Position numbers and translations under genes: made by a program
The notes under the pieces: model-generated
Told to the model about the DNA's origin: nothing
Seen by the model: only the letters and a program-made list of their open reading frames with translations
Database searches by the model: none
From: Clostridia bacterium
GTDB taxonomy: Bacteria > Bacillota > Clostridia > Christensenellales > UBA1242
Length of the DNA: 64,000 nt
Assembly: GCA_045588915.1 (NCBI GenBank)
Contig: JAZNFA010000004.1
Location: forward strand, 131,707 to 195,706
Direction: 5' to 3'
Part shown: piece after piece, positions 1 to 64,000 of the stretch
How positions within the stretch are numbered: the stretch's first letter is position 1
Layout: every line of letters starts with the position of its first letter

Positions 1-182
1 CGTGACTTGTCCCAGCACACACAAGGGATTGACGCTTCACGATCACGCAACGTAAACCAAACACCATTACCACGAACCGAAGCACCTGACACTTCCCCGT
101 TCAACAAAATGTTATGCAACATTTCTTCGGCGACAAAAACCGATTTAATGTAATTATTTAACTGCGTAACCGATAATTCCAT
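1..182 (-). CDS. xseA: Exodeoxyribonuclease VII large subunit, N-terminal 60 aa (gene runs off the left edge)
   Basis: Minus-strand ATG at 180-182. Translation MELSVTQLNNYIKSVFVAEEMLHNILLNGEVSGASVRGNGVWFTLRDREASIPCVCW fits the XseA OB-fold N-terminus. It lies directly downstream of nusB, as in many Bacillota. Confidence 0.6.
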   Translation of the reverse strand, partial: MELSVTQLNNYIKSVFVAEEMLHNILLNGEVSGASVRGNGVWFTLRDREASIPCVCWDKS

Positions 183-183
183 A

Positions 184-585
184 CTACTCCGATAATTTTG
201 CTAAAAGACCATTCACAAAAGAACCACTTTGCACATCACCATATTTTTTAGCTAAATTAACAGCTTCATTGATGATTACAGGTGTTGGTACAGTACCAAT
301 CATCATCTCGGCAGCCGCCAAACGCAAAACAGCCAAGTCAGTTTGACGCAAACGATCCAACGTCCATTTTTGCAAAAGAGCACTAATCCGTGAATCAATC
401 TTTTCACGTAAATCGACAAAAGTATTCACAACTTGTTCAATGTATTGTTGTTCAGGTGCTGGTGCAACTTTACCATCCAAAGCCAGTCCCCAAGCATCTT
501 TATCAAACAACGTACCGTTACCCATCGCAAAAATCAAACGAAAAGCAACTTCACGCGACTCACTTCTGCTTAGTGCTTGCCCCAT
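184..585 (-). CDS. nusB: Transcription antitermination factor NusB
   Basis: ATG at 585 is preceded by a GAGGTG SD (complement of 591-596). MGQALSRSESREVAFRLIF...INEAVNLAKKYG is NusB-like. The track start at 603 looks like an upstream extension. Confidence 0.85.
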   Translation of the reverse strand: MGQALSRSESREVAFRLIFAMGNGTLFDKDAWGLALDGKVAPAPEQQYIEQVVNTFVDLREKIDSRISALLQKWTLDRLRQTDLAVLRLAAAEMMIGTVPTPVIINEAVNLAKKYGDVQSGSFVNGLLAKLSE

Positions 586-925
586 ATTTCGCACCTCGCA
601 CATAAATATTTACTTTATCAATCTTATCTTTGGTAAATTGACTTGCCGTATTGATGACAGCCTCTTGCACGCGATAAGCTACATCCGGTACAGCAAAACC
701 AGTTAAAATTGACAAATTAACATCAACGATTAAATTACTACTATCTTTACAGCGACTAATTTTAATCCCTGTATCTTTAACTTTGTTTTTGTAAGGTTTT
801 TTACCAACCCCAGCAACACCACGTACTTCTTTAATCGACAAAGCCAATGATTCCTTTAATAAATCATTCGCAAAACGTGTTTGTCCAAGGTATTCGCCGT
901 TTTCAATGTGAACAATTGTTTCCAT
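560..925 (-). CDS. Asp23/Gls24 (alkaline shock protein) family protein
   Basis: 121-aa ORF with an Asp23-like pattern (VRGVAGV..., DVNLSI..G..VPDVAYRVQEAV). Asp23-nusB adjacency matches yqhY-nusB of Bacillota. Confidence 0.75.
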   Translation of the reverse strand: METIVHIENGEYLGQTRFANDLLKESLALSIKEVRGVAGVGKKPYKNKVKDTGIKISRCKDSSNLIVDVNLSILTGFAVPDVAYRVQEAVINTASQFTKDKIDKVNIYVRGAKYGASTKQK

Positions 926-928
926 TAT

Positions 929-1591
929 TTATAGTTTAATATATTTTACCATAGTGTCAATGGTTTGTTCCAAGGTTAAGTTACTGTTATCAATGTAGAT
1001 TGCATCCGGAGCTTGACGTAATGGAGCAACCTTACGATTGATATCTTGTTCGTCACGTTCCTTAATTTGTGCCATAACTTCCAATAAAGAAATATCTTCA
1101 CCTTTGGCATCAAGGTCAGCTTTACGACGTTGTGCACGGACTTCTAATGAAGCTGTTAAAAAGAACTTGTAATCAGCATTCGGTAAAACCACTGTACCAA
1201 TATCACGACCTTCCAAAATATAATTACCCTGCGCTGCTACTGCTGCAATTTGGCGATTAACATAATCACGTACACCAATATGTGCCGCAACAACTGGGAC
1301 AGCCAAACTAACACTGTTAGCACGGATGCGTGGTGTTACATCTTGCCCCTGCGTAAAAACACGTATGTCGTGATTTTCTGCTGAATAAATGCGTAAATCA
1401 ATTTTATTTAATGTCATTAAAATACATTTTTCATCGTGGTAGTCAATGTTATTGTCCAATAAAAACAAAGTGACAGCACGATATGCGGCACCTGTGTCCA
1501 AGCACGAAATGCCTAACCTTTTTGATAACGCCTTAGCAACTGTTCCTTTTCCACTGGCAACTGGGCCATCGATTGCAATACTAATACTCAT
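929..1591 (-). CDS. cmk: Cytidylate kinase (copy 1)
   Basis: P-loop IAIDGPVASGKGT, LDTGAAYRA, EGRDIGTVV, 220 aa. Confidence 0.9.
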   Translation of the reverse strand: MSISIAIDGPVASGKGTVAKALSKRLGISCLDTGAAYRAVTLFLLDNNIDYHDEKCILMTLNKIDLRIYSAENHDIRVFTQGQDVTPRIRANSVSLAVPVVAAHIGVRDYVNRQIAAVAAQGNYILEGRDIGTVVLPNADYKFFLTASLEVRAQRRKADLDAKGEDISLLEVMAQIKERDEQDINRKVAPLRQAPDAIYIDNSNLTLEQTIDTMVKYIKL

Positions 1592-2358
1592 AATTTAATC
1601 CCTGCCTTTTGTAACGCAGTTAATGCGTCTCCTTTTAATAAATCTAACTTTAATGGTGTCATTGTGATGTATCCTTGTTTTAACCAATAAAGGTCTCCCT
1701 TTTGTTCATAAGCATCCATTCCAAATTCCATCAATGGGCTCTTCAACCAAGCGAATGTTGAACCGAACGGATTAACTTCAATTTCGTACTCATTATCCAA
1801 CAAACCGTCGGTCAAAGCTGTTGGCATTAAATTTTTTGCTTTAAACTTTTCGGGGAAATTAACATTTAAAACACCATAGTCTGGAATTTGTTTTGCCAAA
1901 AATTCTAACTTACGTGCCACAAATTTAGCCACACGACGATAAGCACGTTCTTTTTTTTCGTGAAGAATAGTAGCACTCAAAGCAATACTTTTAATATCTT
2001 GAATTGCTCCCTCAATTGCTGCCGACACTACACCACTGGTATAAATCATATTACCACGATTATTAACTGGATCAATCCCACTAATGATTAAATCAGGCTT
2101 ATCTAACAATAATTTGTCCAAAGCCAAAGCAACACAGTCACATGGTGTGCCATCAACCGACCAAATTTTGACACGGTCCAAAACAAACCACTGTTGCGCA
2201 TGTAAAGGGCGTTGATCAACTGTTAGCGAATGTCCCGAGCCAACCTGTTGTGTTAATGGTGCAACAATACAAACACGATGGTCTTTGGACAATTCTTTTG
2301 CCAAAGCAATAATACCAGGATGAAAACAACCAGCTTCATTTGTTAAAAAAATTTTCAT
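1588..2358 (-). CDS. surE: SurE-family 5'/3'-nucleotidase homolog with altered N-terminal metal motif
   Basis: MKIFLTNEAG..., VAP....GSGHSLT, GTPCDCV, SGID..NRGN and TSGVVSAAIEG follow the SurE layout. The canonical NDDG is NEAG here. Confidence 0.7.
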   Translation of the reverse strand: MKIFLTNEAGCFHPGIIALAKELSKDHRVCIVAPLTQQVGSGHSLTVDQRPLHAQQWFVLDRVKIWSVDGTPCDCVALALDKLLLDKPDLIISGIDPVNNRGNMIYTSGVVSAAIEGAIQDIKSIALSATILHEKKERAYRRVAKFVARKLEFLAKQIPDYGVLNVNFPEKFKAKNLMPTALTDGLLDNEYEIEVNPFGSTFAWLKSPLMEFGMDAYEQKGDLYWLKQGYITMTPLKLDLLKGDALTALQKAGIKL

Positions 2359-3155
2359 TTTAAAATCTCCTTTTGCATTTGTTCTAAGCGTGCGAAATCT
2401 GTACTGTTATAAGTTAAAGGAGCTATGATAATGTAATTCTTTTTGAAATAAGACATTCCTGCCGTTGGCGCAACTTCGGTTTTGTGTGAACTTTCACGTT
2501 CGACTAATTGAGCCCAGTAATACTTATTTCCCTTACAATCTTCTTTTTCCAAATAACGTGTCATTTTAGTTAAGTTATCCATTGATGAGATACCCACACC
2601 TTGGAAGTCATCATAACTTTTGACCAGTGGAATGGTAATATTTAAAAATGTGTCGGTTGGTAATTTAGCCTTCGCAAACTTATCAATATTTTTTGCAATG
2701 AATTGAGCAGCTGGTAAAAGATCGCTTTCTTTATGTCCACCCATTTGCATTGGCACACCAACAGCAATACAAGGCACATTACTGAAGACAGCTTGCATCG
2801 CCATTCCAATATTTGAAGAACAGAAGACATCAGTTCCCAAAGAGATTCCATTACTAATTCCACAGATCACAATTTGTGGTTTACGGTGACGCATAATATT
2901 GCCAAGCATAATCGAAATCATATCAGCTGGCGTACCTTGAAATTTATAAGCCGGAATGCGTGTACCGTTTATGGTATAATTCGAGATTTGTTTAAACTTA
3001 GTTGGAAAACCACTGTATGAAAATGCATTCCCCTTTTGACGGCTGGAACCTTCCAAAGAACAAACAGTTACCGAGTGTTTTTTGGCCAATTCTCCAGCCA
3101 ACACTTTCAGTTCTGCTGATTCCAAATTTCTCACATTTGCAATTAGGATATTCAT
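2355..3155 (-). CDS. Second, more degenerate SurE-like paralog
   Basis: Same length class and layout as the gene downstream (MNILIANVRN..., GTPADMI, CGISNGISLGTD). The DD metal ligands are replaced by VR. It overlaps the next surE-like gene by 4 nt. Confidence 0.5.
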   Translation of the reverse strand: MNILIANVRNLESAELKVLAGELAKKHSVTVCSLEGSSRQKGNAFSYSGFPTKFKQISNYTINGTRIPAYKFQGTPADMISIMLGNIMRHRKPQIVICGISNGISLGTDVFCSSNIGMAMQAVFSNVPCIAVGVPMQMGGHKESDLLPAAQFIAKNIDKFAKAKLPTDTFLNITIPLVKSYDDFQGVGISSMDNLTKMTRYLEKEDCKGNKYYWAQLVERESSHKTEVAPTAGMSYFKKNYIIIAPLTYNSTDFARLEQMQKEILK

Positions 3156-3180
3156 TAAATGTATGATATACTTTTTTTAG

Positions 3181-3891
3181 ATGCGCGTAAACAAATATCT
3201 TGCGTTGTGTGGATTAGGCAGTCGTCGCCATGTGGAAACCTTAGTGACCACAGGTCGTGTACGCCTTAATGGTGTCGTAATTACGGACTTGGCGACTTTA
3301 ATCCCCGAAGACGCAACCGTAACAGTGGACAATCGTCCAGTTAAACCAGCTACCGATAAAGTCTATATTTTACTCAATAAACCAGCAGGAGTTGTTTCCA
3401 CAACGTACGACCCACAAGGTCGCCCGACTGTTTTAGATGTTATCAATCAAAACCCAAAACAATATGCTAAGTTGTTAAAATCCGTTCGACTCTACCCTGT
3501 AGGACGTTTAGACTACCACACTTGTGGTTTACTGCTCTTAACAAACGATGGTGTTTTAACCAAACAGTTAACGCATCCATCAACCCACGTCGATAAACTT
3601 TATCACGCAACCGTTGACCGTCCGGTTACAAAAAGTGAATTAGAAACACTTTCACAAGGTGTTAAAATTGATGGTGTAAAAACGGCACCGGCATCTTTCA
3701 ATTACCTTAAACACGATCGAACCCAAATTCAAGTTATTATTCACGAAGGTCGCAATCGTCAAATTCGTAAGATGTTTGAAACCTTAGGCATTAAGGTCAC
3801 ACATTTAATACGTTTACAAGAAGGTAAAATCAGTTTAGGAAATTTACCAACTGGTGATTGGAAGTTTGTCCGTAAAAACCAAATTATTTAG
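3181..3891 (+). CDS. rluB: RsuA/RluB-family rRNA pseudouridine synthase
   Basis: N-terminal S4 domain (MRVNKYLALCGLGSRR), catalytic GRLD motif (YPVGRLDYHTCGLLLLTNDG), GRNRQIRKMF. Confidence 0.85.
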   Translation: MRVNKYLALCGLGSRRHVETLVTTGRVRLNGVVITDLATLIPEDATVTVDNRPVKPATDKVYILLNKPAGVVSTTYDPQGRPTVLDVINQNPKQYAKLLKSVRLYPVGRLDYHTCGLLLLTNDGVLTKQLTHPSTHVDKLYHATVDRPVTKSELETLSQGVKIDGVKTAPASFNYLKHDRTQIQVIIHEGRNRQIRKMFETLGIKVTHLIRLQEGKISLGNLPTGDWKFVRKNQII

Positions 3892-6382
3892 TACCAAAAA
3901 GAAATTGACGGAACATTTCGGCAGGTAACATTAACAATGCTAAAACACCAGCAAATAAAATATAACCCCAATCAATCGGTACAGTTCGGAACACGCCACC
4001 CCCAAAGAAAATAATCAAGAATTGTGACAAGACAATTGCCACCATAATGATGACAAAAGCTTTATTTTTCAACAAACCACGGAACAAATTTAAACCATTA
4101 GCACGAGCATTAAACGCATTGCAGACATTCAAAAACATAAAGAAAGTGAAGAATACGGTTACAAATACTTGTTGACTGCCCACAACTTTTTGAATATAAG
4201 GCGATAATAAAAACCACATACAAATTAAACTACCAAACACACTACCCCAGATAATCTTACCCCACATTGCTTTGGTAATTAAACTTTCATCACGACGCTT
4301 CGGTGGTTGCTTCATATAAATGCGTGCCGGCTTTTCGCCACCAAAAGCAAGTCCGGCCAAAGTATCCATCACTAAGTTAATCCACAGCATTTGAATTACC
4401 GTAATCGGGGCAGCAATGCCAAACAACGGTGCTAAAATACAAATTACCATTGCGATAAAGTTGATGGCTAATTTGAAAACTAAAAACTTACGGATACTTT
4501 CAAACAAAGTTCGTCCAAAAGAAACTGCCTTTGTAATGGACTGGATATTATCATCCATAATGACGATATCGCCGGCAGCCTTAGCTACTTCCGTTCCACT
4601 TCCCATAGCAAAACCTAATTCAGCTTGCTTTAAAGCAGGAGCATCATTTACGCCATCACCAGTCATCCCCACCACAAGATTTAAACTTTGAGCCACCCTT
4701 ACCAAACGGCTTTTATCTTGTGGATAAGCACGAGCAACAACCTGCAAACGTGGTAACACTTGAGCAAGTGCGTGATCGTCCAAATGGTTTAATTCGTCAC
4801 TTGTTAAGACAATTCCTTGCTCATCCAAAATACCAACTTCACGTGCCACAGCCACAGCAGTATCACGAGCATCACCAGTAACCAATACCACTTGAATTTG
4901 TGCCGTATGTAAAGTATCAATGCTTGTACGAGCCTCTGGACGCACAGCATCACGAATCACCACAAACCCTAACAAGATTTCACCCTGTGTCACACATATC
5001 ACACGCATCGCTTGTTGGCTCAATTTGCTGATTTGCTGAGTCAATCGTATGCGTTGCCCTTCTTCAATTTGACAGCGTGGCAATAAAACTTCGGTCGCTC
5101 CTTTATAATAGATATCTCCTTCAGATGTCGCCGTTGACATATACTTAGTCGCCGAAGAAAATGGCTCAACGTTTTGCTTAATGACTTTCGGCAAAACACC
5201 ACCTAATAATTCACTACCAAAACCGGCAAGAACTCGGTCGGTCATATTACCCCCAATAAAACCTTGTGGCGTAGCTTCAGCTTCGTTGTTTACCACCAAA
5301 GCCGTTCCCAGTAATTGACTATACTCACCTAAACAATTACGAAAATTATCAGTTACATATCGACCATTCGGCAACAAAACGCCACACACCGACAACTTAC
5401 CTTGTGTGATTGTACCAGTCTTATCAGTAAACAAGATATTCAAACTCCCAGCCGTTTCCACAGCACTCAGTTTACGCACCAACAATTGGTCACGCATCAT
5501 TGCACGCATATTTGACGATAAAACAACAGTAATCATCATCGGTAATCCATCAGGCACAGCCATAACCACCACGGAAACAACCAAAGTAATGGCTGCCAAA
5601 ATTTCGGTAAAAGTAATTCCTCCACCACTCACGCTAATCAAGAATGTAATTGCGGCAATTGCTGCACCCACATAACCAATGGCTGACACTAAGTTTGCCA
5701 GTTTAGACAACTTAACTTTTAAAGGACTGGTTGGCGCTGACTCTGTTAAACCTTGAGCAATTTTACCGTATGCTGTTTGGTCGCCCACGGCTGTCACACG
5801 CATAACACCAGCACCCCCAGTAACCACAGTCCCCGAAAACAATTGTTCAGATGCTAAAAAATCCACCTTATGTTCGGTTGTTGATGCGATAGGATGTTTG
5901 TGACACTCCAAGCTTTCACCATTTAAAATACTTTGGTCAACACTAACCGAACCATCAACGATTATTCCATCAGCAGGAATTTTATCACCACTGCCTAATA
6001 ACACAACATCACCAACAACAATTTGCGTGGCTGGCAGTAAAACGGTCTTACCGTTACGTTTCACACGAGATTCAATTTGCCCGGACAACTTTTCCAATTT
6101 TTTAAAAGCTGATTCACTACCCATTTCGCTGAGTGTACTAACCATTACGGCAATACAAATTGAAACAACAATACCAAAAGTTTCTAAAAAGTTGTGCGTA
6201 TAAAATAAACAAGCAATATTTATTCCTGTGACAATCATCAAAATTTTCATAATCGGGTCGCCAAGATTGTTAATAAATATTTGCCAAAAACTACGCTTTT
6301 TGGGTGGCGTTAAAGTATTGCTACCATACTGCTTACGTGCTTTTTCAACTTCCTGCTGTGTCAATCCATAAAAGTCTTGCAT
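3884..6382 (-). CDS. P2-type cation-transporting ATPase (Ca2+/Mg2+-ATPase-like)
   Basis: DKTGTIT phosphorylation motif, TGD, GDGVNDAPALKQA hinge, cation-ATPase N-terminus (LTQQEVEKARKQYGSN), about 10 TM helices. TM4 reads PDGLP rather than PEGLP. Confidence 0.9.
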   Translation of the reverse strand: MQDFYGLTQQEVEKARKQYGSNTLTPPKKRSFWQIFINNLGDPIMKILMIVTGINIACLFYTHNFLETFGIVVSICIAVMVSTLSEMGSESAFKKLEKLSGQIESRVKRNGKTVLLPATQIVVGDVVLLGSGDKIPADGIIVDGSVSVDQSILNGESLECHKHPIASTTEHKVDFLASEQLFSGTVVTGGAGVMRVTAVGDQTAYGKIAQGLTESAPTSPLKVKLSKLANLVSAIGYVGAAIAAITFLISVSGGGITFTEILAAITLVVSVVVMAVPDGLPMMITVVLSSNMRAMMRDQLLVRKLSAVETAGSLNILFTDKTGTITQGKLSVCGVLLPNGRYVTDNFRNCLGEYSQLLGTALVVNNEAEATPQGFIGGNMTDRVLAGFGSELLGGVLPKVIKQNVEPFSSATKYMSTATSEGDIYYKGATEVLLPRCQIEEGQRIRLTQQISKLSQQAMRVICVTQGEILLGFVVIRDAVRPEARTSIDTLHTAQIQVVLVTGDARDTAVAVAREVGILDEQGIVLTSDELNHLDDHALAQVLPRLQVVARAYPQDKSRLVRVAQSLNLVVGMTGDGVNDAPALKQAELGFAMGSGTEVAKAAGDIVIMDDNIQSITKAVSFGRTLFESIRKFLVFKLAINFIAMVICILAPLFGIAAPITVIQMLWINLVMDTLAGLAFGGEKPARIYMKQPPKRRDESLITKAMWGKIIWGSVFGSLICMWFLLSPYIQKVVGSQQVFVTVFFTFFMFLNVCNAFNARANGLNLFRGLLKNKAFVIIMVAIVLSQFLIIFFGGGVFRTVPIDWGYILFAGVLALLMLPAEMFRQFLFGTK

Positions 6383-6411
6383 TGTCTATATATATAAAGC
6401 TATATAACAAA

Positions 6412-6437
6412 ATTTGCTTGTGAATCCACAAGCAAAT
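6412..6437 (-). terminator. Hairpin downstream of the virB4-like gene (probable end of the long rpmF-to-virB4 gene string)
   Basis: Perfect 11-bp stem (atttgcttgtg / cacaagcaaat) followed on the minus strand by a T-rich tract (TTTTGTT). Confidence 0.5.
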
Positions 6438-6463
6438 TAGTTTTACTATCTGATTGAGAGTTT

Positions 6464-9085
6464 TTATTCGAAGACACGACGAATCTCATCACTGGTTTCA
6501 ATACGTACTGTGGAACGTGCCACCGGACCATACATAAAGAAACACTGACCACGAGGAGCAGCCACAATGGTTTCCTGCTCACGTTTGTTAATACCACCCG
6601 CGTTCTTATACAAAGTAACTAAGTCGGTCATATCGTTCGGTGCTAACGAGAAAATCAAGCTATATTGTGAAGCGTTGATAATCGCAGCTGATTTTTTGGC
6701 AATAGCAGGCGAACCCACAAAGTCTTTAATATTTTGGGTAATAACGATTTGCATACCGTCGTACTTACGAATACGTTTTGCCATTTGGAACATAAAGTCC
6801 AAAGCGATCGGACGTTGTTCATCAATGAAAACGTGCGCTTCATCGACAACGACAATAATCTTACGTTTAGTATGATACTTGTTGTTGAAGTCACGGTTTT
6901 TAATAACTTCACCTTCCAAATACTTAAAGACCAAAAGCATTTGCGCATTAGCAACAAGTTCGTTTTTGTTTGATAACAAAGTCAAGAAGTTAAACACGAA
7001 GAAATTTTCTTCGGTACGAATAGTATTTGGACCATTCCACAAACCAGAATAACGTCCACCCTCGGCAAACTTTTCCAAATAAGTGGTCAAAACTCGATAG
7101 TTAATACGTGAGAATTCATCTTTTGATTGTGCATAACTACGTTTTGCTAATTCATACAATTCATCAAAAACAGGAAATTGTTCAGGACGTACTTTAGCAA
7201 AATCTGTATAACGGTCAATCCCCTTCATACTATACAAACGGTTAACCAAACTGTTCAAGGCTTCCAAAGCATCGGAACGGATACCTTCCATAACAATCTT
7301 AAAGAAACTTTCCAAGAAACGTAAGTGACTTTCAAAGGTATCATCATATTCTTCACCAGTATCATCATCTTCTTCCAACATATTCGGATAAATATGGAAT
7401 GGATTAAAACGACCGTGCCCAGCATTACCAACGTCAATCATTCCACCGTGCAATTTCTTAGCCATCGTTGAATATTCTTTTTCAGGGTCGCAAATGTAAA
7501 TACGTGTATTATCAGCCGCTAGGTTAGTTAAAATTGATTTAGTTGCGAAAGATTTACCACCACCCGACTTACCAATAATAATCATATTACTATTAACACG
7601 GACATCATTACGTTGGAAGAAATCAACAAAAACTGGATTACTATTGCTACCCAACATAATGCCTTTTTCATCCATCAACAAATCCGAAACAAACGGGAAA
7701 GACGCACCCAATGTGGTGGTAACCATACCACGTTCAATCGCATCATATTTATCCAAACGTGAAACATTAGCCGACACAAATGCATCAATTTGTTTACCTG
7801 AGTTGTTACTAAATTTAAAACCCTCTTCAACAATCGCGTGACGCAATTCTGAAGCTGTTTTCGTGTCAGTAGTAATATGGATTTTTACATTGAACATTTG
7901 TTCATTGCCAGTTTTTAACTGTTGTAACATTTGTTCAATCGTTTGCAACTGGCTTTGTTTTTCCATCTTTTGACTTTCTTTACCTTTGTTTTCCTGAGAA
8001 CGCATTTCGATAATTGCACGGTCAATCAATTTTTCAGATTCAGCCTTTGGCATTTGCGAAAAGTTCATTACGGTACGACAATTTGGATAATTAAAGAATG
8101 TATACAACCAAGCTGGACCAACACTCATCGGATAGTCGGTAATCGTCAAAGTTGTTTTATCTTCTCCGTCCATATGATAACGGTTGACACCAAATTTAAT
8201 TTTATCTGGGAATGTCCATTGCGTACGTTTATCGAACGGAGCGTGGTCAAAATCTTTTTCGTCAAAGTATTTATTGTAATTACCACGTAAAAAGACATAA
8301 AGTTCCTTACCTAACAAACGATGAGCATGTAAAGATGCACCCAAAGCCGTAATCACACTGGCAGTAATATTGTCTAACTCTTCTTTGCGTGAAGAATATA
8401 TTACCAAATAGTAACCAGTACGATAAACCTTAGCTTCTTCATTCATATATTCCAAGTTCTGTCCACGGGAGTTAAATACAGCTTCACGTGCTTCTAATTC
8501 TTCTTGCGAGAAAGTACCACGTTCCACATTAAGCGCCAATTGATCGTATTTTTCAATTTCGTTATCAATGTATTTGTCAAACAAAAGAGGTTTTTCAAAG
8601 GAAATTAAACTACCTGAATTTTGTGTTCCAATACGACGCAACGCATTCGCAAAATTGTTGATTAACATTGTTTGTGCTTCGGCACCCAATAACCCAAATT
8701 CAACCGGCATAATTTCAATGACCGAAGCCACATAATTTCCGTAATCAATAAACTTGTCGTCCAATACACCAACGTAAGGTACGATACGGCTCATTTCAAC
8801 ATAGCCTTTGTCTAAAATTTTGGCATACTTTTTGGAATAAGCAAGGAAACGAAAATACCAAATAAAAGATTCATATTTGCGATCCCCGGCACTGTCTTTC
8901 AGCATTCCAACGACGACTAACAAAGCCAAAATTGCACCCAGAATCATCAACGGAATTAAACCTGAAATAAACAGTAAAGCAACAGCACCAGCACCAAGAA
9001 TCATCCAAATCAAGTCACTGGCTGTTAAACCCTTGACAAAGATGGTCTTAATCTTGGTTTTCCTTGGAATAAAATAATCACCCAT
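6464..9085 (-). CDS. virB4: VirB4/TrbE/TraE-type T4SS ATPase with N-terminal double-TM (VirB3-like) segment
   Basis: 873 aa. Two hydrophobic helices span aa ~25-65. Walker A is IIIGKSGGGKSF (7550-7573) and Walker B is IIVVVDEAH (6839-6859). Size and layout match Gram-positive conjugative VirB4 homologs. AGAGGGG SD upstream. Confidence 0.8.
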   Translation of the reverse strand: MGDYFIPRKTKIKTIFVKGLTASDLIWMILGAGAVALLFISGLIPLMILGAILALLVVVGMLKDSAGDRKYESFIWYFRFLAYSKKYAKILDKGYVEMSRIVPYVGVLDDKFIDYGNYVASVIEIMPVEFGLLGAEAQTMLINNFANALRRIGTQNSGSLISFEKPLLFDKYIDNEIEKYDQLALNVERGTFSQEELEAREAVFNSRGQNLEYMNEEAKVYRTGYYLVIYSSRKEELDNITASVITALGASLHAHRLLGKELYVFLRGNYNKYFDEKDFDHAPFDKRTQWTFPDKIKFGVNRYHMDGEDKTTLTITDYPMSVGPAWLYTFFNYPNCRTVMNFSQMPKAESEKLIDRAIIEMRSQENKGKESQKMEKQSQLQTIEQMLQQLKTGNEQMFNVKIHITTDTKTASELRHAIVEEGFKFSNNSGKQIDAFVSANVSRLDKYDAIERGMVTTTLGASFPFVSDLLMDEKGIMLGSNSNPVFVDFFQRNDVRVNSNMIIIGKSGGGKSFATKSILTNLAADNTRIYICDPEKEYSTMAKKLHGGMIDVGNAGHGRFNPFHIYPNMLEEDDDTGEEYDDTFESHLRFLESFFKIVMEGIRSDALEALNSLVNRLYSMKGIDRYTDFAKVRPEQFPVFDELYELAKRSYAQSKDEFSRINYRVLTTYLEKFAEGGRYSGLWNGPNTIRTEENFFVFNFLTLLSNKNELVANAQMLLVFKYLEGEVIKNRDFNNKYHTKRKIIVVVDEAHVFIDEQRPIALDFMFQMAKRIRKYDGMQIVITQNIKDFVGSPAIAKKSAAIINASQYSLIFSLAPNDMTDLVTLYKNAGGINKREQETIVAAPRGQCFFMYGPVARSTVRIETSDEIRRVFE

Positions 9086-9102
9086 TGCCTACCCCTCTAC
9101 AA

Positions 9103-19356: not shown

Positions 19357-20405
19357 ATTAAATTGTAAATTTCCTTTTTAAGTTTGTCTATTCCAATTTT
19401 TTGAATTGCTGAAATCGCTACTGCACCATCTGGCACAACAAAGTTCGGATTCTTATCAATCTTATTGAAGACTAAAAGTTGTGGAATCGAACCAGCGCCA
19501 ATATTTTGTAAAACTTGATTCACCACACTAATTTGTTTTTCGTATTCAGGGTTTGCACAATCGACAACGTGAATCAACAAATTAGCTTCTCGTGTTTCAT
19601 CCAACGTTGCCTCAAAAGCACGAATAAATTCGTGTGGCAAATGATTGATAAAACCAACTGTATCGGTTAAAACAAAATTTTTACCATCCAAATAAATCGC
19701 ACGTGTGGTTGTGTCCAAAGTTGCAAAAAGTTCGTCTTTGGCATAAACACCTGCTTTCGTTAATAAATTAAATAAAGTTGATTTTCCACTATTAGTATAA
19801 CCGACCAAGCAAACACGACAACGCTGTGAACGTTGACGTACTGAAATTGTACGAGCTTTTTTAACTTCGGCCAATTTGCGTTCTAAAGCTACAATCTCAT
19901 CACGAATCAAGCGTTTATCTAATTCTAATTTTTTTTCACCTGGTCCACGCATTCCAACACCGTTACGCATTTTACTCATCAATCCACTGCTACCAATCAA
20001 ACGTGGCAAGTTATAACGTAACTGCGCTAATTCAACCTGTAACTTCCCTGCAGCGCTTTGCGCACGAGCAGCAAAGATATCCAAAATAACTTTACTACGG
20101 TCCAAAACAGGAACACCTAATGCTTGTTCCAAATTACGGACTTTACTACCCGATAATTCAACATCAAAAACAACAACGTTTGCATTCGTCTCAGCTATCA
20201 TTGTTTTAATTTCTTCAACCTTACCCGTACCTATATAATAGGTAACATCAATATCTTTACGGTTTTGAATCACTCGACCAACAGTTTGCAAATTACAGGT
20301 CGCACACAACAAAGACAATTCGTCTAAATCATCCACAGAAAAAATTTGGTTGACCCCTACGCCAACCAAAATTGCTAAATCAGCTTGCTTCTGATTATTG
20401 TGCAT
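19353..20405 (-). CDS. hflX: GTPase HflX
   Basis: G1 GYTNSGKST, G3 DTVGF, G4 NKID, N-terminal HflX domain. Confidence 0.85.
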   Translation of the reverse strand: MHNNQKQADLAILVGVGVNQIFSVDDLDELSLLCATCNLQTVGRVIQNRKDIDVTYYIGTGKVEEIKTMIAETNANVVVFDVELSGSKVRNLEQALGVPVLDRSKVILDIFAARAQSAAGKLQVELAQLRYNLPRLIGSSGLMSKMRNGVGMRGPGEKKLELDKRLIRDEIVALERKLAEVKKARTISVRQRSQRCRVCLVGYTNSGKSTLFNLLTKAGVYAKDELFATLDTTTRAIYLDGKNFVLTDTVGFINHLPHEFIRAFEATLDETREANLLIHVVDCANPEYEKQISVVNQVLQNIGAGSIPQLLVFNKIDKNPNFVVPDGAVAISAIQKIGIDKLKKEIYNLI

Positions 20406-20625
20406 TGCGTTCAGCCGCCGCTTTGGCTTTCTTAGCCTTTACATCGTTTTTTGTTTCGATGCGTTTCACGCCGTCATAATAACCACACTCAGGACAAACG
20501 ATATGTGGGCAAATTTTTGCCTTACATTGTTTACATTCTGTCAACGTCGGTGCAGTTAATTTACTATTATTCGCATTACGCGTATTACGACGTGCTTTCG
20601 ATACTTTGTGTTTTGGTACTGCCAT
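20395..20625 (-). CDS. rpmF: 50S ribosomal protein L32 (with C-terminal Lys-rich extension)
   Basis: MAVPKHKVSKARRNTR N-terminus and a CxxC...CxxC zinc ribbon. Confidence 0.85.
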   Translation of the reverse strand: MAVPKHKVSKARRNTRNANNSKLTAPTLTECKQCKAKICPHIVCPECGYYDGVKRIETKNDVKAKKAKAAAERNAQ

Positions 20626-20633
20626 AATGGCGT

Positions 20634-20662
20634 ATTATAACAAATACTACTTGAAATGTAAA
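20634..20662 (-). promoter_or_regulatory. Putative promoter of rpmF: TTTACA-N17-TATAAT, with the -10 ending 8 nt before the ATG
   Basis: Read on the minus strand: tgtaaa at 20657-20662 and attata at 20634-20639. No SD between the -10 and the ATG at 20625. Confidence 0.5.
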
Positions 20663-20679
20663 GGACTTTAATATATATT
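20651..20679 (+). promoter_or_regulatory. Putative promoter of the SleB-like gene: TTGAAA-N17-TATATT-N6-ATG
   Basis: TTGAAA at 20651-20656, TATATT at 20674-20679, ATG at 20686, no SD. Confidence 0.5.
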
Positions 20680-20685
20680 AGTCAA

Positions 20686-21660
20686 ATGGGTTTATTAGAT
20701 AAGGCAAATGAATACTTAGATTATGCAGAACGTAAGGCGCTTGCAGACGCAATTTCAGATGCTGTTCAAACCAAAAATACAGAACCAGAAACAAAAAATA
20801 ATACCCAAAAACGTGGTTCAAGAAAACTACGCCACTTGGCAGCCGTATTTACCGTTGGCTTATTAATGCAATTTACATCACCAACCTGCGTTGGTCGAAT
20901 TGATACTGCTAACAAAAATTTCAAAAAAACTTTTATGCTTTCACAAGACGAACAAAAAGAATTAAACATCAACTTCAAAGATGCGACTATTGAAAAAATC
21001 CAACCGACGGAAACTGCCAAGCAATTAGCTCGACACTTGCTTTCTCCCTACTCCCAAACAGAGATTGAAGCTTTTGCTCGTTTAATTTACGGTGAAGCAG
21101 GACGTGGCGCAGATGCGTTTGAGGTCGCACATACAGTCGGCAACCGTTATGCGTCAGGTCGCTTTGGTGAAACATTGATGGATGTGATTACTGCCGAAAA
21201 TCAATATGTTGGCTATCGCGCATCAAATAAATTAACAAAAAAACATTATTCGACAGCCTGTATTATGCTCGCCGACCAAGTTGCTTTACTAAACTACGGC
21301 AAAACATTAAAAGAATTACTTATACAGATTCAAAACGAAAATAATCCCGAAATAGTTAACTCAATTCTTAATAAAGAACTTAACAAAAAAATGATTAAAG
21401 TTAAAGAATGTCCACACTACTATTTCCACCTAGGCAAACAGGGTCATTACAACCTCTTTGAAAAAAGCCCCAAAGTACAAGTGAAAAATGCAAAACAAAA
21501 GGAAAACAATTACGATTACAATTGTGATTGGGTTGATTACAAAGATAAAGTCTATGCCGAAAAAGAAACCTATTGCGACGAAGCAAATCGCCAATACGCA
21601 GAATATATGGAAGACCCAAAAGTTTATCACGCAATTTTTGATTGTGAAAAATTACAATAA
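20686..21660 (+). CDS. Membrane-anchored SleB/CwlJ-type cell-wall hydrolase domain protein
   Basis: TM helix (LAAVFTVGLLMQF). Hydrolase_2-like region ARLIYGEAGRG...AHTVGNRY...ENQYVGY. Confidence 0.65.
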   Translation: MGLLDKANEYLDYAERKALADAISDAVQTKNTEPETKNNTQKRGSRKLRHLAAVFTVGLLMQFTSPTCVGRIDTANKNFKKTFMLSQDEQKELNINFKDATIEKIQPTETAKQLARHLLSPYSQTEIEAFARLIYGEAGRGADAFEVAHTVGNRYASGRFGETLMDVITAENQYVGYRASNKLTKKHYSTACIMLADQVALLNYGKTLKELLIQIQNENNPEIVNSILNKELNKKMIKVKECPHYYFHLGKQGHYNLFEKSPKVQVKNAKQKENNYDYNCDWVDYKDKVYAEKETYCDEANRQYAEYMEDPKVYHAIFDCEKLQ

Positions 21661-21666
21661 TTAGTT

Positions 21667-22698
21667 TTACTTTTGCAAAAGCTTTTCGCATTCCAAAGCA
21701 ATCATCAATTCTTCATTAGTTGGAATAATCATTTTTTGACAGTTTGGTAAGAATTCGAAATGAGCCATAACACGTTCCGAAACAAATTTACGATGCACAC
21801 CGATACCCCCAGTCCAAACAATCGCATCGCAACCTTTCATTTGTGCAACGTAGCCACCGATATATTGAATTAAGCGATGAATGAAAACGTCAATCGCAAT
21901 TTTTACACGTTCATTAGTTGCAATCGCAGGTTCAAGGTCACGCATATCCGAAGATAAACCAGACAAGCCTTTTAGACCGGAAGATTTATTTAAATAGGTA
22001 ATGGCTTCGTCAATCGTAAAATTATGTTGTTGACAAAGTACACTCAAAGCCGCAGGGTCAATATCACCCGAACGTGTACCCATAACCAAGCCAGCCAACG
22101 GTGTCATTCCCATACTGGTATCAATACATTTTCCATTTTGGACAGCACAAATACTTGCACCATTTCCAATATGACAAGTAATAATTTTCAAATCTTGCAA
22201 AGGACGACCTAACTGTTCTGCCGCCTGCATTGCTACATAGTGATGACTGGTACCGTGGAAACCATATTTACGAATACCATACTTTTCATAATCCTCATAA
22301 GGAACACCATAAAGGTATGCACCAGGTTCCATTGTACTGTGGAAAGCAGTATCAAAAACCAAAAAGTTTGGCAGTTCCGGCATTTGTTGACGGCAAGCAC
22401 GTACTCCAGCCATTGATGCTGGATTGTGCAATGGTGCTAAAAATTCAATACGGTCCATTTCAGCTAAAACTTCATCATCAACCAAAACGGTGTGCTGGAA
22501 TTTTTCACCACCGTGCACAACACGATGACCTACTGCCTTAATTTCAGTTAAGTCAACTTTGCTCAAAATTTCTTGAATCGCCGCTGCATGATCAGTAACT
22601 CTTTGGATATCATCATCCACAATTTTTTCTTTAGTGGTAGTTTCGATAACTTGATATTTCACCGAACTGCTACCACAATTTAGTACTAAAATTTTCAT
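21667..22698 (-). CDS. ackA: Acetate kinase
   Basis: MKILVLNCGSSSVKYQ, HRVVHGG, GFHGTSHHY, TCHIGNGASI, TGGIG. The track ORF start (22785) is an upstream extension. Confidence 0.9.
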   Translation of the reverse strand: MKILVLNCGSSSVKYQVIETTTKEKIVDDDIQRVTDHAAAIQEILSKVDLTEIKAVGHRVVHGGEKFQHTVLVDDEVLAEMDRIEFLAPLHNPASMAGVRACRQQMPELPNFLVFDTAFHSTMEPGAYLYGVPYEDYEKYGIRKYGFHGTSHHYVAMQAAEQLGRPLQDLKIITCHIGNGASICAVQNGKCIDTSMGMTPLAGLVMGTRSGDIDPAALSVLCQQHNFTIDEAITYLNKSSGLKGLSGLSSDMRDLEPAIATNERVKIAIDVFIHRLIQYIGGYVAQMKGCDAIVWTGGIGVHRKFVSERVMAHFEFLPNCQKMIIPTNEELMIALECEKLLQK

Positions 22699-22713
22699 AT
22701 AATGATTGTAGCA
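22699..22713 (-). promoter_or_regulatory. Extended -10 (TGcTACAAT) 6 nt upstream of the ackA ATG
   Basis: Complement of 22705-22713 reads TGCTACAAT. Six nt separate it from the ATG at 22698, with no SD. Confidence 0.45.
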
Positions 22714-22726
22714 TAATTTTTTTTTG

Positions 22727-22741
22727 TGGTATAATAGTTTA
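22727..22741 (+). promoter_or_regulatory. Extended -10 (TGgTATAAT) 6 nt upstream of the tmcAL ATG
   Basis: TGGTATAAT at 22727-22735, then agttta, then ATG at 22742. No SD. Confidence 0.5.
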
Positions 22742-24013
22742 ATGAAGATTGCTGTAATTATTGCCGAGTTTAATCCCTTACACAAGGGACATGAATATTT
22801 AATTCAGCAAACACGTGCTTTAACCGACTGTACGCATATTATTGTAGTCCAAACAGGAAACTTTACACAACTTGGTGAACCTGCCATTATTGAAAAACAC
22901 TTACGTGCACAAAGTGCTGTAATGTGTGGTATTGACGCCGTGATTGAAATGCCGACGGCATTCGCAACAGCTAATATTGAAGTTTATGCAAAAGCCGGAG
23001 TACAACTTGCGAATGTGATTCCTCACGCCAGTTATTTGGTTTTCGGTGTAGAAGATAACAATATGGCAATCTTGAAAGAAATTGCTTACGTCAAACTTAA
23101 ACAAAGTCACGAATATGAAAAATACTTAAAAATTCACTTAAAAGCAGGTCTATCTTATGTTGCCGCACAAGGTGAAGTAATTAAAAAGTTGTTACCTAAA
23201 ATTCCACCAGCTGTGATTACACGTATTTTAAACGGAGCAAATAACATTTTAGCAATCGAATATCTTCGTGAATTGTACCGTTTAAAAAGCAATATTCAAC
23301 CAGTTGCGATTACCCGTTTTCAAAAAGGTAAACACGAAACCAATACAACAGCTTTGGCAATTCGTGATGCTTATTACGCAAACAACCTTTCTTTTGAAGA
23401 CCATATTCCAGCACAAGTACTGCCCTTCATTATGGAGTCAATTGAAAAACATCCAATTAAGGAAATGTTCGAGTCAACAATTTTATTCAATACTTTAAAT
23501 GAACTTGATGTACGACAAACAAACGACGTAACACCAGATATCGTAAATATGTTCCGTACACGTCGCCCAGTTACTTACCAACAATTAACGACGGCAGTTC
23601 AAAATACTAACTATACCCCTAAACACGTCAAACGTGTTGCTTTACACGCAACCTTAGGTATTACACAAAAAGATATCAACCTTATCTATCAAAATAATTA
23701 CTTACCATACACTAACCTATTAGCCATTCGTAGCGATGCTCATGAATTATTTAACGAGCTAACGTCAATTCGTCACACACCGGTGGTTACCCACGGTAAC
23801 CGTAATCGTCCAGTTATGAACAAATACTGTTTGCGTTTGCGTCAGATTGACCAACGCGCAACAATACTTTATGAAATCTCCTGTAAACAAAGATTTTCGC
23901 AACAACCATTATATGTTAATACTCAGACGACACCAAGCGAACCAATCATTTCGGATGAACCAATCCAAGCACCAACCGATACAGCAACAGAAACCACCGA
24001 GAACGAGAATTAA
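22742..24013 (+). CDS. tmcAL: UPF0348/YlbM-type nucleotidyltransferase (tRNA-Met cytidine acetate ligase family)
   Basis: MKIAVIIAEFNPLHKGHEYLI (HxGH nucleotidyltransferase motif), GANNILAIEY. Thr/Pro/Glu-rich C-terminal tail. Confidence 0.7.
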   Translation: MKIAVIIAEFNPLHKGHEYLIQQTRALTDCTHIIVVQTGNFTQLGEPAIIEKHLRAQSAVMCGIDAVIEMPTAFATANIEVYAKAGVQLANVIPHASYLVFGVEDNNMAILKEIAYVKLKQSHEYEKYLKIHLKAGLSYVAAQGEVIKKLLPKIPPAVITRILNGANNILAIEYLRELYRLKSNIQPVAITRFQKGKHETNTTALAIRDAYYANNLSFEDHIPAQVLPFIMESIEKHPIKEMFESTILFNTLNELDVRQTNDVTPDIVNMFRTRRPVTYQQLTTAVQNTNYTPKHVKRVALHATLGITQKDINLIYQNNYLPYTNLLAIRSDAHELFNELTSIRHTPVVTHGNRNRPVMNKYCLRLRQIDQRATILYEISCKQRFSQQPLYVNTQTTPSEPIISDEPIQAPTDTATETTENEN

Positions 24014-24040
24014 AAAAACACCTTTTGAAAGGTGTTTTTC
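24012..24040. terminator. Bidirectional rho-independent terminator between convergent genes
   Basis: A7 - acacct / aggtgt hairpin - T5. Confidence 0.7.
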
Positions 24041-24048
24041 TTTATCTA

Positions 24049-25134
24049 TTATAACTTACGCAATGGAAACGGCAAGCGCTCACCTTTCTTACGATAGTCC
24101 TTTAACAACTGCTTCTTGACAAAAGACGGACGTAGGTCAACTTTCTCGACAGCATCTAGATCCAACCACACAGGTTTGTAAAAACCACCTTTACGTTCTG
24201 GGTCAGTATATTCTTCGGCATCGGTAGTTTGTGGTTCGCCGTTTTGATACTCGCAAACCATAAAAGACTGCCAACCGTCACCACGATGATGTTTATGGTC
24301 TTCGTACCAAAATTTATACAACTCACGGAACGGACGTGCCACCACACTGGTTTCTTCCAAAACTTCACGAGCACAGGCTTCGGACAAAGTTTCGCCGGGG
24401 TCAATATGCCCACCAGGAAAAACATAATACTCTTGACCGTCACGTATACGATGAATTGCCAATAACTTATTCTTGTGAATCACAATCCCACGACCAATAA
24501 TACTTGGTTCTTTTTGCCACGCTTTCAACTTGGGTGGCTTACTGAAACCAACTAATAGTTGTTGCATTTGATATTGAACTCGATCCCCTAAACGATTGAT
24601 ACCATCTTTCGTCATTCGACCATCTTGTAAATATTCAGTAACATTAATCGCTGTTCCTACTTTAATCCGTGTTAAACGGAACATACGCATTGGTCGGTCG
24701 GTTACCACAGGAATAATTGGTACACCACTACGCAATGCTACCATCGCAACACCATTTTGAATTTTTAATTTATCTTCGGCGTTAAATGAACGATGACCTT
24801 CCGGCATTACAGCCAACAAACCATTTTTTTGCAAAACTTTTTGACTATCACGCATCAATGCTAATTCAGCATCACTCTTTACAGGTATACAACCTAAACT
24901 TTTAAAAAACCAACGACCAAAGCCTTTTTTGAAAAGTTCCCCTTTACTCCAAAAGTAGGTTTTGCGCCAAACATCAATTACCAATAATGGACCATCAAAA
25001 GCGCTACGGTGATTCATTGCCAAAATCACAGGTTTACCACGAAACTTACGTAGTTCTTTTTTGTTAATCCATTTTGTCCAAAATAATAACTTAAACGGAA
25101 TGTAGCAAATCAGCTTTAATAAAAATCTTAACAT
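24049..25134 (-). CDS. PlsC-type acyltransferase fused to a NUDIX hydrolase domain
   Basis: N-terminal half has NHRSAFD (HX4D) and MPEGHRS motifs. C-terminal half has the Nudix box GGHIDPGETLSEACAREVLEETS. Confidence 0.75.
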   Translation of the reverse strand: MLRFLLKLICYIPFKLLFWTKWINKKELRKFRGKPVILAMNHRSAFDGPLLVIDVWRKTYFWSKGELFKKGFGRWFFKSLGCIPVKSDAELALMRDSQKVLQKNGLLAVMPEGHRSFNAEDKLKIQNGVAMVALRSGVPIIPVVTDRPMRMFRLTRIKVGTAINVTEYLQDGRMTKDGINRLGDRVQYQMQQLLVGFSKPPKLKAWQKEPSIIGRGIVIHKNKLLAIHRIRDGQEYYVFPGGHIDPGETLSEACAREVLEETSVVARPFRELYKFWYEDHKHHRGDGWQSFMVCEYQNGEPQTTDAEEYTDPERKGGFYKPVWLDLDAVEKVDLRPSFVKKQLLKDYRKKGERLPFPLRKL

Positions 25135-25138
25135 ATTT

Positions 25139-25762
25139 TTATTTTAATATAATAGATAACATTTCGTCCACCACTTCATCAGCCTGACGACCTGTGGTAT
25201 CAAATTCAATAGCATCGGCAACTTTTACTAACGGAGCAACATCACGTTCCATATCCAAACGGTCACGTTCAGCTGTTAAACGCAATACTTCTTCGTAAGT
25301 AATCTTTTCGCCTTTTTGTAAAAAGTCATTCAAACGACGACGAGCACGTTCTTCCAAACTAGCTGTAATGTAAAATTTAAAATCAGCATTTGGGAAAGCC
25401 ACCGAAGTTGTTTCACGACCTTCAACTACTAAGCTCTGCTCGTGAGCAGTTGTATGTTGAATTTCGTGAACTCGATCTTGTACAGCTGGATTCAATGCTA
25501 CTACAGGCACGTGTGCACCAACTTCAATTGTACGGATTTGTTGAGTAATATCTTCCCCATTCAAAGAGACTAATGTTTGTTTATCTGCACCACACTGAAT
25601 TTCAATCTGGCTTTGACAGTAGTCTATACCACGCAAATCACAAACAGCAATAGCACGATAAATTGCTCCTGTATCTAAACATAAAATGTTTAATTTTTTT
25701 GCCAACTTTTTGGCGATTGTTCCCTTCCCACTAGCTGCTGGTCCATCAATTGCAATAATCAT
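25139..25762 (-). CDS. cmk: Cytidylate kinase paralog (copy 2, divergent NMP-site motif)
   Basis: MIIAIDGPAASGKGT, LDTGAIYRA. EGRETTSV replaces the usual GRD(I/M)GT. The start at 25762 was chosen by alignment with copy 1. Confidence 0.75.
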   Translation of the reverse strand: MIIAIDGPAASGKGTIAKKLAKKLNILCLDTGAIYRAIAVCDLRGIDYCQSQIEIQCGADKQTLVSLNGEDITQQIRTIEVGAHVPVVALNPAVQDRVHEIQHTTAHEQSLVVEGRETTSVAFPNADFKFYITASLEERARRRLNDFLQKGEKITYEEVLRLTAERDRLDMERDVAPLVKVADAIEFDTTGRQADEVVDEMLSIILK

Positions 25763-25815
25763 TCTAGAATTAACTGTAACACGAAGCATATTTTTTGTAA
25801 AAGCAAATTATCAAC

Positions 25816-25844
25816 TTGTAATGCAAACCAAAGCGTGATAACAT
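25816..25844 (+). promoter_or_regulatory. Putative rnpB promoter: TTGTAA-N17-TAACAT, 6 nt before the RNA 5' end
   Basis: TTGTAA at 25816-25821, TAACAT at 25839-25844, proposed +1 G at 25851. Confidence 0.45.
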
Positions 25845-25850
25845 AAAAAC

Positions 25851-26180
25851 GTTAATCAGGCGCTTGCTGTTCGCTTGACGAACAGAGGAAAGTCTGGGCA
25901 TCAAATGGCATCATGCAAGCTAACGGCTTGTCGCGGCGACGTGAAGGACAGTGCAACAGAAAACAAACCACCCAAGTAATTGGGTAAGGGTGAAAAGGTG
26001 GAGTAAGAGCCCACCGCACCACAGGTGACTGTGGTGGCAATGTAAACCCCATGAGATGCAAGGTTAGAGGTTGAGATTTAATGGCGGCCAGTCAACTCGA
26101 CCCATACACCGCGTGAGCATATCGGTGACGGTATGCCAAGATAGATAAGCGCCCTCGACATAACCCAGCTTACGATTAAC
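25851..26180 (+). ncRNA. rnpB: RNase P RNA (bacterial, type-A-like)
   Basis: Universal P4 strands GAGGAAAGTCTGGGC and ACATAACCCAGCTTACG with a compensatory change. CAGTGCAACAGAAAACAAACC, GGTAAGGGTGAAAAGGTG, GTAAGAGCCCACCGC and GTAAACCCC blocks are collinear with E. coli M1 RNA. P1 pairs gttaatc (25851-25857) with gattaac (26174-26180). Confidence 0.9.
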
Positions 26181-26181
26181 T

Positions 26182-26207
26182 AAAAAGACCCGTACGGGTT
26201 TTTTTAT
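26182..26207 (+). terminator. Rho-independent terminator of rnpB
   Basis: aaaaagaccc-gtac-gggttttttt hairpin plus T-run. Confidence 0.8.
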
Positions 26208-26242
26208 TGCACTTTTTTTAATACAAAACAATAAACTGACGT

Positions 26243-26419
26243 ATGAAGCAAGCGACCATAATCACAGTACGGACATCACCTGATGCACTGGTAAAAATTT
26301 ACGACGAAACACGTGATGAAGTTATTTACATCGATAACACCGATGACGATAATCAAACTGCACCTGTTACTTTGCCACAAGGTGGAAACTATTATATAGA
26401 TGTTACAATCTTTAAATAA
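26243..26419 (+). CDS. Possible small protein (58 aa), not in the ORF track
   Basis: ATG at 26243, TAA at 26417. MKQATIITVRTSPDALVKIYDETRDEVIYIDNTDDDNQTAPVTLPQGGNYYIDVTIFK has a beta-strand-like pattern. No homology recognised. Confidence 0.3.
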   Translation: MKQATIITVRTSPDALVKIYDETRDEVIYIDNTDDDNQTAPVTLPQGGNYYIDVTIFK

Positions 26420-26459
26420 ACTAATTGGACATAAAATGTAGTTATAGTATGCTGGGTTT

Positions 26460-26906
26460 ATGTCGTGTCGCAAACTCGTTTTGAATATCTTGATTTTTGT
26501 TGTTTGTGGCGCAGTCGCAATCACTGTTCCTGTGCTTATTAATCATTTATCAAAACCAACTGTCACAGCCAACGATGATAAATCAGTATCAACCAATTGC
26601 ATTTTGGTCAGTGAATTTGTTGGCGATGATTATCGCTTCACTGATACTTGTATCGTTTGGCAAGTTTACTTAAAGGATGGATTTACCGTAATAGCCACCT
26701 GGAACGAAATCTACGCAGCACTCAGTCAACATAATCCATTGATTTACGATACCGAACATTTAGCATTAACACCTTATGGTTTATGTTACCGTGGACTTCA
26801 AACTCAAGAAGACTATGATAAATTATACAACACTGGTTACACGAGTTCTGTGACTTATCAAGGCAAAACTTGTCTATTAGATTTACATCAAACGTCACGA
26901 CGTTGA
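26460..26906 (+). CDS. Membrane-anchored hypothetical protein
   Basis: 148-aa ORF with an N-terminal TM helix (LVLNILIFVVCGAVAITVPVLI). No recognised domain. Confidence 0.5.
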   Translation: MSCRKLVLNILIFVVCGAVAITVPVLINHLSKPTVTANDDKSVSTNCILVSEFVGDDYRFTDTCIVWQVYLKDGFTVIATWNEIYAALSQHNPLIYDTEHLALTPYGLCYRGLQTQEDYDKLYNTGYTSSVTYQGKTCLLDLHQTSRR

Positions 26907-27625
26907 TTGATATACCAACCAGTACCAACAAAAAATACTACATAAAATAACGGTAATAAAATTCCACGCAAAACTAATTGCGAAGTAATTTCATTGACAA
27001 TTAACGTATCGAGTAGATTTGTAAATAATGTTTCAATACTAAACTGTTTGATATTAAAATCAATTTTTAACAAAACAAAGATTAAATTTAGAATTTCAAA
27101 ACAAAAGCTCACACCAACTAAATTTAAAGCAACTGTACCAGCAGTTTTACTCAGCATCATACCGATACCAAAAAACAAACCGTGAAAACCGATAATTGTC
27201 CATAATTGTAAAGCCAACGTACCCCACTGCCACGCTAACAAACTACCGACTTTACCACCTAACATTAAAGTCCACACAAAACCGAAAGCCATATACAAAA
27301 ATGCCATCAATAAAGTAGCAGCAAGCGAAATAAAATATTTCGCAAAATAAACTGTAGTACGACGATAACCACGAGCATAAATATTTTTAATCGTTTGTTG
27401 TGCAAAATCCTGACACACAAACAAAGCGATAAAAATACCTAAGAAAGATGTAAACCCAGCATTTAAAGACACAAACAAAGTGGTCATTGCATCGTCCACA
27501 GCATTAAAAATGTTTTTCATCGACAACAGCGATAATGCAATGATTAACAACCCAATACCGAAGCAAATGTACAAGCTTTTCTGACGCCATAATTTACGCC
27601 ATTCAAATTTTAATAATTTAGTCAT
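26888..27625 (-). CDS. ABC-2-type transporter permease
   Basis: 245 aa with about 6 TM helices. Overlaps the upstream ATPase gene by 4 nt. Confidence 0.65.
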   Translation of the reverse strand: MTKLLKFEWRKLWRQKSLYICFGIGLLIIALSLLSMKNIFNAVDDAMTTLFVSLNAGFTSFLGIFIALFVCQDFAQQTIKNIYARGYRRTTVYFAKYFISLAATLLMAFLYMAFGFVWTLMLGGKVGSLLAWQWGTLALQLWTIIGFHGLFFGIGMMLSKTAGTVALNLVGVSFCFEILNLIFVLLKIDFNIKQFSIETLFTNLLDTLIVNEITSQLVLRGILLPLFYVVFFVGTGWYINQRRDV

Positions 27626-28548
27626 GCCTTACCTCCCATACGTTCAATGAAATAATCTTCCATATTTTCCGTTGTGTAAGTTAATTCTTGCACATCAATC
27701 TCGTGTTTTACTAGTTCACGGTTAATTGCTGCACTATTCAAGTCTTCTTGGTCTTTGATAACAATTTGGATGCGATTACCACTATAAGTAACTTCCCACT
27801 GTGGATTCAACTTCTGTATCAATTTCACGGCTTGTAATGGTTGTTCGGTGACAATGTTCAGTTTATGTTGACAGCGTTGCGTTAATGCATCGGCAGTCGT
27901 TTCTTCCACCAAACGTCCATTATTGATAATGCCATAACGTGTTGTAATCTTTGCAAGTTCATCTAATAAATGACTGGACACAAGGATTGTTACACCCTTC
28001 TCACGATTTAAACGCAATAATAAATCACGAATTTCTTTAATCCCCTCGGGGTCAAGTCCATTGATGGGTTCATCTAAAATTAACAATTCCGGATCACCTA
28101 ACATTGCAATCGCAATGCCTAATCTTTGTTTCATTCCTAACGAAAACTTACCGGTTTTCTTTTTACCTACATCACCTAAGCCAACAAATTGCAATAATGC
28201 TTGTAAGTCTTGGTGTTCGGCATTGGCTAAAATGGCAAAACGTTGCAAATTCTCATAAGCCGTACAATTTGCATAAAAAGCTGGCGCTTCAATCAAAGCC
28301 CCAATCCGACGTCGTACAGCATTCAAATCATCACTTCCAAACAATTGTAAGCTACCGTGATTGGGGTGAGACATTCCCAATAACAATTTCATCAAAGTTG
28401 TTTTACCGGCACCATTCTTGCCAATAAAACCATAAATATCACCCTGCGCAACGTGCATTGACACAGCATCTAAAACTGTCTTTTTCCCATAAACCTTAGT
28501 TAAGTCTTTGGTTTCAATAACGTAAGCATTTTGACTCTCTGTACTCAT
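27622..28548 (-). CDS. ABC transporter ATP-binding protein
   Basis: Walker A GKNGAGKTT, signature FSLGMKQR, Walker B LLILDEP. The start at 28548 (MSTESQ) was chosen over the track's extension. Confidence 0.9.
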   Translation of the reverse strand: MSTESQNAYVIETKDLTKVYGKKTVLDAVSMHVAQGDIYGFIGKNGAGKTTLMKLLLGMSHPNHGSLQLFGSDDLNAVRRRIGALIEAPAFYANCTAYENLQRFAILANAEHQDLQALLQFVGLGDVGKKKTGKFSLGMKQRLGIAIAMLGDPELLILDEPINGLDPEGIKEIRDLLLRLNREKGVTILVSSHLLDELAKITTRYGIINNGRLVEETTADALTQRCQHKLNIVTEQPLQAVKLIQKLNPQWEVTYSGNRIQIVIKDQEDLNSAAINRELVKHEIDVQELTYTTENMEDYFIERMGGKA

Positions 28549-28555
28549 TGCAATA

Positions 28556-28585
28556 ATTTTAAACAAAAGCAAAAACACCTGTCAA
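28556..28585 (-). promoter_or_regulatory. Putative promoter: TTGACA-N18-TAAAAT-N7-ATG (ABC operon)
   Basis: Complement of 28580-28585 is TTGACA and of 28556-28561 is TAAAAT. ATG at 28548, no SD. Confidence 0.5.
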
Positions 28586-28665
28586 CCAAACCTACTGTAA
28601 ATATTTTTCAAATTAAATTAAGCATAATTATTAATTATCTTAACATAATACTGTTAGGAGGAAAT

Positions 28666-28881
28666 ATGGCTATTGCAAACATCATTAGTTTAATTGTGCT
28701 TTTCATTGGTGGGTTAAACTGGGGATTGGTTGGCATCTTCAACTTTAATTTAGTTGATTGGATTTTTGGTGGTTACAACATCGGTTCAATCATTGTCTAT
28801 GTTTTAGTTTTACTTGCCACACTTTGGTTAATCTTCAGCCTCATTTGGCAAGGCTCAATTTACGTCAAAAGAAAATACTAA
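28666..28881 (+). CDS. DUF378-family small membrane protein
   Basis: IGGLNWGLVGIFNFNLVDWIFGG motif, AGGAGG SD 4 nt upstream. The track start (28531) is an extension. Confidence 0.8.
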   Translation: MAIANIISLIVLFIGGLNWGLVGIFNFNLVDWIFGGYNIGSIIVYVLVLLATLWLIFSLIWQGSIYVKRKY

Positions 28882-28883
28882 AC

Positions 28884-28912
28884 AAAAAAAAGATGGTGAT
28901 ACCATCTTTTTT
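28884..28912. terminator. Bidirectional terminator (DUF378 gene / tRNA-Leu)
   Basis: A8 - agatggt gat accatct - T6. Confidence 0.75.
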
Positions 28913-28999
28913 TGGTGCCCAGGATCGGACTTGAACCGATATGGAGTTTCCCCCGAGGGATTTTAAGTCCCTTGCGTCTGCCGATTTCGCCACCTGGGC
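28913..28999 (-). tRNA. tRNA-Leu (anticodon TAA), CCA encoded
   Basis: The reverse complement folds as a cloverleaf. Acceptor GCCCAGG/CCTGGGC, anticodon arm AGGGA-CTTAAAA-TCCCT, long variable arm, GGTTCAAGTCC T-loop, terminal CCA. Confidence 0.92.
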
Positions 29000-29007
29000 G
29001 TATCAGC

Positions 29008-29036
29008 ATTATAGCACTACTCGTTGATGTTGACAA
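29008..29036 (-). promoter_or_regulatory. Putative tRNA-Leu promoter: TTGTCA-N17-TATAAT, 8 nt before the mature 5' end
   Basis: Complement of 29031-29036 is TTGTCA and of 29008-29013 is TATAAT. Confidence 0.5.
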
Positions 29037-29073
29037 GATATTATTTTTACATAATAAAAATTTCGACAATAAG

Positions 29074-29102
29074 TTGCCGAAAGAAGTAAAATATGGAATA
29101 AT
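29074..29102 (+). promoter_or_regulatory. Putative phosphoketolase promoter: TTGCCG-N17-(TGg)AATAAT-N6-ATG
   Basis: TTGCCG at 29074-29079, TGGAATAAT at 29094-29102, ATG at 29109, no SD. Confidence 0.4.
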
Positions 29103-29108
29103 CAAAAT

Positions 29109-31370
29109 ATGAACCAATTTGAAGACTTTACAACCTTGGATCGTTATTTTCGTGCAGTCAATTATTTATCGGCAGCACAACTCTACTTATGTGATAATCC
29201 AATCCTCGAAAGACCACTCACAAGGAACGACATTAAAAATCGTATCTTAGGTCACTGGGGAACAGTTGTCGGTCAAAACTTCATTTATACACATCTCAGC
29301 CGTGCGATTAAGAAATTCGATCAATCGATGGTTTTGTTATCTGGACCTGGACACGGTGGTAATTTTTTTATTGCGAATGCTTACGTTGAAGGCACATACA
29401 GCGAAGTCTATCCTGAATATACACGTGATAAAGCTGGCTTACAAAAATTATTCCGTACTTTTTCTTTTCCTGGTGGCGTTTCTTCACACGTTGCACCTCA
29501 AATTCCTGGCAGTATGCACGAAGGTGGTGAATTAGGATATTCACTGGCTCACGGCTTTGGTGCCGTCCTTGACCACCCCGAATTAGTGGCTGCCGTTATT
29601 GTTGGCGATGGTGAAGCCGAAACTGGTCCATTGTCAGCTAGTTGGTGGGGTTACAAATTCCTAAACCCTGACAAAGACGGACACGTTTTACCAATCGTCC
29701 ATTTAAATGGTTATAAAATTGCAAACCCAACTATATTAGCACGTATTTCGCCACAAGAACGTCAACAATTTTTCGCTGGCTTGGGTTATGAAGCAATCGA
29801 AATTACTGTCGGGACAAATCCAGCCAATATCTTACAAGATCACCAAATGATGGCACAAGCCGTTGATTACTGCTTACAATGCTTACGTAGTAAAAACGGA
29901 AAACATCCTGTGATTATTTTGAATTCACCGAAAGGTTGGACAGGTCCAGCAGTGGTCGACGGGAAAACAATCACAGGAACTTTTAACGCACACCAAGTAC
30001 CTATTGATATGAGTCAACCACACCATTTGCAATTAGTTAGTGAATGGTTGCAATCTTACCGTCCGGCTGAATTGTTTAATCCAGATGGTAGCTTGCAAGC
30101 TGACATACTAAACTTCTGCCCACAAGGTGCGTTACGTTTATCAGCGAATCCATTAACTTACGGTGGCAAAAAATATACACCTTTAAAGTTACCTAAATTA
30201 CAACAATTTTTTGTTCCAACAACGGGATTAGCACAAGATATGAACGTTTTATCAAATTATATTGCTGGCATTATGCAAGCCAACCCCAATACATTCCGTT
30301 TCTTTACGCCTGACGAAGCTAAATCTAATCGTTTATACGGACCATTCAAAATTACCAACCGGGCCTGGCAAGCAACACGCTATCCCAGTGATGACGGACT
30401 CAGCACGGACGGTAGAATTGTTGACGGTATTCTTTCCGAACACGTTTGCGAAGGTATGTTAGAAGCTTACAATTTAACAGGTCGCCACGGTTTCTTTGCG
30501 ACTTACGAAGCTTTTGGACGTGTGGTAGATAGCATGCTTAGTCAACACGCAAAATGGTTAAAACAAGTTCGTAAAATGCCTTGGCGTACTACACTGCCTT
30601 GTTTGAATGTAATTGCTACCAGTCATACTTGGCAACAAGACCACAACGGATACACACACCAAGATACCGGAATGGCAAGTCATTTATTAGACAAAGACCC
30701 AAATGTAGTACGTTGTTACTTCCCTGCCGATGCTAACACATTACTTGCTGTTTTTGAACGTTGTATGCAAGATACGAACAAAATCAATTTAATTACAGCA
30801 TCCAAGCATCCAACTCGTCAATGGCGTACCGGTGCACAAGCAATGGCTGATGTCAAAGCTGGTATTAGCATTTGGTATGATGTTCCAAATCCGGATGTTG
30901 TTTTGGCTTGTATGGGCGACACACCAACCATTGAATGTTTAGCTGCTTTGAAAATTTTACAAGCACAAGCACCACAACTTAAAGTTCGTTTAGTCAATGT
31001 GATTGATGCGGGAATTTTAGGTGGCCGTGAAGACAGTTTAGATGCTACCAATTATGCACGTATATTTACCAACGACAAACCAGTTGTTTTTGTCTCACAC
31101 ACTTATCGCAACTTAATTTTAGCACTAACGGCACACCGACCAAACAGCCATTTCTACACCGTCAAAGGCTACCGTGAATGTGGCGCAATTACGACAGGTT
31201 TTGATATGCGAGTCTTAAACGAAATTGACCGTTTCCACATTGTGAAAGATATTATTGACGCAACGCAACCTAACCCCAACCTAAGCGATGCAATGGACAA
31301 AGAATTGGAAAACCACCGTGCCTACATTTTACAGCACGGCATCGACCCGGACTGGGTAACAAACTTCTAA
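29109..31370 (+). CDS. xfp: Xylulose-5-P/fructose-6-P phosphoketolase
   Basis: GHWGT, EGGELGY, GDGEAETGP, QDHNGYTHQD and the overall XFP layout. 753 aa. Confidence 0.92.
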   Translation: MNQFEDFTTLDRYFRAVNYLSAAQLYLCDNPILERPLTRNDIKNRILGHWGTVVGQNFIYTHLSRAIKKFDQSMVLLSGPGHGGNFFIANAYVEGTYSEVYPEYTRDKAGLQKLFRTFSFPGGVSSHVAPQIPGSMHEGGELGYSLAHGFGAVLDHPELVAAVIVGDGEAETGPLSASWWGYKFLNPDKDGHVLPIVHLNGYKIANPTILARISPQERQQFFAGLGYEAIEITVGTNPANILQDHQMMAQAVDYCLQCLRSKNGKHPVIILNSPKGWTGPAVVDGKTITGTFNAHQVPIDMSQPHHLQLVSEWLQSYRPAELFNPDGSLQADILNFCPQGALRLSANPLTYGGKKYTPLKLPKLQQFFVPTTGLAQDMNVLSNYIAGIMQANPNTFRFFTPDEAKSNRLYGPFKITNRAWQATRYPSDDGLSTDGRIVDGILSEHVCEGMLEAYNLTGRHGFFATYEAFGRVVDSMLSQHAKWLKQVRKMPWRTTLPCLNVIATSHTWQQDHNGYTHQDTGMASHLLDKDPNVVRCYFPADANTLLAVFERCMQDTNKINLITASKHPTRQWRTGAQAMADVKAGISIWYDVPNPDVVLACMGDTPTIECLAALKILQAQAPQLKVRLVNVIDAGILGGREDSLDATNYARIFTNDKPVVFVSHTYRNLILALTAHRPNSHFYTVKGYRECGAITTGFDMRVLNEIDRFHIVKDIIDATQPNPNLSDAMDKELENHRAYILQHGIDPDWVTNF

Positions 31371-31388
31371 AACTAAAACTAGACAAAT

Positions 31389-31421
31389 AAAAACACCGTC
31401 GCAACTGTACGGTGTTTTTTG
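31389..31421. terminator. Bidirectional terminator
   Basis: aaaa - acaccgt (9-nt loop) acggtgt - tttttt. Confidence 0.75.
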
Positions 31422-31428
31422 TTTTTGA

Positions 31429-31662
31429 TTATTTCTTTAATTTGCGTGGAATGGCAAATCCAATAAAACCGACCATTACTAACACAATGGCATTACCAGC
31501 AACTTCAAAGAAAGCTAACAATGCAACAACGAAATTGTCGAAATTGAAATCCTTAAAAACTTGTGCAAAAGTATCCCACGGATATTTCATACAGATTCCA
31601 ACTAAAACAACTGTTGCAGCAACAAGTACCAAAAATGAAACAATTTTACGTAAAATTCCCAT
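31429..31662 (-). CDS. Small two-TM membrane protein, unknown function
   Basis: 77 aa, AAGGAGG SD, TTGTTATAAT-type -10 upstream. Confidence 0.55.
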   Translation of the reverse strand: MGILRKIVSFLVLVAATVVLVGICMKYPWDTFAQVFKDFNFDNFVVALLAFFEVAGNAIVLVMVGFIGFAIPRKLKK

Positions 31663-31701
31663 TTTTTTCCTCCTTTATTTTTCGACATATTATAACAAAA
31701 G

Positions 31702-31726
31702 AAAAGGGAGTTAGTCTACCCCTTTT
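31702..31726 (-). terminator. Hairpin plus T-tract after the M23-like gene
   Basis: aaaaggg / ccctttt stem with an 11-nt loop, followed by a T-rich tract on the minus strand. Confidence 0.45.
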
Positions 31727-31766
31727 CAATTTTTTGTGTTGTAATTTTTTTCATACTACTTCCCTT

Positions 31767-32390
31767 TTATTTATTATCTGTGCCTGGAAATTCAACAAAG
31801 TTTTCTGGATTAACTGGTTTTCCGTTTTGATACATCATTAAACGTACGTGTGGCATTTCAAATACTTCATAGTTTGCCGAGTTACCAACTGTACCGATAC
31901 GATCACCACTTTTCACTTCATCACCAACGGCAACATCAATCGTATCTAAACTACTATAAACCGTCTCTACACCGTCCTTATGTTGAATTCGAACTAACTT
32001 ACCTGTTGTTGCATCGCCGCTTTCAACTACCGAAGTCACTTTACCGTTGTAACAAGCAACAACATTTGTGCCTGATGTTGCACCAATCGTATAACCCAAA
32101 TCGTATTCATACCACTTAGTTGTATTGTTGTATTGCACCATATCAAAATCAGCTGCTTTTAAAATGGTCACGGCAGACTGATCAACTGGCATTACCCATG
32201 AGATTGTTTGTGGCACAGATGGACCACCAACCAAGTTACTGTTGTTTTTGACTAACTCTTCATTTGGTCGAACAAAACTGAGTGCGATAAAGGTTGTGGT
32301 AACACCTAACATTAGTACAACCAAAAGAGTACTAATTGCGATTGCGTTGCGACGTGTTTTTTCCATTTGTGTTGCTGTGCGAATGTCCAT
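31767..32390 (-). CDS. Membrane-anchored LytM/M23-domain protein, probably catalytically degenerate
   Basis: TM anchor. C-terminal GDEVKSGDRIGTVGNS...PHVRLMMYQNGKPVNP resembles M23, but I cannot see the HxxxD and HxH ligands. Start at 32390 (MDIRT) with an AAGGGGG SD. Confidence 0.65.
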   Translation of the reverse strand: MDIRTATQMEKTRRNAIAISTLLVVLMLGVTTTFIALSFVRPNEELVKNNSNLVGGPSVPQTISWVMPVDQSAVTILKAADFDMVQYNNTTKWYEYDLGYTIGATSGTNVVACYNGKVTSVVESGDATTGKLVRIQHKDGVETVYSSLDTIDVAVGDEVKSGDRIGTVGNSANYEVFEMPHVRLMMYQNGKPVNPENFVEFPGTDNK

Positions 32391-32448
32391 TTCTTTAAAC
32401 CCCCTTAGCATAAGTTTTGCCCAACAAAACAAATTTTAAACATTTAAT

Positions 32449-32745
32449 TTAACGTTCAATAAAAGTTGCACAATCAGCACGATCTTTTTCTTCATTATCA
32501 ACAACAGCAATACCATTGGCGCCACAACGACAATTACGATTGTACAAACACGTTGCTGCTGTACAACGCAACGGCACACTATTAGGCATTGTTGGCGCTA
32601 ATTCAGAAGCCAATTCCAAATCTGTTTTGTCTTCGTCTTCTTGGTACGTTTCACAATTTGCACCACGACACACCCAAACTTCATGCGCGTGGCAAGTACC
32701 TGCATGGTTGAATTTACAATTTATTTTTCGACAGCGAATATTCAT
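32449..32745 (-). CDS. DUF1540-domain Cys-rich protein (two repeats)
   Basis: Two C..C....H/C-type units (RCRKINCKFNHAGTCHA ... RCTAATCLYNRNCRCGA). Start at 32745 (MNIRC) chosen over the track's extension. Confidence 0.65.
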   Translation of the reverse strand: MNIRCRKINCKFNHAGTCHAHEVWVCRGANCETYQEDEDKTDLELASELAPTMPNSVPLRCTAATCLYNRNCRCGANGIAVVDNEEKDRADCATFIER

Positions 32746-32779
32746 TATGCAATTATTATGAATTATTATAAAATAAATT

Positions 32780-33232
32780 ATGCAAATATTTTTATTAAAA
32801 GATTTAAAGGGACACGGCAAAGCCGGTGAAATCGTAAACCTAAATGATGGTTACGCAAAAAACTTTGTAATTAAAAACAAAATAGGAAAACCTGTGGACA
32901 ACGCAACACGTAGCGATATGAAAGCCAAGGCTGACAGTGAGGCTTTTAAAAAGCAAACCGAGATTGCTGAAATCCAAGCACAAATTGCGCAAATTAAACA
33001 AACACCAATTACGCTGTACTGTAAAGTTGGTGCTAACCAAAAGTTGTTCGGTAGTATCACAGCAACTGAAATTACCAATGCTTTGGCTGCAAAAGGGATT
33101 AACCTTGATAAACGTTTAATTGTCATCAATGAACCAATCAAAGCTTTAGGTACATATAATGTAAACATCAAGTACAATTATCAATTAACGGGAACAATTA
33201 CCGTACACGTGGAGGAACTCAATGCAAAATGA
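32780..33232 (+). CDS. rplI: 50S ribosomal protein L9
   Basis: MQIFLLKDLKGHGKAGEIVNLNDGYAKNF N-terminus, 150 aa. TATAAA (32767-32772) lies 7 nt before the ATG. Confidence 0.9.
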   Translation: MQIFLLKDLKGHGKAGEIVNLNDGYAKNFVIKNKIGKPVDNATRSDMKAKADSEAFKKQTEIAEIQAQIAQIKQTPITLYCKVGANQKLFGSITATEITNALAAKGINLDKRLIVINEPIKALGTYNVNIKYNYQLTGTITVHVEELNAK

Positions 33233-34253
33233 CAATATTTTTGTCTTAATCCTATCGCTGGAACAATACCAAAATACGAATTTACTTTCACAAAAAATTT
33301 GTGGACGTACAATGACAGAATGGGTTCAACAAGCGACTGCTCCGTTCAAAACCAAGTCAATTATGGTTTCCCCAGAAGATGATATTATCACTTTATTCAA
33401 AGATAATATTACAGGCGCACCTTTTACCGTAGTTACTTACGTTGATATGCCTTTATTAACGACGCAAGATATTTTAGATGCTGTGGATTATTGCTTCCAT
33501 AAAAACGTGCCTGCCGTTAAATTACCACGTGGTTGGGTCTTTAACACTAATTTAGTTGCCGAAAGTGAAACTTTCCCGGTTACCGATTTTATGGCAGCAA
33601 ATAAAGCTAATTATCAAGTTGCGTTCAACAATACACAAATTGCAAAAATTCGTAGTATGTTACAAGAACGGATTAACCAACAACATATCAAAAATGGTGT
33701 TACCATTATCGACCCACAACATACTTACATTGACGCTGACGTTGAGCTACACCCAGACGTTACTTTAGAACCAAATGTCCACCTGTGTGGAAAAACCACC
33801 ATTCACAGTGGCACAACAATTTTAGACGGTTGTCGCATTGACAATGCCGTTATCGGACAAAACAGTCAAGTTGGACCAAATGCTCATATACGCCCCAACA
33901 GCAGTATCGGTAACGGATGTCGCATCGGTAACTACGTTGAAATCAAACGCTCACGTATCGGCGACGGAACAAAGGTTGCTCATATGACTTATGTTGGTGA
34001 CAGTACACTCGGCAAAAACTGTAACGTTGGTTGTGGTGTTATTTTCTGTAATTACAATGGCAAAACAAAAAGTAATTGTATTGTCGGTGATGATGCGTTT
34101 ATCGGCAGTAATTCGTGCTTAGTTGCACCACTTAACGTCGGAGCAAAGACTTACATCGCGGCAGGCTCAGTTATCACAGAATCATTACCAGCAAAGGCAT
34201 TAGGCATTGCACGTGCTCGCCAAGCCATTAAAGAGCATTATGTGACTGAATAA
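33222..34253 (+). CDS. GlmU-like protein: intact left-handed beta-helix acetyltransferase domain, shortened and degenerate N-terminal nucleotidyltransferase domain
   Basis: C-terminal hexapeptide repeats with AHMTYVGD, NYNGKTK and GSNSCLVAP. The N-terminus VLILSLEQYQNT replaces the LAAGKGTRM signature. 343 aa versus about 450. Confidence 0.65.
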   Translation: MQNDNIFVLILSLEQYQNTNLLSQKICGRTMTEWVQQATAPFKTKSIMVSPEDDIITLFKDNITGAPFTVVTYVDMPLLTTQDILDAVDYCFHKNVPAVKLPRGWVFNTNLVAESETFPVTDFMAANKANYQVAFNNTQIAKIRSMLQERINQQHIKNGVTIIDPQHTYIDADVELHPDVTLEPNVHLCGKTTIHSGTTILDGCRIDNAVIGQNSQVGPNAHIRPNSSIGNGCRIGNYVEIKRSRIGDGTKVAHMTYVGDSTLGKNCNVGCGVIFCNYNGKTKSNCIVGDDAFIGSNSCLVAPLNVGAKTYIAAGSVITESLPAKALGIARARQAIKEHYVTE

Positions 34254-34548
34254 TTTTACGAAGACGGTTCACAAAACCACTTTTCGTAATATGCAAAAGA
34301 CCAGCTAATTCTTCGTAAGTCGCATCTGGATTTTCCACACGTACCGTGGCAGTTTCTTGTAATTTAGCACTAAGTTTTTGCAAAGTTCCAGCAGCCTGCA
34401 TTTCTTTAATGATAGCAATTTGATGACTGGCCGCTTTGACCTGTTTGTTAATATTCCCCGTATCACAGTTGGCTGCACGGTTTGCATTATTGCGAATAAT
34501 GCCCATAATGATTTTATCGCACTTTGTTAAATCAGGATTTTTTTTCAT
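34228..34548 (-). CDS. Stand-alone WhiA C-terminal (HTH) domain protein
   Basis: NRAANCDTGNINKQVKAA...LQETATVRVENPDATYEELAGLLHITKSGFVNRLRKI matches the WhiA linker plus HTH region. No LAGLIDADG-like domains are present. 106 aa. Confidence 0.6.
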   Translation of the reverse strand: MKKNPDLTKCDKIIMGIIRNNANRAANCDTGNINKQVKAASHQIAIIKEMQAAGTLQKLSAKLQETATVRVENPDATYEELAGLLHITKSGFVNRLRKIIQSHNAL

Positions 34549-35344
34549 TGACTGCCTTCACAATTTGGTCTAATAGTTTTGCTTTTGGTCGCACAAAAGG
34601 TTTTTCTAAATTGAGAATACAACTTGAATCGTAATCACATAATTTTAAGAAATTATCAACACGGTCCATACGTCCGACGTTTTCGGCTTTGTGTGCATCA
34701 CTGTTAATGACGAACTTCACGCCCATCGCAACCATTCTTTCAAAATCGACAGGACGGAAACTAACTTTTTTGTTATTTAATTCCATCGCTGTACCACGTG
34801 CCACACAAGCTTTCGCCACTTCAATTACATCAACACGGAAGTAACGATTTGGATGCGACAAAATATCAATATTGTTTTTTTCAATCACATTGACAACAGC
34901 TTTGGTATTCTTGCGAATTAAACTTTTCGGTGTCCAGTTAATACCGATGCGACGCATCGCAAACCAAAACATATTTGGTAAATAGTATGTAAAGAACTGC
35001 CAGAATTTTTTGGGTTGCACTGACATATGAATACCACAAACTAAATAATCATATAAACGACGTTCATCGGCGGCGATATCAATATCACCATCCATACCGA
35101 CAACATTACATTCAACGCCGTAGAAAGTTTTGATATTATAAGTTTGCCCCGAACGTAATACTTGCGCTTTGTTCAATAAAGCATTTTCGATACGTTTCTT
35201 TTTGTTGCGCGCACGATAATGTGCGTGGTCAGTAATCCCGACCTCGGATAAGCCACGCTTCTTTGCTGCTGCTACATTTTCATCTATTGTATTTTGTCCA
35301 TCGCTATCTAAAGTGTGTGTATGATAATCACCATAAACTTTCAT
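34532..35344 (-). CDS. PHP-domain metal-dependent phosphoesterase
   Basis: YGDYHTHTLDSDG, ITDHA, SDAH motifs. Confidence 0.75.
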   Translation of the reverse strand: MKVYGDYHTHTLDSDGQNTIDENVAAAKKRGLSEVGITDHAHYRARNKKKRIENALLNKAQVLRSGQTYNIKTFYGVECNVVGMDGDIDIAADERRLYDYLVCGIHMSVQPKKFWQFFTYYLPNMFWFAMRRIGINWTPKSLIRKNTKAVVNVIEKNNIDILSHPNRYFRVDVIEVAKACVARGTAMELNNKKVSFRPVDFERMVAMGVKFVINSDAHKAENVGRMDRVDNFLKLCDYDSSCILNLEKPFVRPKAKLLDQIVKAVNEKKS

Positions 35345-35353
35345 GATGCCTTA

Positions 35354-35383
35354 ATTATAACAAACACGACCAATGTTGGTCAA
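35354..35383 (-). promoter_or_regulatory. Putative promoter: TTGACC-N18-TATAAT-N9-ATG (PHP / mini-WhiA operon)
   Basis: Complement of 35378-35383 is TTGACC and of 35354-35359 is TATAAT. Confidence 0.5.
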
Positions 35384-35421
35384 TCACTAACAAAATTAAA
35401 ATTTTCAACATAAAATGCGTT

Positions 35422-37221
35422 ATGTGTAAAATTAATGGATTTATCAATTTTAACTATACTAAAAAGCAAGCCAAAAACATCATTACTCAAATGAGTCAAC
35501 AAACAAGTGTTATACCACACGAACTCAAAATTTTTAATCATAAAAAAGTCTGTCTCGGCGACCAAGCGTTACACTATACTTATCGTGGTCAAACATATAC
35601 CATTGTTTACCAAGGCGAACTGGACAACCTAACAGCTTTATGTCTTTACCTAAAAAAACACCAAATTCAAATTAAAGACAAAACTGATGCTGAGATTATT
35701 GTTAAACTTTATGCTTTACTCGGCGCAAAAATGCTTCATAAAATACAAGGTAATTTTGCTTTTGCGATTTATGAAAACACACAACAACACCTCTTCCTTG
35801 CACGTGACCAGTTGGGAATTATGCCCTTGTTCTATGCTTTAAATCAAAATAGCTTAGCTTTCTCAGCAAAAATTAGTGCGCTTTTTGTACATCCAACAAT
35901 TAGGCCGTGCGTTAATCTTGACGGCTTACGTGAATTGTTTGGCGTTTGTCCAGCACGAACACCCGGCAAAACCGTTTACAAAAATATTTATGAAATTAAA
36001 CCTGGCGAATATGGGTACTGGCAAAACGGTAAACTAACCACAAAAACTTACTTTAAATTTAAAAGTCAACCTCACACTGACAACGTTAAGACGACCACAA
36101 CGAAGATAAGAAAAATGCTAACAAAAGCTGTCCATCAACACAACAGCAGTCAGCATCGTGTTGGTTTAATGCTGAGTGGTGGTTTAGATTCCAGTGCAAT
36201 CACGGCTTTAGCAGCACAAACACAAACAAACTTAAAAACTTTTTCCGTAGATTATGTCGGCAATCAAGAAAATTTCAAACCAACAGACTTTTCACCGTCA
36301 CGTGACAATTATTACATTGACTTAGTTGCCAAACGATACAAAACGCAACACAACTATCAATTGTTAAATTCAGCAGACCTATCCTTGACACTACACGAAG
36401 CTTTAATGGCCCGTGATTATCCGTCAATGGCTGATATTGATAGTTCTCTCCTGCTTTTTTGCCGAGCGTTAAAAGAACACATTGATGTTTGTTTGAGTGG
36501 TGAATTTGCTGACGAAATCTTTTGTGGATATCCGTGGTTTTACCGACAAGACACACATCAAGCAACAACTTTCCCGTGGGCAATTGATTTAACTGTACGA
36601 GAAAATACTGTTGCCAAACACTTAAAAAGCAAGTTGCAACTGAAAAAGTTTGTGACACAATCTTTTCATAATGCTGTCGCCGAAGTTCCACTTTGCGCAA
36701 CAGATACACCAGCCGACCGTCAGATGAAAATATACAGTTATTTAACCATGCGTTGGTTTGGTTTAAATTTGTTAGAACGTGGCGAACGTATGGCGACACA
36801 ATGCAACTTGCAAATTCGTATGCCGTTTACCAACCTGAAACTAGCACAATATGTTTATAACATTCCGTGGACAATCAAGAATCATAATCATCAAGAGAAA
36901 GGAATTTTACGTACTGCGATGAAAGACCTTTTACCGACGGAAATTCTTAATCGTAAAAAATGTCCTTACCCAAAAACAGTCGACCCCATTTATACTCATT
37001 TAATCGAACAACGAATACGCGCCTTACTGACCGACGAAGAACATCCCGTTTGGCAAATTGTCAATATGGATTACGTCAGTCAAGTCTTAAACGATGCAAC
37101 AACTCATACCACACGCCCCTGGTTTGGTCAGCTTATGCAACGCCCACAATACTTGGCATTTATTTACCAAATTGCAATGTGGTTGGTTGAATATCAAATT
37201 AAATTGGACTTGCCTAACTGA
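35422..37221 (+). CDS. Asparagine synthetase (glutamine-hydrolysing) family protein
   Basis: N-terminal Met-Cys (Ntn amidotransferase), PP-loop SGGLDSS, 599 aa. TAAAAT lies 5 nt before the ATG. Confidence 0.8.
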   Translation: MCKINGFINFNYTKKQAKNIITQMSQQTSVIPHELKIFNHKKVCLGDQALHYTYRGQTYTIVYQGELDNLTALCLYLKKHQIQIKDKTDAEIIVKLYALLGAKMLHKIQGNFAFAIYENTQQHLFLARDQLGIMPLFYALNQNSLAFSAKISALFVHPTIRPCVNLDGLRELFGVCPARTPGKTVYKNIYEIKPGEYGYWQNGKLTTKTYFKFKSQPHTDNVKTTTTKIRKMLTKAVHQHNSSQHRVGLMLSGGLDSSAITALAAQTQTNLKTFSVDYVGNQENFKPTDFSPSRDNYYIDLVAKRYKTQHNYQLLNSADLSLTLHEALMARDYPSMADIDSSLLLFCRALKEHIDVCLSGEFADEIFCGYPWFYRQDTHQATTFPWAIDLTVRENTVAKHLKSKLQLKKFVTQSFHNAVAEVPLCATDTPADRQMKIYSYLTMRWFGLNLLERGERMATQCNLQIRMPFTNLKLAQYVYNIPWTIKNHNHQEKGILRTAMKDLLPTEILNRKKCPYPKTVDPIYTHLIEQRIRALLTDEEHPVWQIVNMDYVSQVLNDATTHTTRPWFGQLMQRPQYLAFIYQIAMWLVEYQIKLDLPN

Positions 37222-39314
37222 TAGAAAGACTTGTCTAATTTATCAAAGCCATCAGCATCAAATAACCTTGAATTTAAAAATATTGAATCATAAACACGGT
37301 CAACGGTTGGGGAAATCTCATCCAGTTGTGCTTGGGTTAAATTTACGCCGTTAAAAGTAATAAAGTCTAATGTTTTCCAAATGCGCCATTCGATAAATGG
37401 TTCACCTGTAATAATATCAATGCGATCGCTTGATACTTCATAACCAACAGCACCCCAAGTGTAACCCGTTAAATACGCGACACCAACAGATGGAGCATTG
37501 TCAAAAATACTGCGTCCATAAGTTAATTGTTGATCAGTTTGAATGCCAAATAAACTGCAAATTGTTGGATAAATATCCATTGTTGAAGTGAAACGATTCA
37601 ACGTAATTCCACAGTTTGCAGGTGTTGCTTGTACAGCGTTTTCGCCTTGAGTTGTCCCGTTAGTCGTAATTTGACGAGGATTATAAACAATGAATGGTGA
37701 ACGGTTTCCTGCCAACTCGCGTGGGTCTTCACTTTCAGGTTTTAAGAAATCAGGGTTAGTATAATAATAATGGTCACCGAACATCACTATTGCTGTGGTT
37801 TCAATCAGCTTTTTACCTGGATGTAATTCATCAGGTGTCTTTTTCAAATAATCAATTAAAGCACCAAAACCTAAATCAAAACTATAAGTGCCAACTAAAT
37901 AATTTTTTGCTCTTGCCACTGCATCTTTATTTTTTGATGACAAAACCGGATAAATTTCAGTCAGTCTTTCCCAATTAGATTGTTCTTCAACGTACTCAAA
38001 TTCTTCAGGATAGTAACTAGGGAAATCAAAACGGAATGGACCAACAGCATGGGTTGAACCACTGATAATATAACTATAGAAATTCTGATTCTTGGGTGCA
38101 ATTTTGGCAAGATTGTTGGCAAACAATAATTCGTCAGCATTTAATGCGCAATGTTTCGGATAATAAACATCAGTATATGTTGAATAATCATTGAATTTAT
38201 CAAAGCCAAGTATATCTTCGAAAACCCCGTATCGGTTATAACAATCACCATGCCAATTATGGAAAGTTTGCGTTGCGTAGTTACTTCTTTCAAAAATATT
38301 GGCTAAGGAATGAGGCGCAACGACATCACCATAATTATTCCAATATTCTTTACCCATAGGATGCATCCCAGTTTGACTGATATAATCCGTAAAGCAAGTA
38401 CGTTCAACACTGTAATACCCGTTGACTTCCACGCAACTTTCACGTAAGAATTTGGTTAAGTTTGGCATCGTAATCGGATTGATCGCTTCACGTTCAAAAG
38501 TTTCCATCAAGACGGTAATTAAATTATAACCTTCACCTAAAACTTCATTTTCATCCAAAACAAAAGTATTCGGTGTGAATTCTTCCCTTACTTCCAGATC
38601 CATCACATCTGTTGTATTTGTTTTAGCGCCCATGAGTGCTAACAAATTATTCAGGTAAAAACTGTATGAACCGAAAGTTTGCAAAGTTACAATACGATTA
38701 CTGAAAGTATCGTAAATAAATTTTTGATTGCGCGATAAACTGACAAAATGATTGTTTTTGTAACTTGGTAAGCCTGAGTACACCATCGTATAACTAAAAA
38801 TACTAACAAAAGCTAAAATACCACACAAGGTAGCACGTAAATTAAATTGATAGCGATAACCTTTTGGTGTACGACAATACCACATAATCGCAACAATGCT
38901 GGCAATATAAAAGACAAGTAACGTAATAATCGGAATTAAAAAAGTCAAATCTAAAACAACGGAGCCAGCATTCGCAAAAGCTGTCGTAATTGTCTTTAAT
39001 GTTTCCAAAGAAAAAATTTCATTACAAGTTTGATATGCCGTAATATTGGAAATTGTGGTAAATAACTGCCACCCGATTAAAAGAGAGCAAATTACTGTTT
39101 GTAGCCATTTTTGTTGAATGAGTGCAACAATCGTTGCGATAATTAAAAGAACCGACAAGCTAAAAATATAAGCTGACGGGAAGGCAAAATTCATAATACT
39201 AAACATAATAATTTCAAGGAAAACACTCGCGACAATAAACAAGGTAGGTATATAAAGAAAGCTAATCTTTTTATACAAAGGAATGTAGGGAACTTCGCGT
39301 GTTTTGAGTTTCAT
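37194..39314 (-). CDS. LtaS-like polytopic sulfatase-fold (phosphoglycerol/phosphoethanolamine-type) transferase
   Basis: About 5 N-terminal TM helices plus an extracellular alkaline-phosphatase-superfamily domain (VLMETFEREA..., ERTCFTDY). Start at 39314 (MKLKTREV). Confidence 0.6.
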   Translation of the reverse strand: MKLKTREVPYIPLYKKISFLYIPTLFIVASVFLEIIMFSIMNFAFPSAYIFSLSVLLIIATIVALIQQKWLQTVICSLLIGWQLFTTISNITAYQTCNEIFSLETLKTITTAFANAGSVVLDLTFLIPIITLLVFYIASIVAIMWYCRTPKGYRYQFNLRATLCGILAFVSIFSYTMVYSGLPSYKNNHFVSLSRNQKFIYDTFSNRIVTLQTFGSYSFYLNNLLALMGAKTNTTDVMDLEVREEFTPNTFVLDENEVLGEGYNLITVLMETFEREAINPITMPNLTKFLRESCVEVNGYYSVERTCFTDYISQTGMHPMGKEYWNNYGDVVAPHSLANIFERSNYATQTFHNWHGDCYNRYGVFEDILGFDKFNDYSTYTDVYYPKHCALNADELLFANNLAKIAPKNQNFYSYIISGSTHAVGPFRFDFPSYYPEEFEYVEEQSNWERLTEIYPVLSSKNKDAVARAKNYLVGTYSFDLGFGALIDYLKKTPDELHPGKKLIETTAIVMFGDHYYYTNPDFLKPESEDPRELAGNRSPFIVYNPRQITTNGTTQGENAVQATPANCGITLNRFTSTMDIYPTICSLFGIQTDQQLTYGRSIFDNAPSVGVAYLTGYTWGAVGYEVSSDRIDIITGEPFIEWRIWKTLDFITFNGVNLTQAQLDEISPTVDRVYDSIFLNSRLFDADGFDKLDKSFYQLGKSNLI

Positions 39315-39320
39315 TTTTAT

Positions 39321-39350
39321 ATTATAGTATTTTGAATGATTTATTGTCAA
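39321..39350 (-). promoter_or_regulatory. Putative promoter: TTGACA-N18-TATAAT-N6-ATG (LtaS-like gene)
   Basis: Complement of 39345-39350 is TTGACA and of 39321-39326 is TATAAT. ATG at 39314, no SD. Confidence 0.55.
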
Positions 39351-39361
39351 CTTGCACTACT

Positions 39362-40402
39362 TTATTTGGTGTAGCCGTTGGGATTTTGCGAATAGAAACG
39401 CCATAAATCGCGTGCCATCGCATCTAAGTCAAATTCTGCGTGCCACTCTAATGCTTTTTCGGCGTGACTTGGGTCAGCATAACACTCGGCAATATCGCCA
39501 GCGCGACGTGGTTTAATTTGATATGGAATTTCACGGCCGGCTGCTTTTTCAAATGCATGTAAAACATCCAAAACACTGTAACCGTGTCCTGTACCTAAAT
39601 TATAGGTATGAACCCCAGTTTGTTCTACCTTAGCAATTGCTTGCAAGTGCCCTTGTGCTAAATCACAAACGTGAATGTAATCACGCACACCTGTTCCGTC
39701 TGGTGTTGGATAGTCATTACCAAAAACTTGCAAGAAAGGTAATTTACCGGTTAAAACTTGTGCAATATAAGGCGTCAAATTGTTTGGAATACCTTGTGGG
39801 TTTTCACCAATCAAACCGGATGGATGTGCACCAACTGGATTGAAGTAACGCAAAATCACAGCCGTCCAAGTTGGGTCAGCTTTACATAAGTCACGTAAAA
39901 TATCTTCAATCATTAACTTAGTTGCACCATAAGGATTAGTTGTACGCAAAGCACAATCTTCGGTTAAAGGTAAAGTTTCTGGGTTTCCATAAACTGTGGC
40001 ACTTGATGAGAAAACAATTTTCTTGCAACCAGCAGCTTCCATCACTGCCAATAAAGATAAAGTTCCATTTAAATTATTTTCGTAATAACGTAATGGTTGG
40101 GCAACACTTTCACCCACAGCTTTCAAAGCTGCAAAATGAATTACCCAATCAATTTGATGTTTTTCAAAGACTTCGGCTAATTGAGTACGGTTACGTAAAT
40201 CAATATGATACCAAGGAAAAGTTTTTCCAGTAATTTCGGTAACACGTTCCAAACTAATTGGCGAACTGTTAACAAAGTTGTCAACGACAACAATGTCATA
40301 ACCTTGTTCAAGTAAATTAACACAGGTATGACTGCCAATATAACCAGCACCACCCGTAACTAAGACTGTTGTTTTTTTATTTGTTTTTTCTGTTGTTTTC
40401 AT
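39362..40402 (-). CDS. galE: UDP-glucose 4-epimerase
   Basis: GGAGYIGSH, YGATKLM (YxxxK), typical GalE length and C-terminus. Confidence 0.9.
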   Translation of the reverse strand: MKTTEKTNKKTTVLVTGGAGYIGSHTCVNLLEQGYDIVVVDNFVNSSPISLERVTEITGKTFPWYHIDLRNRTQLAEVFEKHQIDWVIHFAALKAVGESVAQPLRYYENNLNGTLSLLAVMEAAGCKKIVFSSSATVYGNPETLPLTEDCALRTTNPYGATKLMIEDILRDLCKADPTWTAVILRYFNPVGAHPSGLIGENPQGIPNNLTPYIAQVLTGKLPFLQVFGNDYPTPDGTGVRDYIHVCDLAQGHLQAIAKVEQTGVHTYNLGTGHGYSVLDVLHAFEKAAGREIPYQIKPRRAGDIAECYADPSHAEKALEWHAEFDLDAMARDLWRFYSQNPNGYTK

Positions 40403-40420
40403 TACATATAGTTTAATCAG

Positions 40421-41080
40421 TTAATGATTTGCTGGCAACTTATATTGCATAAAAAATTGAAACCAAGTAACAAGGACAGCACTTAACAACAAGGCACCCA
40501 AAACATCAGTGAACCAATGATAACCACAACACAAACGAGCAACGACCCCCAGCACCAACATCAACCATCCACAAACAAGTAAAATACGACGCCAAGTGAG
40601 TGATTTAATTCCCTGCCGACACAGACACAACATCAACGGCCACAATGTAGCAACCAACAAAATATGAGATGATGGATACGAGACTTCAGCAATACCATCT
40701 AACACAATGGGACGATAGTTAATAACAACAAATTGGAACAACAGATAACATAAGCCTAAAACAATAATTGTGATATCAAATACCCACCAACGCAATGTCA
40801 ACGCACGCAAACTTTTACCACGCAGAATAATCACAAATTGCCAAACTAACATTCCGACTAGTGCCAGTATAGTAACACCTACAATAATATCCGAAATGAG
40901 ATGCCAAACGCTTTGTACACCTAATAAATCACGCCACCATAAGTTGATGGTTGCCCAACCAATTGGACCAGTAGCAGTACTTTGGACGTCAACACAAAGC
41001 AAAGTAACCGTTAAGACAACAAAGAAAATCGTGCAACTTAATGCCGTAAAAAACCATCCCCACTGCTTACGTGTCAACAT
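40421..41080 (-). CDS. PAP2-family lipid phosphatase (possible undecaprenyl-diphosphatase)
   Basis: YPSSH and GYHWFTDV motifs in a multi-TM protein. Start is uncertain: ATG at 41080 or GTG at 41140. Confidence 0.65.
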   Translation of the reverse strand: MLTRKQWGWFFTALSCTIFFVVLTVTLLCVDVQSTATGPIGWATINLWWRDLLGVQSVWHLISDIIVGVTILALVGMLVWQFVIILRGKSLRALTLRWWVFDITIIVLGLCYLLFQFVVINYRPIVLDGIAEVSYPSSHILLVATLWPLMLCLCRQGIKSLTWRRILLVCGWLMLVLGVVARLCCGYHWFTDVLGALLLSAVLVTWFQFFMQYKLPANH

Positions 41081-41084
41081 TAAC

Positions 41085-41753
41085 TTAGTTTGCCTCAGGT
41101 GCGTCGGTTTGATACTGTTCAACTGTTGCAACTTGTGCACGACGTTTTTTCACAAAGTGCATAATTAAACGATAGACAATGTAGACAGCAATTAAAGCCA
41201 AGAAGATAATTAAGAAAAGACGACTAAATTGTGGGAACACTTGGCAAAGTGATGCAATGATAAGACCACAAACGGTATTACCCACAACTACAACAGCACA
41301 AATTGCCCAGAAGTTCAATCCTAATAAAACAGCAAAACAAGTACCCGTCCAAACACCAGTACCAGGAGCAGGGAAAGCGACAAACAAGAAAACTGCTAAC
41401 ATTTTTAACCAAAACGCACGTATTGAACTTTTGGTTTGATTTTCTTCTTTCATTTTATCGGAACGTTTTGCAACGTCGCCCACGATAAAATCAAGAATAG
41501 CTTTGAAAAATTTTTTAGTCTTCAACCAATTATAAATTGGACGGAAAACCAAAGCTAAAACAGGAACGACCAAGCAACTACCGAACAAAGCCCAACCAAA
41601 TGACTGCCAAACATTCAAGGCTGAATCACCCCAGAACTCAGTATCAATACCCAGCGTAATACCACCTTTTAATTCCAACAAAGGCAACAACGAAACAAAT
41701 ATCGTTGCTAAAATCGAATTACTTCCAAAAATTGCAGTTAAAATTTCTCCCAT
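41085..41753 (-). CDS. Polytopic membrane protein, COG2426 / small multidrug-export-like
   Basis: LPLLELKGGITLG and FPAPGTGVWTG motifs. AAGGAG SD. Confidence 0.45.
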   Translation of the reverse strand: MGEILTAIFGSNSILATIFVSLLPLLELKGGITLGIDTEFWGDSALNVWQSFGWALFGSCLVVPVLALVFRPIYNWLKTKKFFKAILDFIVGDVAKRSDKMKEENQTKSSIRAFWLKMLAVFLFVAFPAPGTGVWTGTCFAVLLGLNFWAICAVVVVGNTVCGLIIASLCQVFPQFSRLFLIIFLALIAVYIVYRLIMHFVKKRRAQVATVEQYQTDAPEAN

Positions 41754-41762
41754 ATCTTCTCC

Positions 41763-43244
41763 TTATTCTTCTTTAATTGCACCAAAACGACGATCACGAC
41801 TTTGATATTCTAATAATGCAGTATGTAAATCTTGCTTACTGAAAGCAGGCCAATGAACTTTTGGGAAATAAAGTTCAGCGTACGAAACTTGCCATAACAT
41901 AAAATTACTTAAACGTTGTTCGCCACTGGTACGAATTAAAAAATCTAATAATGGTTGTTCACTGGTGTATAAATATTTTTGAATAGTGGCACGGTCAACT
42001 TGTGGTGCTAAATTATCAGCTAACATCAAATTCACAGCACGCACTAACTCATCTTGTCCACTGTAATTGATACCTAAGTTTAAAATAAATTGCGTTTCAT
42101 TTTTAGTTGCTTCAAGAGCTGCCGTAGCGTTTTTTACCAATTCAGGTGGGAACTTAGTATAATCACCCATAATATTCAAACGTACGTGTGGATATTTTTT
42201 AACGAAGTCATTCGCTTTTAAATATTTGGTAAAATACTTAAAGAGATAATCTAATTCAGTTTGTGGACGGTTCCAGTTTTCAGTTGAAAAAGCGTAAATA
42301 CTAACAATTGGAATTCCATATCCATAAAAGCATTCTTTAATAATGACATCTAAATTTTTAACACCGTGCTCGTGACCTTTGGTACGTGCCCAACCACGCT
42401 CTTTCGCCCAGCGACCATTACCATCAATAATAAAACCAATGTGCTGTGGTAATTTTTTCAATTCAGTCGCCATAAGCTTTTCTCCTTTTGTAATTTTTGG
42501 CTGCAACGCTTCACTGGTAGTTACAATACCATTTTGTGCAATGATAGTTTTGGCACGAGCCATTCCTAGTTGATATTGTTCTTCCGTAATATACTTATGT
42601 TTCAATAAGTAATCGGCATAGTAATACTCACGACGGCTTTGCGCTGCACCACTGGTCGCACTATCACTACGAAAGAGTACCACAAAAAAGGTTTTAATGA
42701 CAATCATTAAATCACGCCAGAATGAAATTTTACGTTGATAGGTTAAATGTTTTTCAATAACCTCTTCCCAACTTGCCGAGCTTCGACCACCTGACACTTG
42801 CGCCAAGCCGGTTAGTCCTGGTCGTACACGGTAAATGCTTAATTCTTCGGCAGTCCAAAAAACAACATCTTTCACTAAAACTGGACGAGGCCCAACAAAG
42901 CTCATTTCACCACGCAAAATATTCACCAACTGTGGTAATTCATCCAAACTAAAACGACGTAAAAACTTACCGAATGCTGTAATCCGTGCGCCGTCAGGAA
43001 GTAAATTTCCTTGCGCATCGGTTTTATCATTCATAGTCCGAAATTTGTAAATTTTAAAAACTTGACCGTTGCGTCCTGGACGAACTTGACTAAAGAAAAC
43101 TTTGCCGTGAATAAACATTTTGGAACAAAGCATCAAAACAAGAAACAAAGGCAATAAAGTAATTAACAAGAGCAAAGCAAAAAGAACGTCTAAACTACGT
43201 TTAAAAAAGCGTTCATAAAAAGTTTGTTGCCCTGTACGTTGCAT
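41763..43244 (-). CDS. uppS: Fusion: monotopic phosphoglycosyl transferase (bacterial sugar transferase) plus undecaprenyl-diphosphate synthase
   Basis: The N-terminal ~200 aa show KRSLDV...PGRNG..F.IYKFRTM...DELPQL.N.L.GEMS.VGPRP. The C-terminal ~235 aa show IIDGNGRWA, FSTENWNRP and RTSGEQRLSNFMLWQ. One open frame, with an internal ATG at 42473 preceded by AAGGAG. Confidence 0.85.
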   Translation of the reverse strand: MQRTGQQTFYERFFKRSLDVLFALLLLITLLPLFLVLMLCSKMFIHGKVFFSQVRPGRNGQVFKIYKFRTMNDKTDAQGNLLPDGARITAFGKFLRRFSLDELPQLVNILRGEMSFVGPRPVLVKDVVFWTAEELSIYRVRPGLTGLAQVSGGRSSASWEEVIEKHLTYQRKISFWRDLMIVIKTFFVVLFRSDSATSGAAQSRREYYYADYLLKHKYITEEQYQLGMARAKTIIAQNGIVTTSEALQPKITKGEKLMATELKKLPQHIGFIIDGNGRWAKERGWARTKGHEHGVKNLDVIIKECFYGYGIPIVSIYAFSTENWNRPQTELDYLFKYFTKYLKANDFVKKYPHVRLNIMGDYTKFPPELVKNATAALEATKNETQFILNLGINYSGQDELVRAVNLMLADNLAPQVDRATIQKYLYTSEQPLLDFLIRTSGEQRLSNFMLWQVSYAELYFPKVHWPAFSKQDLHTALLEYQSRDRRFGAIKEE

Positions 43245-43252
43245 TGATATTT

Positions 43253-43282
43253 ATTATATATGATTACCACCGTTTCGACAAA
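43253..43282 (-). promoter_or_regulatory. Putative promoter: TTGTCG-N18-TATAAT-N8-ATG
   Basis: Complement of 43277-43282 and 43253-43258. ATG at 43244, no SD. Confidence 0.4.
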
Positions 43283-43300
43283 CCATTGTCTTTTTAAAAC

Positions 43301-43336
43301 AAAAAAAATTGCCAAGTTAATTTGGCAAATCTTTTT
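43301..43336 (-). terminator. Rho-independent terminator after the Cys-rich gene
   Basis: ttgccaa / ttggcaa stem followed by T8 on the minus strand. Confidence 0.75.
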
Positions 43337-43355
43337 TGAATGAACTTAATTTAGA

Positions 43356-43646
43356 TTAACACAAGGTGCGTGGACATTCCATACAACGACCTTGCCCACA
43401 GAGTGAACTTGGTTCAACTGGTTTGGTTACGTCCTTTTCAACAGTTGGTTGTTCAACTACTGGTTCAACTGGTTGTTGTTCCACAACTTCGGTATCCTTC
43501 TTGTGGTGACGAATGACTTCAACACTGTCGTATTTAACAGCGCAGTATTCCTTATTGCCTTCACATTCATGGTCTTTTAAACAACAAGAGTCACAATTAT
43601 ATTCAGGGTTAAAAAGTCTCAATTTTTTACGAATTAATGTATGCAT
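43356..43646 (-). CDS. Small Cys-rich protein (96 aa) with a Pro/Glu/Val-rich linker
   Basis: AAGGAG SD, 27 nt downstream of paralog 1. Cys clusters are CDSCC..C..7..C at the N-terminus and C..4..C..C..4..C at the C-terminus. Confidence 0.6.
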   Translation of the reverse strand: MHTLIRKKLRLFNPEYNCDSCCLKDHECEGNKEYCAVKYDSVEVIRHHKKDTEVVEQQPVEPVVEQPTVEKDVTKPVEPSSLCGQGRCMECPRTLC

Positions 43647-43673
43647 AATATCTTACTCCTTTTTTCTTTTCTT

Positions 43674-44813
43674 TTATTTTGATTTTTCATTGTTGGGATT
43701 TGTTGGTGGTAGTTCATTCATTTTAGTCTCCTTGTATTTCTCCCATTCACTATCATTATGGTGAAAAATTTCGGATAGACCAATTTTTTTGCGTTTGCCA
43801 ACTGCATAGATGTACCCCCAACTGGTACTGGGTAAACTATTTAATAGTTTGCGTTTTTTAGCATTGTCGACAATTTCTTTGGCACGAAAACCAATGTATA
43901 ACGACAAAGGTTTATGATTTAGTTTACTCAATTTCTTTTGATTTTGACAATCATTATTAACCAGCTTGCGATAACGTTTTTCATAGTAATCTAGTTTTTG
44001 TAGATTATGATACGAAAGCGACCGACAACCCGTATACATTGCCTCAAGTTCAGGTTTGCCCTGAATAAACTGATTGAAGTATGCTACTTCACGCTTCTCT
44101 TCCCAAGCGTCATAATGTTCGGTTTTCATTTTCGCAATGCGTTCTTGATACCGTGCCGATTTAAGTTTAATGAAATCAATTACGTGTTGTGGATAATATG
44201 TATTTTCATAAGTCTGTTGAAGTGCATCTTTGTACCACCAAAATTTTTTCTTTTCGACAAGTTTTTCAGCTTCTAACAACGGCATACCAATTTCTAAATT
44301 TCGCATTTCACTAATAATTTTCGAACGGAAAGCTATATCATAATCTTTGATTTGATGAAAATTATTTGCTGCAGAATGATTCTGCAAATCTTTGATTTGT
44401 GCATAAACAAGTAATTCTTGATACTGGTTTAATTTTTTTTGGAATAATTCGTTGTGATAAATGTCTTCGACAAACTTGCCAATGTTATTGAAGTTCAAAT
44501 ACTGATTAACTAAAAACTGACGATTGATTGCATAATATTTGACAGCATTTTCATTGACGTATTGCCCTAGATTTTTTTGAAGATAAAACGCAGCAATGTA
44601 TTTTTTCAACCAAGGTTCATCATATAAATGTAGTAGCAAATTTTCGGCCGTATAAATATCTTGAGGTTTTTGTTTATGTTTTTGCAAGCTCCTTAAAAAA
44701 TCGGTCTCAAAGTTTTTCGTATATATGGCGTAAGGGTCTCTTACCAAAACTTCAATAATCCGTTTTTTTGCACTTTCAGCAATAATTTCATAAACGCGTT
44801 CAGCAACAACCAT
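43674..44813 (-). CDS. Uncharacterised basic protein, tandem family member 1 (379 aa, longest)
   Basis: Shares LLLHLYDEPWL, DYD..FR and ENTYYP motifs with the four genes upstream. Confidence 0.7.
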   Translation of the reverse strand: MVVAERVYEIIAESAKKRIIEVLVRDPYAIYTKNFETDFLRSLQKHKQKPQDIYTAENLLLHLYDEPWLKKYIAAFYLQKNLGQYVNENAVKYYAINRQFLVNQYLNFNNIGKFVEDIYHNELFQKKLNQYQELLVYAQIKDLQNHSAANNFHQIKDYDIAFRSKIISEMRNLEIGMPLLEAEKLVEKKKFWWYKDALQQTYENTYYPQHVIDFIKLKSARYQERIAKMKTEHYDAWEEKREVAYFNQFIQGKPELEAMYTGCRSLSYHNLQKLDYYEKRYRKLVNNDCQNQKKLSKLNHKPLSLYIGFRAKEIVDNAKKRKLLNSLPSTSWGYIYAVGKRKKIGLSEIFHHNDSEWEKYKETKMNELPPTNPNNEKSK

Positions 44814-44818
44814 AACGT

Positions 44819-44848
44819 ATTATAGAGAATTCACTACCCCAAAGTCAA
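44819..44848 (-). promoter_or_regulatory. Putative promoter: TTGACT-N18-TATAAT-N5-ATG (family member 1)
   Basis: Complement of 44843-44848 and 44819-44824. ATG at 44813. Confidence 0.55.
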
Positions 44849-44897
44849 GATAGGTATTTTAAATTATTGGTCATAATCAAATGAATTTGATAAAAGT

Positions 44898-44931
44898 GCA
44901 AAAAACTTGCCACCAAAAGCAAGTTTTTTTT
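44898..44931 (-). terminator. Rho-independent terminator after family member 2
   Basis: acttgc / gcaagt stem flanked by A and T runs. Confidence 0.7.
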
Positions 44932-44948
44932 AGATAATAAATACTCGA

Positions 44949-45971
44949 TTATTTTGTTAGATTTTGCTCATCGGTAATTCCCAATTGTTCATTTTTGGCT
45001 TTGAATGATTTTAAACCTTTCAAAACCGTATTTTTTAAGCTACGACGTTTTTTCGTAGACAACATCATATTGCGCATTTTTTCATAGAACTTGAGCTTTG
45101 CATCTAACTTAATCAAATCAAGTTTGTTCATTTTCATTGTTTTAGTTGCTAAACCTAAGTCGTCGATGATTTGGTAATGCATTTGATAATAATCATATTC
45201 ACGACGTTGCAACCAAACTTCTTGATGTGCTTGTTTTAATTTCATCAAAGCTTTCCACCACAAAGAAAATTCTTGTCTATCTTTAATCACTTCTGCCAAT
45301 GGATAATATTTATTTTCAAAAGCAATAATCATCGATTTTTTACGCCATAAATCTGCTGATTCTTCCAAACCAACTTCAACATCATATTTGAAGACTCCAT
45401 TACTCGACATAACTTCCATAACATCCCTACGGAAGTTAAGGTCAAAGTAACTACTATTTTTCTTCATAAATGGCGTAGTAGAATCTTTCATCAAAGCATT
45501 TGATATACCAGCCGTAATCATATACTCTGCTTGTGCGCCAGTCAGTGCACGTACAAATTGACGGCGAATAGAAGCAAATGCAATTGAATTTTTCACAAAG
45601 TTACGTAACTCTCGCATAGAAATTTTAGCGTTTGGTCGATGTTTTTTCATCACTTCGCTGACATAATTGATTAACCAATTATCATCATACAAATGCAATG
45701 GTAAATATTCGACTGTATAAACATTTTTAATTTTTCGATCAAGTTCTTTAAATGAATGATTGAAAACGATGTTTCTTACCTTTTCCTTTGGAAAAATATG
45801 ATGAAGCTCAGCACATAACTCACCGTGCTCTTGCATATGTTTCGCATTTTTTTCAAGTCTCTCGCATTCCTTGTAATAAGCAACACGTTCCTCATAAGTC
45901 ATTCTTTCGACTTCTTGCGTATAGTATTTTTTTCTATACTCAAACATTTGATTCATACTTACAAATTCCAT
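44949..45971 (-). CDS. Uncharacterised basic protein, tandem family member 2
   Basis: LPLHLYDDNWL, AFENKYYP, WLQRREYDYY, GLATKTMKM. The second ATG (45971) lies 6 nt from the -10. The track start is 45974. Confidence 0.7.
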   Translation of the reverse strand: MEFVSMNQMFEYRKKYYTQEVERMTYEERVAYYKECERLEKNAKHMQEHGELCAELHHIFPKEKVRNIVFNHSFKELDRKIKNVYTVEYLPLHLYDDNWLINYVSEVMKKHRPNAKISMRELRNFVKNSIAFASIRRQFVRALTGAQAEYMITAGISNALMKDSTTPFMKKNSSYFDLNFRRDVMEVMSSNGVFKYDVEVGLEESADLWRKKSMIIAFENKYYPLAEVIKDRQEFSLWWKALMKLKQAHQEVWLQRREYDYYQMHYQIIDDLGLATKTMKMNKLDLIKLDAKLKFYEKMRNMMLSTKKRRSLKNTVLKGLKSFKAKNEQLGITDEQNLTK

Positions 45972-45977
45972 CATAAA

Positions 45978-46007
45978 ATTATAAATGGGAGCATCTTACA
46001 AAGTCAA
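45978..46007 (-). promoter_or_regulatory. Putative promoter: TTGACT-N18-TATAAT-N6-ATG (family member 2)
   Basis: Complement of 46002-46007 and 45978-45983. The upstream GGGTATTGACTTTG is nearly identical to the member 3 promoter. Confidence 0.55.
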
Positions 46008-46037
46008 TACCCCCAGATAAAATTCATTCAGTTTTTA

Positions 46038-46955
46038 TTACATTGTACGATCATCAAATTGCTTTGGCTTATTGCGACAAGCTTGCAACAGTACAACACT
46101 TGCTTGCTGATACTTAGCTAATCGTTTATCTAAACGTTGTAATTCCTTAGGCTTCATTTCCATTGTTGGTGCAAATAAACCGATCTCTTTTAAAATACTT
46201 TGATGTTCTTGACCATAATCATAGATACGACGTTGCATCCAAACTTTTTTGTGTGCCTGTTGAAAGTGTTGTAAAACTTTCTTTTGTGATTTGGTTGGAT
46301 GAATAAATTTAGTTTTACTAATCGGGTAACATTCATTTTCAAAAGCAATTTCCATACTTTCTGGCAACCATAATTGACTATTCTTTTCTAAAAAGACTTC
46401 GACTCTATGTTCGTCAATACCCAACTTTGTGAACGAGCGTATAACTTGTTCACGGAATTGCTTATCATAATCCTTAATATATTGATAATCATAAGGACAC
46501 ATTCCATCGATTAAAGCGTTAGGCACTGGATTACGTAACATATGATTTAGTTGGATGCTCATTAACCTTTCAATATAGTTATTGCGTTCAATTTCAAACA
46601 ATGGTGATGCTTGGACAAAGGCATTTGCGTTCGCAATCTTGAATTTGTTTTTAAATTCTTTACTTTCAGCAACCTGTGTTAAACACTTAGCCAACCATTC
46701 ATTATCATACAAATGGAATGGTAAAAAATCAGAAGTGTACATTGTTGTTGGTAATTCTTCAGGTTTCGCAAACTCTAAACCTATCAAAGTGCGTGCAATG
46801 TCGTGTTCTTTCGGAAACATTTGACAGATACAATCACACAAAGCTTTAAGCTGTGCAGTCTCCTTATCAATTAAGGCAGTGTCTTTTTGAACTCTTTTCG
46901 AGTGTTGTTTCATACGTTGAGTATTAAAAATATCTGATAATTTTTTTAGTTTCAT
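46038..46955 (-). CDS. Uncharacterised basic protein, tandem family member 3
   Basis: LPFHLYDNEWL, DYDKQFR, AFENECYP, WMQRRIYDYG, GLFAPTMEM. ATG at 46955; the track start at 46982 is a TTG inside the promoter. Confidence 0.7.
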   Translation of the reverse strand: MKLKKLSDIFNTQRMKQHSKRVQKDTALIDKETAQLKALCDCICQMFPKEHDIARTLIGLEFAKPEELPTTMYTSDFLPFHLYDNEWLAKCLTQVAESKEFKNKFKIANANAFVQASPLFEIERNNYIERLMSIQLNHMLRNPVPNALIDGMCPYDYQYIKDYDKQFREQVIRSFTKLGIDEHRVEVFLEKNSQLWLPESMEIAFENECYPISKTKFIHPTKSQKKVLQHFQQAHKKVWMQRRIYDYGQEHQSILKEIGLFAPTMEMKPKELQRLDKRLAKYQQASVVLLQACRNKPKQFDDRTM

Positions 46956-46962
46956 CACATTT

Positions 46963-46992
46963 ATTATATATGATTGCAACAAGCAAGGTCAA
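46963..46992 (-). promoter_or_regulatory. Putative promoter: TTGACC-N18-TATAAT-N7-ATG (family member 3)
   Basis: Complement of 46987-46992 and 46963-46968. Confidence 0.55.
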
Positions 46993-47012
46993 TACCCACG
47001 GCTAATTTTGGA

Positions 47013-47569
47013 TTACATTTCGTAATTAACGACATTATCATAAATTAAAGAACCAAGTCTATTGATTTTATTTTTAACACTGCGCGCTTGACCAGGTGTA
47101 AGTTTCATATTTTGTGTCGCTACACCTAATTCATCAATGACGTGTTTATGTTTTAGGTAATATTTATATTCACGATAAATGAACCAATTTTCCTTAAAAG
47201 TTTTTTCTAATAGTTTATTTTGCGATGATTGCATCACATAATAATCGTCATTTTTAACGTGTAAGTAATAATAAAAATCAATCGCTTTTTTCACTGACAT
47301 CTTGCTTTTTTTGATTAGCAATCCCACTGATATGTTTAACCATCCAATCTTTATTGGATAAATGCAAAGCTACAATATTATTTTCTACTTTCTTCGTCAG
47401 GGAAAATCAAAGGCAATAATTGAAATAACCGTTCAAATTCTAATTTTTTATTTGTATCATCTTTAAAAGGAATTGAATCATTTGTAAACTTATCAAGAGT
47501 TAATTCTTTGACTTGCTGTGGTTTTTGTTGATGACAAAAACTGCTTTTTAAATTGTGGAGTTTCGGCAT
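47013..47569 (-). pseudogene. Decayed family member 4 (frameshifted, central region deleted)
   Basis: Three frames carry collinear family segments: the N-terminus (LFQLLPLIFPDEE), IVALHLSNKDWMVKHI, and the C-terminus (FIYREYKYY, GVATQNMKL). The AFEN.YYP region is missing. An A7 tract on the coding strand (47306-47312) sits at one frame junction. Confidence 0.7.
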
Positions 47570-47571
47570 TC

Positions 47572-48519
47572 TTAAATACTTTTCTCTACTTCACTTTTGT
47601 TTTTAACTTTGTTTTTTTCTTGACTTTGTTTTAACAAAGCAACACGTTCGTCATTAAAACCAGTAGATTTTTTAATACAATCAAAATAACTAAATTGACT
47701 CATACCCATATTTTCAGTGAAAGTTCCTGCTTTTTTAATCACTTTAAAATGATTCCCACCATAATAAAATTCATAATGTTTTAACCATTCTTCGCGATGC
47801 TTTTTATGCAATTCACACCACTTCATATAAAGATTATCATTCTTTGGTTCGTCAGCTTGTGGATAATAAAATTCGTCAAAAGCACGTATCATATTTTGTC
47901 GGCGCCATAAGTCTGCATTCTTTTCTAAATTAAATTCAGCAGTAGATCGTTTTAACCCTAAAATTTTCATACAAAAAATAACTTTGTCGCGGAGAATTTC
48001 ATCATAAGGAACAAAACAACGACGAACTTTTTTATCACAAAAAGGATCGGACACGGTGGTATTTGCAATAAACTCTTTAACAAAACTATCTTGATAATTA
48101 CTTAAACCTTGATTAAATTCAAGTGAATCTCGGATAAAGTTTTTAACGACAGTACGACTGTAATTAAATTCAGGAACTTCCTTTTTAACAACAGCAATAA
48201 CATGCTCTGCAAGAAATTCATAATCATTCATATGTAAAGGCAAACGCTTGACAGGTTCTTTTTGTGTTTTTTCAAAATTCTTAATTTCTTTTTTAACAAT
48301 TTCCACCATGCGCTTACGTTGTTCTACGTTAAAGCTTTTGTCTTCAAGCAAAACATCTTCAATATTAAATTCATGGAAAAACTGACAAATGTTCACTACG
48401 GAATCATTATCCATTGTGAAAATTTTATCAAGGTTTTCGATAATAACTTTAAACTGTGGTTTTAATTTTGTGCTTGTTACAGTTGTACTTAGTTTCGTTA
48501 ATTTTTTTGCATCAGCCAT
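47572..48519 (-). CDS. Uncharacterised basic protein, tandem family member 5
   Basis: LPLHMNDYEFL, PYDEILRDKV, AFDEFYYP, WLKHYEFYYG. Possible TTGACA-N18-TATACA-N8-ATG promoter at 48528-48557. Confidence 0.7.
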   Translation of the reverse strand: MADAKKLTKLSTTVTSTKLKPQFKVIIENLDKIFTMDNDSVVNICQFFHEFNIEDVLLEDKSFNVEQRKRMVEIVKKEIKNFEKTQKEPVKRLPLHMNDYEFLAEHVIAVVKKEVPEFNYSRTVVKNFIRDSLEFNQGLSNYQDSFVKEFIANTTVSDPFCDKKVRRCFVPYDEILRDKVIFCMKILGLKRSTAEFNLEKNADLWRRQNMIRAFDEFYYPQADEPKNDNLYMKWCELHKKHREEWLKHYEFYYGGNHFKVIKKAGTFTENMGMSQFSYFDCIKKSTGFNDERVALLKQSQEKNKVKNKSEVEKSI

Positions 48520-48553
48520 ATATTATATGTATATAACTTTCTGAACACAAATG

Positions 48554-49783
48554 TCAATATGCAGTTGAAAAATTTTCTGTCATATCTTGGTAAAATTTGT
48601 CTAAATTCTTCACATATTGTTGAATAAAGGATACTTTTAGCTCTTCAGTTGTTTCAGCATCAATATTTGTTAAATCCAATGTTTGATACTTTACGATTTT
48701 TTTACAAATATGGAAAATGTTAGTATTATCAATTAAGTTTCGGTTAAGTTGATTTTTTTCTTTATTTGGTCGTTTCATAAATAAATGGACATTGGTTGCA
48801 CTGTGGTCGCCACTGGTATAAAGCGTATTGTTCATTCTTTCTAATTCGGCTTTATCTTCTGCCAATTGTAAGCCACCTGTTTCGTGGTCGGCTGTAATCA
48901 TCACGACGGTATCATCACGCCCAGCACAGAATTCATAAACAGCTTCAATCATTGCGGCGAAATACGCAACTTCATGCAGAGCATTAACCAATTGATTTCC
49001 GTGACTATATTTATCGATCCAACCATTTTCAATCATTAAACAAAAACCATTTTCGTTATCAAGATAATTTAAAACGTTTTTAATTAAAGCTGGGAAATCT
49101 ACCCAATCTCGACCAGGATTAGTCTGCTCGTGATTATATGGTGATAGCAAATCAGGAAACATTGCAATGTATTTTTCGTTTGGGTTTAAAGTTTCAGGAA
49201 AATCATCTGTTGTATTCGAAAAATGATATCCATTACGATAAAAACCAATATAGCTATTATCATACTCTGCCGCACGAGCACCAATCAAAATATCAATACC
49301 ACTGTTAATTTGGTCTTGCACAATTTCGTCAAGATTATTACGTGATTTTGTATGTGCCGAATAAGCACCTGGGGTTGCTCCGTGTAAGGTATCTGATGTC
49401 AAAATGCCAGTTTTCTTACCTTGTTTTTGTGCAATTTCCATTAAGTTTTCAATGTCTTTTCTTTCGTGCCAACCAATTTCGCCATTATTAAATTTTTGAC
49501 CGGTTGCCAACGCACTTCCGGATGCCGCACTGTCTGTGACCGGACTGTCTTTCGAGTGTGTAGTAACATCACACACATAATCGTCTTCAAAAGCGTATTG
49601 ATCAACATCAAAATAGGTTTTAGCATTCTTTAAATGATTCGGACCAAAACCATCGCCAATCATGACGATGACGTTTTTAATTTCGCCATGGATATTATCT
49701 ATTTGTGGTTTTGGTGAGCATCCCACAAAGCTCATCATCACAACCAATAAACACGATAACGTAATGGCAAACTTTTTTTTCAT
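48554..49783 (-). CDS. Lipoprotein alkaline phosphatase (PhoA family)
   Basis: Lipobox SFVGC. GDGFGP, TDSAASGSALATG (nucleophile Ser) and ADHETGG motifs. Confidence 0.85.
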   Translation of the reverse strand: MKKKFAITLSCLLVVMMSFVGCSPKPQIDNIHGEIKNVIVMIGDGFGPNHLKNAKTYFDVDQYAFEDDYVCDVTTHSKDSPVTDSAASGSALATGQKFNNGEIGWHERKDIENLMEIAQKQGKKTGILTSDTLHGATPGAYSAHTKSRNNLDEIVQDQINSGIDILIGARAAEYDNSYIGFYRNGYHFSNTTDDFPETLNPNEKYIAMFPDLLSPYNHEQTNPGRDWVDFPALIKNVLNYLDNENGFCLMIENGWIDKYSHGNQLVNALHEVAYFAAMIEAVYEFCAGRDDTVVMITADHETGGLQLAEDKAELERMNNTLYTSGDHSATNVHLFMKRPNKEKNQLNRNLIDNTNIFHICKKIVKYQTLDLTNIDAETTEELKVSFIQQYVKNLDKFYQDMTENFSTAY

Positions 49784-49839
49784 TTGTTACCTCTGGTTTT
49801 ATTTAAATGCATAACTTAATATTTGGCAACTGAAAATTT

Positions 49840-50625
49840 TTAGTCGACATTCACACCTTTACGGAAAGCTTTAAGTGATAAAACATAGAAAACCACAATC
49901 AGAATTGTATAAACAACAACCCCGGTCCATAAGACACTCATCAAAGCCGAACTGGTCAAAGTTAATGTTGCACCGGTTAATTGAATACCATTAGCAGCTA
50001 AAACAATGACCATAAAAACAAACAATACACTGATTGCAGCAAATGATAATGCCGTTGTGATTAAAAAGGTTTTTAACACTCGGTTTTCTTTGGCGCGATA
50101 AGCAAGTACGATAGAATAAAAAATTATGGCAATAAACATCAAGAATTCCACAACCACCAAAGCAACAAACAACGACACTAACCAGCCAATCGAGAATTCA
50201 CCAATAATTACAAAAGAAAGAATGAATGCCAAGCTATCGAACATAGTTGGAGTGAAGAACATAATCAATAACGAAACTACCATCACCACAAAACCTAAAC
50301 CGATTTCAATCAAAGCTGTCAAAAATTTAGAGTTGATAATTTGGTTTTTGGTAACTGGTAACGTGTGCGTTAAATAAGATTCATCACCGTATAAAGATTT
50401 TGTAAAATTTAAAAAGTTACGCAAGAACGGTTGCAAAATAACGTTCACCACCAATGCGTAAAAAACAGAATCAAAGACGATACCCAACACCTTAAATAAA
50501 ACGATATTTTCCCCCAATTCTTTACAAACGCGCGTAATTGTCGCCACAGCAATTGTTGCCACAAACAAAATCCACAACCAACGCATATTGCGATTTAAGT
50601 CTTTTTTTAACAACTTACCTAACAT
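49840..50625 (-). CDS. ABC transporter permease-like polytopic membrane protein
   Basis: About 6 TM helices. Start at 50625 (MLGKLLKK) with a GGAGGA SD. The track's start gives an implausibly long overlap with the ATPase gene. Confidence 0.6.
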   Translation of the reverse strand: MLGKLLKKDLNRNMRWLWILFVATIAVATITRVCKELGENIVLFKVLGIVFDSVFYALVVNVILQPFLRNFLNFTKSLYGDESYLTHTLPVTKNQIINSKFLTALIEIGLGFVVMVVSLLIMFFTPTMFDSLAFILSFVIIGEFSIGWLVSLFVALVVVEFLMFIAIIFYSIVLAYRAKENRVLKTFLITTALSFAAISVLFVFMVIVLAANGIQLTGATLTLTSSALMSVLWTGVVVYTILIVVFYVLSLKAFRKGVNVD

Positions 50626-51316
50626 AAAATTTCCTCCTGAAAATTTCATCAATTGACGCTTTTTCTTTTTGACGTAACGTTTCAGCATTTTCTTGCAAGA
50701 TAACTGTTCCATTATCAATCATAATAACTTCATCCAAGATTTTTTCAATATCGGCAATCATATGGGTAGAAATCAACAAGGTTGCATCTTGATTAAAGTT
50801 TTTCAAAATGGTTTGCAAAATATAATCACGACTGGCTGGGTCAACGCCACCCAAAGGTTCATCAAGAATATAAATCTTGGCACGACGACTCATCACCATT
50901 ACCAATTGGACTTTTTCTTTCATACCTTTACTCATTTTGGCAAGGCGCATATTTTTATCTAATTGCAAATCTACCAAAAGTTTTTCGGCTTTCTCACGGT
51001 CAAAATCTTCATAAAAATCTGCGAACATCTGGATGACTTCGCTGACACGTAAACCCGAATCAAGATAAGTACGTTCTGGCAAAAAGGAAACGACTTTTTT
51101 CGTGGCAACACCAACCGGTTGCCCATCAATCAAAACCTCACCACTGGTAGCCGTTAATAAGTCATTGGCTAATTTAAACAAAGTCGATTTACCACTACCA
51201 TTCTTCCCCAACAACCCCACAACCTTGCCGGCAGGAATTTGCAAGTTAATATCACGCAAAACGGTGGTATCACCAAAACTTTTATTCACGTGACGATACT
51301 CTAAAATCACACTCAT
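50615..51316 (-). CDS. ABC transporter ATP-binding protein
   Basis: Walker A GKNGSGKST, signature MSKGMKEK, Walker B IYILDEP. Confidence 0.9.
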   Translation of the reverse strand: MSVILEYRHVNKSFGDTTVLRDINLQIPAGKVVGLLGKNGSGKSTLFKLANDLLTATSGEVLIDGQPVGVATKKVVSFLPERTYLDSGLRVSEVIQMFADFYEDFDREKAEKLLVDLQLDKNMRLAKMSKGMKEKVQLVMVMSRRAKIYILDEPLGGVDPASRDYILQTILKNFNQDATLLISTHMIADIEKILDEVIMIDNGTVILQENAETLRQKEKASIDEIFRRKFYVR

Positions 51317-51362
51317 AATTTAACGTACCATAATTTAATCAAATGGCCAACAAATATTACTA

Positions 51363-51397
51363 AATAAAAAGTTCCACACCCATAACGAATGTGGAAC
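51363..51397 (-). terminator. Rho-independent terminator
   Basis: gttccaca / tgtggaac stem followed by a T-rich run on the minus strand. Confidence 0.65.
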
Positions 51398-51422
51398 ATA
51401 GTTTATTCGATACAATTTATAA

Positions 51423-51926
51423 TTATTCTGCTGGTACAACTTTAGCTTTTTTCTTATTGCTCAAAACGATGTAAACTGTACTTGCAGCTGCACCGCAAAG
51501 ACCAATCAACATAAAGACAATGTATACTGCTCTTGCAGTTTCTTCACCTTGGTTCTTGATAGTAATTGAGTAACCACTGTCTGCAACTTTAATTTCAAAT
51601 GCATTAATGTTACCCATTGGTTCGTATTCGCCACCTTCAACATAAGTAAACATCAATTTTCCATCAACAACTTTATAGAATACTTCTTCCTTTTGATATT
51701 CAGTATCAATTGCATTTTTGATTGTGGTTTCCATTGTTCCCTTACCATTGTTATTTAAGGTAAGTTCCATTCTAATATTAATGCCAGCCATTGAATCATC
51801 ATAAACGTAAGTACTGTTTGAATAAGGTTTGACACAGTTAACAATCAATGTTACCAAGTAAACCACAAACAAGCCAACCGACAAGCACAAGGCAGGGATT
51901 TTTAAGAATTTTTTTAATTTTTCCAT
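51423..51926 (-). CDS. Bitopic membrane protein (N- and C-terminal TM helices), unknown function
   Basis: 167 aa. GGAGGT SD. TTGACA-N17-TATATA promoter at 51957-51985. Confidence 0.55.
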   Translation of the reverse strand: MEKLKKFLKIPALCLSVGLFVVYLVTLIVNCVKPYSNSTYVYDDSMAGINIRMELTLNNNGKGTMETTIKNAIDTEYQKEEVFYKVVDGKLMFTYVEGGEYEPMGNINAFEIKVADSGYSITIKNQGEETARAVYIVFMLIGLCGAAASTVYIVLSNKKKAKVVPAE

Positions 51927-52020
51927 TTTTATTTACCTCCAAAATGAATATAATTTTATATATCACATTTGTCGAAAAATGTCAAATTGTATGATATCGC
52001 TCTAATCGCATTCTTATTTG

Positions 52021-53415
52021 TTAATTTAAACTTTTTGATTTAAAACTCTGCACAAAGCGAATTGTCATTAAAACAACAGCAATTCCAGTAAAAATATTTG
52101 CCGTATAATAAATTGAATACACTAATAAATCTTTAAAGATTTTAAAATAATACATATATGTAATCAATACACCGTATTCAAGCAAGATATATGAATGCAG
52201 TGAAATTTTATCTTGAGTAATCATTAAATAGACAAACATAAAAATCTCGGCAATGTAATAATAACGGTCAAGCATTTTGGGCATAAAGAAGACACAAATC
52301 ATAGGAATAAAAGCTGATAAAAAAATCACATCGCGCGCTTCCAATTGGTTTCGTTTCGTTTTGCAAACACGCAGAATAATGAACGTTAAAATAGCAATTA
52401 CAATACTAATAAAAATAAAAGTTAAGATGGAATACCAAATACTTGTTTTTGTAATTAAGCCTGTTGCTAAAAACAAGTTGGCGCAATTTCCCCATAACGC
52501 TTGTCCTTCGTTGCCAACAAAAATCTGATTGAAATAAATTTCAAAAACTTTAAATATCGAACCACCGAAAAAAACTGAAACGATATTTATGACAATAAAA
52601 ACTAAAGGCGTTAACCAAATGTGTCTCCAGTATAAATATTTTTCGCCATTACTATTCCGACAAAGCAATAAAATAAGCACTACTGGATAAACTAACAAAA
52701 TTTGTAATTTCATTGCTAAACCAAACCCCATCATAACAAAACACCAAATTGATTTATGTTGTACTGCAAAATAAATTCCGGCAATCGCAAAAAATGAATA
52801 CACGACATCACACTGTGCCCATTGGCTGGTGTTCAACAATGGAATAAGAAGTAATAAGGCGATTGCCAAATGAACAGGATTTGCTTTGTCTTTTTTCACA
52901 ACGGCAATCAGTTTCATTACAATAATTGCAGTTGCGACCTCAATATAAAAAGAAAGAGTTTTAATCAAATATAAACTAGAAATTGGCAAACGACTGACTA
53001 AAATTAAAAAATAATTATAAAAAGGTGCGTAATTACCGACTTGCTGAATAAAACAATCCTGAAGCGATAAAGACTGATACTCTTTTATCCACTCCGACAA
53101 AAAACAAAGATAATCATCACTAATATAATCAGCCAACAAAATTCTAATCACATAAGATAAAGTAAACAAAGATAAAACAATAAACGTAGTTTTACTTTTA
53201 CCACATTGACAAATTGTCCAGATAGCTAATCCGATAAATGGCAAAAGCGTTGCAAGATAAATAAAAATTATACTCGCAACTTTAAAGTTATTGGTTAAAC
53301 TCTTGCCCGATGGCAATCTCATTTGTCCAATTTCACTGTACAAAAAAATACAAACAAAAAAAGCTAATACTAAACAAACAACAACTTTAAGTGGTATTAA
53401 CTTCTTTTGTTTCAT
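52021..53415 (-). CDS. Polytopic GT-C-like membrane glycosyltransferase (DUF2029/COG5542-like)
   Basis: 464 aa with about 12 TM helices. Acidic first-loop motif LLADYISDDYLCFLSEW. The assignment rests on architecture only. Confidence 0.45.
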   Translation of the reverse strand: MKQKKLIPLKVVVCLVLAFFVCIFLYSEIGQMRLPSGKSLTNNFKVASIIFIYLATLLPFIGLAIWTICQCGKSKTTFIVLSLFTLSYVIRILLADYISDDYLCFLSEWIKEYQSLSLQDCFIQQVGNYAPFYNYFLILVSRLPISSLYLIKTLSFYIEVATAIIVMKLIAVVKKDKANPVHLAIALLLLIPLLNTSQWAQCDVVYSFFAIAGIYFAVQHKSIWCFVMMGFGLAMKLQILLVYPVVLILLLCRNSNGEKYLYWRHIWLTPLVFIVINIVSVFFGGSIFKVFEIYFNQIFVGNEGQALWGNCANLFLATGLITKTSIWYSILTFIFISIVIAILTFIILRVCKTKRNQLEARDVIFLSAFIPMICVFFMPKMLDRYYYIAEIFMFVYLMITQDKISLHSYILLEYGVLITYMYYFKIFKDLLVYSIYYTANIFTGIAVVLMTIRFVQSFKSKSLN

Positions 53416-53462
53416 TGCTTCTCCAATCGAATTGTTTTACCGGAAAAGTAAATTTTTTAAAT

Positions 53463-53552
53463 TGGCGGAGAGACAGGGATTCGAACCCTGGCCGCCTTTT
53501 ACAGCGCTACTCCCTTAGCAGGGGAGCCCCTTAACCGCTTGGGTACCTCTCC
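53463..53552 (-). tRNA. tRNA-Ser (anticodon GCT), CCA encoded
   Basis: The reverse complement is GGAGAGG...CTCCC-CTGCTAA-GGGAG, a long variable arm, then CAGGGTTCGAATCCCTG...GCCA. Confidence 0.92.
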
Positions 53553-53562
53553 AGGTTATTTC

Positions 53563-53591
53563 AGTCTATGGTGTAATTTGATTTTTGTCAA
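53563..53591 (-). promoter_or_regulatory. Putative tRNA-Ser promoter: TTGACA-N17-TAGACT
   Basis: Complement of 53586-53591 and 53563-53568, 10 nt before the tRNA 5' end. Confidence 0.5.
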
Positions 53592-53630
53592 GTTTTGTTC
53601 GCCACATAAACTGAAATAATTTAATGTTTT

Positions 53631-55154
53631 TTACTTAATTTTTACCATACTTGGATTGAACGCTGGATTTACCGGAACACCCATTAAGGTACAAACTGTC
53701 GCAGCAATATTCGTTAAACCGAACTCGCCGTCTTGCAATTTTACATCTGGCGTTCCAAATGGACAAATTATCATCGGGACTAAATTGTTTGTATGTGAAG
53801 TTTTGGTCTTGCCTGTTTCGTCCGCCATTTCTTCGGCGTTGCCGTGGTCAGCCGTAATAATCAAATTAACACCTTGCGCACGACAAACCTCGTACAAGCG
53901 CCCTACACATTCATCAACCGTTTGGCAAGCAATCACAGCTGCGTCAAAGTTACCGGTATGACCTACCATATCTGGATTTGGTAAATTACATTTTAAGAAA
54001 TCGTATTCGCCGCTTTCAATCGCCGCAATCAATTTTTCGGTAATTGGTTCAGCTTGCATTTTCGGAGCTTTATCATACAAGTTATTCAACTTATCACTGG
54101 GAATTTCTAACCATGTTTCTATTTGTGAATCAATTGGTGCACTTTTGTTGCCATTAAAGAAATAAGTCATATGACCGAATTTAACCGTTTCGGTAACTGT
54201 GTACTGACGCACACCGTGTTCACATAACCAAGAAGTCAATGTGTTGTTAATTACTGGTGGTTCACATAAATAGTTCGCAGGCAAATTCATTTCGGCATCA
54301 TACTGTAAGATACCAGCGAAATAACAATCTTTAATCATTGCAAATTGTTCAGCCGTGATATAGTCGCCGTTATCGAACATACGAGCTGTTTCAACGGCAC
54401 GGTCGCCACGATAATTTAACAATAAAATTGCTTCACCGTTTTTAATTAAGTTATCAGGGTCAACGATGACTGGTGGAACTTGTTCGTCAGACAAGGTCGG
54501 ATGCGCTTGATAAAATTCTTCCAAATACGTACGCCAATCTTGAACCACAGGTGCTTTCCCTTCCACACAGACTTCAAAAGCTTTAGTGAGCATTTCGGTT
54601 TGCGCTTGATAACGGTCCATAAAGATTTGACCACGTCCACCGATAACTGACAAGTTTGGTACTTGTGCCAAAAATTCAGCTGCCGAACGTGGACTGACGT
54701 CACGTCCATCGGTAATCGCAATCACGCTGAATGGCAAGTTTTGTTTTTGACATTGTTCAATAACTTGAAACAAATGTTCAATATTACTGTGTACTCGTCC
54801 GTTACTGCACAAGATGATAATGTTCAATTTTGGGAAAGTGCTGATTTTTTGCCAGACGGATGATTCAAAAATCTTACCAGTGGCAAAGGCATCATTCAAC
54901 AAAGATAAGCCCTGCTTAATTGTTACACCAGCACCCATTGCATTGTGGCCAACTTCACTATTGCCGGCATCTTTCGCACTATCAAGTCCCACCTCGTGTC
55001 CACTGGCACGGATTAAAGTACTGAGATGCGCTGCCTTTGCTTTGTTTAAGTTTGGCATACCTGCCGCCGTTACAGCATTTCCTGCTGTGCGTTCACAATG
55101 ACCTAAACCGTCCATTACACATAAAACCGTTTTGTTAAATTGTTTATTTGTCAT
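53631..55154 (-). CDS. gpmI: 2,3-bisphosphoglycerate-independent phosphoglycerate mutase
   Basis: MDGLG, GNSEVGH (catalytic Ser), TADHGNAE. 507 aa. Confidence 0.9.
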   Translation of the reverse strand: MTNKQFNKTVLCVMDGLGHCERTAGNAVTAAGMPNLNKAKAAHLSTLIRASGHEVGLDSAKDAGNSEVGHNAMGAGVTIKQGLSLLNDAFATGKIFESSVWQKISTFPKLNIIILCSNGRVHSNIEHLFQVIEQCQKQNLPFSVIAITDGRDVSPRSAAEFLAQVPNLSVIGGRGQIFMDRYQAQTEMLTKAFEVCVEGKAPVVQDWRTYLEEFYQAHPTLSDEQVPPVIVDPDNLIKNGEAILLLNYRGDRAVETARMFDNGDYITAEQFAMIKDCYFAGILQYDAEMNLPANYLCEPPVINNTLTSWLCEHGVRQYTVTETVKFGHMTYFFNGNKSAPIDSQIETWLEIPSDKLNNLYDKAPKMQAEPITEKLIAAIESGEYDFLKCNLPNPDMVGHTGNFDAAVIACQTVDECVGRLYEVCRAQGVNLIITADHGNAEEMADETGKTKTSHTNNLVPMIICPFGTPDVKLQDGEFGLTNIAATVCTLMGVPVNPAFNPSMVKIK

Positions 55155-55890
55155 AATTTACCACTCCATAAAATGAATCTACTTGCAAAGACGAACCAAC
55201 GAAGAAAATACCATCAAGGTCACTTTGCGCCATATAGTTTTTAACGTTCGATGGTGTAATATGTCCACCATAAATAATTGGCAAGCTGGCATCAAGTGGA
55301 TTATTTTTCAAACCGACCAAGCATTCACGAATGTGTTTTGCTACCATATTAACATAATCTGGTGTTGGCAAAATTCCACGTTGCTGTACCCAAATTGGAC
55401 GATAACAAACTACGATATCATTGATATTCGAAACCCCAACCAACGCCCCTTGAATTTGACGTTTTAAAACTTCCAAAGTCAAATTATTTTGGTTTTCGTT
55501 CCAAGTCTCACCCACGCATAGAACAGGAATGATACCATATTTCTTCAACAACTTAATTTTCTTATTAACAACGTCATCTTGCTCAAAACTCAAACGCCAA
55601 GTACCATCACCAACGATACAATACTTAACGCCGTACTCTTTGAGAAGTTGTACGCTCAATTCACCCATACGTCCACCGAATTCAATTTCACTGACATCCT
55701 GAGCACCTAACTGTAAAGGCTTCGGCATTTTTAAACGTGCAATCTCGTAATAACAAGCCGCCGGCGCAATGACAACTTCGGTTTTATTTTTCAGTTCCAA
55801 ACCACGTTGATAAACCTGCTGAAAGAACTCTAAAACTTCTTTCGGGGTCTTGTTTGATTTCCAAGCTGCAAAGAATAATGGTCTACGCAT
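55144..55890 (-). CDS. Triosephosphate-isomerase homolog with substituted catalytic residues (probable pseudoenzyme or neofunctionalised)
   Basis: Collinear with TIM along its full length and located between pgk and gpmI. AAWKSN replaces GNWKMN, VGDGTWR replaces GHSERR, and CYRPIWVQQRG replaces AYEPVWAIGTG. Confidence 0.8.
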   Translation of the reverse strand: MRRPLFFAAWKSNKTPKEVLEFFQQVYQRGLELKNKTEVVIAPAACYYEIARLKMPKPLQLGAQDVSEIEFGGRMGELSVQLLKEYGVKYCIVGDGTWRLSFEQDDVVNKKIKLLKKYGIIPVLCVGETWNENQNNLTLEVLKRQIQGALVGVSNINDIVVCYRPIWVQQRGILPTPDYVNMVAKHIRECLVGLKNNPLDASLPIIYGGHITPSNVKNYMAQSDLDGIFFVGSSLQVDSFYGVVNYDK

Positions 55891-55892
55891 TT

Positions 55893-56945
55893 TCAATGAT
55901 TCTCCTTTTTTTGTAAGCACGCAATACCTGGTAAGGTTGTACCTTCGACAAATTCCAAGGCTGCACCACCACCAGTGGAAATATGTGTGAATTTAAAATC
56001 CTTAACAGCCGCCGCCGTATCGCCACCACCAACAATACTGATAGCATCACTTTGGCTGATGATTTGTGCAATAGCGTGCGTACCACGCGCATTTTCCGGA
56101 TTCACATCGAACTGTCCTAATGGACCATTCCAAAAGATAGTACGACTGCTTTCAATAATCGGACGCCAAGTTTCCACAGTTGCCATTGAGATATCTAAAC
56201 CTTGGTCGGGTGCAATGTGAATCTCTGCACGATGTTGCTTACCGTCGTCTTGCCATTCTTGTGCAATTTTACCACCAACCAAAACGTGGTCAGCTGTATC
56301 GGCCAACTTCAATGCCAAAGGCATTTTATCACTGGCTTTTTTACCACCAATAATCACCGTAAACGGTCGTTGTGGTTGATGCGTAATTTGACTTAGATTT
56401 TCAATTTCACGTGCCATTAAAAAACCAGCATAAGCAGGTAAATAACTTGCCACACCAACTGTGCTGGCGTGCGCACGGTGAGCAGCGCCAAAGGCATCAT
56501 TCACAAAAACATCACCGAGTTGTGCTAATTGTTTTGCAAATTCAGGCTCGTTCGCTGTTTCAGCTTTCGTAAAGCGTGTATTTTCTAACAACAAAACTGC
56601 GCCGTTCGGCAATGCTGCAACTTGTGCTTCAACATTCGCACCAACTGTTTCGGTAGCAAATTGTACTTCCACCCCAGCTAACAATTTTTGCAAATGCAAA
56701 TAAACTGGCTGTAAAGAATATTGTGGCTCTGGCTTACCGTCTGGTCGCCCAAAGTGACTGCACAAGACAACTTTCGCCCCACGTTCTAAACAATAACGGA
56801 CGGTTGGCAAACTATCGACGATACGTTTATCGTCGCTGATTGAACCGTCAACAGCCAACGGTACATTGTAATCAACACGCATTAAAACACGTGTCCCTGC
56901 CTTAATTGGCGCATCAACAACTTTTGCAAAATTTATATTTTCCAT
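55893..56945 (-). CDS. pgk: Phosphoglycerate kinase (short, 350 aa)
   Basis: RVDYNVP, SHFGRP, NDAFGAAHRAHAS, GGKKASDK, WNGPLG, GGGDTA, STGGGA. Confidence 0.88.
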   Translation of the reverse strand: MENINFAKVVDAPIKAGTRVLMRVDYNVPLAVDGSISDDKRIVDSLPTVRYCLERGAKVVLCSHFGRPDGKPEPQYSLQPVYLHLQKLLAGVEVQFATETVGANVEAQVAALPNGAVLLLENTRFTKAETANEPEFAKQLAQLGDVFVNDAFGAAHRAHASTVGVASYLPAYAGFLMAREIENLSQITHQPQRPFTVIIGGKKASDKMPLALKLADTADHVLVGGKIAQEWQDDGKQHRAEIHIAPDQGLDISMATVETWRPIIESSRTIFWNGPLGQFDVNPENARGTHAIAQIISQSDAISIVGGGDTAAAVKDFKFTHISTGGGAALEFVEGTTLPGIACLQKKENH

Positions 56946-56953
56946 GTATCAAC

Positions 56954-56982
56954 ATTATAATACGCAGAAATTAACTTGCCAA
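56954..56982 (-). promoter_or_regulatory. Putative promoter: TTGGCA-N17-TATAAT-N8-ATG (pgk operon)
   Basis: Complement of 56977-56982 and 56954-56959. Confidence 0.5.
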
Positions 56983-56997
56983 ACAAAACACTGGGGA

Positions 56998-58035
56998 TTA
57001 CTTAGTAATCCCATCAAGTCCTGTGACAATTTTTTTTGCTAAAATTGTGCGACAAGACATAACTTGTTTGATTACTGGTTTAGTGAGCTTATTTTTTTTT
57101 TTGTATTCTTGCATGCGACCTTTTAATTCATCAATATGCATTTGCATTTCTTCATTGTTATAACGACTACGTTCAGCGTCGTGAATACGAGCATCCAAAG
57201 TTCGCATACAACGTACTGCTTCACTTTCACGAGTTTTTTCAACTGCCTCTTTCGCACTTGCAAAACCAGAAGTTTGGTCTTGCATTGGCACTTGGTCATT
57301 GCTACAATCTTCAATTATTTGCAATGTATGTGCTTTAGTTTTTTCGTTAAATTTAGAATAAACTAAAGTTGGTAATTTGATACTATTACCACGTTTGAAA
57401 ATTTGAATAAAATCATATTTGCCGGATTGTTCAACATAATCAACGGTATTTGGCAAACCTTCCAAAGCTGTGTCATGGTCAATTTTCGCAACATGGCGAC
57501 AGAATTTCAAATTTCTAATTTGCTTTTCACATCGTTCAATTTGTGACATTTTACTTTCAAAATAAGGAACAGCAAAAGCACGCACACCCACAGTGTAACC
57601 AGCGTTGATAAATTTAGTAATCGCATCATCAACGACACGGTTGTTTTTCAAGGTTTGATGTAAAATAATATTGTAACGATTTTCGGTAAAGTATTTAATT
57701 ACATCAGCCGTAATACCTAAACCAAGTTGGTCTGTCGCTGTAACATAGTGGTCAGGATATTTGCGTCTAATTTCATCAACTTGTGGATGGAAACCACGGA
57801 AATAATCGTTGTCAATTTGGACAAACTTACGTTTAGGTGATAATTGGGAAGAATAATTGATCAATGCCGTTTTACCTGCACCCGATTGTCCACCAACTAC
57901 AATCACTAAAGGATTTTTCGAAGGAACTACATCTTTTGCCATAACTGTAATTACTTCCTTCGTAATTTCACTGATTTGGTCATCTGTTAAATGATACAAA
58001 TTTCTTACTTCGTTTTTAATTTCTTCGTGCGTCAT
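56998..58035 (-). CDS. Zeta-toxin-family kinase with a C-terminal extension of about 100 aa
   Basis: Walker A GGQSGAGKT (within 57871-57900), IDNDYFRGFHP. The ATGA start/stop overlap with the upstream small gene is typical of TA pairs. Confidence 0.8.
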   Translation of the reverse strand: MTHEEIKNEVRNLYHLTDDQISEITKEVITVMAKDVVPSKNPLVIVVGGQSGAGKTALINYSSQLSPKRKFVQIDNDYFRGFHPQVDEIRRKYPDHYVTATDQLGLGITADVIKYFTENRYNIILHQTLKNNRVVDDAITKFINAGYTVGVRAFAVPYFESKMSQIERCEKQIRNLKFCRHVAKIDHDTALEGLPNTVDYVEQSGKYDFIQIFKRGNSIKLPTLVYSKFNEKTKAHTLQIIEDCSNDQVPMQDQTSGFASAKEAVEKTRESEAVRCMRTLDARIHDAERSRYNNEEMQMHIDELKGRMQEYKKKNKLTKPVIKQVMSCRTILAKKIVTGLDGITK

Positions 58036-58253
58036 AATTCTTTATCTCCTCTAACAACTGGAGCATACTCTCTAATAATTTTATCAATTACTTCAAAATT
58101 AAACTTACACATTTCTTCTTCGTCATCAAGTAAGGTCATTAAAATCTTGTTAGATTTGTCATAGCCATTTCTGCCATATTTACCAATCATAGCATTCATG
58201 ATTTCTCTGGCAAGTTCGATTTTTGTATTATCGTTCATCGTATTATCGTTCAT
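58032..58253 (-). CDS. Putative epsilon-like antitoxin (73 aa, acidic)
   Basis: Position and 4-nt overlap with the zeta gene. AGGAGT SD. Assigned by context only. Confidence 0.5.
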   Translation of the reverse strand: MNDNTMNDNTKIELAREIMNAMIGKYGRNGYDKSNKILMTLLDDEEEMCKFNFEVIDKIIREYAPVVRGDKEL

Positions 58254-58271
58254 TTGTTACTCCTAAAATTT

Positions 58272-58300
58272 ATTTTACCACACTCACTGTTTAATTACAA
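58272..58300 (-). promoter_or_regulatory. Putative TA-module promoter: TTGTAA-N17-(TGg)TAAAAT
   Basis: Complement of 58295-58300 and 58272-58277. Confidence 0.5.
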
Positions 58301-58304
58301 CCTT

Positions 58305-58330
58305 AAAAAAAACACGGCGGTGTGCCGTGT
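58305..58330 (-). terminator. Rho-independent terminator after the lipoprotein gene
   Basis: acacggc (ggtgt) gccgtgt followed by T8 on the minus strand. Near-identical to the terminator at 59299-59327. Confidence 0.8.
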
Positions 58331-58346
58331 TTTAATATCCTTCGAA

Positions 58347-59252
58347 TTAATTATTGTTCGCCAAATAATCCGTTAACCATTGTGGTTGTGTGAATTCTTC
58401 ATCAGTTTTAACAACGTGGAAAGATTCTTTGTTTTGAATGTTTTGCCCATCTGGTTGTGGCGATAAACCAAACATTTCAGCATCTGCACCAATGATATTC
58501 TCATTTTTATCAAAGTTTATTTGAACCAAAAGATGACACTCGTCAATAATGGCTTGTGAATATCTTTCTTCCAACATTTTCGAATAACTTTCCCATATTT
58601 GATCAAAGTCTTCACCAACTGGACCATCGGTCAATAGAGCAAGAATTTGCATATAACCTTTGATATCACCAATTAAAGACAAACTAAAACCTGCATCAGT
58701 AGTGATTTTTTGCACTTCGTCTTTGTAAACATAATTAAAAGATTCTTCTGTTAAAAAGCAGTTTAAAATGTTTGCCCAATCAATCGCTTCTTTATTTTGT
58801 TTTCTAATTAAACCAGTTTCCAAGTTATTTACATAAACAGTTCCGTCCGCCAAACAAACCTCTGATATTGGTTGGTCAAATTCACTATTACATAAGTAAT
58901 AAGATACAAAATCATAATTAGCGTATTCAAAATTTCCGCTACAATGATATTCTTGATCATTTACTTTTTTGTCAACGTCCCAAAGATATTCATCAGATGT
59001 AAACGTAAACTTGCCCAATTTTTCCAAGAAATCACGGTTGCCTTCTTGTACGGATTGAGGTGTAACACTACCTTGTCCATCTAATGCCAACGCGTTAAGA
59101 ATGATGGCTTTGGCCTCAGCCAACGAAATCGTAGTTGTGGTTGGTGGCGTTGGTGTTGGTTCAGTAGGTTGCTCCGCGCCACAGCCCACGAATAATACCG
59201 CGCAAGTAATGAAAGTTAACAAAGCGCACAAAAATGATTTTAATTTGTTCAT
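58347..59252 (-). CDS. Lipoprotein with a Thr/Pro-rich linker, unknown function
   Basis: Signal peptide plus lipobox LFVGC, then EQPTEPTPTPPTTTT. TTGATT-N17-TACCAT-N6-ATG promoter at 59259-59287. Confidence 0.7.
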   Translation of the reverse strand: MNKLKSFLCALLTFITCAVLFVGCGAEQPTEPTPTPPTTTTISLAEAKAIILNALALDGQGSVTPQSVQEGNRDFLEKLGKFTFTSDEYLWDVDKKVNDQEYHCSGNFEYANYDFVSYYLCNSEFDQPISEVCLADGTVYVNNLETGLIRKQNKEAIDWANILNCFLTEESFNYVYKDEVQKITTDAGFSLSLIGDIKGYMQILALLTDGPVGEDFDQIWESYSKMLEERYSQAIIDECHLLVQINFDKNENIIGADAEMFGLSPQPDGQNIQNKESFHVVKTDEEFTQPQWLTDYLANNN

Positions 59253-59298
59253 ACTTTAATGGTACAAAAGAAAGCATAAACAATCAACTTTTTTTATT

Positions 59299-59327
59299 AA
59301 AAAACACGGCGATGTGCCGTGCTTTTT
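59299..59327. terminator. Terminator after rplA (bidirectional form)
   Basis: A6 - cacggc (gatgt) gccgtg - c - T5. Confidence 0.75.
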
Positions 59328-59351
59328 GCAAATGTTTTATGTAAATAAAAC

Positions 59352-60035
59352 TTAGATTTGTGGTGCAACTTGAACGCCAACACCCATTGATGAACAAACG
59401 GTAATGCGTTTTAAGTAAGTACCTTTTGCTGCACTTGGTTTTGCCTTAACAATAGCTTCTAACAAAACTGCATAGTTTTCTTGCAATTTTTGAACACCGA
59501 AAGACATTTTACCAATGATACAGTGAATGATATTAGTTTTATCCAAACGATATTCAACTTTACCACCCTTTGCATCGGTAACAGCTTTTTTAACGTCCAT
59601 TGTAACTGTACCACTCTTTGGGTTTGGCATTAAGCCTTTTGGACCCAAGATACGAGCAATACGTCCAACCAACCCCATCATATCAGGAGTAGTAATACAA
59701 ACGTCGAAACCTAACCAACCACCATTGATTTTGGTAATCATATCTTCTGCGCCAACAAAATCAGCACCAGCTTTTTCAGCTTCAGCTGCTTTATCGCCTT
59801 TTGCCAAAACTAAGATTTTTTGGCTACGACCTGTTCCGTGTGGCAATACGACAGTACCACGAACTTGTTGGTCAGCTTGTTTACCATCAACACCTAAGTT
59901 AATGTGAACTTCGATAGTTTCGTCGAATTTAACACGTTTCGTTTTTTCAACCAAAGCCAAAGCTTCTGCGATTGGCAAAGCACTGGTATTTTTGGTTTCT
60001 TCAAAAACTTTGTTGTAACTTTTGCTGTGTTTCAT
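59352..60035 (-). CDS. rplA: 50S ribosomal protein L1
   Basis: [10 protein letters not shown]..., [16 protein letters not shown]. Start at 60035 with a GGAGGA SD inside the rplK 3' end. Confidence 0.9.
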
Positions 60036-60039
60036 CGTC

Positions 60040-60468
60040 TTATTCCTCCACGGTAACACCCATACTGCGGGCACTACCTTTCACCAAGCGTTCTGCTGCT
60101 TCGATTGAAGCTACATTCAAGTCAGGTAATTTTTGCTCTGCAATTTTACGAACTTGTTCCTTGGTTAATTTGCCGACTTTTTCTGTGTTTGGACGTTTAC
60201 TTCCACTTGTTAAGCCCAAAGTTTGTTTAATTAAAACTGCTGCTGGTGGAGTTTTTAACACGAAGTCAAATGAACGGTCGCCATAAATTGTAACAACCAC
60301 AGGGATGACTAACCCTTTGTCCTTTGCTGTTGCGTCGTTAAATTGTTTAACGAAGCCTGGTAAGTTAATACCGTGTGGGCCAAGGACCGTACCCACTGGT
60401 GGTGCAGGAGTTGCTGCACCAGCTTGCAATTGTAGTTTAACAACTGCTTTGACTGGTTTGTCTGCCAT
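60040..60468 (-). CDS. rplK: 50S ribosomal protein L11
   Basis: [26 protein letters not shown] motif, 142 aa. Confidence 0.92.
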
Positions 60469-60542
60469 TTTCTATTTTTCCTTTTAAGTGGTACCGACGA
60501 CTGCGTAATTTACTATTACACATCTCCCACGTGAATGCAGAT

Positions 60543-60571
60543 ATTATAGGTTATTTTTTAATATTTGTAAA
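60543..60571 (-). promoter_or_regulatory. Putative rplKA promoter: TTTACA-N17-TATAAT, leaving a 5' UTR of about 68 nt (possible L1-binding leader)
   Basis: Complement of 60566-60571 and 60543-60548. Unlike most promoters here, it leaves a sizeable leader with an AAGGA SD. Confidence 0.45.
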
Positions 60572-60594
60572 GAGCTTTACACAAAATAAAACTA

Positions 60595-61896
60595 ATGCGC
60601 AAGATAAAATTAACCATATACTGTTGTTTCTTTGTGTGTACTGTAACCTTTTTTGGTGCGTGGAGTTCACCACAACAGAACTCCCCAACCGTTCTTACTT
60701 TAGACTTTGGCGAACATCAGGTGGTACTCACCGAAGATGTTTTGCAAGGTGGTTGGTACAACTACGAAGACAAGCAAAATTTAACACACGGCAAAAGTTT
60801 ATTTTCACGAGCCACCACAATGCAAGAGAGTGATACTTTTGAAGGAACATTTCCTGACATCGTGCAATACATTAACCGTATTGCACCGAAATACGAAATC
60901 AGTGCTTTTGATGGTCAAATTGATTTTCATCCCCACGCAACACCACGCTTCACCGTTCGGGGACAAAAAACTGGCCGAATCATTGACCGTGAAAAACTTT
61001 ATGCCGACATTGTCGCCGCTTTGAAAGGCAATAAATATCCACAGGTTCAGGTAACTTACCAAACAGTTACCCCAACACCAATTGAAACATTACTGGCGCG
61101 AATAAAAAAACGTGCGCATTTCAGCACACACTGCACCGACAATCCTGACCGTGAACGCAACATTGCTTTGGCATTAGGTAAATTTAACGGACTGCGTGTG
61201 AATGCTGGGGAACAAGTTTCTTTTAACCAAATTGTTGGAAAACGGACAGCACAACAAGGATTCCGAACAGCAAAAATTATTGTCAATGGTGAATACGTCG
61301 ATGGGATTGGTGGTGGCGTTTGTCAAGTCAGTACCACCTTATTTAACGCAGCCGTGCAAGCTGGTTTAGAAATTACCGAATCACACCACCACAGTTTGCG
61401 CTCATCTTATGTGCCACTCGGCCACGATGCAATGGTTTCCAGTGGCGCCGACTTGCGTTTTATTAACAACACTGGTGCACCGATTTATATCGAGACCAAC
61501 TTTCAAAATCATAACCTAAGCGTAACAATTTATGGTCGTGACAAAGGTCCACAAATCAGTTATCGTTTAGATACCGACGTCATCAAAACCATCAACTCCA
61601 AAGAACAGTTCGAAAAAGACTTACCCAAAACACTTATCAAAGACTACACGGCACATCCTGAAAATTATGAAAAAGTTTTAACCAAACACGGACAAGTTGG
61701 ACACGTTGTCGATACTTATATTGAAACCTATCAAGGCAATAAACGACTGTCTCGTAAGCGTTTACGCCGTAGTACTTACCAACCAACGCCTAATATTTAT
61801 ACTTTACGCAGATGTGCAACCCAAGTTACAAACTCGGTACAGGACGTTCCGGATAATACTTCTTCAACTGTTTTTGATAGCAGAGCCAGTGTTTAA
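60595..61896 (+). CDS. VanW-domain protein with an N-terminal membrane anchor
   Basis: GGGVCQVSTTLFNA core VanW motif, 433 aa. Confidence 0.8.
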   Translation: MRKIKLTIYCCFFVCTVTFFGAWSSPQQNSPTVLTLDFGEHQVVLTEDVLQGGWYNYEDKQNLTHGKSLFSRATTMQESDTFEGTFPDIVQYINRIAPKYEISAFDGQIDFHPHATPRFTVRGQKTGRIIDREKLYADIVAALKGNKYPQVQVTYQTVTPTPIETLLARIKKRAHFSTHCTDNPDRERNIALALGKFNGLRVNAGEQVSFNQIVGKRTAQQGFRTAKIIVNGEYVDGIGGGVCQVSTTLFNAAVQAGLEITESHHHSLRSSYVPLGHDAMVSSGADLRFINNTGAPIYIETNFQNHNLSVTIYGRDKGPQISYRLDTDVIKTINSKEQFEKDLPKTLIKDYTAHPENYEKVLTKHGQVGHVVDTYIETYQGNKRLSRKRLRRSTYQPTPNIYTLRRCATQVTNSVQDVPDNTSSTVFDSRASV

Positions 61897-62698
61897 TCAA
61901 ATCGTTCGGATTGCCATTATGACGTTGCTGTTGTAATTGCATCAACTCCACAATCCGTTCGTAAGTTGGTGCACTGTCATCCAAAGTAATTTTCCACGGC
62001 GCACCACATAAAGCACGACCGACCATTACGCCGTCAGCGTGCGTTATGGCTAAACAATTTTCGTAACTGGCACGGTCTCGCACATCACCATTCGCAATCA
62101 CTGGCACATTGACACTGGCTTTAACCTCAGCAATCGCTTGGTAATCAGCCGTACCACGGTAACCATCAACCCCCAACCGGCCGTGTACAATTAAACGGTC
62201 AGCACCGGCACGCACACACATTTGTGCAAATTCCACAGCAATATTTTTGTCCCAGCCTAAACGAAACTTCACACTGAGTTTTTGGTGTTTGTGATGTAAG
62301 GCTTGACGACAAAGTTCAATTAAGTTTTGCGCACGTGGTAAATCTCGCATCAAGGCACAACCACAATGATTCTTAATAATCTTGGGTGCTGGACACCCCA
62401 TATTCAAATTGATTTCATCGTAAGCATCCAGCAACCCCGATTGAATTACGTTCACAAAATCAACAGGCTCACGTCCAAACAATTGCACAACCTGATGTAC
62501 ACCATCGACCTTGTCGGTTTTTAGCATTGCCAGTGTTTTTGCATTACCACGCACTAACGCTGTCGCATTAACCATTTCCGTCCATATCTCACGAGCACCA
62601 CACGCGACTAAAACACTGCGAAAGCCATAATCTGTCCAACCTGCCAACGGTGCAGGTAAAATTATCGGCTCAGACTTGACGGATGTGTTTTTGCTCAT
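61826..62698 (-). CDS. tRNA-dihydrouridine synthase family protein
   Basis: LAGWTDYGFR, NMGCP, HGR motifs. Start at 62698 (MSKNTS) chosen over the track's extension. Confidence 0.8.
   Translation of the reverse strand: MSKNTSVKSEPIILPAPLAGWTDYGFRSVLVACGAREIWTEMVNATALVRGNAKTLAMLKTDKVDGVHQVVQLFGREPVDFVNVIQSGLLDAYDEINLNMGCPAPKIIKNHCGCALMRDLPRAQNLIELCRQALHHKHQKLSVKFRLGWDKNIAVEFAQMCVRAGADRLIVHGRLGVDGYRGTADYQAIAEVKASVNVPVIANGDVRDRASYENCLAITHADGVMVGRALCGAPWKITLDDSAPTYERIVELMQLQQQRHNGNPNDLIKHWLCYQKQLKKYYPERPVPSL

Positions 62699-64000: not shown

Follow-up and report, generated by a model that had tools for sequence, protein, structure and literature searches.

A triosephosphate isomerase paralog without the catalytic glutamate, probably not an isomerase, between pgk and gpmI of a Clostridia bacterium

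Gene organization of the locus

We analysed a stretch of 64,000 nt of Clostridia bacterium DNA (the window), in which a homolog of triosephosphate isomerase (TIM) is encoded between two other glycolytic genes on the minus strand. The gene, here named tpiX (positions 55144..55890, from the ORF listing and the sequence), runs from ATG at 55890-55888 to TAA at 55146-55144 and encodes a protein of 248 aa plus stop. Upstream in the same operon lies pgk (55893..56945, minus strand, 350 aa; PF00162, E-value 1.4e-112), whose stop codon is found 2 nt ahead of the tpiX ATG. Downstream lies gpmI for a cofactor-independent phosphoglycerate mutase (53631..55154, minus strand, 507 aa; Pfam domains and TIGR01307 at 362 bits vs a cut-off of 330.65), whose ATG overlaps the 3' end of tpiX by 11 nt (ATGACAAATAA in the window). 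An earlier reading of this DNA made from its letters alone, called the sequence-only reading below, had placed the gene in the pgk-tpi-gpmI slot with translational coupling on both sides, and the gene boundaries bear out both points. It had also described pgk and gpmI as keeping their catalytic motifs; the motifs of PGK are indeed preserved, but alignment to T. maritima PGK indicated that ∼50 residues of the C-terminal domain are missing. The gene order is shared by relatives: tpiX immediately follows pgk and/or precedes a gene for phosphoglycerate mutase in the window, in 16 of 16 GTDB loci and in further loci, and pgk adjoins it in every locus of the window's own clade except L015. The overlap of the mutase ATG with the 3' end of tpiX recurs in 10 of 15 related loci, and in the other five the start is displaced or separated.

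An A_AAA_AAG heptamer is present at the 3' end of pgk (55905-55911), and the TpiX reading frame is open upstream of its ATG. A programmed -1 frameshift producing a PGK-TpiX fusion in the style of T. maritima was considered and rejected since the relative frames and the A-run differ in relatives; the heptamer is probably an accident of a purine-rich ribosome-binding site. Outside the operon, the window encodes a phosphoketolase (xfp, 29109..31370, plus strand; XFP_N, XFP, and XFP_C domains) and an acetate kinase (ackA, 21667..22785, minus strand; PF00871, E-value 1.7e-125), both recognized earlier and now supported by domain matches. No second TIM, aldolase, or PFK was found in the 64-kb window.

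Fold and active-site residues of TpiX

The Pfam TIM profile PF00121 matches TpiX over its full length (residues 6-245 vs profile positions 3-243 of 245, E-value 1.3e-49). The score with TIGR00419 is 106 bits vs a cut-off of 130.6; TpiX falls below the cut-off of every NCBIfam TIM equivalog model, and its best-scoring NCBIfam model is PRK13962 (bifunctional PGK/TIM). The AlphaFold2 model (pLDDT 92.6, pTM 0.92) has eight strand-helix units, and the top 50 Foldseek matches in the PDB are all TIMs (TM 0.88-0.94), the best solved ones being ∼31-33% identical to TpiX. TpiX is thus confidently predicted to fold as a (beta/alpha)8 TIM barrel.

Active-site residues were mapped by phmmer alignment to the solved TIMs of S. 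aureus (3m9y) and T. maritima (1b9b), and the mapping was repeated by MAFFT with 215-408 canonical TIMs, with the same result. In loop 1 (Ala9-Trp10-Lys11, 55858..55866, minus strand) GNWK has become AAWK: Asn10 is replaced by Ala9 (codon 55864-55866) and the catalytic Lys is retained as Lys11 (codon 55858-55860), so that only half of the canonical Asn10/Lys12 pair is present. In loop 4 (55594..55611, minus strand) GDGTWR takes the place of GHSERR, with His95 replaced by Asp (codon 55606-55608), Ser96 by Gly, Glu97 by Thr, and Arg98 by Trp. The end of strand 6 and loop 6 (55375..55407, minus strand) read CYRPIWVQQRG for AYEPVWAIGTG; Ala163 is changed to Cys, Glu165 to Arg164 (codon 55399-55401), and the tip of the loop-6 lid from IGT to QQR. 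The sequence-only reading had proposed the Asn, His, and Glu replacements, the kept Lys, and a rewritten loop 6. Both alignment methods put the three equivalents exactly where it had placed them, and the altered lid tip agrees with its account of loop 6.

The changes extend beyond these positions. In loop 3 (55666..55674, minus strand), the dimer-interface loop of canonical TIM, GRM replaces A(F/Y)T; Thr75, present in 407 of 408 canonical TIMs, is Met in TpiX and in 36 of 38 members of the window's clade. In loops 7 and 8 (55186..55272, minus strand) YGGS became YGGH (Ser211 to His; the YGG is invariant) and LVGGASL became FFVGSSL, with Leu230 replaced by Phe in 38/38 clade members and Gly232 by Val or Ile in 37/38 (Val in TpiX). 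The phosphate-gripper loops 6, 7, and 8 therefore read QQRG, YGGH, and VGSSL, and only the YGG and one loop-8 Gly are kept. TpiX also retains the canonical Lys12, Arg99, Cys126, Glu129, Pro166, Trp168, and loop-7 YGG. Among 408 canonical TIMs, Glu165 and His95 are each found in 408 and Asn10 in 402; because the Glu and His are universal, the losses in TpiX go beyond ordinary variation.

Whether relatives share the substitutions received a mixed answer. Arg164, encoded by CGT, CGC, or CGA, and Lys11 occur in 48/48 members of the window's clade, and Arg164, Cys162, Lys11, Phe229, and YGG are invariant within it. Position 9 varies (Cys, Thr, or Ala), and Asp95 is confined to the youngest subclade. 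Asp95 occurs only where position 97 is Thr, Ile, Ala, or Val, and position 95 is His or Asn only where position 97 is Glu (35 vs 13 sequences); by sequence comparison, the pocket acid moved from position 97 to position 95 along the trajectory of the clade.

Relatives of TpiX and coexistence with canonical tpiA

A sister sub-branch holds ∼41 further proteins with Gln or Met at the Glu165 position (P0120, P0268-P0308), which come from "Firmicutes bacterium" MAGs. In a neighbour-joining tree (corrected p-distances, 200 bootstraps, ∼60 canonical TIMs included) the window's clade, with Arg, was recovered in 200/200 replicates, the Gln/Met clade in 196/200, and the two together in 200/200. Members of the window's clade are 36-40% identical to the Gln variants vs ∼32% to canonical TIMs. 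An insertion carrying Pro56 is present in 38/38 Arg-clade and 39/39 Gln/Met-clade proteins, and the position is a gap in 405/408 canonical TIMs. Both clades have Glu165, Ser96, Ser211, and Leu230 replaced and Met13 changed to Ala or Ser, and Ala163 is Cys in most Gln/Met-clade members as in the window's clade. Long-branch attraction between two fast-evolving TIM lineages could contribute to this grouping, and the shared insertion argues against it. The pocket is variable across the branch (Q/M/R at 165, H/D/N at 95, N/S/C/A/T at 10, and G/Q/H/N at 211). Taken together, TpiX quite likely belongs to a distinct Glu-less paralog branch of TIM in uncultured gut Firmicutes/Clostridia, and the TpiX of the window appears to be its most derived member. 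In the literature we found nothing relevant on inactive TIM-like proteins, TIM pseudoenzymes, or TIM paralogs lacking the Glu; as far as we found the branch is undescribed, and databases label its members as ordinary TIM.

Four sister genomes carry a Glu-less variant and a normal tpiA together. The tandem order pgk-variant-tpiA-pgm is seen in loci L031 and L034, and in two Gln-clade MAGs the pairs were recognized by neighbouring NCBI accessions: P0276 (MCL2586947) with P0409 (MCL2586835), and P0273 (MCL2851283) with P0419 (MCL2851161). In each pair the latter has canonical TIM residues. The canonical TIM of the sister lineage scores 158 bits with TIGR00419. A further candidate pair, canonical P0447 and variant P0276, each listed with a 126,292-bp contig, was rejected: sample and locus differ, and the equal length is a coincidence. 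A tblastn search of 506 kb (the window and 33 loci) detected a second TIM only in L031; L034, added later, has one too. Coexistence was thus seen in the Gln/Met sub-branch and not in the Arg sub-branch, and accession proximity linked no canonical TIM to any MAG from the window's clade, the candidates' accessions being absent or unrelated.

These results bear on the proposal that a canonical tpiA was inactivated in place: phosphoketolase and acetate kinase would supply glyceraldehyde-3-P, TIM would become dispensable, and the protein would be kept for a secondary role. The proposal draws on xfp and ackA in the window, on the want of a second TIM, aldolase, or PFK within the 64 kb, and on the position of the gene in the exact tpiA slot; a weak further hint is that no protein of a "Clostridia bacterium" NCBI MAG is among the canonical TIMs that share 50% or more identity with the tpiA of the sister lineage. 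Against it, the tree joins the Arg clade to the Gln/Met clade and not to canonical TIMs (200/200), the insertion and several derived residues are common to both clades, and sister-clade members coexist with canonical tpiA, twice in tandem. We regard in-place inactivation as decidedly unlikely. The suggestion in the sequence-only reading that this tpiA had changed function holds up, but not the implied mutation in place in this organism, as the gene probably stems from an older Glu-less branch. Because the less derived members coexist with canonical tpiA, the loss of the Glu predates the other changes and needs no lost demand for TIM; the phosphoketolase bypass could at most account for the lack of a canonical copy in the operon of this lineage.

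The same comparison argues against a TpiX that works as a TIM through other residues, for example with Asp95 as the base. Such an enzyme would fit the tpiA slot, the strong conservation, the NCBI and JGI annotation of relatives as triosephosphate isomerase, and the scores of two Gln variants that narrowly exceed the TIGR00419 cut-off. It is difficult to reconcile with the presence of Glu165 and His95 in all 408 canonical TIMs and with the mutants made in the Knowles laboratory, in which Glu165 to Asp reportedly costs ∼1000-fold in activity and His95 replacements hundreds-fold. Furthermore, Asp95 is limited to the youngest subclade while Arg164 is found throughout, and the sister-lineage variants that adjoin a genuine tpiA would be redundant if they were TIMs. 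We concluded that a working isomerase is highly improbable and that TpiX is very probably not a triosephosphate isomerase.

Selection and distribution of constraint

Median dN/dS (NG86, with synonymous sites saturated) was 0.046 for tpiX, 0.044 for gpmI, and 0.086 for pgk, and the amino-acid identity of TpiX was higher than that of PGK in every locus compared. The clade comprises at least 35 protein clusters at 90% identity, TpiX is found in the MAGs that represent 16 GTDB species, most of these MAGs being from ruminant guts, and the relatives' ORFs, from many samples, are intact at 247-256 aa. We considered whether tpiX might be a pseudogene in decay or else an artefact of assembly or annotation, as the loss of all three listed catalytic residues would be a decay-like pattern. 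The intact ORFs in so many clusters and species-level MAGs, the confident structure model, and a dN/dS of ∼0.05 leave this explanation barely credible, and decay in place is ruled out by the dN/dS. Because dN/dS is ∼0.05 and Arg164 is invariant across three synonymous codons, the gene is under purifying selection and not decaying, in line with the earlier suggestion of a retained but changed function. With the residues essential for the isomerase gone and purifying selection in place, TpiX resembles a pseudoenzyme.

The constraint is distributed differently from that in canonical TIM. Compared with a canonical clade of similar divergence, entropy in the window's clade was higher in the catalytic-face loops 4, 6, 7, and 8 and lower in strands b2-b5, loops ab2/ab3, and helices a2/a3/a6/a7; the dimer-interface loop 3 is conserved to the level of canonical TIMs. 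Constraint has left the loops of the former active site and now lies on strands, on helices, and on the other face of the barrel, a pattern that leans toward a TpiX without catalytic activity of any kind.

The alternative that matters most here is a new enzyme, in which the TIM scaffold was repurposed without a carboxylate base for a substrate more anionic than triose phosphate, such as 1,3-bisphosphoglycerate, 3-phosphoglycerate, 2-phosphoglycolate, or PEP, with Lys11 and Arg164 as key residues. Selection equal to that on gpmI, the invariant Arg164, Cys162, Lys11, Phe229, and YGG within the window's clade, the lost negative charge at position 165 (Gln/Met/Arg) as the single change that unites the entire branch, and a gene that always adjoins pgk and/or pgm would all suit it. 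The loop-8 motif VG(S/A)(S/A)L may add to these points, as it resembles the motif with which other (beta/alpha)8 barrels typically bind phosphate. On the other side, no pocket residue besides the Lys is constant across the branch, the catalytic-face loops evolve faster and the rest of the barrel slower than in the canonical TIM clade, and position 9 can be A, T, or C even where proteins share more than 85% identity. We consider a new enzyme somewhat unlikely.

Possible function and significance

Our preferred reading, to which we assign a probability of roughly 0.45, is that TpiX is a folded TIM barrel maintained by selection, a member of a paralog branch, and a non-catalytic binder or partner of lower glycolysis. 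The choice of binder or partner over new enzyme is itself tentative, and the enzyme-like dN/dS and the invariant Arg164, Cys162, and Lys11 would suit a new catalytic function equally well. The catalytic Glu is replaced throughout the branch, by Gln or Met among the sister proteins and by Arg in the window's clade; TpiX went on to lose, stepwise, Asn10, Ser211, the loop-6 tip, and finally His95 with Glu97. The least derived relatives have the order pgk-tpiX-tpiA-pgm, and in the window's lineage TpiX alone is left between pgk and gpmI. Under the preferred reading, the protein would act as a non-catalytic dimeric barrel that keeps Lys11 and part of the phosphate-gripping loops and whose former pocket and its surroundings have become more positively charged (Arg164, Arg171, and Arg74). 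From this residue chemistry, it might bind an anionic C3 phospho-metabolite such as 3-phosphoglycerate, 1,3-bisphosphoglycerate, 2-phosphoglycerate, or PEP; it might also, or instead, bind a glycolytic partner protein via the N-terminal side of the barrel and its strongly conserved strands and helices. Translational coupling would lead to its synthesis in fixed proportion with PGK and GpmI. This mechanism is our best guess, drawn from the chemistry of the residues and from how they are conserved.

Textbooks present TIM as the "perfect enzyme," and a whole branch of the family that lacks the catalytic Glu, yet is constrained as strongly as a functional glycolytic enzyme, is unexpected. For enzymologists the branch offers a natural series in which Glu gives way to Gln and then Arg, with the His, the Asn, and the lid tip lost afterwards. 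Public annotation of these proteins as TIM, some variants passing the TIGR00419 cut-off, may credit an activity that is probably absent, and metabolic reconstructions of rumen and other gut Firmicutes may therefore be affected. Should the lineage of the window possess no further TIM, it would be a free-standing case of central metabolism that does without DHAP/GAP interconversion. A more far-reaching interpretation, which we think unlikely, is that TpiX is the TIM family's first natural functional departure from the chemistry of an isomerase, in a cell without any TIM. In one form it would be an enzyme acting on an acyl-phosphate or carboxylate (1,3-bisphosphoglycerate or 3-phosphoglycerate) via Lys11 and Arg164; in the other it would be an obligatory ligand-sensing subunit controlling or channelling flux between PGK and phosphoglycerate mutase. 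In both, TpiX would be the sole TIM homolog of the reduced-genome rumen lineage of the window.

Comparison with known systems

TpiX shares with canonical TpiA (EC 5.3.1.1; PF00121, TIGR00419) full-length homology, the same fold, and the same operon position, but lacks Glu165, His95, Asn10, Ser96, Glu97, Thr75, Ser211, Leu230, and Gly232. The Gln/Met-type homologs are likewise located after pgk and/or before pgm; unlike TpiX they keep His95, Glu97, an intact loop 6 (SIGTG), and sometimes Asn10, and a canonical TIM is present as well in four or more of the genomes that carry them. The EryH/TpiB-type paralogs of the TIM family are L-erythrulose-1-phosphate isomerases that act on tetrulose phosphates and, as far as is known, keep the TIM proton-transfer chemistry and catalytic residues. 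They resemble TpiX as a second TIM-family gene beyond the DHAP/GAP role, but TpiX lacks the catalytic residues. The PGK-TIM fusion of T. maritima is a precedent for coupling PGK, physically and in expression, with a TIM-fold protein, as the pgk and tpiX genes abut or overlap; the TIM domain of the fusion is catalytically canonical, however, and pgk and tpiX are separate genes here. A catalytically disabled paralog of an oligomeric enzyme that is kept by selection is known in the trypanosome AdoMetDC "prozyme" (PMC6221367). Prozyme and TpiX are both disabled paralogs retained by selection, in some genomes alongside an active paralog, but neither heteromer formation nor activation of a partner is indicated for TpiX, and an active paralog was not seen in the window's lineage.

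Fold and catalytic residues of TpiX

The sequence-only reading of this region had described a TIM homolog with three catalytic residues replaced, and had left its confirmation to alignment with a TIM profile. The ORF listing and the sequence define this protein, TpiX, as a 248-aa minus-strand ORF (ATG at 55890, TAA at 55144-55146), which is covered end to end by Pfam PF00121 (TIM) with an E value of 1.3e-49. Its score is under the cut-off of every NCBIfam TIM equivalog (e.g., 106 bits vs 130.6 for TIGR00419). The AlphaFold2 model, built from a 57-sequence alignment, is a confident eight-fold beta/alpha barrel (pLDDT 92.6, pTM 0.92), and all of the top 50 Foldseek matches in PDB are triosephosphate isomerases (TM ∼0.9, 25-33% identity). 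The top match in a sequence search of PDB was S. aureus TIM (E = 2e-37), with no closer solved structure.

The same residue mapping came from pairwise HMMER alignments to solved TIMs and from MAFFT alignments that included 215 and then 408 canonical TIMs; the mapping of the earlier reading was right, and its codon coordinates (Asp, 55606-55608; Arg, 55399-55401) are exact when checked against the sequence. Ala9 of TpiX is aligned to Asn10 of canonical TIM, Lys11 to Lys12, Asp95 to His95 (GDGTWR vs GHSERR) and Arg164 to Glu165 (CYRPIW vs AYEPVW), and the lid tip is QQR vs IGT in canonical TIMs. Canonical invariants are changed at six more positions of TpiX, with Met for Thr75, Gly for Ser96, Thr for Glu97, His for Ser211, Phe for Leu230, and Val for Gly232. 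In the canonical TIMs compared, Glu and His are each present in 408/408, Asn in 402/408 and Lys in 404/408.

A wider branch with members that coexist with canonical TIM

Only three clusters outranked ordinary TIMs when 1.84 billion cluster representatives were searched with a profile; among the three was P0120, in which the Glu position is occupied by Gln. With P0120 as query, ∼41 more proteins were found in 'Firmicutes bacterium' MAGs and metagenomes. This Gln/Met clade has Gln or Met for Glu, retains His95, Glu97, Lys12 and the lid SIGTG, and has Asn10 either retained or changed to Ser. In neighbor-joining analysis against ∼60 canonical TIMs, bootstrap values were 200/200 for the Arg clade (the sub-branch of the window protein, with Arg at the Glu165 position), 196/200 for the Gln/Met clade and 200/200 for both together. 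As shared derived characters, both clades have Ala/Ser for Met13 and Met/Phe for Leu230, lack Ser96 and Ser211, and carry an insertion whose Pro56 is invariant, where 405/408 canonical TIMs have a gap; Ala163 is changed to Cys in most members of both. A path of one-step codon changes from Glu (GAR) through Gln (CAR) to Arg (CGR) is allowed.

On two contigs of the Gln sub-branch, the variant gene is followed directly by a TIM gene with full canonical residues and then by a phosphoglycerate mutase gene. The gene order is pgk-variant-tpiA-apgM in L034, with pgk directly upstream, and variant-tpiA-gpmI in L031, where pgk is not alongside. The hflX-glnS-LOG gene order is common to L031 and the window, which therefore come from related organisms. 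In two NCBI MAGs a variant is also paired with a TIM by close protein accessions, MCL2586947/MCL2586835 (112 apart) and MCL2851283/MCL2851161 (122 apart); the second protein of each pair carries the canonical residues, and since protein accessions run consecutively within a genome at NCBI, we infer that each pair is from the same genome. Because variant and real TIM coexist, we concluded that the Glu-less protein is an additional paralog, kept by cells besides TIM and probably with a function other than triose phosphate isomerisation. Residual TIM activity of TpiX is very unlikely, given the real TIMs that coexist in sister genomes and the well-established mutational data on Glu165 and His95 of TIM.

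The sequence-only reading had also proposed that phosphoketolase and acetate kinase could make the TIM step dispensable. Both xfp and ackA are encoded in the window; a second TIM is absent from the 64 kb, as are genes for aldolase, PFK, GAPDH, and enolase. Within the 506 kb searched a second TIM was found only in L031 (L034, added later, also has one), and none of the canonical TIMs at least 50% identical to tpiA of the sister lineage is from the NCBI 'Clostridia bacterium' MAGs with the Arg form. Together, these searches weakly suggest that the window's lineage may lack TIM. The loss of catalytic residues is explicable without a phosphoketolase bypass; the bypass may explain the loss of the canonical tpiA copy.

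Stepwise change within the Arg clade

Arg-clade members ordered by divergence fall into three stages. In the deepest stage (locus L015, proteins P0032-P0034) loop 1 is ACWK, loop 4 GHREKRE, strand 6/loop 6 CYRPSWTLGTG, loop 7 YGG(G/N), and loop 8 FFVGAAL; P0035 is an exception with AAWK in loop 1 and GNLEKR in loop 4. Glu and Asn are gone already in the deepest members, in which His95, Glu97 and the canonical lid are still present. The intermediate stage (P0025-P0031, L014) has ACWK in loop 1, GH(R/W)E(K/W)R in loop 4, a lid tip changed to ERG, YGG(Q/S/H) in loop 7, and FF(V/I)G(A/S)AL in loop 8. In the subclade of the window protein and its close relatives these become A(A/C/T)WK, GDGTWR, VQQRG, YGG(Q/H), and FFVGS(S/A)L, so that His95 to Asp and Glu97 to Thr represent a later step.

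The earlier reading had asked whether its three substitutions are conserved in relatives. Arg164 is universal in the Arg clade. Asp95 is found in only 35 sequences, exactly those with T, I, A or V at position 97, and position 9 can be A, T or C, differing even between close relatives. All 13 sequences with His or Asn at position 95, and no others, have Glu97, and one acidic residue near Lys11 is always retained in the clade.

Distribution and selection

A search of 5.8 billion proteins gave 35 TpiX clusters at 55-99% identity, followed by a gap down to ordinary TIMs at ≤35%. When one genome of each GTDB species was scanned, TpiX was found in 16 MAGs; most of the carriers are 'Clostridia bacterium' bins from ruminant rumen, caecum and rectum, and one is a 'Christensenellaceae bacterium' (48% identity). 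Two contigs (L007, L008) from MAGs labelled Prevotella sp. have the same pgk-TpiX-gpmI operon, with 85-86% identity to the window protein. These labels are probably binning errors because every other carrier is labelled Clostridia or Eubacteriales.

Median Nei-Gojobori dN/dS across 13 loci, with synonymous sites near saturation, was 0.046 for TpiX, 0.044 for gpmI, and 0.086 for pgk, and TpiX conservation exceeds that of PGK in every locus. Arg164 is present in 48/48 distinct Arg-clade sequences and is encoded by CGT, CGC, or CGA. The low dN/dS, the wide distribution and the invariant Arg164 in varied codons rule out decay or artefact, in agreement with the earlier view of a gene retained rather than simply decaying.

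Operon context and the shortened PGK

The TpiX or variant gene is directly 3' of pgk, directly 5' of a phosphoglycerate mutase gene, or both, in all loci examined but L029/L030; there, two small genes lie between the variant gene and pgk. In the window's clade pgk abuts or overlaps the TpiX 5' end, and the gpmI ATG overlaps the TpiX 3' end in 10 of 15 related loci. The window gpmI is above the iPGM equivalog cut-off.

The window pgk (55893-56945, minus strand; 350 aa) keeps its motifs and lacks ∼50 residues of the C-terminal domain: compared with T. maritima PGK (1vpe), residues 221-290 of this nucleotide-binding domain are replaced by ∼20 residues, with the flanking motifs kept. Relatives have PGKs of 349-353 aa, and beside the deeper variants P0032 and P0035 the lengths are 366 and 409 aa; the protein thus seems to have shortened progressively within the lineage. 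An A_AAA_AAG heptamer, a dnaX-type -1 slippery site, is located at the pgk 3' end (55905-55911, minus strand), and ahead of its ATG the TpiX reading frame stays open as far as a GTG at 55920, so that a -1 shift would join PGK to TpiX. Such a frameshifted PGK-TpiX fusion was rejected since the arrangement is unconserved in 15 related loci; for the same reason the heptamer is probably an accident of an A-rich ribosome-binding site.

Constraint and a possible function

We compared the Arg clade (mean identity 0.70) with a clade of canonical TIMs that has diverged to a similar extent (0.64). Conservation in the Arg clade is lower for catalytic-face loops 4, 6, 7 and 8 (entropy +0.27 to +0.53 bits) and higher for strands 2-5, the opposite-face alpha-beta loops 2 and 3, and helices 2, 3, 6 and 7 (-0.4 to -1.35 bits); dimer-interface loop 3 shows the same conservation in the two clades. 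Constraint has therefore moved off the old active site.

Lys is the sole pocket residue conserved branch-wide, and the sole universal change is that position 165 has lost its negative charge; Arg164, Arg171 (lid), and Arg74 (loop 3) are added in the window's lineage. Because of these features we favor TpiX as a putative non-catalytic dimeric barrel, the main rival being that it has a new catalytic activity. The ligand of the non-catalytic barrel would be a phospho-metabolite with more negative charge than a triose phosphate, for example 3-PG, 1,3-BPG, 2-PG or PEP; a glycolytic partner protein may be bound in addition or as an alternative, and synthesis of the barrel would keep pace with that of PGK and GpmI. 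The Foldseek matches include solved TIM structures in complex with 3-PG, 2-PG and PEP. HAD-family phosphatase and His_Phos_1 (dPGM-like) genes recur a few kb from the variant TIM gene in the Gln-type sister lineage (L029/L030, 8562-9929; L031, 13499-16126; L035, 18271-18813), which may be a clue to a phospho-metabolite function.

Other features of the window

Between the ribosomal protein L1 gene and pgk (56998-58253, minus strand) lie a zeta-toxin family gene (345 aa) and, overlapping it on the upstream side, a small ORF (73 aa) that probably encodes its antitoxin. The toxin has no match in L001, L002, or L011-L014; the small ORF alone remains in L001 and L002, and in L008 the pair is inverted and downstream of gpmI. 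This patchy presence and inverted placement make the module look mobile. At 6464-15486 (minus strand), a 2127-aa ORF without Pfam match is directly upstream of an 873-aa TraG/VirB4-like P-loop ATPase and may encode a giant secretion- or conjugation-related protein.

The minus strand also encodes two cytidylate kinases (929-1591 and 25139-25789), tandem SurE paralogs (1588-2358 and 2355-3155), the second far more divergent (88 vs 149 bits), and unusual fusions at 41763-43244 and 24049-25134. The first fusion, of a sugar-phosphate transferase (Bac_transf) to undecaprenyl-diphosphate synthase, also occurs in L025 and L026, where the gene encodes 498 aa; the second combines a PlsC-type acyltransferase with a NUDIX hydrolase. 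Four ORFs of 314-379 aa without Pfam match lie in a row at 43674-48519 (minus strand), and three such ORFs of 316-335 aa adjoin an alkaline-phosphatase gene in L025 and L026. YchF (15536-16453, minus strand; 305 aa, 283 aa in L015) and HflX (19353-20405, minus strand; 350 aa) are, in our judgement, short for their families, and together with the short PGK suggest a reduced-genome organism.

Annotation and comparison with known TIMs

Public records label the TpiX and variant proteins triosephosphate isomerase, and two Gln variants exceed the TIGR00419 cut-off (133.5 and 131.0 bits vs 130.6). Pfam and NCBIfam have no dedicated model for TpiX, and our literature search found no description of a TIM without the catalytic Glu or of a TIM pseudoenzyme. 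By fold and homology TpiX is a member of the TIM family. Of the aligned residues that define TIM catalysis it keeps only Lys, and the name triosephosphate isomerase is unfit for this reason. We concluded that TpiX represents a paralog branch of the TIM family with a dismantled active site.
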